Assembly: GCA_013265495.1 (NCBI GenBank)
Contig: MU058045.1
Span: 443,241-507,240, forward strand
DNA: 64,000 bases
Direction: 5' to 3'
DNA from: Vicugna vicugna
Lineage: Eukaryota
Program-made: the position numbers and the translations under genes
Notes under the pieces: generated by a model
The model's database searches: none
What the model saw: only the letters and a program-made list of their open reading frames with translations
Told to the model about the DNA's origin: nothing
In this document: piece by piece, positions 1 through 64,000 of the stretch
How the letters are laid out: each line of letters begins with the position of its first letter
Position numbering within the stretch: the first letter of the stretch is position 1

Positions 1-3000
1 TGTGAAATTGAGAAAGATGCAGTTTGCTCCCAATGCTTTCTTGAACTCTTTATGGACATTTTCATTGGAGCAGCTGCAGAGAAAGAGAACAGTGCTCAGA
101 GGGCAGCTGAAGATTCAGAGGAGAGAGACAGACTGAGAAAAATAAGAAAAGTGGAAGGACTACAGTAAAAGAACAGGGATGAGGAAACAGAGGAACTGAG
201 AGCAAAAAGGACTCTAGAGGGCTAAGGGAACAGCACAGTACACTGAACCTGGGAGCGGGGCCTGGGAGAAACAGGTAGAAATGAGGTCGGGAGGACAACT
301 CCCGACATCCCAAACACTCACGCCTCTCTCAGATCCTCAGGTACAGCCATGGTAACCTTGAAGAAGCTGCCTTTGGTTGCAAGGGGATTGGGGTTAACTG
401 GCCGAAGCCGTTCCAGGGTGACAATCTCATTGTAAGTGGCATCACAGGCAGCATATTCAATGACATAGAACTGGCAGAAGGAAAAAAAGGAGAAGCTGTG
501 GATGACTTGAGCTTCTATCTCCCGCCTTTCTATGACTAAAATGTGTTTCAGTTCTCCAAAGGCCTTCACAATCACTCACATCTCCCTTCATCATCCGCAC
601 CCGGGCCAGCCACCAGCCACAAGGTTCTTGTTCATTGGCTCGAGAATAAACCTGAGAAGTTGAAAATAAAAGAGATATTGAGGACCATCCAAAAACATCA
701 AGAATGGAATAAGCACTAAGACATCTGGGAAGTGTCCTAAGCCAAGATTTAAAAAATTGGGGAAGAGCTGTTAAATAAAATCAGAGGGCACTGGATTTTA
801 GATACTATCATCACAAATGGAAGAAAAGTGAATCCCTGAAACTGGGAAGCTCCCTGAGAGTCTGGATGATCACAACAGTGATGGACAGAGAACTGCTGCA
901 TTTCACTCTTCCACAGGCTGCCTGGATGAAGGGAGTAACTTAGCTTGGGAAGGAAGGACAGTGAACCAACCAGTGAGGAGCCTAGGATGCTGGTATCACG
1001 GTAAGGGAGATGCAGACTCCTGGGAAATGTGACATTTATAAAGGGTGGACTCCATGCCCTTACCTCCACCTCATCCCCTTCTGTGATCTCCTTATTATAG
1101 TCAGCTGGAGGTGGGAGCCGGACATCCCCAAAAGGAATCTGTCTCTCACTCTGCCAGCTGCAAGGGAAACAGTGATATGAAAGCTATTCAGGTTAATGTG
1201 GTTGCCCATTTCTTCAGGAAGAGGTTACTTTCTCTACTGGGCATTTTCTCCCTTCCCTGGTGATTAGAAACTAAATCCCAGGCCCTGCTCCATAGTGGTG
1301 TCATCTGTCTCTTGCTTGCATCTAAATACTGGATCAAATGTCCCCCACCTGCACCATATTTCAGCCCTTTCCTCTCCTGGGATCCCACCCAAACCCCTGT
1401 CTCTCCCCCACCTATTACATGCCTCATGAGACTCAGCCGCCCCCTCTTCTCCACTCTCCTTCTAGGACCTAGTATGCTGGATTCTCTATTCCCAAGGTCT
1501 TACTTGTTTTCAAAGAAGATGGTGACGGAGTCTTCATGGACATCCTTCACAAAGCCCTAGAATGGATTTTAGAACAAAGTAAAAAAAAGAAAGTGACAAT
1601 TTACCACCACCGCAGCCATCAAGGGAACAGAGACTTCTGGAGGGCCTTAAATACTCTTGAGTTTTAGATGGGGACACAAGCAATCTCAAAACAGCCAGAC
1701 AAAGCTGTACTGGGGAAAGAAAACCAATGTTGAGGTAGCAAGAAAGGAAATATTTATTGGCTTGGAAAGGAATGTGGCAAAATCCTGAAATGAGATAGAA
1801 ATTAAGTTGAAGGGAGAAACATCACCTGCATCAGAATAGCCTGGAAACTAGTGGTCTCCTATGGCTCCCACAGGGACCTCCCTATCTGTCTGCCTCCTGC
1901 TGTGCTGAGCAGCTTGCCAGAGTTCAATTAAAATACCAACAACATTCAGCAAAGCTAAGAATATCCCATGAGACAGTGTGAGACTGTCCTGGAGCACCTA
2001 GAGGACATCAGGATCTGCCAAGACAGAAAAGGGTCTGACTTCTTAATACAGCAAGAGCCCTGAGCAAACATGGTGCCTGGGTGCCTGGTCCTAAGAAAAT
2101 AATCAGAACACTGGAGAAGTTCAAAACTTTGAACACAATTCACAGAAGGAAAAATTGGGATTTAAAAGATGTGAGATTTCTAAATGTTAGACTAGGATAC
2201 TGCTAAGATTTTGGAAAGGAAAATAAAATTTGTGGAAGACCCCAATCTTGAGATCTTGACAAAGAGGAACAGAGAAGATTAAATAGCTGGTCTACCTATT
2301 TCCTATATCCTCACTGAGAAAAGCCAAAGCTATGTGTTCAATCCTTTGCTCCCAATTTTTCTATCTTCTCTCGCTATTTTTGACATATTCAAAATCAGGG
2401 GTTGCTGAGTTTGATAAAGTCCAATTTATCAATTTGTCTGTTTGTAACTGAGCTTTTGGTTTCCTTTCTAAATCCAAAGCCACAAAGGTTTCCCCCATGT
2501 CTTCTAGCAATCTTATAGTTTTAATTTTACATTTAGGTCTATGATCCATTTTGCGTTGAATTTTGTATATGGTGCAAGATACGATCAAAATTAATTTTTA
2601 CCTATGGATATCCAGTTCTTTCAGCACCATTTGTTGAAAGACTATCCTTTCTTTACTGAACTGCCTTCCACTTCTGTCAAAAATCAGAAAATACAAATTA
2701 ATGTATAACAGAAAGCAGGTTGGTGGTTGGCAGTTGGCAGAAGACTTTTGGGAGGGATAGAAATGTTCATTATCTTGATTATGGTTTGTTTTATATATAT
2801 GTCAAAACTTAACAAATTGCACACTTTAAATATGTGTACTTCACTATATGTCAATTATGCCTCATTAAAGCTTTAAAAAATTTAGTGGTTTCAAAAAGCT
2901 AACATACAGGAAATATTCCTGAGCTTTGCAAGTAGGAACAAAATATGAGCTTAGGAGAGAAAACACCAAAAACGTATACTTGTGTCACTCCCACCTCAGA

Positions 3001-6000
3001 GAACTAGTCAATCATAAACACTACATTGCTGTTTCCTTATGGTGGGAAAATCTAAAAAATCTCACTCTTGATACAGATCTTGCTATGGAGTCTTACTACT
3101 TAGAGCCTTACTACTCCCCAAGGCATTAACACTCCTGCCTGGCCCCTTCATGCTTTAGCTTTCTCAGCCATTCCCTTCCTCGGAAATGTTTTTCCCACTC
3201 TTCATTCAGCTCCATCAATATCCATTCCTACTATTCTCCATTCAAGTCTTCTGAGGCATCTACTCCCCACTATTTGCCTAAGTCCCTCCTCCCTTTTGGG
3301 TTCTTCCCTTAGTTCCTTCCTCCCCTCCTTTTTTTTCTTTAGCTCTTTTCTCAGTGTCCTCTTCCCCTCCTCCCACAACCACTATCATCTCTCTTGCCTC
3401 TTCTTTTCACCCTTTATAAGGGTCTGTCTGAATTTCTATAAACATTTCAACCAGCCTCTTCAGCTGACTTTATCCAATTCACTTATCCAAAATGTCTATC
3501 TCTAAGCTTTAGAAACAGTTTATCAACAGAGAGTTAGCTATTTTCAAAACATTTCAGGGATGAAATAAAACACAGTGGAAGACACAGAAGGAGAAAAGAA
3601 TCACTTGCCTGCCTCTTTGGTGAACAGATTCCCACTCCTAGATATATAAACACATTCACAAAGGATATGCCTAAAGCTCCAATCCAATCCTCCTCCAACG
3701 TGTCAAGGTTGGACCTCAGGGAGAGGCAGCAATACTACCCTGGTTTTTCTAGTTACCATGATCACAAAGCAGAAATTCAAAGCTCAGAATGGAGTTTTCC
3801 CTCACATTATTCAGCAGTTCAATGAAGCGTAACTCATACTTCTAGGGTCCTTTTCCTTCAGATTCTCCAAAACAAGCTTTCTCCTCAACTTCATATTCCA
3901 ATTCAGTCTCCGCTCCTTAATTCCACCCACACCACCCCAGTTTTTTTCCTCCAAAGATACCAGTGATAGAAAGTGAGCTCCCAGTTCTGCTCAGTCCATG
4001 ATCATTGGGAAGTTAAGCAGATGAAGGCAAGAGCAATTGAGTAAATCTCTAGAAAGCTACCTACATCCAAAGGATAACTCGATTCAGTGGCCATGGTATA
4101 TAGGATTTTGGCTTATAGGGCCTAGGACTGGAGAGAGGAAGAGACAGCCTTAGTTTCCTAAGTACTTCAGTTTCCTCAAATTACAAGACATAAAATTAGT
4201 TCCCACCTTCAACCTATCTTCTAGTCCTGGACTCTCAAAATAAAGGAAGGAGTTCTAGGAGAAAAGCAGGAAAGGGTCTGGATAAAAACCACATGTTGAA
4301 GCTGAGGATGCCATATTCTTTAACAAAAGAACAGGAATTAGGATATCCAGGTAAGGTGTGGAGAGCTGGATACTGTGCCCTGGAAGTTGAACAGATACTT
4401 CATTTATGAGAGTACAATTTAAAGAATAAAACACATTAAGTTCTGACAGAAAAGAAAGAATTGATGGGATAGCTACAAGATAACTTAGATCCCAGATCTG
4501 ACATTTGCAGTTCTACCCTGGAAGATCAACAACAGGACCCAATTCTGAGAGGGATGAAAGGAACCTTCCCAAATTTATAGTTCTAGAAGCAATGTAAACA
4601 CTCCTTGACCCACACTGAAGTTTGCTGAGTCATGAATATTAAATCAGTAGCAAGGTCAGATTGGGTAATTATCTATATGGCACTGAAAGCTGAAGAAAGA
4701 TTAGTCTGAATTTAAGGACTGATCGTTATTTTCAACTGAGGCATGGGGCAGAAAATGCTAAAGTGACCAGAACACAAAATCCACATTACCTGGCTTTCAG
4801 CTCAACTCCAAACTTTACTCTCTGATTTAAAGCATCCTATCCCCAATTCACTCAATCAAGCCTATCACTGCCACAGCCCACAGGAGAAAAGGGAAAGATT
4901 CAGAGTCTTTGTTAGACACTCATATGTGGAAAGGGAAATTTCCCTTCCCAGCTGGCGTACACCGTTAATTTGAACTGGATACCAATCTTTCCCAGCTGTG
5001 CTTGGCTTCCCTGCTTCCTGGAACAAAAGCAAACATCGTATCTTGATCTCAGACTCAATTTAAGAATCACTTTTCTTGGGGGTGGGAAGGACCTAGATGA
5101 AGGACAAGATACTGTGGGAAATTAGGCTAAACTCTTATGAGGAAAGGTATTTCAACAAAGGTAATGCAAGTCTAGGGAAAAGGGATTTAAGAGACAAATG
5201 TACTCTATCAGAACCAGAAAGGAATTAAAAGAGACTCTGCCAAAGAAAACAGAAATGCTATGGAGGCAGCTAGAAGAAAAAAGTCTCATGAGTTAGGAAA
5301 GTATGCACAAAAAATGACAGACGGGATCAGCTGGGAGCTTCCTTCTCCCATCTCAGCTGGGTAATAGAATAAGGTCATTTCCGGGGATTACACAGGAATA
5401 CAGAAATATTAGGACAAAAAGGCAAAGACTTAAATTGAGAGAATAAGATCGATGTGGGTACCCACAGGCACTGAATATAAAGAAATCTGGTGAGGGAAGT
5501 AAGGCAGAAATGAATAGGCATTTAGAGTGGGTAAAAAATCACTATACTGAATTTATCATTTGAAGCTGGGGCAGAAACCTTGTACTCCAAGGACAAATAT
5601 GAGACCCTTTCTAGTTACAGTTATAGCAAGATATGCTTCACAGGGAAGGAGATGGAGAAAGTCATTTCCAAGGGCACTAAGGCAAAGAGGTCTACTATGG
5701 GAGGCTTGAGGGGAAGAGGAGGAAAGGGGCCTCTTCTCACAAGTGATGTTATGAGAAAATATCTCTGCTCTTGCTCCTTAGAGTAAAACAAGAGAATGAG
5801 ACAGAAATTAGGAAAGTCTCTGAGACAATTTCAGGCATAAAGTCCAAAGAGTTCAAAGTAACAACAGTCACATAAAGAAAAATTCCTGAGACAAGAGGAG
5901 TCTCCCTCTGGCTTAATCTAAATTTAGTGTCCTAAAAAATAGCTTCAGAACAGATAAAGAAGGCAATGAAAGTAGTTCTAAAAAACCAAATCCTGGGCAA

Positions 6001-7037
6001 GGAGGGAGCTGAAGTAAACAAGGATCTTTTAAAGATAGTCCCCTTCTCCTTAAAAAAAAAAAAGAAAAAAAAAGCCTATCGGATTCCCAAATTGGGCAGC
6101 CTGGTCAAAAGTCTTCTAGAAGTGGATATCTTTAAGATAAACATAGGGAATCCTAATGAGATCCCCTTTTAGAGATCACAAGATGAAGCTTACATTCCTC
6201 AAGATGAAGAAAGTATATGAATGATCTACATGTATCTGAGGTCAAAGTGAGATGATAAATACAAAACCATCCCTGGGTAGAATGGTAGACTAGCTAGTCT
6301 TGGGATAAAGGGGTGGGGTAAGAGACTTGTGAAAAGATGCCACCTTATGGCTAGGAGGTAACTTGACTGGTACAGCCCAGAGTTCCTGAGGTCAAAAACA
6401 CGAAATGTCATAAACAGACTTCGACCGTTTCTCCTTGGGTTGGAAACAGAAATACAAGATGAAAGTGGGGTGAGTCTTTCCGAGCCAGTAGGCAGAGGCC
6501 TCTCGGAGAAAGATGAAAGGACCTAATATGGGACGGCTTTCCCAAGGGGTTAACAGGGGAGAATAAAGAGAATTCTCCATGTGCGTGGACTGTGGGGAAG
6601 ATGTGATTAAGATCTAAGGTAAGTCTTCCACTAGGAAACAGGAAAAGTCAATGACACGCTGGGTAAATGGGGTCTCTTCTGGGGTGTTGGGGTGGGGGGC
6701 GCCGATCCAAGCACAATAATGCCCTGATATTCATGCTCTCTGAGATGCGGGTAAAAGCAGGTATAATTAAAGGGGCCAAAAATAAGAGGAAAGGGTTGAC
6801 TTCCAGAGGTCTCCTCAGGAGGGCCGCGGGTGGGAGCGTGAGTCTAAGGTTCTAAGGGTCAGGACTTAGCTCCAGAATCTCGATCCCGCCCCACTCTCTG
6901 CTCTGGCTGGAGAGAAGGGGCTGAAGACCGTGTCCCCGGCCAGCGCGCCGCCTCACCTTGTAGAAGGCCCCGTTGGAGCCGCGCACCTCGACGGGCAGTC
7001 CCGGCTCCACATCCCCCCCCGAGGCCAGGCCGCCCAT
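1..7037 (-). CDS. FXR2: FMR1 autosomal homolog 2, coding exons 1-6 (gene continues beyond the window start)
   Basis: Exons 6957-7037, 1504-1556, 1064-1157, 580-651, 322-470 and <1-73, all with GT-AG boundaries. They splice to [54 protein letters not shown]...[33 protein letters not shown]..., the tandem Agenet/Tudor N-terminus of the FXR family. Internal exon sizes of 53/94/72/149 nt match the family. Confidence 0.97.
2360..2880. mobile_element. Old LINE-1 (L1M) fragments in FXR2 intron 1
   Basis: Typical antisense L1 ORF2 text (GATCCATTTTGCGTTGAATTTTGTATATGG...CAGCACCATTTGTTGAAAGACTATCC) followed by L1 3'UTR-like sequence. Boundaries are approximate. Confidence 0.7.
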
Positions 7038-7900
7038 GGCGCCGCCACCGCCTCCGACTCCCCCGGCGGCGGCTGCAGCAGTGCTCTGAGTGCGGGCCGG
7101 GCCAGGTCCCCGGCGTCTCCCCGGAGGAGGAGCCGGAGGGGGAGCCGCGGGGGGCGGGAGCCGGGCCGGCCCCACGGCGGCCCTGCCACAGCCAACGAGC
7201 AGGGGGCCGGGGCCGGGCCGCTCCCCGTCCGCCGCCGCCGCCTTGGTCTCCGCCACCGTGAGGGAAACGGCCGTCGCCGCCGCTGCCTTCGTCACCTCAG
7301 CTTCCGCCCGCCGCCGCCCCCGCTGCTGCCTCAGTCCCGGGACCCGCTGCTGCCGCTGCCGCTCCACGGCCTCCACCTCCCCCTGCCGCCACCGCCTACT
7401 GCGCAGGCGCACCGAGCACCCGCCCGCCGCGCGCGGGCCCCAAGGGCCACTGCGCAGGCGTCGAAGCTGGCGACCCAGCTCGCGCTCGCCAGCGCATCAG
7501 GGCTTCTACACTCCTCTTCACTCTCTCACGCCCTCTCCTGGTCGCTTTTTTGCGCTTGCGCAGAATGAGACCGGCGCTCTTTCTTCGCCACCCCACCACT
7601 CCACCGTCCCCATCTCTTCCTTTCCCCGCCCCACAACACTGAGAGCTAACCAATCATGGGGAGGGAGGGGCCAAGCTCACTCAGTCGGATTGGGTTTCTG
7701 CTGCTCCTGGTCAGACCACACCCACTTCACCCTGAGAGCTCCACCAGGCTTGGGCAAGTTAGGGATGGGCATGCGCCTGAATGATTGCTTGGTCACTTTC
7801 CCCACCTTTGTCTTCCTTGATGCGCACGCTCCAAAGAAAAAAAAAGAGGAGTCAAAAGGAAAAAGGAGGGGCTGGTGCGCATGCGCTGAGCTTTAATGTC
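6900..7900 (-). promoter_or_regulatory. FXR2 CpG-island promoter and GC-rich 5'UTR with clustered NRF1-type motifs and CCAAT boxes
   Basis: CpG-dense. TGCGCAGGCGCA 7400-7411, TGCGCAGGCG 7451-7460, TGCGCTTGCGCA 7551-7562, TGCGCATGCGC 7876-7886. CCAAT 7650-7654 and ATTGG 7689-7693. Confidence 0.8.
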
Positions 7901-8199
7901 TACAGTCCGTATAGGCTCTTTTGATCATCTGTAACTCTTGTGAGAGGTTTACGAGTCACGTTCTTGCCTTGAGAAGATTCTGATCATGCATATATTGAAA
8001 GGTTAAAAAAGAATGTCAAGGCAGTACTGAAAGGCAAATGCAACTTAGATTAGCACAAGATTTGATATCTAAATGCTGAGAAAATTCAAAATAGGAAAAA
8101 TTACTATGGAAAAAGGATAGCAGATGGAAAACTTAGGATTCTTAAACTAAAATAATTAAGAAGTTTAGGTATAAGTGAATAAAATCGTACACAAATTAG

Positions 8200-8800
8200 A
8201 ATCATGTGTTGTGCAGTTAATCATTTGGCAAATATTTAGCCCTCACTCTGTTTCAATCACTATAAGTGGTAAGGATACAAAGGCAAGATGTGGGCCCAAA
8301 GACAAGACTTTCACAATGTGTTAGGGAAGGGACAGACAATTAAACACGTTTAAACAAACAAGTCAACAAATAAGTGCATGGCTTTAAATTGAAGACAGAA
8401 ATAAGAACTAGGCATAGAGGCAACTCCAGGGAGGCAAACAATGGTCAATTGTTCAGAGTGATCCAGGAAGACCTCTGCAGGGGAGATGGTGCAAATTGAG
8501 ATTTGAGGTATGAGTAGGAGTTTGCTAGAGGAAAAGTGCAGTAAGAGTATTCTTGAGAGAACAAAGAGTACAACAGTGCAAAGGAGCAGGAAGAGTTTGT
8601 CCTTTGGGGAACCACAACTAGTTTAAACAGCATTTGGCTTTAAGTAGGGACGCTGAATTGTGAAGGACTTACAAATCAGAATAAGGAAAATGGCCTTCAC
8701 TTTATCAATACTGGAGAGCCCTTGAAAGATTTTAAACAGTAGTATAAAGTGATAGGATTTACAGTTTACAACGGTGGAGAATAGATTCAAGAGTAAGGAC
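8200..8800. mobile_element. L2 LINE fragments
   Basis: L2-like motifs (CATTTGGCAAATATTTAG; GGAGAGCCCTTGAAAGATTTTAAACAG). Boundaries are approximate. Confidence 0.55.
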
Positions 8801-9099
8801 ATTCCCTAAGGTGGTGAGACCTATGAGGGGCAGGTGATACTGAGGACATTTCAGACAGGGTCATGACATGTGCAGAAGGCTCAGAGAGGAGTGTATGGTG
8901 CATCTGAGGTACTGAAAAGAGTCAAACGTGGTCAGAACTTGAAGAGGAAACATGGCTGGAATAATATTTCCGATAACGGAGGTTTGGGCCAGAGCCTGGA
9001 GGGACTGACCAGAAGCTTGGAGTGCTGAAAACAGTGGCAGGATTTTCAGTAGACTTGCCTTTAGATGAGATTACTCTAGCTGGACTATAAACAGTGTGC

Positions 9100-9568
9100 A
9101 AACAGAATGTCCCAGCTCACCTTAGGACTTCTAAATACACAGACTAGGCAGGAGACAGATTGATAGCTGGACGGTAAGATAGATACTAAAAATGGGGATT
9201 AAACGAAAGTTTACAGATTGAATGTTGAGACTTTCCCCAGACTCCCTCTTCACCCAGCTCTGAGATTACCTACAGCCTGTCTTATACCCTGCAAGTGGGA
9301 GTCTGGAAGTCTTCTCTGGGAAATCTGACCAGACAAGGAAAAAGACCTAATGGTATTGATATCAGTGGTTCCTCAAGGAAATGGCCTCTTGGATCACCCT
9401 ATAGTGAAGATCACAGTCAACATGCCTCTCTACCTCTCACATAGATGCACACAGAACTTCCAATCAGTACCTTAGTGTACGTCAATCTTAAATATGAGCA
9501 GATAATTGAGGATTACCAGTCATTTGAGGAAAGCTTCTAAAATGAAAGACAAAGGCCAAAACAAATAG

Positions 9569-9617
<49 letters not shown>

Positions 9618-11470
9618 CAAAGAAAGAAAGAGACAAAGAAAGAAAGAAACAAAGAAAGAAAGAAACAAAGGAAGAAACAAAGAAACAAAGAAAGAAACAA
9701 AGAGGGAAGGAAAGAAAAAGTTGGAGCAGAAATACAGATTACACAATGGAAAAAAACATTTTAAAAAATCACAAATATTCTCAGTTAAGAAAAGAATATA
9801 TATCCATGAAATAAAACCAGAACTTTTTAAAATGCAGAGAATAAAAGAGAACTCTTAGAAATTAAAAACCTGAAAGCAGAAATAAAAATTCAATAGGAGG
9901 TATATAATATACAACATGATAGATATAATTAACACTGCTGTATGTTATATATGAAAATTGTTGCATTCTTATCACAAGAAAAATTTTTTCTGTATTTCTT
10001 TAATTTTGTACTATATGAAATGATGGATGGTAACTAAAATTATTGTGATAATCATTTTGCAATGTATGTAAATCAAATCATTATGCTGCATATCTTAAAC
10101 TTATACAGTACTGAAATTATATCTTTTTAAAACTGAAAGAAAAATAGATAAAATTCATTAGTGGATAAAAAAATTCAATAGAAGGGTTGGAAAATAACAT
10201 TAAAGAAATCTCCTGGAAAATAGAGGGGGGAAAAAAAGGAAAGAAAATAATTTTGAAAGTAAAAGACTAGTCCATGAAATTTAACATCTGAATAACAAAA
10301 GTTCCAGAAAGAGATCATAGAGATAATGGAGGGGAGGAAATTATCCAAAAAATAATAATAAATTTTTTAAATGTTTCCATAACTGAAGACATGAGTTTCC
10401 AGATTGCAAAAACCCACTAAGACCACACATTTCTGTGTAAGATCTCAGGATGCTAGGATAAAGAAAAGATCTTAAAACTGTGGTTGGGGAAAGAGAGAAG
10501 GAAAATAAAAATAGGCTTCATACAAAGGATTCAGAATAAGATTTCAGACTTCTTATCAGCAATACCAGAAGCTAGAAGGCAATGGAGAAATGCCTTAAAA
10601 ATTCTCAGGGTAAATTATTTCCAAACTAATATTTGCTACCCATCCACACTGTCAATTATGTACAACAGTAAAATAGACATTTTCAGATTTTTAAGATCCC
10701 AACAAATTTACCTCCCAGGCATCCTTTCTGAAGAAGCTTCATCAAAATAAACGAAGAAAGATGAGTACATAGGTTCTGGGAAACAGGCTATGAACCCAAG
10801 ACAGAGGAAAAGGGAGTCCCAAGGATGGATGTGAAGGGAGATACCAACAGTGTTGCCTAAAGATCAGACTCTGTGCTGAAGCAGGTCTAAAGGCTCTATG
10901 AGAAAGTTCTTCAACATGAAATAAATAAAATTCCTTAGGTGTTTATGTATTCTGAGAAAAGACTGACACAACTAAGGGAGAATTGGGGGATAAATAAGAG
11001 TATACAGAAAACTAAGGAAAATAAAGAAGACAAGGCAAGTGTTGATTCCAAGGAAAACAAAAATGGTGCAAGAGAAGAAAAAACCAACCATCCACGTGGC
11101 TCAACTGTAAAGAGCATTTGTATAATCATAACGAAACACAGATTCAACCAGAGTTATGATATAATATTGGAAGGATGGGAGGATGAGAAGTGCAGGTGGG
11201 GTGATGGGGAAGTTGGAAAAGAGAGTTAGCAGTGGAAGATCCATAGTCATGCCTGCAGAAACATCAAAAAGTAGCAATATTTGTATGCTATTTTGAGTTC
11301 GAGATATGAAAGTAAATTGAAAAAAAAAACAATTTAAAAACTCAATTGAAAGTGATTGACTTTGAAGAGTGAAGGGAATTGGGAGACTACTTCTTTCAAT
11401 ATATACACCTTATAGAAATATTTGATTCTTTAAATAATATATTGTATATCTTTGATAAAAATAAATAAAT
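9100..11470 (+). mobile_element. Degraded L1 ORF1-like (L1M/HAL1-type) element with a nested L1 3' end at about 9897-10168
   Basis: ORF 10484-10750 (ISDFLSAIPEARRQWRNALKILRVNYFQTNICYPSTLS) resembles the L1 ORF1p C-terminal domain. The nested L1 3'UTR is flanked by the direct repeat AAAAATTCAATAG (9884-9896 and 10169-10181). Confidence 0.7.
9568..9720 (+). repeat. (GAAA)n microsatellite with GAAACAAA variants
   Basis: Directly visible tandem repeat. Confidence 0.95.
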
Positions 11471-12379
11471 AACCCAGTTACAGGAAGGAATTAGGGAGTC
11501 TGGGAGATCAGTTAAGAGGCTATGGCAACTTTCAAAGAGAGATGATAGTGGAAGTAGGGATAGGGATGTGGAAAGATTTGACAGATATTTTAACTAAGTT
11601 TTCTCTATTTTCCCTTTAAAAACCCCTTACCCTAAATGCCCTTCCCTCTGTTCTCCCTGGAACGGAGAATGGCCAGACCCCAGGTGCTTATCATTCCATA
11701 TCAGTCAGCCCCAACATCTAAGGCTCAAAAATTGGCATTACTCTGGAAGAATATGGGCCCCTGAACTGTTCTTTGACTAAATATTTTTTAATTTGAATCT
11801 TTTAAGATGGATTCTTCAACTCTCCATACGCTATAGATCCTGTTTCTTACAATTTACACATTTGTTACCTACTTTTCAGTGTCTAAATTATGACCATTTA
11901 ACCAATGGCTCATCTACAAAAGGAATAATATGCCAGCATGGATGGCAGATGACAGATGTGTTTAATAGTATGGGAAGATTTTCTGATTTATTGTTAAATG
12001 AAAAAAACTGGTCACAAAAGAGTACAATCCCATAAACGCCAACACACTTAACTAGTTATATGTATATATGTACGCTGAAAAAAACTAAAGAATTGATACC
12101 AAAGGGTTAATAATTATGTAAGTAAGGCTATGGATTCTATTTTTATATATACTTCAAATATTTCTTCAACAAACCTGTATTACTTGTGCAATAAAATATT
12201 ATGAAAGTGGGGAATTAGTTTGTTTCCCTTCTTACCTTCATGGGCCCTTAAAGTTTGTTCCAGTTTTGCAGAACCGAAAATAAAGGCTTTGTGAGTTTTG
12301 AAAAAGAAAAATCACTAAATAGCTGAGCGGATTTTTTAAAGTCAGGGCAAGTGAAATGCCCTGTGCCCCTGAAAAGCCA

Positions 12380-12393
12380 CCACTAGGTGGCAG
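12380..12393 (+). promoter_or_regulatory. CTCF core motif
   Basis: CCACTAGGTGGCAG is an exact match to CCASYAGRKGGCRS. Confidence 0.7.
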
Positions 12394-12718
12394 CCTGCTC
12401 CATCTGTTGAGTCTGTGGGCTAGCCTCAGTCATGGATTCTGCACAGCCCAGTCCACACACTGTACGCCTTTGTCTGGGTCCCAAACGTGACCTACAAGCC
12501 TGATGTGAAAGCTGGCCCCTTGCTCTTCTTTTCTCTAAATTCTACAGGCCAGAGCCAAGACTCTGGTCCATTGAGAGCGAAAGTCATCTTAGGCCCACCT
12601 TTACCCCCAGGAGCAACATCCACTGACCAGAACACTGAGGAAGGGTTGTAAAGTGGCTGAAGCTTATCACATACTCAATTTCTCCTCCCAACACCACATC
12701 AGCACATAGGAATTCTCA

Positions 12719-12724
12719 TTTATT
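12719..12724 (-). terminator. SAT2 polyadenylation signal AATAAA
   Basis: TTTATT on the + strand, about 195 nt past the SAT2 stop. Confidence 0.75.
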
Positions 12725-12918
12725 TTTCACCCTTAACAAGAAGGTGGGAAGGCCTTTTCCATGCTTCTGCTCTTTCCATTTGGGAATATTCACCCCCAAT
12801 CCTCCTTCCTTCAGGAAGGCCTTTGTCGGTGGAGACTATCTCTGGGGTGATAGTCTCTAAGGAGTGCTTGAGCTGGTGGGCGTGGAGAAACTGAGATAGA
12901 GATTCTCAAGGGATGGGA

Positions 12919-14225
<1,307 letters not shown>

Positions 14226-14239
14226 CCCGATCCCCACCG

Positions 14240-14600
14240 TCTGAGACTGAAGTCCAGGGCCCTCACTTCCGTTCTGCAGGATCGAGCAAAGAGCAACTGG
14301 GACCCTTTAAGGGGCCTGCAAATTCGGATCGTGGAAAGCCGGGGGAGCTGGGGGAGCGAGGCTGTGGGGACGCCGCGAGCTGGGAAGCCGAAGCCCAATT
14401 CCGGCTACTGCGGGCCGAGAAAGTGGTCGGGCGAGTGCGCCTCATAGCCCGGTAGCCCCTAAATTCTGCCTCCGCCGGCGCTCAACCACCAGCCAATCAG
14501 CTTGCAGATCAGGCATGTCCCCGCCCCTCTGCCCTACCCACCGAGACCCGGTCTCGTGACCGCGCCCCTGGTCAGGGGTCAAGGCTGGACTGCCGAGGCT
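14240..14600. promoter_or_regulatory. SAT2 CpG-rich promoter
   Basis: CpG-rich, with an ETS motif CACTTCCG (about 14264), AGCCAATC (14491-14498) and a GC box (about 14520). Confidence 0.65.
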
Positions 14601-14989
14601 CCCTCGCTGTTGTTACGTGGGAGTTCCAGCCTCCACTGGAGAAATCCCACGGCCCAAAGACACCTCCTTCTTTAACTGAAGTGTGCAGTGATTACCTGCT
14701 CTACCCTTCACTCAAACTCACCCATTCCAGCCCACCCAGACCCTGGATGAGCCCCAAGACCTCCAGCTCATTCCTACTGGCTCAGAGTGTTACTTCTCTT
14801 GTATTTTAAATGGGTCGGGGGAGAGGGTGATGAATTTCTATTGGTAAATGGCTAGGCCTTGTCATAAACAATTAAGAGGAGATAACCGGGAGTTGGGAGG
14901 GGCGGATTTCTTAGTATCCACTGACTGTCACTCAGAGACAATACCTCCCTATGAGAAAAGCCTCAGAGGCCTGGGAAAATACTGCGAGA

Positions 14990-15170
14990 GGAGCTCAGAG
15001 CAGATACCAGGCACCATGCCTGCATTATCTCGATTCATCCTCATTCACAGAAACCCCATAAAGTAGGTATTATTTTTCACGTTTTACAGACAAGGACACT
15101 AAAGCACACTGGGGGGTGACTTGCCCACAGTCACTCAGCTAGTATTTGGGATTCTGAGTCTCAGCTCTAG
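14990..15170. mobile_element. MIR SINE
   Basis: MIR core text (CCCATAAAGTAGGTATTATT...TTTTACAGACAAGGACACTAAAGC...GTGACTTGCCCACAGTCACTCAGCTAGT). Confidence 0.7.
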
Positions 15171-15390
15171 GCCTCGCGGAGGATGCTACTTGGGGAGCCC
15201 AGCAGGACTGTTCCTGTTGTTAGATCTCTTGATTGTCATCAAGGCAGCCTCCGCAGGTGGGCAGAAGGCTTGGAAGACACAGGTCAGGCTCTAGAGGAAG
15301 GGAAGAGGGAAGTCCTCTCCCAGCTCATAAACTTTCTCAGCAGTGGGGGAGGGTAGTGGAGGAACTCTGTCCCTTTCTCCATTTGTCCTC

Positions 15391-15464
15391 AGAGGGGCCG
15401 AAGGGTCAGTGGCCCTGTCTCCTGCCCTCCTTCTTACCCCTGAGGCAACCTTTAACCCTCCACC
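15391..15464 (+). promoter_or_regulatory. SHBG proximal promoter remnants (nuclear-receptor half-site and TATA-like TTTAACC element)
   Basis: AAGGGTCA 15401-15408 and TTTAACCCTCCACC 15451-15464 resemble the HNF4/COUP-TF footprints of the human liver SHBG promoter (from memory). Confidence 0.5.
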
Positions 15465-15540
15465 AACCATGTGTGAGGCTGCCTGCCCCCATGCTTTCTC
15501 CCCAGAGCTGTCTGAGGCACAGAGAGGACCAAGGCTGATA

Positions 15541-18352
15541 ATGGAGAGCAGAGGACCACTGGCCACATGGTCCTAGCCACGCAGGAAGGGCCCTGAGACA
15601 CACTGTCCCCAGCCAGGTCCAGGGGCAGGACAGGGTGCTCAGCCCCATCTGTGTTTAAATGAGCTACTCTTTGGCTCTACCCTGTTCCTTTCTTTCCTCC
15701 CCTGGCCTTGTAGCAGTGCCTCTCCCTCCCTCCCTCTGTCTCCGGCATGTCCTTATTTCAGCTTGTTTGTTTTCTATCTCTGACAGAGGACTCAGGACCC
15801 TCCTGCTCTACACCTCAGCAATGGCCCAGGACAAGAGCCTGTCACCATCATGACCTTCAGCCTCACCAAGATCACAAAGTATGGGGTTGACCTAATTCCT
15901 TGACCTAGTCCCCTGACCTCACCCTCTCTTCATCATCTCCTTTCTTTTCCATTTCTCCATGCCCTTCTCTCTCCCTGAAGTCCACCTCCCTCAACCTCAC
16001 ATCTACCATCAAAGGGCACACCCCATACCCAGTCCTTCTGTGTCCTTCCAGAACCTCCTCTTCCTATGAGTTTCGCACCTGGGATCCAGAGGGAGTGATT
16101 TTTTATGGTGACACCAACCCAAAGGATGACTGGTTTGTGCTGGGACTTCGGGATGGCAGGCCTGAGGTCCAGCTTCACAATCACTGGGCCCAGCTTACAG
16201 TGGTCACTGGACCCCGGCTGGATGATGGGAGGTGGCACCAGGTAAGCCAGATCTAGTCCTGAGAGAGGGGTGTCTTGAGCTGGTCTACGGAAGGGAACAG
16301 AACCAAGTTACTGGGTATCCCTTTACCATTGTCATCTCATTGAATCCACATAAAAGCCCCATGAAGCTGCTATTCTTGTCTCCATTTTTTTCAAAGAGGA
16401 ATTCTGAGGCTTAGTATATAAGTGACAAGTCCCAAGTGAGCTAGTGATGTTAGCTGACTCTTCAAGTACGTGTTCTTTCTGCCATACAAAGCTGCCTCTG
16501 AAGAAAGTGGTGAAGGCAGGCCTCAGGGGTCCTGGTTCTGCTTCTCTTTTCCTTCCTGCAGTTAGAAGTGAAGATCCATGGGGACTCTGCTGCTGGGGTG
16601 GATGGGGAGGAGGTGCTGCCTGTGTCTGAGACAGGTCTCTGGGCCTCTGGCCAACAAACCCCAGCCCATCATGAGGATCGCGGTGGGGAGGCTGCTGTTC
16701 CCTGCCTCCAACCTCTGGTTACCGGTAACTGCATCACAGGGGTAACCAAAGCTGGTAAAGCTTTGCTGGCTGGGTGGCCATGGGGGTCTAAGTCCACACT
16801 TCATGGAGAGGGGATGGGGTGAGAGCTGCGTAGGGGGAGGCCAAATACTTGTGTCTTGGAGGGGAATAAGCTGAGGGTGGAGAGGCTGGGACTAGGGCTC
16901 AGATGTCCTGATTCCAGCATCCCCACATCTTCCCTTTCCCCCATGGGCTCCAATTGGTCCCTGCCCTGGATGACTGCCTGCACCAGCATGACTGGCTGGA
17001 CCAACAGGCCCAGAGCTCAGCATCTGTCCCCACTGGCCTCAGAAGCTGCTCCGTAGAGTCTCAGCCTGGGATATTCTTCCCTCCAGGGACTGGTGCAGAA
17101 CGCAGTCTTCAAGGTAAAGGCTATCTTTCTCTCCATGACCAGCTTGTATCCATTTCCCTCCACCACTAGCCTCTTCCGTCCACAAATACCCAACCTTGAG
17201 ACCTCAGGAAGATCATTTCTCCCCCCCCGACCCCCCCAGACATTCCCCAGCCTCATGTAGAGCCCTGGGCCTTCTCCCTGGACCTGGGACTCCAGCTAGC
17301 AGCAGGCTCAGGCCCTCTCCTTGCCCTTGGGACCCCAGAAGACCCTCCTCGGCTCAGCCTTCACCTCCAAGATCAAGTAAGAGAGGGATGCTTCCTGTAT
17401 TTGCTGGAGCCTGGAAGCAGTGGGAGAAAAGGGGACTCTAAGAAGTCAATACTAGGAAAGGTTAAGGGTAGGGGTTGGGGGATGGGGGGCCTGCAGAGAC
17501 ACATGTTGAAGCTGCCTACACCAAGCAAATGGCTTTTACTTAAGATTGTATATTTACCTGGGACTTGGGGTGGGTGTGGTTTTATAGAAGGCCAAGCCAG
17601 GAGAATGGAGGCAGGATCGAGGTGGTGAGAATGGCCAGTAATTAGACTGTGTGGCTAAGAGGCAGAATTGAGGCAGCCAGAGTGGGACCACAAGGTTCAC
17701 TCTTTCCTCCCCAACTTGTGTCCCTTCCAATATACTCTGCATAAGGTGGTACTGTCTTCTGGGTCGGGGCCAGAACTGGACCTGCCCCTGGTCTTGGGAC
17801 TCCCTCTTCAGCTGAATCTGACTGTGTCCAGGGTGGTTCTGAGCCAGGGGCCAAAGAAGGAGATGCTTACTCTGCCTCCTGTGGGTCCTGGCTCCCTCTT
17901 CAACCTCTGGGCCCAGCTGCAGGGGCGTCTCTTCCTGGGGGCTTTGCCAGGTAAGAAAGTGATGTTCACGTTTCTCAGCACACCACTGGAAACAGCTAAG
18001 GGGAGGGGAGAAGATGGGAAGGGGTGCATTTTTAGGGGAAGAAAACCTCCGGGAGGGAAGAGGAAAAGGCTACAAGAAGAGAGAGGGTAAGCGGGTAGTG
18101 GGAGGAAGTGCTTTCAAAAATTTAGGTTGGAGAACTGGAAAAGCAGGGAGGAGCTTCTGGATCCAAGCCACCCTAATGTCCCCTCAATGCTACCTCCCTC
18201 TAGGAGAGGCCTCTTCTGCCTCCTTTTGCTTGGATGGCCTTTGGGCACAAGGCCAGAGGCTGGACATGGACCGGGCCTTGAGCAGAAACCAGGACATCTG
18301 GACTCACAGCTGTCCTCAGAGCCCAAGCAATGGCACTGACACCACCTATTAA
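15541..18352 (+). pseudogene. SHBG: Sex hormone-binding globulin, disabled (unitary pseudogene)
   Basis: Eight exons are recognisable: 15541-15616, 15787-15878, 16052-16241, 16562-16724, 16954-17113, 17240-17376, 17743-17950, 18204-18352 (e.g. [34 protein letters not shown]). Lesions: TAG at codon 12 (15574-15576) with the poly-Leu signal core missing; exon 4 of 163 nt (frameshift); acceptors CAA (16951-16953) and CAT (17740-17742) instead of CAG. Confidence 0.9.
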
Positions 18353-18834
18353 ATCCCTACCTAAGAACCCCCTTTGAACGTCACTCATTCATTTATTCAA
18401 CAAATATTTACTGTGCATCTGCAATGTACCAGGTGCTGTGCCAAGCACTGGGTTATACTGATGAGCAATATTAACCCTGCTTCCTGCCCTCTCGGTGCTC
18501 ACGGTCCCCTGGGGGAGGCAGGCATCCATCAAAGCCTAACAAGTGAGTGGATAATTGGAAACTCTGATAAGCATCATAAAGGAGCAGTCAGGGAGCTGAG
18601 AGAGCTTGGAGGCCAGCTGCCTTGACCCGGGTTGGGGGGGAGTCAAGGAGGGCTTTCTGAGGACGTGATGATAGCACCCACAGATACATACACCCCCACC
18701 TCCTTCCCCAGCAGCTATTCCTTTGGGACTTTAGCTTCCTTCCTCTGAGGCTGGTCCCCAGAAATCAGGAGGGAAGGGAAGAAGAGATGGGATTTTGTTG
18801 TCCTTTAGACTAGCCACTGCTATCCAAGAAAGAA

Positions 18835-18848
18835 GCAGCAGGGGGCGT
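18835..18848 (+). promoter_or_regulatory. CTCF-like motif
   Basis: GCAGCAGGGGGCGT, near-consensus. Confidence 0.45.
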
Positions 18849-20493
18849 GAGTGGGTCATAGAAAGATGAGGGCAGGGGTTCTGGGAAAAGGGGTGGAGGC
18901 AGCAGAGAGAAAATAAAAGGGAGGAGAGCAGAGGGAGAAAGCTGCCTGTCTCTCCTAGCCTTGGTGTACTTGCTGCGTTCCCAGAGGAATTTGTCTTTAC
19001 TCCATTAAACAAGAATTGGCTTGTGCTAGTCCCAGCTGGAAAGGACAGATTCAGGAATATCTCTGCCCTCAAAGAATATATGGTGACCCAGCCCTCAGCC
19101 CCCAGACCTCTGCAGAATCCTGGTGCCCCAGCTCCTCCCTGGGGCACCCTTTTGCCCCAGCCCCCAGCTCCCTGGGAAACTTCATGCCCAATCCCCCAGC
19201 CCCTAGCTCCCAGCTCTCAGCCCTCTTGCAAATCCTTACATCCTAGCCCGAAGCTCCCAGCCCCCTAGGGAACTCCAGCCGTCAGTCCCCACCTCTCAGT
19301 CCTCATCCCTCTTAGGAACTGTTAACCTAGCCCCCATCTCCAGACCCCATGGGGATCCTAGTGTGCCAGCTTCCCAGGTGATGAGGATCTTCCTACCAGT
19401 AATCCAGGCAACAGGGTGAGTCACTCACTGGACCTTCTGCCCCCTTTTTGCAGGGATCAGCCAGGACCTAAATGGCTCCAGGGTAAGGAGACTTCCAGAG
19501 AGTCTCAGGGTTGGAAGACACAAATCCTAGGCCCCTCCTTGGACCCTCTTGATCTCAAGTTTGCAAGGTCTATAGCTGCCTCCATCCAGTCAGAGTGTTT
19601 TGCAGGAAAGTCTTCAGCATGGCAAGGGAGCCCCAATTCACCTCTGGTCCCTGGGCAATGTTCAAGGTCAGCCTGGGCCACTTGGACATGTCCATTCAAC
19701 TGACATTTCCTGAGCACCTACTGTATACCAGGCACTGTTCTAGACACAGAGAATGCATTGATGAAAAGGATAGACAGAATCCCTGCCCCTATGAAGCAAG
19801 CTCACAATATAAGGAAGGCAACAGCCAGACAGCTCATAAACAAAAATAAATAAGCAAGGCCATTTCCGATAGTGGGCATCTCCAGAAAGGGAACAGAATC
19901 CTGTAGTAGAAGCAAGGGTGGTAGAGAAGGAGTGACATTACCCAAGTGGTCAGGGAAGGCCTCCCTGAGGCAGTGTCACTTGAGCAGAGACCTGAATAAT
20001 GAAAAGAAACCAGTCCTACGGGGCCTCGGGTATTGGCTAGTGGGGAGAGAGGTTAAAGGGCCTCAGCACACCTGGGATCGCACCAAGGGGGTTGTTCTGA
20101 GTTGTAACTTCCTGGCCTTGAGGAATTTCCCAGGGGCTAGCTTTTCTCTCCTTCCTCCACTCCATCCTGTCCAGGACACCGTGCCCCCAACCTCTCTTTC
20201 TCCAGCCTGCCCTAGATTCCAGGATTCCTGATTACCATCCAGAGCTGTCTACACTCTTTCATTAAGGCCCACCCCCCTACCCCGCTTTGACACAGACTCT
20301 GCCAGGACCCACCAAGGGCACCTACGATGCCTGCCCAGTGTCCTGTACCTCCCCCACACCCCTGAAACCTTTCCAGAGCTTGGCACCATATGCTGCAGCA
20401 TTCAGGCCTGGTCTGCCCACTCACTCTACCCAATGTATTATCACTCTCTTCCCTTCCCCACCTTCCCTTCCTCTCCACCCTCCTCTACCCCTT

Positions 20494-20505
20494 TCTCTCT
20501 TTTTT

Positions 20506-20569
<64 letters not shown>

Positions 20570-20570
20570 T
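20494..20570 (+). repeat. (TTTC)n microsatellite (expanded SINE tail)
   Basis: Directly visible, and abuts the minus-strand SINE. Confidence 0.95.
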
Positions 20571-20688
20571 TGTGGGGGAGGTAATTAGGTTTGTTTGTTT
20601 GTTTATTTTTGGTGGAGGTACAGGGGATTGAACCCAGGATGTCATGCATGCTAAGCAGGCACTCTACCACTGAGTCATACCCTCCCCT
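20571..20688 (-). mobile_element. tRNA-derived SINE (Vic-1-like)
   Basis: GGGGAGGTAATTAGGTTT...GGGGATTGAACCCAGG...CACTCTACCACTGAG. Confidence 0.8.
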
Positions 20689-21901
20689 CTCTTTTCCTTT
20701 CTTTCAACTAACATTTATTGGCTCCTGGCAGTATGCCAAGCATTATGTTAGGTAGTCCACAGGGACTCCAGGGATGAGCAAGAGTTGGTCCTGGCCCTGG
20801 AGAACCAGGGTCTAGGGAGAGAGACACGTAAAATGCATTAATAGGGATTTCTAGGAAGTGCCAGGAACTTGAACAAATAATTAACATCTTTAACTTTCAG
20901 TTTCCCCACCTAGAAAATGGGCCAGTTACCCTACTCATAGGATTACTGGGTTTGGTGAAATCATGTATCAAATGCCTAGCATGGTGCTCGGCATATAAAA
21001 AGCGCCCAGTATATGAGGGATGTTACTCTTGTTGATATCATTAGCCTTGTGCAGAGTTCCTGAAATATGTCTGAGCCTGCCACATACAGAAGATAAGAAA
21101 GGGTGTGTGATGTGTCTGAAGCAGGGACAGGCTGAGATAGAATGAGGGCAGACTGGGGAGGCTCCTTCAGCCATGGGCTGAGAGGTCTTGTATGTCCTGT
21201 TGCGGAGTTGGGGCTTGATCTGGTCAGCAGAGGAACATCAGTGTTTCTTTCCTTTTTTTTTAAATTGTAGTAAAAGACACATAACATAATCTTAACCATT
21301 TTTAAGTGTCCAGTTTGGTGGCATTAAGCTTCACAGTGTTGTAAAATCATCACCACTGTCCATCTTCAGAACTCTTCATCCCTTTGTCCTACAATGACCT
21401 GTATGACCTCTGGCACATCACTCTCGTTTTTTTCTGCATAATATTAACATTATTAAATTTTTTGCTTGTTTTGTTGTTTATTGGAATGGGAGCCCCAGGA
21501 GCATAGGGACCAGAACAGAGCCTGGCTCTGAGCAAATGCTTATTAGATACACGTTGAATGAATGAATGGAAGTTCGGGTTGGACTCTAAAGGGTGGGCAG
21601 TCTTCCAGGACGAGGAAATGAAATGGACAAAGGTGTTAAGACAGCAATAAGCACAGCCTGTCCCAGGAGTGGCCAGCTCAGCTCCAGTGGAGGGCTAGTT
21701 AGGGCCTAGTGGCAAAGGAGGCTGGGGGACACAGACTGGGTCTAGGCTGTGGAGTACCCTGAAGGTTAGACTGAAGAATCAGGACTATTTCCTGCAGGAT
21801 CACAGGAAGCCACTGAAGACCTTTGAGGTGAGGGGTGACCTAATTAAAACTGTATTTTGAGAAAAATAATAATCCTGAACCTGCCGTGGAAGGGACTGAA
21901 G

Positions 21902-22825
21902 TAGGGCCAGCTGCAGAATTTGTGGGACCCAGTGCAAAATGAAAATGTGGAATCTCTTGTTCAAAAAGCAGGAAAAGAGTGATGTTCCAGGTACTAAAAT
22001 AGAAAATGTTTTCCTTTTTTCCATCATCCTTCTCTTGACTTGTCATATTTATTTAATGTTATTCTAAATGAAGCAAATAACATTTTTAAACCTTCAGCTT
22101 ACTGATCAGTACAGAAGGACTGAAAGGAAAGAGAATTATGGGTTGCCTCAGCTTTCCCTTTCTTTCCATGTCATCACTGCCAGCAGAAGCAGTTGCCTAA
22201 ATCAGGGAAGTGACGTGACTGAGAAAGCATGTGATAGGATACCTCGATCACCTATGTCCCCTAGAATGCCATTGCCTTCTTTCTGTGTTCAAAGCAAGTT
22301 CTGTTTATAAAGGAAAGTGTGGTCTCTCAGCTGTCAGTACTCCCACTTATTCAGGTGTAGACATGATATGCTTACCTTACTTACTCTGAGTCTTGCTGAA
22401 CCCCCACACATGGTGGGTCCACCTGAGATCTGTGCTCATGGACCATCACGGATGGCATATTAGACTTATCTCCTCTGCTCACACCCATGCTCCATTGTCC
22501 CACTGGACTTCACTGACAAAGCACAGGTTTGAAGATAAAATTATTAAGAAATTCAAAATGAGGGGAGGATATAGCTCAAGTGATAGAGTGCTTTCTTAGC
22601 ATCCACAAGGTCCTGGGTTCAATCCCCAGTACCTCTTCTTAAAAAAAATAATAAATGAATAAACCTAATTACCTCCCCCATACACACACACAAAATCAAA
22701 GAAAAAAAAACAGAAAGAAAAGAAAGAAATTCAAGATGGTCACCACAGAGCACTAAATCAAGCACAAGGCCACTCCAAGCACCGGCCTTGTCTGAGGACA
22801 TCCCAAGCCCATGAAGCCTGCCCTG
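21902..22825 (-). mobile_element. MER45-family hAT (Tip100) non-autonomous DNA transposon
   Basis: Termini TAGGGCCAGCT... and ...ATGAAGCCTGCCCTG, with the MER45-type subterminal CCCAGTGCAAAATGAAAATGTGG. The 8-bp TSD is GACTGAAG (21894-21901) / GACTGGAG (22826-22833). Confidence 0.8.
22561..22723 (+). mobile_element. tRNA-derived SINE (Vic-1-like) inserted in the MER45 element
   Basis: A box TAGCTCAAGTGA, B box GGTTCAATCC, AAACCTAATTACCTCCCCC and an A-rich tail. The 15-bp TSD is AAGAAATTCAAAATG (22546-22560) / AAGAAATTCAAGATG (22724-22738). Confidence 0.85.
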
Positions 22826-23730
22826 GACTGGAGGGAGAGCTTGAGCGGAAGAGTGGTAAGTCAGAATGGGAGTTCGTGAGGAATAGAGCCAAGGATTTAA
22901 AGTTAGAGCTGAAAGAAGAAAAACCTCTTCAGGGAAAAGCAACAAGATTTGAAGAGAGATGAAAAGACATCGATAATGATTCTTAACACGAGGTTGGTGA
23001 ATGCCCTGGTACCGCCGTGTACTAGACTATGGGTCTCTGGAGCCCTGTGAGAACTGCGACTTTACCTCCCCAGTGCGAGATTGCACAAGGTCTCCAGTAG
23101 GTGCTCAATAAATGTTTGTTGATCCAAATGGGCAAATGAGGAGGGGATTTCAGACATAGGGTTGGGAGGAGGCAGAACATCCAAGAAGATGGGGCTCCAG
23201 GGCTGAGGTCCCAGGGCAACGCTGGGGACTGGGAATGTGCTGTTGGGAGGCTTCATCAAGGGGTATGGTGGGAAGGCAAGGAGTCCCCAAGGAGGCTTGG
23301 GGAGAACCAGGTGGTGGGAGAAGGGGCTATGGGAACAGAGAACGGTGGTGTTGGGGGGATTGGTAGCAGCTCCTACAGGGGGAATTTCCCTCCTGCGGTG
23401 GCCTTTATCCATCTCTGTGTGGCCTGTTCTAGCCCCCATCCCGGCTGGTATAGCACCCCGGCTGGTCTCTTCGATCTGTTTTTCTTGTCCCTGGCCCTTT
23501 CTCTATTCATCTCACATTCTGCCCAGTCTCCTGGATCTTAGTCTCTAACTCTCTGCCTGGGGCCCCCATTTCAGCATATATCTGCTTTCCTCTCCGTCTT
23601 CTGTGTCTCTCTCGGGTTATCTTTTCCTCTACTGCGCCCGGCTCGCCCTCTATTCTCTCCACCCACCCGGATCCAGTCCAGTACCTGCGGTGGGGGTAGG
23701 GAAGAGACCTCTTGGTCTGAAGAGGAGTCA

Positions 23731-23854
23731 GGGGGCGGGCCCAAGCCCTTCCTCCAAATTTGCATACGCATGAGGTCTCCCTGGCCAGCAGCGAGGAGGC
23801 GGGGCTTCTGGGGGTGGGAAGGGGGCTGGCACCCCTGGAGCCGCCGAGTATAAA
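23731..23854 (+). promoter_or_regulatory. ATP1B2 core promoter: GC boxes, octamer and TATA box
   Basis: GGGGGCGGGC 23731-23740, ATTTGCAT 23758-23765, GAGGCGGGGC about 23796, TATAAA 23849-23854, at the start of a CpG island. Confidence 0.75.
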
Positions 23855-24478
23855 GACTGCGCGTCGCGACTGCCGGCCCCGCACTGCTGAGGAGCGAAGC
23901 CTTGCTCTGGGGACCTCCTCATCCCCGCCTGTCCCCCAACTGCGCGTCCCCGCCTCACCCCCGCGTCCAAACTACCGCTGGTGTGGCGGTCTCCGCTCGG
24001 CGGAAGAGCCTTGAGCGGTCACCCAACCCATCTCCACAGCCTCTTTGCATCTCGGATTTCGGGGCGGCCCCTTCCCCCACTTCTCCCTGCCTCACTGCAC
24101 CCCAATTTTTTCTGCGCTTCGCCCGGGTTTTGCAGCCGTCTATTTTTGCATCCCTTTTCGTTTTACTTCTGGGAGGCTTGGGGGTGAAGCTGCGATCGCA
24201 CCCCTTTCCCTTTTTATCTTCCCTTGCTCCGACAACCTCCCTTTTCATCGCAGTCGGGGGGCCTAGAATCTGTGCATCCTACGCTGTAACGCCAGCACCC
24301 CGTGGCGCGTGGTCCTGCACCCCGGAATTTGCAGCAGCTGCATATCTGAGGGGGGTCTCCCTCGCCCCCCTTGCCTTTGATCCCCGCGCGTTAGAGTACG
24401 TGGGGAGGCTTCATCGCGCAGCACCCCGGCTTCTCCGCAGCCCCCCGCCCCGCGCGGGACTCGCCCCCTGCCGTCAAG

Positions 24479-27400
24479 ATGGTCATCCAGAAAGAGAAGA
24501 AGAGCTGCGGGCAGGTGGTTGAGGAGTGGAAGGAGTTCGTGTGGAACCCGAGGACGCATCAGTTCATGGGCCGCACCGGGACCAGCTGGGGTACGCAGGG
24601 CCGGCCGCGCGAGGGGAGGGGGTCCGCCAGGCGACGCCCCGGGGGCACCAGGTCTCGTCGGTCCAGCCCCAGCTCCTTTCCCGGGTCCCCAGCGTCCAGC
24701 CCCCCTGCCGGGCTCTGGGCTGGGAGGGGGCCGAATCGCAGGTCTAATCTCCCTGGCTGGCCGCTGCGGAGGCGGAGAAAGTAGGTCACTGCCGCCTTCC
24801 TGCCCCCCGCGGAGCCCCCTCGCGCGGGGGGTCGCGGGCTCTGCGCGCCTGTCCGCGCCGCGGCGCTCGCGCTCCCTGTCGGGGCCGGTCAGCGCCACAC
24901 GGTCGTCCCCCCTTCCCCAGAATAGCGCCCCTTCCCTCCCTCTGGCTCTCCCTAGCTAGCCAAGCCCGTCTATTTTTAGCTCGTGCCCACCCCTTGGACC
25001 CTGGGAACATTCATGAGAGGGCGGGTCTTGGAGAGGTAGGGTGTGTATAGGAGGGGGTTCTTCACAGCGGAAGTTGTCTGTATCCTACTGCCGAGTATTT
25101 TGGAGCCTTTTGTGGCTGCTTTGTGGGTGGGAGGGTTGCTGGCCAGGGTTGCCACTGTGAGGTTTTCGAGGTTAGATGTTTGGCTCTGATGTCGCAGGCA
25201 GAGGGAGTGGTCACTAGTGCTGAGATGCGTACATCATCTGGCCCAGTGTGTCTGTGGGCTTGGGGTGGCCTGGCACCTTCCCCACCTTCCCCACCCATAC
25301 CTTGGTGGGACTCACAAGGTGTGAAGGGAGTTGTGTCTGGTTGAGGGTTTGGTGCTGGACATAGGTGCCAGTGACAGGTGGAATTCTTCCAAAAGGGATT
25401 TTCAAGCTGGGAAGTCGAAGCACATGGACATTGTGTGACACACTTTACAGTTCATCCACACTAATTGAAGCTATCCCCATTAGCCCACCCACCTAGGGGC
25501 CTTTGAGGTGGGTCTGATGCAGTCCTTGCCGCAGGAAACTTGCAGTTCAGCCCCTGGGACTGGAGGGGTCCATGAGTTCTTGGGAGAATCTGAGGCAGCT
25601 TCATGGGGTATGCGTCTTCTGAGATGGAAGAACTGAGGGTCTGGGGTAGTGGAAACAGCAGGTACTCACACTAGGCTGAGGAGTGATGGACGGAGTGATG
25701 AGTCAGATCCACCAAGGACCAGCTCTTTGCCTGGAAGGCTGTGTGAGATCTACCTTTACTCCCAGCTCTGCCCTGGGTGCTGTGTATGAGTTGGGAGTAG
25801 GTGACAGTTGAAGGTTCTGGTCAGCTGTCTCTGAGAGACTCTGCAACTTGACAGGAGCCTCATTCAAGGTTTGGCTTTTGTGGGGCTCCAAGAGAGAGAA
25901 GATTTTGCTGTTTGAGGGTGAGGGTCCACACTCTCAGGGATGGGATGAGAGTTTGGTTGTGAAGCAGGCCACTGCCAGCTTAAAAAGTCATTGTGCTGGA
26001 CAGCTTCAAGCATGAGTACCGATACAGTGGAAACAGATGTGCCTTTTCAGGGTCATGAAACTTGAGAAGTTAGAAATGTAATTTGAGGCAAAATGATTGT
26101 GGCCTGTTCTAGAGGTTGTCCCAGCAATGAGAGTTTAGGGCTCTTGTGGCTTCCACAAGGTTGGGCCTCACTGTGCTGTAGGACTAGTTGGGGCTGGGGA
26201 GTCATGGCTGGAAGCCAGACACAACTGTCTTTTTCCAGCTGGTCCCCTTTTGCTCCCAGGGGAAGGCTCCAAGATGTTCCCGAGGCTCTTCGACCTATTC
26301 CTGTGTAGAACTCTGAACGGGAGTGGGGTGTATGGGAATAGGTGAGGTCATCAAGGAAGACCTGGTGCCTGCTGACCCTGTTTCCTCCTCCGTAGCCTTT
26401 ATCCTCCTCTTTTACCTCGTCTTCTATGGCTTCCTCACCGCCATGTTCACCCTCACCATGTGGGTGATGCTGCAGACTGTCTCTGACCATACCCCCAAGT
26501 ACCAGGACCGACTGGCCACGCCGGGTGAGTGATGCAGCTCCCCCCACCAGCCACTCTATCTTGTGCCCCCATGCCTCCAAGAGGAACTCACAGGACGAGA
26601 ACTCACAGTTCTTCTCAGAGGTTTGGTTCTGATGATCCAGTCGCCGTGTGCAGGGAAGTTCTTCTTGAAGTCTGTCTTCCCATTTCCCACAGCAGAGAGC
26701 TATGTGATCTGGGGAGGTGGCAGATGTTCACAGGAGATCTTCCTCCAGTGGAGATGATCTCAGATCTTCACCCTATCCCTCACCCTGGTTTGTTCATCGT
26801 CTTCCCTCTGTGTGGTCCCTCGTCTTATATATGCTTCTCACTCTTGCCTTTATTGGCTAGGCCTGATGATTCGCCCTAAGACTGAGAACCTTGATGTCAT
26901 TGTCAACGTGAGTGATACTGAAAGCTGGGACCAGCATGTTCAGAAGCTCAACAAGTTCTTGGAGCGTGAGTGTGGTACTGATGATATGGCTGTGCAGGAC
27001 CTCCGGAAGGGAACTGGGGACCCTGGGAGCGGAACATTAGGCCCATGACTCTCTCTCCCCCACCTCCTTAGCTTACAACGACTCCATCCAAGCCCAAAAG
27101 AATGACGTCTGCCGCCCTGGGCGCTATTATGAACAGCCAGATAACGGAGTCCTCAACTACCCAAAACGTGCCTGCCAGTTCAACCGGACCCAGCTGGGCG
27201 ACTGCTCGGGCATTGGGGACCCCACCCACTATGGTTATAGCACTGGACAGCCCTGTGTCTTCATCAAGATGAACCGGGTACCCAGGACCTTAGTTCCCAG
27301 GGAGAACAGAGGAGGGAGCTGGGGCCACCATCTGCTGGCAGTTGCTTCCTTTCACTGGGGTTCATGGGCTTTGGGAGATTTTTAGATGTTTGAGTGGCTG

Positions 27401-28701
27401 AGAGAACAAGAGAGATGGGACCATTGATGGCTGAGAGCATGGATCCTTATGTCTTTGACAACTTCTTTCTCTAATCCTCACCACTCTTTCTCCTAACTCC
27501 AGGTCATCAACTTCTATGCAGGAGCGAACCAGAGCATGAATGTTACCTGCGTGGGGAAGGTGAGTTTGTTGGGCCTTGTCCACCTGCCCTCCTGTTTGTC
27601 CTTCAAGGTTTCCCTGTCATTCACTCATCTCTCCCTATCTCCCTTGCTCCCAGAGGCCCCATCACCATAGGGACAAGGGGGTAAGAGTGGACTCCAGTAT
27701 GGCTCCAACCCCAAGGGGCTCCCACCCCTCTTGTTTCTCTCTAGGATACAGAAGCTTGCTCTTTGGTGTTGATAGATACCCCCTTCCTGACTCTACCTAC
27801 CACCTTCTTGCCCTAACCCTTCCATCTTCTCTATTCCCTGACCATGCTTTCCCCTCTCCCTCCCATATCTCTCCTGCCCCTCCATTCTTTTTAAGTATCT
27901 AGTAGCTGCTGATCTGTAAATGCCACCTGCCACCACTAAGTTGTCCTTAGAACCCTGGACCCCCCACCTCTGTCCTCTCTAGGAACGTTCCGCTCCTCTT
28001 CAGTCAACCCCCTCCTTCCTTCCTACTGAGTCCTTACTCATTTATCTGTTCTCTCTTGGCTCTGCTCCAGAAACCGATTCCTGAGGATGGGGTAAGAATT
28101 TGGGGTGGGAGGGCAGTAGGAGGCTCCAGGCTCATTAGCGCCCTTCAGGACTTCCCAGTCCGATGAGAGACAGGACACCCCTTCTGCGCACACGCAAACC
28201 CACCCGGCCTCAGCTCAAGGGAAACGGATTTGAGACAGACTAATTTGGGGTGAAGGAAGAACAGAGGAAAGTCTGGAGAGCTTCTGGGTTCCTGCCATCC
28301 CTAACATGCTCTCCCCCACCCTCTTGCGCCCCCACAGCGAGATGAAGATGCCGAGAATCTCGGCAGCTTCGTCATGTTCCCGGCGAACGGCAACATCGAC
28401 CTCATGTACTTCCCCTACTACGGCAAAAAGTTCCACGTAAGTCCCGTGGAAGGCGGGGGGCCCCAGGGGAGCGGGGTCCTGGGCAGGAGGCCTCGTTGCC
28501 GCGGGTCTGCACCCTCTCTCTCCTCCTCTGGCCCAGGTGAACTACACGCAGCCACTCGTGGCCGTGAAGTTCCTGAATGTGACCCCTAACGTGGAGGTGA
28601 ACGTGGAATGCCGCATCAATGCCGCCAACATCGCCACTGACGACGAGCGCGACAAGTTCGCAGGGCGCGTGGCCTTCAAACTCCGCATCAACAAAACCTG
28701 A
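24479..28701 (+). CDS. ATP1B2: Na+/K+-ATPase beta-2 subunit (AMOG), 290 aa, intact
   Basis: Exons 24479-24590, 26396-26524, 26861-26965, 27072-27277, 27503-27559, 28338-28436, 28537-28701 (873 nt, all GT-AG). [50 protein letters not shown]...YFPYYGKK...[12 protein letters not shown]. Confidence 0.98.
27654..27680 (+). CDS. ATP1B2: Candidate 27-nt alternative microexon of ATP1B2 (RPHHHRDKG)
   Basis: Pyrimidine tract plus TGCTCCCAG acceptor, GGG|GTAAGA donor, phase 0-0, no stop codon. Confidence 0.6.
28071..28091 (+). CDS. ATP1B2: Candidate 21-nt alternative microexon of ATP1B2 (KPIPEDG)
   Basis: Pyrimidine tract plus TGCTCCAG acceptor, GGG|GTAAGA donor, phase 0-0, no stop codon. Confidence 0.6.
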
Positions 28702-29068
28702 GACCCCTTCCTCCCGCCCCCAGCTCTTTTCCTATGGATGCTTCTGGAATGTCCACTACCTTGCCTGAGCCCTCCCTCACCCACCCCAAAGGTATTTTTT
28801 ATAACAGAGCTATGGCTTGTCTGAGCCTCGTGCCCCTTTCCTTTACTTCTGAGTGCATTGTGATTCCCTGGCTACACACATTCTCCACCACCTTCTTCCC
28901 ATCCTAGCTCAGTCAGAGACAGGGAGACAAGACCCCAAGATGGTCACAGAGGAGGTAGGAGCCTTTCTAGTTCTGGCATAGCAGTGAGTGGGGCATCCTC
29001 CTAGCTACCCACCTTCCTGCCCTCTTGTCCTGAGAGAAGGTGCCCACTCTCCCATCCACCCACCTTCT

Positions 29069-29072
<4 letters not shown>

Positions 29073-29104
<32 letters not shown>
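29073..29104 (+). repeat. (CA)16 microsatellite in the ATP1B2 3'UTR
   Basis: Directly visible. Confidence 0.95.
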
Positions 29105-29108
<4 letters not shown>

Positions 29109-29149
29109 TCATTTCACCCCTTAGCTTCCAGACATGTATGTGGCATCCT

Positions 29150-29255
29150 TCTTTTTTTTTTTTTAACTGAAGTATGGTTGACCTATAACACTACCTTAGT
29201 TCCAGGTGCACAGCATAGTGATTTAATATTTCTGTACATTACAAACTGGTCACCA
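29150..29255 (-). mobile_element. Short L1 3'-end fragment in the ATP1B2 3'UTR
   Basis: Poly-T followed by AACTGAAGTATGGTTGACCTATAAC...TTAGTTCCAGGTGCACAGCATAGTGATT, an L1MA-type 3' terminus in antisense. Confidence 0.7.
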
Positions 29256-30281
29256 CTGTGGCCCTCCATCCTTCCATTCAAGCTCTGCCACTGTCACCTT
29301 CCTCTGTCTCCCATGCCTTCTGCCTTGTCTACGACAGTCACTGTCTCGGTGGCTTTTGTCTTGTCTGGCTCCTCTGGCTGCTCTTCCCCTACTTCTCCAT
29401 TCCTGTTCCCTCCACTGAAAGGGGACCGCTTGTGACTGAGGACAAGGTGGCTCAGTGGCCTTTTCTCTTTCCTGGCACATCCAGCTTCTGACTGCATGTT
29501 GACTGCATGAGCTGGGAATGAAAGTCTGGAAGAGAAGTCCGTGTTAGTTCTTGAAAGTTCTCTTCCTGGTCCTTCTTGTCACCCAACTAGGCACTCCTCA
29601 GAGGGGCGGGGTTGACCTAGGCTGAATATCCACTTTGTTTTTTCCGACGGCTCCCTTCCCCCTGTTCCCTTTCCCAGAATATCCTTCAAGTTCTACTTCC
29701 CAGGCGCCCTGGGGGAGGGGCAGCCATTTTGGCTGGGTCCCCAGTGGCCACCTTGGAAACGTCAGCTGGCGACGGGAGGACTCTTCCACCTTCTTCCCCT
29801 GCGCCCAGATCTGCCCCCACCATCCTCCCTCTGGCTTCTCTTAGCAAGTTATCAACTAATCACTAACTCCTTCCCTTTCCTCCGCATGCCAGCGTGAAAA
29901 CTGCAAACACCTCCTCAATCTGAGGCTCTGAGTTTCTTGGCCCCATCTCCCTCAGACCCCTTTGCCTTTTTAAACAACCCCCTAGTGCCCACAGAATGTT
30001 AAATGAGGGACCGCCTGTGTTCTTGAATTAGAGAGGGATTTTAACTCTTTCTTCCCCCACACCCTTCACTTCGTCACCTCCCACTCCCCCTCCTTTTTTT
30101 TTTGATACTGCAGCTTCCACACCCCACCTACAGATAGACCCTTCCTGTTTTTACTCTTGCTGGATCTGAGTCTCTTCCCTTTGGGTCCCCATGTTTCCCT
30201 GCTCTCCCCTCTCCCCAGTGGTCTCTCTCTGCAGTTATTTAATGCCTGTGTCATATCTACTGTAAAAAGAGGATAAAGTAC

Positions 30282-30287
30282 AATAAA
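30282..30287 (+). terminator. ATP1B2 polyadenylation signal AATAAA
   Basis: AATAAA about 1.6 kb after the stop, followed by an AT-rich and then a GT-rich tract. Confidence 0.75.
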
Positions 30288-31299
30288 ATGAGAGCAATTA
30301 TATATATATAAATATATATCATACATGGACCCCTGCGTGTGGGTTGTTCCTTTCTGAGCATTTGGAAGATTTCCAGGAAGTGGGTGGAGGGTGGAATTGG
30401 GTGACCCGGGGTTACCTAGGCCTTGGGGAGGCTGTTTTCCAGCTTTGACCTCTTCCGTCCAGTGTCCAAGCATCTGCCTCCTAGCTCACTCCATCACCTG
30501 TACTATCTTGAGATCACTCAACAGAGAGGCAGGAAGCCTGCATCCCTCTGTACAGTGATACTTGTAAAGTGCCTACTCTGTGCATTCTAGGCACCGTGAG
30601 GACATACTTACGAGAGAGGCAGAGTTTTTGCCCCCAAGGAGCTCCCCAGTTTAACAGGAGAGGGGAGGAGCACACAAGAAACTCTCAAACCAGGTAGACC
30701 TAAACCTACTTCCAGGTGGGGGGAAAGCTGGTGAGAACAAAACTCGGAGTGATCAACCACTTTTCAGTCTTGGCTTTGAAGGGATTTCTTTCTTAGAGGT
30801 TTAAAGGATGGAGTGGTTTTGGGGGAGAGAATAGCATCAGTAAATGCCTACAGACAGATGAGGGAAACTGACTAGAAGCAAGAGATCTCAAAACAGTATG
30901 AACCATAGCATCCCAGTTTGGTATGTGAAAAAAAAGTACACACACAAGCATAGCAAAAAAGGATGGATGCGTCTACACAACGTTTATTGTAGTATATGGA
31001 GATGGATTTATAGCTAATTTTTGTATCCTTGGGGCTTATTTTTGTTTGCAATGAGTTGGTCTTAGCATTTGCCTTGTAAAGATAGCTTTATTATGCATAC
31101 ATATACACACAGTTTTATTATGAATGCATAGTACAAACACATGGGCATGCACACACACACACACGCAGGGATCACTGGGTTTTGGTCAGTCATACCAAAA
31201 CTGGATATTATACACAGTTTGCATCTTACTGTTCACTCAATTCCACCTGGCCTGGTATAGCTCCTATTCATTTAAAAAAAATGATTGCATATTTTTTCA

Positions 31300-32900
31300 T
31301 TCTTCCTTTGTTAATTTATTAGCGCTCCTTGACAGTTGCAGTTATAAACTATTTTCTGCGTTGTAAAATTTACTCCAACTGATTTTACTGTTTATAGTTT
31401 TTTTTTTAATGTTAAAAAGGGGTTTGTGTTTTCATACCATCAAATATGCTTAGTTGTTCTTTTGCAGTCTCTGGTGTTCCAGTCAGTAGGGTATATTCTT
31501 ATCACTTTTAAAAAATCCATAATTTAGTCCCATTGAATTGAAATGCCAACTTTGGCCATATAGTACATTTTCCTGTATGCTGAAATCTACTTCTGGATTC
31601 ACTACTTGCTGCCTGTGGCTTGTTTACCACTGCATACACCAAGCCATATTGATCTGATTCCAGTTTTATAGTATGTTTTCTGATATCTAGCAAGGCAAGT
31701 AGGTTTCCCATCCCCTGCACCTTGTTTATTTTTTGTTGTTTTTTTTTTTAAAAAACTGTTGGCTATCCTTGGGCACTTACTATTCTCTATAAATTTATAA
31801 CAAATGTATCCAATTTACAAAAACAAAAGCCATCAACACTTGGGCTTCTAATTGGAATTGCAATGACTCTTTATTTCAGGAGAATTGAGCTTTTTTAGGA
31901 TACTAAGTTTTTCCATCTAAGAACATGCTCTCTTTCCTTTTGTTTGCAGCTGGGTTTATGTCCTTAAATAAGGTTCTATAGTTTTCTTCATGTAGGTTCT
32001 GTGCCTATTTGTGTGTGTGTGTGTGTGTGTGATTCTTAAGAAAAAGATTACTCATCTGAATGGAATATTTTTTCATTCTTTTTTTCTCAGTGCTTTTGCA
32101 GTAAGATAAAATATTTTTCTCCTATTCATTTATTTTAATTCCATCAGCTCTCTATTATTAACTAAGAAGTCAGTCTTCAGGTACACATTCATATGATCAA
32201 AAAGGCAAAGATTTTATATATATAAAATATATATACTTTACCAATTTTTAAAAATCCTCTTGAGTGCTCTAAAACCGTTGTTAGTGGGCATCCCTGTATA
32301 GTTCTTAACATATTGAAAATTGAAATTATCTTAGGGTAATACTGGCATTCCATTACTATTTCAACTAAGGTTTGTTTTTTTTAAAGGGATGGCTGCTGAA
32401 ATTTAATCAAATTCCTTTCAGCATCTCTTGATATGATCATATTTTTCTTTCTTAACTTGTTAATACAATGAATTATGTTGACAGATTCTCTATTAAATCA
32501 ACTATGCTCCTGGAACAAACCCTACTTGGTTAAAAAGATTCATCAGTGTGTTCTGATACTATTCAGATATTTTGCTTCTCTCTCTGTAAGTTAATTTGGC
32601 TTCTAGTTTTTTAGTATCTTGATCAGGTTTTATTAGTGAAACCACAATAACTTTACATGAAGTGGAGATTTCACTTTCCCTATGGTCCAGAATAGTTTAG
32701 ATAACGTTGGATCAATTGTCCTTACTTGTTCTTTTTCCCTCCATCAAGCTCTTGAGTTTTTCTTTTCTTTTTAAAAGTTTCTCTTTTTTAAAGCCCTGCT
32801 TTTGAATTTATCCTTTCAAGCAAGTTTGCTTTCTCTCTCAATAATTTATACCTTTAATTTTTAGGATGCATGCTAGGTTCCTTTATTTTTAAATAATGGA
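31300..32900 (-). mobile_element. Degraded L1 ORF2 fragment between ATP1B2 and TP53 (contains (TG)11 at 32010-32031)
   Basis: T-rich antisense L1 text (GGATGGCTGCTGAAATTTAATCAAATTCCTTTCAGCATCTCTTGATATGATCATATTTTT). Boundaries are approximate. Confidence 0.65.
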
Positions 32901-33783
32901 AGTATTTATGGTTTACATTTTCTTCATTGTACAACTGTTGCTGGCTGTTACAGATGTAGGGACCCTGTGTTCCTGAAACCAGGGAGATAAGTTTTTAAAA
33001 GTTATTCCAAACTGTAGTGGAACAGGATTTGGGTTCTTCAAGTTTGAGGGAAGAGGCTATGTCTGCTACGAGCCCCCATGGCCTAGAACAGTGCTGGGCA
33101 CAAGCAAGGTACCAACCAATATCTGCTGGCCAGATTGTCAGAGGAATGAACACAACCAGAGGGAAGGAAGTGAGCAGGTGACCAGAGAGGTCAGGGACTC
33201 GTTGGAGGTCACACAGCTTAGTAGAGCTGGCCTGAAAACCCAGGACTAATAATTCTCAGCCCAGTAATCTATCAGCTCATAAAGGGATCGGCAGAGCCAG
33301 AATGGACCTGCTTTGCAAAGGAGTACAGCAGAGATAAAAAGTGCTAAAGACATACTCTAGAGAAATGTTGAGAGTAGGGGGTGCTGGATGCTGGCCAGAA
33401 AGAGAGCTTCAAGGTGACCTGTCTACAGGAGTGAGGCTAGGGAGTTTCAAGTGCTCTGGTTTGCCAAGGGCCTGGCTGGTGGAGAGAAAAGGCGAAGTTA
33501 AAGATCTCTGACAGAGGTGGTTCTGGGTCTCCTGGGGAGAGTGTTTGGCATTCCCCAGCAAGAGAAAAAAAGGTGGTTTTGAGGTCAAGAAGCTTGGTGG
33601 CTTTACAGCTGTCTGGGATCCTCAGGGCATGCCAAGGGACTCCCATGGGCACTTTTAAGTCAGGTTGAGAGACAGTGGCCCCAGAAGCCCCTCTGGACCT
33701 TACTCCCCTCTCTCTGCCTCCAAGGAGGAGGCAGGATGAGCCATGTCCCCGCTGTCTGGCCATCCCTCCAAGCACTAGCTCAG

Positions 33784-33797
33784 GCAGCAGGGGGCGA
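33784..33797 (+). promoter_or_regulatory. CTCF-like motif downstream of TP53
   Basis: GCAGCAGGGGGCGA, near-consensus. Confidence 0.5.
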
Positions 33798-34508
33798 TGG
33801 GGCAGAGCTTGCCCCCAACCCCCCTCCCTGGGAGCTGGCAGCACTGAGGAACAGAACGGTGGGGGGTGCTGGACTTCCCAGGCTCGGCTCTCCTCCCTAC
33901 CCCAAGAAGCCCTTTGAAAGGTTTTTCTGGCAGAGTTTAAAGCTTCAATTCATTCAACTGGCTGGCATGAGGCCCGGATGAGGGGATGCTGGGAAGGCCC
34001 CAGCCCCACGTCTCGGCCCTCACCTTAGCCGCCCCCAGCCACCCCCTACTCTCTCTCCTCATCCAATAGCAGCACCCCCCCACCTTGGGAACCCAGGTAT
34101 CCTGCCCTTTTCCCGCAGAGCAGATGGCCACCCCAGAGGCTCAGGCTTGCTAAATCAGACATTTAAATCCCGTAATCCTTGGTGAGAGGCTGAGAGCGGG
34201 TAGCAGCCCAATCCTAGAAGCAGGAGCAGAAGACCTTGTGCCAGCCCTGGCGGGAGGGGAGGGGGGACAGTTGGTTGCTGAGTTATGAATGGAGTCACCC
34301 CTTCCCTTATTGTCATGCAGCCTGCAGACTGACCCAGTCTCCAGCTTTTGTTCTCCTCCCGGAACCCGGGCGTTGGCCCCCCCAAACCCACTCCCAGAAG
34401 ACTCAGGTGGTTGCCTCCCAACCTCACTTCCTCCTTCATCCCTGCCCCGTGCGCCCCAGGTACCCTGCAATGGCACCAATCCCTCAGACACACTGATGGT
34501 AGCAAAGT

Positions 34509-34514
34509 TTTATT
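34509..34514 (-). terminator. TP53 polyadenylation signal AATAAA
   Basis: The minus strand reads TTTTACAATAAAACTTTGCT, matching the conserved TP53 3' end, about 845 nt after the stop. Confidence 0.85.
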
Positions 34515-34904
34515 GTAAAATAAACTGATATAAAAATGGGATATAAAAAGGGAAGGGAAGGGGTGCGGGTGATAAATGCAGATGTGCCCTGCAGAGTACA
34601 AAAGAAATCTGCCTCAGAATTTGGGGGAAGTAAAACAGATCTTGATAGATACACCACGGATGGAATCCTCCAGGGTGTGGGATGGGGGTGAGACCTCCTC
34701 TTAAGTGCTGAGGTTCACCAAGAGGTTACACAGGATTTGGCAGGGCCAGCAGAGAAGGACCTTAGACATCCCCTCCCCTTAACCAGCTGCTCAGTCAAGT
34801 CACAGAAACTCTCAACCCATCCACTAAAGGGGACACACAACCAGTGCCCACGAGGGCACTAAGTTCTAGACATCATGCAATAGAAGGTGGCTCTGGGGCC
34901 AGAC

Positions 34905-35035
34905 ACACATTATTTCATTAACCCTCACAACAAACCCCGTGAGGTAGGTATGATTACCAGCATTTTATAAGTGTTGACAATGAAGTTGGAGAAACTCAAC
35001 AACTTAATATAGTTTCCTTAGCTAGTATGGTGGAG
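34905..35035. mobile_element. MIR SINE in the TP53 3'UTR
   Basis: TTATTTCATTAACCCTCACAACAAACCCCGTGAGGTAGGT... is MIR core text. Confidence 0.65.
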
Positions 35036-35357
35036 AACGGGGCTTCCTACGCCCGTATACGGCCGCTTGGAAAACGTTCCTTCCATGCAGGAACACCTTC
35101 CTACCTCTCACAAAGTTCCGCACAGTAAAAACCTTATAAGCTAAGCTGTAAAGCCTCAGCACCCGCTACATCCCACCCCCAAAACCACCAGTGCAGGCCA
35201 ACTTCTTTAGCAGAGCCCGGGCCAAGCAAATGGAAGAATTGCAGAATGTCTGAGGCACATCTGCACCAAGCAGAGGTCTTAGCACCTGAGTCCCAAAAAA
35301 TGCCAGGGGAGGGGGATGAGGGCAGGGGTGTCAACAGGAGAAAGGAAGCAGAAGACG

Positions 35358-38724
<3,367 letters not shown>

Positions 38725-39786
38725 GTCAGCTCCTCAGAAGGCAGTGGGGCCGCTGTGCGGAGAAAGGTGGGGATCTAGCCCAAGGTACACGCGACCTGGG
38801 TCACCTGGCCCTGAGGCAGGAGGGACTCCCTCCACCCCCTGACTTCCAGAGGAGCAGGGCCGCTCCTTCACAACTCAGGCTGCGCCTAACCCTCACCACA
38901 CACTCCCTTGAGGGAAAAAGACAACCAGAGAGGAACTTCCAACCTCCCACCACGGAATCCACAAGCGCTCCTCAATGTGTACTCTGTTTCTGCACTCCTT
39001 TGCTGTCAACAAGATGAAGCAACTCTCAGCCCGCTCACTCCATCTGGGGGAAGATACCTCCCTTGACCCCCGCATTCCCCACCCTGTCCTTTAGGACGGC
39101 TCCTCATCCCTGCCTTACAAACCCCTCAACCCAGCCCCTGTCTACCTCTTCGATCTCACTTTCTAGCACCCTCTCCCTTCTCTGATGCTTGGGCCCCACT
39201 GGCTGCCCTTCCCTGCTCATCATACACTCCCCCAGTTCACTTAACTGGTGCTTCCCTCTACTGGGAACATGGGTCCTGCCATCGCCACAGGCTAAGCTCC
39301 TTCTCAGAGACTTCATTGTCAATGTCACACCTCAGCCGGGATGTCTTCCCAGGCCTCTCAATCAAAGCCAGCCAGCCAAACTCTGTCACCTTATTTTAGT
39401 TCAGGTCACCTGGTTTTAATTCTCGAGTACATACACTACCTGATACCTTTTCTTGCTCATTTTGTCAGTTTCCTCCACTGGAATATAGACTTCCTCAGGG
39501 CAGGGAAGTTGTCTTGTTCACCACAGTTACTAGCATAATGCCCTGCACCTGGTCAGGCTCAATAACTGTGGTAAATAAGTGAATTGTTGTCCAGGCTGTG
39601 AGCTGGTTATGAGCAGTCAGGGGAGCAAGGGGGATGGAGGGGTGGCTGCGGCCTGGGCCAGGGCCCTGCAGTGGGCTATCCCACCACCGTCTTATCTCCT
39701 AGGCCATCTTTCTTGATGACAAATTTGTCATCAACTTTTCTCAAAAACATGCATGCTGCAAAAGTCCATGTTCGTAATACTTACGG

Positions 39787-39912
39787 GTTTTTTTTTGGTG
39801 GGGGGAGGTAAATAGGTTTATTTTTCTTTATTTATTTACAGAGGTACTGGGGATTGAAACTAGGACCTCCTGCACGCTAAGCAAACTGCACCACTGAGCT
39901 ATACCTACCCGC
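39787..39912 (-). mobile_element. tRNA-derived SINE (Vic-1-like) in TP53 intron 1
   Basis: Poly-T, GGGGGAGGTAAATAGGTTT, GTACTGGGGATTGAAAC, CCACTGAGCTATAC. Confidence 0.8.
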
Positions 39913-42269
39913 CAACTTTTTTGTCTCAGTGGCATGACAAACATCCCCCCAGCGAGCAGCTCTTTTCTAATCGCCCTTAACATTTCACCTGCACCTTTAC
40001 TTCGATATAGGGCCTGCCTTCTTATGTACTTACAGTTTGCAAAATCCTTTCATGTGGGTTATCTTATCTGTCCCGATAACCAGATAACCACTCTTGCCTC
40101 TTGACAGATGAGTCTCAGAGAAGTTAAGTGACTGGCAAGTGGTACACACAGTTGAGTGAAGGTGCTTTTACGAAAAATGACTGTTCAAATGTCTAGGATT
40201 AAGACGCTTCATTACAGACTACTCTGCAGAGCTCTCTTTGAGGGAGGATGGACTATGATTGTGTATGGAGGAAGGCTAGAGGGGATAGCAGGGGGACCCC
40301 AAACATTTGCCTTGGGGTCAAGGACCAGGGGCCCCCCACCCCCAAGACTGATGATCAAAATAACTTTAAGACTTTTATGGAAGGGAGACTCGTGTAAACA
40401 GACAGGGCTCAGAAGTCAAGCACCCTGGGTTGGATGCTGTATTGTCATTTTTTGGTTTGTTTTTTGTATTGTCATTGAAATATGCTACATAACCTCACTT
40501 ATCTTGAAGCTCCCCTGCAGAACACTGGCTCTGGAGCAGATAGGCTAGGTCTGCATCCCAAGTTTACCAACTATAATAGCTGTGTAACTTTGGGAGGTTG
40601 CTTAACCTCTCTGTGCCTTAGTGTCCTTTGCTCTAAAATAGTGCCCTACTTATGGGAAATATCAAGAATTGAGAAGACTGTCTAGCACATACTAAGAGCT
40701 CAATAAATGCTTCTCTTTACATGATCATTTCAGTTTTGTTTATTCTGTAGTATTATTCCAGAGTGAGAACTTTGTGAGTGGGCGGGGCTTTTGTGGCCCT
40801 GCCAGGGGTTAGTGCTGGTTCGCCTCCCTCAGGCAACTCTGTTCAGTACACATGCCAGGAGGGAGACAGCTCCTCATTCCTTGGTTAGCAGCTAAATTCT
40901 CAATGTTTCTTTCTCTAGGAAACCTCTTCAGAGCAGGTACTTCCCATGGGTACGAACATCCAGGGATCATGATGCTAAACTGTCAGAAGCTGAACCAGAC
41001 CCTCCAAATGGTTGGGGAGGCAGAACATTTACACAGGCAGTCCTTGTGGGAAGGCAACAAATTCAGCTGGGACTCACAGGAGGGGCAGGTTTGACCACTA
41101 TCATAACAATGGCTATTGTTTATACAGACCCTAACCGTGCCCTCAGCTTTCGGCCGGCTTATCTCATTAATCCTCTCAAAAAGTCAGTATGGTAGGTACT
41201 ATCATCAGAGGAGAGAACTGAGGTTAAAGGAATTAAGTCACTTACCCAGGCTCAGGAAGCCCCCAAGGGGCAGGGCCAAAGATACGAACCTGGGCTGTCT
41301 GAAGCCACACCCAAGTTCTAAATAATTGTGCTTGACTGACTTCACCCAGAGTCTGGTGTTTAAAAAAAAATTTTTTTTTGGGGGGGTGCTGAAAACTATG
41401 TGATTGGGAAAGAAAAATTGATTCTGGGAAGAAATAAGGCAGCGTCTGGTAACACTGAAAACACATCTTACTACTCAGCAAAACCACTTCTAGGTGGACT
41501 CCTTAGAAAAAAGGTTGCATGGGCAGCAAGAGTTGCACGAAAACATTCATGTCATTGTTGCTCTTAAGGGAGGATGACAAGAAACCACCTTACTATTCCC
41601 TACAGTAGGGAATAGGTAAACAACACGTGGTGTAGTCACTCACAAGAGAAATTTACTACAGCAGTTTCAGGAAATGAATTTATCTGTGTATGTGTAAGCA
41701 GATATAGCTCAGAAACGTTGGGTGAAAATATAATTTGCAAGAAACAAAGCAAAACACAATGATAGAAGTGGGTTATGGAAATTAAAAATATAAAACGATT
41801 GCTTATTAATTTACACACACACACACAAAGTATGGCAGACAGGCAAGAAGAATAAAAATTCACAAAACCTATGGTAGTGATGGTCCAGGGACAGGAGGGG
41901 ATGTCTGCTTATGGCACTGGGGATCTAATCAAAGAGAGTTTTTAGCTTTATTAACAAAGAAAAACTTAAAACTATTTGGTGGGGATATATGTTATGTTAC
42001 TATTGTACCTGTTTGCATTTTCTTAAAATAAAAAAAAATCTAAGAAGGTAAAATAAAAATTATGGAACATTTTAACCATATAAAAAGGTAAAGAGAATAA
42101 CGTATCCCCAGATACCCACGACACAGCTTCCAGAATAATCAATATTCTGCCTTTATTATCTCATGCATAACTTGAGCCACTCCCCACGACCCCACCAATG
42201 TTTCTGAGGTAAAACACACACACGGTGAAATGCTATCATACCATTTTTGATGACAAAATGTGACAAATT

Positions 42270-43615
42270 TTGATGCAGCTCTGTAACCCACCCCTACCAA
42301 GACAAAGACATTTTCCTGTATTTTCTTCTCAAAAGTTTTATGTTTAGGTCTATTAACCACCTCAAGTTAACTATTGTGTATGATGTGAGGTGGGGGTAAA
42401 AGTTCATTTCTCAGCTCCAGATGTTTCAGGGCCACTTGTTAAAAAGCTTCCCTCTCCCTGCTGATTCACTTTGGTGCCTTCGGAGACAATCATTTGTCAA
42501 CAAACTATATTCATTGGTTGTTGTTCTACCATAGTTTTATAGAATCTCAAGTATTTTAAGATCTCCAACTTTCTACTACTCTCTTCATTTTGGAATCAAT
42601 TTGTCAGTTCCCACAAACAAGGCTGGTAGGATTTTTGACTGGGATTGAATTAAATAATTCTGATGAAGACTGACACCTCTTGAGTTTCTGATCTACAAGT
42701 ATGGTATCTCTCCATTATTTAAATCTTCCTTAAATTCTCTCAGCAATATTCTGTAGTTTTCAATACAGAGCTCTTGTCCAACTTTGGTTAAATTTATCCC
42801 TGAGTATGCCATATTATTGGATGCTATTGTAACAGCAATGTTTTTAAAATTCATTTTTTGACTTCAGATTCAAAGTCGCTATTATATAAAAATACAATTT
42901 ATGTATATAGCCTTTGAAACTTGCTATAATCACTTATTAGTTATAATAGTGTTAAATGAATTTTCTATTAGGACTTTTTATGTACACAAAAAGCAGCTTT
43001 ATTTCTTCTTTTCCAGCTGTTACATTGATTTCTTTTTCTTGCCTCCAGTTTACAGTGCTGAAGCGGTGAGAGTTGAATCCTTTTCTAGTTCTTGATCTTA
43101 GAGGAAAAGCAATCAACCTGTCACTACTGTGTATGTTCATGGTAACTTGATTGCCGGTGCCCTTTATTAAAATGAGTAAGTCTCCTTTTCCTAGTTTGCT
43201 AGGTTGGTTTCTCTTTTCTTTCCTTTTAAAATCATGAATAGGTGTTGCATATTGTCAACTGCTTTTTATGCATTGATTGAAACTGATCATATAATTTTTA
43301 CCCTTTCATCTGTCAGTGTGGCAAATTACATTTATTTTTCAATGTGAAAATGTTGCAGTCTAGGGACAAATTCCACTTGAGCAAGATATATTTATCATTT
43401 TTATATTCTACTAGGCTTGATTTGCTAAAATTTGTCATATTTTTGTATATATATGCTAAAAGGAATACCGGTCCAGATTTTCTTCTCTTGTAATATGCCC
43501 TTGTTTGGTTTTGGTAAAAGGATTATTTTGGCCTCATAAAATGAGTTGGGCAGTGTGACTTCCCCTATATCTTGAAAGAGTTTATGTGAGATTCCTATCA
43601 TTTCTTTCTCAGATG
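42270..43615 (-). mobile_element. L1 ORF2 fragment
   Basis: ORF 43425-43724(-) contains LPNSFYEAKIILLPKPNK, an L1 ORF2 motif upstream of the RT domain. Confidence 0.8.
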
Positions 43616-43619
43616 TTTG

Positions 43620-44810
43620 AAGAGGAGAACAAAGGAGACAGACAGCAAATAGCACTAAGACAGCAGATTTAAACCTAAACCTAACAATAACTCCATGAAA
43701 TATTAATGAACCAATCAAAAGCAACTCAGTAAGGGAAAGCTATTTCAACAAGTGGAGCTAGAACAACTGGATATCTATAAGAGAAAAATTATCTTGATGT
43801 CAGATCATAAAAAAACCTTTTAATCAATCAATCAATCAATCAAGGCTCATAGACCTAAGCGTAAAACCTAAAACTACAAAGGTTCTAGATGAAAATATAC
43901 GAGAAAGTACTAGAGAATATCCTTGGGACTTTGGGATATGATTTCCTAAAGAGGTCACAGCAAATACTTAAAAGAAAAAAGATGAATCTTCTGCTCCTCT
44001 TAAGAGCTGTTAAATAGGCAAGCAAGAAGTCAGGAGAAAACTCATGTATCTGACAAAAGAGACTCCTATTCAGAATATACAAATAACTCCAAAACTCAAT
44101 AATACAGAAAGCAAATAAACCAATTTTAAAAATGGGGAAAAGACTTGAATAGCCATTTCACATATGGCACAGACAAGGCCAACAAGCACATGCAAACTGT
44201 TTAAGGTAGTTAACAAAGAAACTGCAAATTAAAACCACAATGAGATACCACATGAGTAAAATCGACAAACCAAATAATGAGACAGGATGTATCTTGCTGG
44301 GAGAACTGTAAAATGGTACAACCGCTTTGAAAAATTAGAACTTTTTAATAGAGTTAAAAAATACATAGATCTACTTCTCACTCTGACCTAGCAATTTCAT
44401 TCCTAAGAATTTATCCAAGAAACATATGACCACAAAAATAATTTTACAAGAAAGTTAATAACAGTTTTATTTAAAATAATCCCAAACGGTAAACAACTCA
44501 AACCTCGATCAAAAAGAGAATGGCTAAACAATCGATGGTTTATTCATCCAATGAGATATATTAACTGAAAGGAGCAAAGTGCGGATAAGACGCTGATACA
44601 TGCAATAAAACGGGTGAAATTTCAGATATGCTGATGGAAAGAAGCCCGACACAAAGGAGCACATACTGTATAATTCCATTTATGTCAAGTTCTCCAACAG
44701 ACAAACCTAACCCTTGGAGACAGAAATCTAAATTAGGTGGGGGTCGGGTCAGATACAGACTGGGAGGCAGCATGAGAAATTTGTATTTTGATAGTCAGTG
44801 GTTGTAAACG
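43620..44810 (+). mobile_element. L1 ORF2 3' part and 3'UTR fragment
   Basis: TTCAACAAGTGGAGCTAGAACAACTGG; TGCAAATTAAAACCACAATGAGATACCA; GACCTAGCAATTTCATTCCTAAG. Confidence 0.8.
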
Positions 44811-46203
44811 CTACCGCAGTGTAGAAAGACGCTCGTAAGTATCGCGAATAGTGTCCGGTTCGGAGCAGGTGCGTGGTACATGACCGCGCCCTAAACGATG
44901 AAGATGCGGGAGAAACCGATTGGGGTTAGACATCGCGCGGGGCCAGCCGCCCCCAGCAGGCAAGAACTAGCTGGGACCGGAGGCCTGCACTCAAGACCTC
45001 GGGCCACGCCCCCCTCCAAGGCCCGCCCCTTCCGCTTTCACGACGTTCACTCTGCGTCCGAAATGGGGATGGCTCAACCCAAAGCCGGATACAGAAGAAA
45101 TTGCTTCTCCGCCACGACAAATGGCCCATCGTTATACTCTTTTATCGTTTAATTCTCAGATGTACTCATTCTTGAGTACCCAGGGTTTGCCCTCTGACAC
45201 CTAAAAAAAACCCATAAAAACCGTCCCACGCAATGGTAGTGTCCACTAGGACAGCCCTCCACCGGGATGGAGCACACCATTCAAATGGGGGGGAAGGATT
45301 GCGGTTTGAATCAAAACAAACCCCTCTTCCTTTCCGAAAGAGGTAACTAAGTACTTCAGGAAGGAAAAAAAAGAAAAGAGGTTAGTAGCCCCCCTCCTCA
45401 AGCAATAGGAACCCGTCTGGAAGACTTTTCCTCTAGTTCCCTTACATCGGATGACTAGTGGGCTGCTCCGAAAAAACGAAACCGGAAATGCTCTTGCAAG
45501 CGGCATAAATGTAAAAGTAGAGGCAAACAATAACAAAGCTCCCTGGCCTTTTCAGGCCGGTTTAGTCCTTCTGGGCTTCGCGGGCAAACCTGTTGTTTAG
45601 CACGTCCAATTTCCACAACATATAGTGTTTAATTGGCTTTTCTCCATCTAGCGGAGCCTGGGGCCAGTTGGAAAGATCACTCCAGGAAGGACAAAGGTCC
45701 GGAAGTAATGGGACCTTAGCAGCCTGGACTTCCCGGATCACCTCGAATAACCACTTCGGAATGGAACCCGAGGTCCCACTGGGATTCCATAGGCTTTGAA
45801 ATCTTGAGCCATGAAACCCGAAAGTTACGAGATCTGAAAATCTCAGACCCTGATGCTCTGTGCGTCTTATTTCGGGGTCCCCTACACCAGCCCTGGGATG
45901 GGGGTGATGGTGGCGGTTGGGGGAAGAACCCCCTAGGCCGGCTCAAGATTCCCCAAAGCCCTTCTCCCTGGTCCAGATGTTCAGCTTTGAGTTCGGCTGG
46001 TCCTAACACCCCCATCATCTGCACGCAGGCCTCCTAACATTGCATTCCTTGGCTGGTGTGGCTAGCGAAGCTTCCATTCCCTCCAAAATCGCTAAGACCC
46101 CAATGCCCCACCCCCAGCCCCCTCTATTTCACCGAGCTGAAAATTCACGGAGCGGAAATCTCGTGACTCAGAGAGGACTCATCAGGCTCAGTCAAGAGCT
46201 TAC

Positions 46204-46320
46204 CCGAAGCTCAGGGGAGCGTGTCACCGTCCTGGGATGCACGCTCCGAGACCGGACGCCAGGTGACCCCGGAGCCCAGAGGCTACCTGCGAACACGATG
46301 GTGGCTCTGGACTTTTGAGG
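46204..46320 (-). other. TP53: TP53 non-coding exon 1 (5' boundary approximate)
   Basis: The minus strand reads CTCAAAAGTCCAGAGCCACC...GCAGGTAGCCTCTGGGCTCCGGGG...GACGGTGACACGCT and ends at donor CGG|GTAAGC. The exon 2 acceptor is at 38752/38753. Confidence 0.85.
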
Positions 46321-46339
46321 AGCTCAAAACTTTTAGCGC

Positions 46340-46440
46340 CAGTCCGGAGCACATGGGAGGGGGAAATCCCAATCCCAGCAACCCTCGCGAGGCTCCTGGC
46401 ACAAAGCTGGACAGTCGCCATGACAAGTAAGGGCAAGTAA
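46340..46440 (-). promoter_or_regulatory. TP53 P1 promoter: E-box, NF-kB site, YY1/NF1 region and degenerate p53 half-sites
   Basis: CACATG 46350-46355, GGGAAATCCC 46361-46370, GCCAT about 46417, TGACAAGTAA-GGGCAAGTAA 46421-46440. TATA-less. Confidence 0.75.
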
Positions 46441-47019
46441 TTACCCTGAGGGCGGAGGCGATGGGAACGGAGAGTAAAAGAGGAGGATGTGGAGAGAGTC
46501 AGGACTCTCGCCTTATTGTTACGGTAGCTACAGACCGGAATGGGTAAGTTCGACAAACCAGAGCCAGGAGGGCAGAATTGGTGGAAACCATCTTGGAAGA
46601 CTTCTGCCAATGTGTCAAATAGAAGATAAAAGGAAGAAAGCCTTTGCACTTGATATTCCCTCTGCCTGGAACACTCCTAGATAGCTAGGCAGTTTTTACT
46701 AATCAGCTAAAATGTCATCTTTTAGGAAGGTCTTCCTTAATGTCCCAGTCTAACTTATACTCCTAGATACGCTATATCACACTATCTTATTTAATTTCCT
46801 TCACAGCCCTTACCGTTTTCTGAAATGATTTGTTCTTTGCCTTAAGTACACAGGGATCTTATATACTATCTTATTCGTTGTCGTGTTTCCCAGTGCCTAG
46901 TACAGTACTGGGTAGCAAGTAAGAGCTCAATAATAAGTACTTACTGAATGAATGAAAAGAGATGAAGGTCTGAGGAATTTAGCGAATGAGATCCAAAAGA
47001 GTCAAAACCTGTAAAATGA

Positions 47020-47190
47020 AATATGGCGCTAGCGCCCTCTGCAGGTTGGGGATGGGAGTAGGTGCTTTCAGAATGACCGCGCAAGACGGCAGGGGGAGCA
47101 CAGGCACTTCTCGCCCAAACAGAAGCTTTCGGACTACGACTCCCAGCAGCCATTAGGAGCCCCGGGGCTTGATGGGAACTACACCCCATG
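47020..47190. promoter_or_regulatory. TP53/WRAP53 bidirectional region: YY1, CTCF and ZNF143-type motifs
   Basis: AATATGGCG 47020-47028; CCTGCAGAGGGCGC on the minus strand (47032-47045); GGACTACGACTCCCAGCAGC 47131-47150 and a second ACTAC element at about 47177. Confidence 0.65.
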
Positions 47191-47552
47191 ATCTGGTACG
47201 CCCCTGCCCCGCCCCTCCGTGGGTGGCCCGCGAAATCTGATCCGGGATACCGAGGTCCAATCGAAAGATGGGCTCAAATCCCGCGAGAGCAGGTGGTGCG
47301 TAGCGACCCACAGGGCTGAGGAACGTTGTGCTTTCCGTTAATTGCTGCAGGCTTGTTAGCCTAGTCTTCCGGGGGAGGGGATATCTTCTGGCCCCCTCCC
47401 GGGAAAAGAAGGAAGGCACAGGTGGGTTTCTCCAGTTATGCGTCCCGATCCTTGCGAACTTTGAAGCAGTCTCGGCCGCGTCGGGCAGCTGGTAGCCGGC
47501 AGGAAGAGAGTTGCCTGGCCGCGGCCAATGTCTGCCGCGCTTTCTCTGCAGT

Positions 47553-57856
<10,304 letters not shown>

Positions 57857-58084
57857 AAAGCTTTGATATGATCCTAACGTCTTTGTGCCTGCTTGGGGAG
57901 GCAAATGATGGACATGGGGCTGGGATGGGTACTGGTGGGCTCCCTGGTCCAGCTGCAGTGGGGACTGGCATATTATTCCTGAAACCAGGGTGGAGAGGTG
58001 GGACAAGGCAGGAGCCAATGGGGCCGCTGATCTTGGTGTGAAGTCAAGTGATTGGGGGTGGGGTTTCATGCCATTGACTGGGTG

Positions 58085-58097
58085 GTTGCTAGGCAAC
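58085..58097. promoter_or_regulatory. RFX X-box
   Basis: GTTGCTAGGCAAC. Confidence 0.65.
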
Positions 58098-59199
58098 CTG
58101 GTAAACTGAAGGGGGGAACCTGTTTGGAATCTGACTCCTAAGGTGGGGGCGGCAGGGGTCAGGGTGAGTGTGGCTAAACAGGAGTGGCAGGAGCTGTGTG
58201 TCAGACTGTTGGGTGTGACTGTGTGAGACTGTGCAGACAGTGACAGACAAGACACCCGCTCACTCCTGCTCAACACTGTTTACCATCATCCAGCAGCAGA
58301 GGGACCATTACTCAGCTCTGGGGGAAGGGGAGCCAGAGGACCGCCTCCCCTCCCCTGGACTCCCCCAGTAGGCAGGTGACTGAGTAGCCTGAGTCAAGGG
58401 CACACATGAAAGAGTAAAGGTGCCGAAAAACACAGACGTCACATTCTGTATTCCCGTTAGATGCAGGACAAGGGCGAGAGTCTTTCATTCAGCAGCTGTC
58501 ACTGGTCTCCTGTTTTCTCCATTTATCCGCTCTGTCTTTGGGGGGTGGGGGTATGTTATTTCTAGAAGTTGCTCCTCCCTCCCTCCACCCCCCACGCCTT
58601 GCCAAACACAGAAGGGGGTCTCTGAAGAGATAGTCAGTAGGGGATTTGATTCTGGACCTCACAATCAAAGGGAAGGGACAGGAGGCCTGTGACGACTTGA
58701 GAGGGGAGAGGAATGTCACCTCTGCCCAGAGGTGCTGAAAGCCAGAGTTCTTACACCCAAAAAGGCAAATCCTCCCTTCCCCCAGGATAATTGGAAACAG
58801 CCCTTCCGGCTGAATGCGGGTTTGGGGTTGTAGGTACTCCCTTTCCTCTCCCAGCCCAGTTTCTCCCCAAAACCCTCCAAGAAGGGCCCAACTTTACCCT
58901 CTGATCGCTTGCCTTTCACCAACCCCAGACAGCAGTAAAGGGTCCAGGAGGCTGTGACCAAACGGACCCCAGGAGTGGGAGTTCAGGATCCTGGGTATGG
59001 TTTCCAGCGTTATTCCAGATTCTCAGTGTGACCTTGGGCAAGTCACGGGGCCTCCCTGAGCCTCAGTTTCTTCGTCACTGAAATGGGGATCCTTGAGCTC
59101 TGCCCCTCCCACTTCACATAGGTAGTCGAGACAATCAACTCAGCCCACTCCGTAAAGTGCAGAGCCCTCAAGGTTATTATTCTCTCCAGACCTCTCGGG

Positions 59200-60120
59200 A
59201 GCAGCGGTGTTTTGGGATGGGGGAGGAGGAGGCTGCGGGAGCGAAAGGGGCTGGGTTCCTCGGGGTGGAGAGGGCGAGAGCCTGTCTGGATTTGAGAGGG
59301 AGGAAGATTCCAACCGCTCCGGCGATCTGAGGGCAGGAGGGGAGACGGGCAGAAACTAAGCCAGAGACGGAGAGTCTCAGAGACAAAGGGGGCGTGAGAG
59401 ACTGCGCCGGGGAGCGAGGCGGGGCGGCAGGGTGAGGCGGCTCGTTGGGCAGGAGGTGCGCGAGGTGAGGGAGGTGTGGGGGGCGTGGGCTGCGGGATCC
59501 TGCCGCCCGCTCCGATCGGGCTCCAGCTCCGGTTTTTCCCTCCGCCATCCTCTCCCCCTCCCCGCCTCTCCTTTAACTCCCCCCTCCTGGGCTCGGGACT
59601 GGTTTCCTCCCTTAGCCCGCTGCCCTCAATCCCGGCTCGGCTGGGGCTCCGGCTCGGCGTCCCCTTCCCGGCTCCCTCGTCCGGCGCCCCATGCCGCCCC
59701 CGCCCGGCCCCCGGCTCCCCCAGTCCCCCACTTAGGCCCGCTCACAGATCCCGGGGTGCTGGCGCGTGGGCCGGGGGCGTAGGGCGCCTGCAGACGGCCC
59801 CTGGAAGGGCTCCTGCGGGCTGAGCGCTCCGGAGCGGGGGCGCGGGCGGAGCAGGAAGCGGGTCCGCGTGGGAGCGCGGGGGGCATCAGCCACCCGGGTG
59901 GTCGGGGCAGAATAGCCAGGGCAGCCAAGCAGTCACCCCAGAGGGTGAGCGACTTTGGGGGAGTTGGTGCCCCGCCCCCCAGGCCTTGGCGGGGTCATGG
60001 GGGCCCCCCATTCTGGGCTGGGGGGCGTGCGAGTCGGGGCCCTGCTGATGCTCGGTTTTTGGGGGCTGGTGTCTGGGCTCAGCCTGGAACCTGTCTACTG
60101 GAATTCGGCAAATAAGAGGT
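59200..60120 (+). promoter_or_regulatory. EFNB3 CpG-island promoter and 5'UTR
   Basis: CpG/GC-rich region with GC boxes immediately upstream of the EFNB3 ATG. Confidence 0.75.
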
Positions 60121-63100
60121 GAGCGGCTGGGGTTGGGGAGACCCCACACCCTCTGGGCAGGGACTATGGAAGCTTTGGGGACTTTGGGGGCTGGGTTCTC
60201 CGAGCTGGGAGGAGGCTGGAGGGAGGGTGCTGGTGCTCTGATGTGAGCTGATGGGTAACCAGACAGAGGTGATCCTGGGAGCCAGACTCACGGGTGGCAC
60301 CCAGAGCTGAATGTGGGTGGTGATAGCCATGTGTCAAGAGTTTGAAAGACCCCCAAGGGGCAAGGATCTGAAAAGTTCATGGGTAGCCAGGAGGGCAGTG
60401 GAGTGGTTATTTGGGTTTGTGGGAGACTTGTGCGGTGTGGGGGGCTGGGCTTAGAGGGAGCCTGGTTAATGTCAGCTCTCAGGAGAGCAGCTGAGTAGGT
60501 GCTGCTGAGGCGCTGAGAGGAAGGGCAGGGTGCCTCCCTTCCCAGAAGGGACTCAGTGGTGGAGATGGGAGGGAAGGGGGCTCAGTTTGGGGGCTCTGGG
60601 GACAACTCCTCCAAGGCTTTCTGACTCTTCTTCACAGTCTGTCTCCCAACTCTTGCCCACAGCCAGAGGGTCCGTGATCCCTTGGCGGAACAATTTCCCG
60701 ACCAGATTTTCCTGCCTTCCTGGCTTGGGGACTTATTTCTAGAAGAAGCCTGGAACCCCCTATAGCCCCCTCTTTCCCTGTTGCATCTGGAATCCTGAGG
60801 ACTCCTTCGCTCCCTCCCGCATCTTTGCCGCAAACTCTTCCACCAAACCCTCTGTTTCATGGCATGCTTGCTTTGCTCTGAAAAAAGGCCAGGGGTCAGA
60901 TGAAACTTCAAGCCACAGAGAGTAGGACAGAACCCTTGGGAGGTCATCTGGGTCCCTTGCCTCCCTGCAGACCCCACTCCCTATTAGCAAAAAGTTCTAT
61001 GTTTTGAAAACTTCCTCCTTCCCTGGGGAGGCTGTGTGAGCCATGGGGAGAGGGCCAGCTTTGCAACTCATCAAAGTCTAGGTCTTAATCCTAGCCCTGC
61101 TGCTTTCTGCTGTGTGGCCTTGGGCAAGTCACTTAACCTTTCTGAGTTTGTATCCTCAATCCTTACAGCTTTTATGAAGATTAGAGGTGAGGTGTCTGAA
61201 TTTACTATACGCTCGTTAAAGGAGAACTAGGAATATTCTTCTTTCTCTCTTTACTTCACAACTTCCCTCCTATTTCCCTTCCCTGGCCTCCCACCCATAT
61301 CTCTTTGGATCTAATCTCAAATGTCTTTTCCCCTCTCAGTCTCCTGCCCACCAACTCCCAGAAGCAGTTGGAGTATCAGGTGCAGTGTGAGGATGTAAGT
61401 TAGGCTGATTCCGATAGAGTTGAGAAAAGGGAGTTAGGGTGTTCTGGGAGCTCTTTGGGGTGTTGTGTGGGATGGAGTGGGTTATTTGGGAGTCTGGGAA
61501 GGTAGCAAGCAGCAATCCCCTGTGACCAAGTTCTGAGACCCTGTCGACCATTAATGCACAGGGAGGGGCTGTAGTTGCTGGCACGTAGTGGCTGTACTGG
61601 CCCAGGGGCTGCCTGGGCTATGGGAGATGTGGGCTTGTGTTGGCTATGGGTAGAAAAGTCAACTCCTTCCATTCCAAAGCAATAGGACACTTTTCCTAGG
61701 AAGTGTGACACCAGGGGCTGGGGGAAGAAGGGGTACTGAGCAGGGAAATATCTGGGGCAGCTTTCCCACAGATCCTGGTTCCCATTAGCCCCATTTAGGG
61801 CCATTGTCAGACCAGACATTTGCCTCCTGTCACATTGCCTGGCTAACTTGGGACACTGGTCTGGATTACCCTCCATATCCCCTCCCCCATCCTGCCCTCT
61901 TTGCCCTGAAATCCCTGAAATTCAGTGGTGGCCTGGGGGAGGGGAGGCTCTGCCCCATGGTTGACTGCTGTGGAATAGTGAAATCACCTGGGAGGGGTGG
62001 GCTCTGTGGTTCCAGAGAGGCCAGCTCCTTGGTAACTGGCATCCTGTTGCCATGGCAACAGGGCTGGTGATGGAGCGAGAGATGGCAGTGTGCATGTGGT
62101 GAGGGCGGGCTGAAGAGTGCATTTGGGCACACCAAGGGGCAGGAGACCTCTGAGCCTGGCTTCCTGCTGCTTCCGACGTGAGCTTCCAGAGTCTTTAGTC
62201 CCTGTTCTGTCAGAATAGACACTCTGCTCAGACAAAGGCTGTCCTGCCAGGAAGTGGGGTGAGGGAGGCAAAGCTCTGGGATCCAGACCTCTGACACCTC
62301 TTCTCCTTGTCCACCTCGCCCTCCTCCCCATAGGTTCCAGGCAGAGGGTGGTTACGTGCTCTACCCTCAGATTGGGGACCGGCTAGACCTGCTCTGCCCC
62401 CGGGCCCGGCCTCCTGGCCCCCACTCCTCTCCTAATTATGAGTTCTACAAGCTGTATCTGGTAGGGGGTGCCCAGGGCCGGCGCTGTGAGGCACCCCCTG
62501 CCCCCAACCTCCTTCTCACTTGTGATCGGCCAGATCTGGATCTCCGCTTCACCATCAAGTTCCAGGAGTATAGCCCTAACCTCTGGGGCCACGAGTTCCG
62601 CTCACACCATGATTACTACATAATTGGTACTACTGGGCACAGGGCAGGGTCAAGTGGGGAGGTGCTCCTGGGATCAAGGGCAGATGAGGGAGGGGACTAC
62701 TGGAACCAAGAGAGACCCCTTATACCCTGGGGTAGTTTGGGGCCAGGGCATGGAGACAGAATAGGGACTGGACTCTGGAGCGCCAACTTCTCACTCTGGT
62801 TCTTCTCTCCCAGCCACATCGGATGGGACCCGAGAAGGCCTGGAGAGCTTGCAGGGAGGTGTGTGCCTCACCAGAGGCATGAAGGTGCTTCTCCGAGTGG
62901 GACAAAGTGAGTATGGCTGGGATACCTCCTAAGAGCCGAGGTGGGTTGGGGCAGTACCATTATGGTCAGGAGACTGCTGTCTCAGCCCCTCTCTCCTGGG
63001 TCTTCCCCATCTCCAGGTCCCCGAGGAGGGGCTGCCCCCCGAAAGCCTGTGTCTGAAATGCCCATGGAAAGAGACCGAGGGGCAGCCCACAGCCTGGAGC

Positions 63101-63958
63101 CCGGGAAGGAGAACACAGCAGGTAGGAATCAGGGGTCCAGCCTCCTGCCTTCCCTAGCCTCCTCTGCTCTTGGACCCAGCTGCCCTGCCTTCACCCTCTC
63201 CCTCCCTCTTCAGTTTTGGGGGCGGTGATACAGGAAAGAGGAGAAGAGAGGATGGGAGGGTGGGAGGGGAATAGAAGCCAAATGAGGAAAAGAATCAATT
63301 AGAACTAATTAGCCAAGTCAGTGCTTCAATCAGTGCTGTCAGAGAAGTGGGGAGGACTACTTGGCACAGAGCTGAAGGGATGGACACACCTGGATTCTGA
63401 GTGGGAATTGGGGGGAGGGGAAGTGGGTCCCCAAAGGCCTGGGCACTGTTGGTGAAGCCCATGGGGACCCCTAAGGCTGGGTGTCCAGATGCCAGGGTGG
63501 CTCCTTCAGCCCCTCCCCCTCTTTCCTCCTTCACCCCTTCCCTGCCAGGTGACCCCACCAGCAATGCAACCTCCCGGGGTGCTGAAGGCCCCCTGCCCCC
63601 TCCCAGCATGCCCGCAGTGGCCGGGGCAGCAGGGGGGCTGGCGCTGCTCTTGCTGGGCGTGGCAGGGGCTGGGGGTGCCATGTGTTGGCGGAGACGGCGG
63701 GCCAAGCCTTCGGAGAGTCGCCACCCTGGTCCTGGCTCCTTCGGGAGGGGCGGGTCTCTGGGCCTGGGGGGTGGAGGCGGGATGGGACCGAGGGAGGCTG
63801 AGCCTGGGGAACTAGGGATAGCTCTGCGGGGCGGTGGGGCTGCAGACCCCCCCTTCTGTCCCCACTATGAGAAGGTGAGTGGCGACTATGGGCATCCTGT
63901 GTACATCGTGCAGGATGGGCCCCCACAGAGCCCTCCAAACATCTACTACAAGGTATGA
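59997..63958 (+). CDS. EFNB3: Ephrin-B3, 340 aa, intact
   Basis: Exons 59997-60118, 62334-62626, 62814-62906, 63017-63121, 63549-63958 (1023 nt, all GT-AG). Signal peptide, [27 protein letters not shown], transmembrane segment and C-terminal PDZ-binding YYKV. Confidence 0.98.
62046..62059. promoter_or_regulatory. Perfect palindromic RFX X-box in EFNB3 intron 1
   Basis: GTTGCCATGGCAAC, within the 20-bp palindrome CCTGTTGCCATGGCAACAGG (62043-62062). Confidence 0.75.
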
Positions 63959-64000
63959 GGGCTCCTCCAACCTGGCTCTTCTGCATCCAGCCCTTTGGGA

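Follow-up and report, generated by a model that had tools for sequence, protein, structure and literature searches.

The SHBG locus in this 64,000-nucleotide stretch of vicuña DNA (hereafter the window) raises the question of whether a South American camelid can still produce the secreted protein that determines how much of the testosterone and oestradiol is free. A preliminary description of the window had placed SHBG between SAT2 and ATP1B2 in a probable camelid, listed four independent lesions and concluded that the gene is probably lost. Its identification of the gene holds: the exon 3 piece (16053-16241) matches human SHBG chains in a PDB search with an E-value of 1e-38 and 57 of 63 residues identical, all eight exons align, and homology is present over both laminin-G domains. 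At the protein level exon 3 shows 100% identity with two Vicugna pacos SHBG models of NCBI and 97% with Camelus dromedarius, bearing out the camelid origin, and the protein encoded by exons 2 to 8 is that of the NCBI alpaca models, one codon apart. FXR2, SAT2 and ATP1B2 were all located around the gene (Table 1), in the order FXR2, SAT2, SHBG, ATP1B2, TP53, a conserved position when set against the human gene order. Human SHBG (17p13.1) likewise has eight exons, two laminin-G domains and FXR2, SAT2, ATP1B2 and TP53 as neighbors; unlike it, the window gene has no signal-peptide core, a stop at codon 12, an exon 4 that is out of frame and an exon 5 acceptor that reads AA.

Single-copy status, which the preliminary description had proposed to check genome-wide, agrees with what we find. 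Seven of the nine matches to the camel protein in the 2.03-Gb assembly are the SHBG locus, the remaining two having 35% and 30% identity, and 1.4 kb of SHBG-locus DNA gives a single match. No second SHBG locus was found in this assembly, a lower bound in that an assembly of 12,405 contigs is fragmented and may be incomplete. At least 0.95 of 304 sampled words are shared with 14 sequencing runs of four organisms, shares that are too coarse for single lesions and whose top runs may be the source sample; RNA runs contain only 0.05-0.28 of the sampled words, values that have no bearing on expression.

Table 1. Coordinates of SHBG features and neighboring genes in the window
Feature	Position	Strand	Remarks
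FXR2 Tudor ORFs	752-7496	-	
SAT2 exon	13366-13608	-	best PDB match human diamine acetyltransferase 2, E 3e-19
SHBG	15541-18352	+	eight exons
Upstream ATG	15469..15471	+	in frame, 24 codons ahead of exon 1 ATG
Exon 1 remnant	15541..15616	+	76 nt vs 108 nt in Camelus
Exon 2	15787..15878	+	intact, AG/GT sites
Exon 3	16052..16241	+	intact, 63 codons
Exon 4	16562..16724	+	163 nt, out of frame; Camelus exon 4 is 165 nt, in frame
Exon 5 acceptor dinucleotide	16952..16953	+	AA instead of AG
Exon 5	16954..17113	+	160 nt, open frame
Exon 6	17240..17376	+	intact, AG/GT sites
Exon 7, camelid form	17746..17950	+	acceptor AG 17744-17745
Exon 8	18204..18352	+	intact, TAA 18350-18352
ATP1B2	24479-28698	+	7 exons

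Relative to Camelus, exon 1 has lost 32 nt at a junction near 15570/15571. Positions 15541-15570 align with camel residues 1-10, and residues 22-36 follow in the next frame at 15572-15616; the missing residues 11-21, HGLLLLLPLMP, are the core of the signal peptide; the deleted part spans a short CTG run, as judged from the camel protein. The frame shift brings a TAG at 15574-15576 into frame as codon 12, and the predicted product from the exon 1 ATG is 11 residues long. The shortened exon, the stop and the absent poly-Leu core of the preliminary description are all accounted for by this deletion. What the window gene lacks, compared with an SHBG orthologue, is the signal peptide at the N terminus and an uninterrupted ORF of roughly 400 codons. 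The upstream ATG, which is the start of the Camelus bactrianus model and appears in the alignment as a 24-residue N-terminal extension, was considered as a rescue and rejected, as it reads into the same TAG; the post-deletion frame was rejected as well, having a TAA at 15539-15541 directly upstream and no ATG. Exon 1 is left out of the coding sequence in all three alpaca models examined, two of them current and one superseded. The current models, XP_072796504/5, start at the exon 2 methionine, and the superseded model, XP_015107127, has an out-of-frame start in exon 3 and skips the first part of exon 4. That models of two accession series start downstream of exon 1 lends indirect support to the exon 1 lesion.

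Camelus differs from the window at this and other points. The models from C. dromedarius, C. ferus and C. bactrianus (XP_010994818.1, XP_006175875.2, XP_010964219.2) are 401 or 425 residues long with a signal peptide, keep a 401-codon ORF, and show 92-100% identity to the window in the exon pieces that tblastn aligns without intron read-through. They resemble the window in an altered stretch of exon 4 and a 3-nt shift of the exon 7 acceptor, both described below, and differ from it in having an exon 1 of full length with its signal peptide, an in-frame exon 4 and a full exon 5. Because all three species keep the ORF, any loss would lie on the South American branch, and it is not camelid-wide at the level of the ORF.

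The preliminary description reported a 163-nt exon 4 in which the frame changes after DGEEVL. Both observations stand (the frame changes after VDGEEVL), and the cause is a different one, a camelid-wide -1/+4 pair joined by a further 2-nt deletion. Common to camelids are a 1-nt loss in a G run at 16595-16598 and a 4-nt gain at about 16620-16623, which together restore the frame and leave eight residues of the steroid-binding domain recoded in every camelid model that covers the stretch: all five read GWMGRRCC (then L), and all five other aligned mammals read (V)DG(E/V)EVL. Specific to the window is the loss of two nucleotides around position 16589 (tct g^ctg ctg), which leaves the exon out of frame; the current alpaca models read GDSVLLGW at this site and do not have the deletion. 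The -1/+4 pair is older than the lesions of the window and did not destroy the ORF.

The recoded stretch corresponds to human mature residues 115-122, the chain numbering having been checked in a human structure, and presumably includes a dimer-interface leucine and a zinc-site aspartate. A PDB search with a 22-residue ancestral-frame reading of exon 4 returned chance matches only, the query being too short. When the exon 4 reading was searched against Logan ORFs, three proteins at 64-69% identity were returned, none of them camelid, and they carry no allele information. A metagenome scan for host contigs returned two irrelevant loci, each with 50% identity across 24 residues. An AlphaFold2 model of camel SHBG built from a 38-sequence alignment had a mean pLDDT of 40.7 and is unusable for judging the recoded strand.

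Replacement of a core beta-strand of the steroid domain by a pair of frameshifts could mean that SHBG function had already been lost in the camelid ancestor, the Camelus ORF being a leftover or serving another role. The uniform recoding of the stretch, together with the two residues presumed to lie in it, would fit such a history, as would two extra Arg-to-Trp changes that the three Camelus models share at sites agreeing in at least 8 of 12 outgroups. Against it stand the 401-codon ORF and signal peptide kept in three species, when rough neutrality would predict several disabling hits since the split, and the recovery of frame after eight codons, a sign that the protein downstream was under selection. 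Outside the recoded stretch the camelid stem receives only 14 substitutions, and deviations at highly conserved sites are ordinary (three in the window and four to five in Camelus, compared with 0-12 in 36 other mammals). Polarized amino-acid changes number four on the window branch and three on the Camelus branch, with nine further sites ambiguous or variable within Camelus. These counts show no excess in camelids or on the window branch and therefore give no support for relaxed selection. We consider loss in the camelid ancestor highly improbable.

The splice sites yield one defect where the preliminary description had seen two. All seven donors are GT and six of the seven acceptors are usable AG dinucleotides, one of these being shifted by 3 nt at exon 7; the seventh, at exon 5, does read AA as had been reported. 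The "CAT" at exon 7, by contrast, is no lesion: AT occupies the ancestral acceptor position (17741-17742), and the AG 3 nt downstream keeps the frame at the cost of one lysine. All five camelid models that span this junction, from Camelus and alpaca alike, use the downstream AG and read QDQ|VVLSS without the lysine, a shift that Camelus shares. Three of the four reported lesions, in exon 1, exon 4 and the exon 5 acceptor, thus remain. Two cryptic AGs near exon 5 are in frame, one at 17006-17007 (-54 nt) and the other at 16916-16917 (+36 nt). The first of these is used in alpaca isoform X1, which thereby loses 18 residues, including the first cysteine of the linker, as expected if the normal acceptor is dead. 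In isoform X2 and the superseded model the exon 4-5 junction is the normal one, which could reflect either an intact acceptor in those alpaca assemblies or a junction imposed by alignment to proteins. Of the lesions of the window, that in exon 1 agrees with the alpaca models and the 2-nt deletion in exon 4 is contradicted by them; for the exon 5 acceptor their evidence is ambiguous.

This disagreement over exon 4 would fit a reading in which SHBG works in the species and the lesions reflect artefact or private variation of a single assembly or animal, a possibility to which the fragmentation of the assembly and the CTG run within the exon 1 deletion also lend weight. A run of the (CTG)5 type would, however, be far below assembler word sizes, the alpaca models all forgo exon 1, and three separate defects fall within 1.2 kb of coding sequence. 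The argument from flanking genes made in the preliminary description is upheld for ATP1B2, whose seven exons are all in order, in frame and of high identity with no frame break, which argues against a locally error-ridden assembly. We judge it quite improbable that the defects are artefactual or private as a set.

The remainder of the gene is well preserved. Exons 2, 3 and 5-8 contain no stops and no frameshifts, all 49 residues of exon 8 are identical to the camel and alpaca models, and none of the four cysteines, the calcium-site residues or the residues that contact steroid is missing, their roles being assumed to be those given in papers on the human structure. The exon 2 ATG at 15850-15852 (MTFSL...) is the start of the current NCBI alpaca isoforms X1 and X2, and NCBI annotates alpaca SHBG as protein-coding, with N-terminally truncated isoforms from this methionine. 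Such isoforms could represent a non-secreted product.

Loss might accordingly be partial, with the secreted form gone through exon 1, a non-secreted isoform made from the exon 2 methionine by way of an upstream alternative first exon, and the 2-nt deletion in exon 4 being private, polymorphic or an assembly error. A precedent exists in human testis, where, according to PMC2706245, translation of exon 1A transcripts is proposed to begin with the first exon 2 ATG that is in frame (Met30 in mature-protein numbering), and the testis isoform is described as accumulating in the sperm acrosome; the alpaca models begin at that very methionine. The in-frame exon 4 of those models, the open frames of exons 2, 3 and 5-8 and the lack of an excess of amino-acid change on the window branch point the same way. 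Unlike the human exon 1A isoform, which coexists with the secreted form, a camelid counterpart would be the sole possible product, and its frame is broken in the window: whichever of the splice options tried is chosen, a product begun at the exon 2 methionine departs from the SHBG frame after the DGEEVL of exon 4. The alpaca isoforms are themselves incomplete, the cysteine missing from X1 being a disulfide cysteine and X2 lacking exons 6-7. We regard survival of a non-secreted isoform in this manner as unlikely.

No reading frame in the assembly gives a secreted SHBG, and we think it reasonably probable that the sole SHBG gene of this South American camelid, as assembled here, cannot encode the secreted carrier. 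The loss of secreted SHBG is likely to be real, and the animal, to judge by its sequence, probably makes no circulating sex-hormone carrier. The disabling mutations lie in the only copy found in this assembly, and the orthologous ORF is intact in three Camelus species; from this we infer that the gene would be a unitary pseudogene and that the animal would lack SHBG/ABP, as the preliminary description had put it. The 32-nt deletion in exon 1, with its loss of the hydrophobic core and its early TAG, would be the oldest and best-established defect and by itself would abolish secretion into the plasma and the seminiferous tubule. In exon 4 the 2-nt deletion, as assembled, disrupts the frame within the steroid-binding laminin-G domain, and the exon 5 acceptor has changed from AG to AA. 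These defects presumably postdate the split from Camelus and belong to the South American (Lamini) branch, and inactivation is probably recent in evolutionary terms, given that the remaining exons have kept open frames and no ligand-contact residue has changed.

A literature search for camelid SHBG turned up no paper on the subject. The supplements of three gene-loss catalogues do not mention SHBG, and in the GISMO supplement, among the rows listed, it occurs only in the missense-constraint table, in decile 9. According to a preprint (bioRxiv 10.1101/2020.07.02.184432), SHBG (Shbga) is missing in birds and conserved in all other vertebrates. If fixed, the camelid case would resemble the bird loss, as that source presents it, in the absence of a plasma sex-steroid carrier from a whole lineage, and would differ in that the gene body is present and nearly intact, the event being young and restricted to one mammalian tribe at most.

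Were the lesions confined to a single animal or assembly, this would be an ordinary finding. We tentatively suggest, with somewhat less than even confidence, that all South American camelids (alpaca, llama, guanaco and vicuña) are germline knock-outs for secreted SHBG/ABP, superimposed on a recoded core strand of the steroid-binding domain that a compensated frameshift produced and selection retained in camelids as a whole, and that free androgen and oestrogen are managed in these animals without a carrier or with a much altered one. In Camelus the compensated frameshift lies within a conserved ligand-binding fold, and one may ask whether dimerization and steroid binding persist in camel SHBG. 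If it holds for all South American camelids, the loss would be the first of its kind documented in a placental mammal lineage. It would bear on the reading of hormone assays in camelid reproduction, and a large, farmed, induced-ovulating mammal without secreted SHBG would be a natural model for the free-hormone hypothesis.

The eight exons at the vicuña SHBG locus are collinear with mammalian sex hormone-binding globulin. Exon 3 aligns to human SHBG chains in the PDB at E 1e-38, with 57 identities over 63 residues in the alignment as printed. A search of a large protein collection with this exon gave 255 candidates, of which 205 passed E<=1e-10; among the matches listed, the best 120, two SHBG models of Vicugna pacos from NCBI (230 and 326 aa) agree with it at 100% and a 401-aa Camelus dromedarius model at 97% identity. 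By tblastn, the aligned stretches of exons 3 to 8 are the same in the alpaca models and in the window, bar one exon 4 codon; exon 2 was compared by eye. Computed exon lengths are 76, 92, 190, 163, 160, 137, 205 (or 208) and 149 nt, against 108, 92, 190, 165, 160, 137, 205 and 149 nt in a camel-like gene, whose total of 1206 nt (401 codons plus stop) agrees with the camel protein. Exons 2, 3 and 5 to 8 carry no stop or frameshift. The assembly searched for further copies (2.03 Gb, 12,405 contigs) may be incomplete, so that any copy count from it is a lower bound; within it, neither a camel protein nor a 1.4-kb DNA query found an intact second SHBG copy or an alternative haplotig. The DNA query matched the SHBG locus only. 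Of nine protein matches, seven fall on its exons, and two, at 35% and 30% identity, are presumably GAS6/PROS1-type paralogues.

The neighboring genes, identified from Pfam matches of ORFs in two scans (148 and 128 ORFs), place SHBG where the preliminary description put it: the flanking FXR2, GNAT/SAT2-type, ATP1B2 and TP53 exons follow the gene order of human 17p13.1, which the WD40 and ephrin exons complete. Two tRNA-Ala(AGC)-like sequences found by Rfam and ARAGORN (Rfam scores 46 and 36 bits), which may be genes or SINE heads, and two other passing features are listed with them.

Features of the window and the basis of each assignment
Feature	Position	Strand	Basis or remark
FXR2 (Tudor_FRX1)	752-7496	-	Pfam
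LINE-1 fragment (ORF)	10457-10747	+	L1 ORF1 dsRBD-like domain (Tnp_22_dsRBD, 23.8 bits); FXR2-SAT2 interval
GNAT exon	13366-13608	-	Pfam; top PDB match human diamine acetyltransferase 2, E 3e-19
SHBG, eight exons	15541-18352	+	collinear with mammalian SHBG
SHBG exon 3	16053-16241	+	
PRP3-like ORF	20424-20663	-	sub-threshold match, 23 bits vs cut-off 31.4; may be a processed-pseudogene fragment
tRNA-Ala(AGC)-like	20610-20684	-	between SHBG and ATP1B2
ATP1B2	24395-28698	+	Pfam
TP53 DNA-binding-domain exons	36193-37835	-	Pfam
tRNA-Ala(AGC)-like	52093-52166	+	upstream of WRAP53
WD40 exon	56633-56917	+	Pfam; WRAP53 by position
Ephrin exon	62263-62907	+	Pfam; EFNB3 by position

The preliminary description considered SHBG an apparent unitary pseudogene with four lesions, in exon 1, in exon 4 and at the acceptors of exons 5 and 7. 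The first three are real in the sequence, but the fourth is not a lesion, and the pseudogene interpretation is plausible yet over-stated. In exon 1, tblastn aligns camel residues 1-10 (MESRGPLATW) in one frame at 15541-15570 and residues 22-36 (PSHAGRALRHTVPSQ) in the next frame at 15572-15616, and residues 11-21 (HGLLLLLPLMP) have no counterpart. The exon thus has a 32-nt deletion relative to the camel protein. It takes away the signal peptide's hydrophobic core and makes TAG 15574-15576 codon 12 of the frame; both the stop and the missing core had been described. A start at the upstream in-frame ATG 15469, which the Bactrian camel model uses, meets the same TAG, and the post-deletion frame holds no ATG and is closed by TAA 15539-15541. 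From the exon 1 ATG, the predicted product is 11 residues long.

Exon 4 is 163 nt long and loses the SHBG frame after VDGEEVL, as first described, but its history is more complex than that account. All five camelid models that cover this stretch read GDSVLL-GWMGRRCC-L(R/C)LRQVSGPL, against GDS(V/L)(L/M)L-x-VDG(E/V)EVL-(R/H)LRQV(S/F)G(P/Q)L in the other mammals of our alignment of camelid models with five other mammals (A1). Because the window DNA still encodes VDGEEVL in the adjacent frame, the camelid GWMGRRCC reading is a frameshifted translation of conserved sequence. One G was lost from the run at 16595-16598 and four nucleotides were gained eight codons on, at about 16620-16623; the net +3 nt gives 55 codons. 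The three Camelus species and alpaca thus have in common a compensated -1/+4 frameshift that turns conserved-strand VDGEEVL into WMGRRCC plus one extra residue. The camelid reading aligns to human SHBG in the PDB only from chain positions 121-156 on, its first nine residues being unaligned; the recoded part is the counterpart of mature human residues 115-122, which presumably include a dimer-interface leucine and a zinc-site aspartate. Rough expectation from mutation rates makes a neutral 1.2-kb ORF unlikely to have stayed open in Camelus since the camelid ancestor, which is why we see in the -1/+4 pair a probably tolerated or compensated recoding rather than the onset of a family-wide loss. 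The window lacks two further nucleotides at about 16589 (tct g^ctg ctg), where the alpaca models read GDS-V-LLGW. Together with the old -1, this loss returns VDGEEVL to its ancestral frame, and the old +4 then leaves the remainder of the exon in the wrong frame. Because the current NCBI alpaca models lack this 2-nt loss, it is either a difference between species, a polymorphism or a mistake in one of the assemblies.

At exon 5, the acceptor dinucleotide (16952-16953) is AA, as had been noted, and the closest in-frame AGs lie 54 nt into the exon, at 17006-17007, and 36 nt ahead of it, at 16916-16917. At exon 7, 17741-17742 is AT, and an AG at 17744-17745 yields an in-frame exon starting 3 nt later. 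The five camelid models spanning this junction (three Camelus species, old and new alpaca models) all read QDQ|VVLSS, against QDQKV in all five non-camelid sequences of A1; the supposed lesion is a camelid-shared 3-nt acceptor shift that cost one lysine.

The exon 1 deletion could spare a non-secreted isoform begun further downstream. According to the portion of one study that we consulted, human SHBG has alternative first exons, whose transcripts are proposed to begin at Met30 in exon 2 and give an acrosomal isoform (PMC2706245), and both current alpaca models (isoforms X1, XP_072796504.1, and X2, XP_072796505.1) begin at the exon 2 methionine. In this assembly, a start at that methionine (15850-15852) gives SHBG sequence that stops within exon 4 with all three exon 5 acceptor options, the out-of-frame tails terminating at 133, 145 or 321 residues. 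With the normal acceptor or that at 16918, the stop precedes the last exon junction by 485 nt, which makes such transcripts predicted targets of nonsense-mediated decay. We regard survival of such an isoform as unlikely.

The lesions might instead be assembly artefacts or private variants. Population status is indeed uncertain for the 2-nt loss in exon 4 and the AA acceptor of exon 5. Yet the seven exons of ATP1B2 all keep their frame when aligned with primate and bat ATP1B2, to which their coding stretches are 90-100% identical, and this argues that the local assembly is not generally full of indels. Exon 1 is coding in none of three alpaca models, as expected if those assemblies also carry the deletion; these gene models, rather than DNA, suggest that they do. 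The superseded model (XP_015107127.1) starts out of frame within exon 3 and enters exon 4 past the 2-nt site. X1 splices from exon 4 into the cryptic AG 17006-17007, losing 18 residues, as a dead exon 5 acceptor would dictate, but X2, which keeps all of exon 5 and skips exons 6-7, and the old model have a normal exon 4-5 junction, so that the acceptor may be dead or intact in those assemblies. Of 24 listed sequencing runs, 14 contain 0.95 or more of the 304 locus words sampled (organisms A, 2; B, 9; C, 2; D, 1), although the top runs may stem from the source sample itself and one lesion alters only ~1% of words; this shows a locus nearly identical across four organisms and nothing more. No camelid SHBG alleles were found among the Logan ORFs or metagenome contigs searched. 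We consider artefacts or private variants improbable.

The Camelus models (C. dromedarius and C. ferus, 401 aa; C. bactrianus, 425 aa) all include the exon 1 signal peptide, and SHBG is, at the level of predicted ORFs, intact in Camelus; the predicted structure of camel SHBG (mean pLDDT 40.7) was too poor for use. In exon 3, all three models (P0014, P0122 and P0124) have Trp in place of Arg at two sites (GLWDG and GPWLDD), where at least 8 of 12 outgroups have Arg and the window keeps it; at the first, Arg is present in nearly all 36 non-camelid mammals compared. Amino-acid changes polarized with 12 outgroup sequences number four on the window branch, three on the branch that the three Camelus species share and 19 on the camelid stem (five within the recoded exon 4 stretch), with nine sites ambiguous or variable within Camelus. 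In 97 columns of the alignment, 35 or more of the 36 non-camelid mammals have the same residue; from these residues the window departs three times, the camels four to five times and the other 36 species 0 to 12 times. Neither measure gives any sign of long relaxed constraint, and the apparent gene-decay signal is weak; if SHBG is dead in this lineage, its death would thus be recent.

Our full-text search, with bioRxiv supplements, TOGA-type tables and older plasma-binding surveys outside its scope, found no paper on SHBG in alpaca, llama or camel. SHBG is absent from the examined supplements of three mammalian gene-loss catalogues and, among the rows listed, occurs in a fourth only in a missense-constraint table. 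In the part consulted of one preprint (bioRxiv 10.1101/2020.07.02.184432), birds are described as lacking Shbga, a gene that every other vertebrate group is said to conserve. Lineage-specific unitary pseudogenes are a well-known kind of event, and the SHBG instance appears unreported in the literature searched; the sources outside that search may bear on its novelty. We lean toward a recent loss of secreted SHBG on the South American camelid branch only, anchored by the exon 1 deletion.
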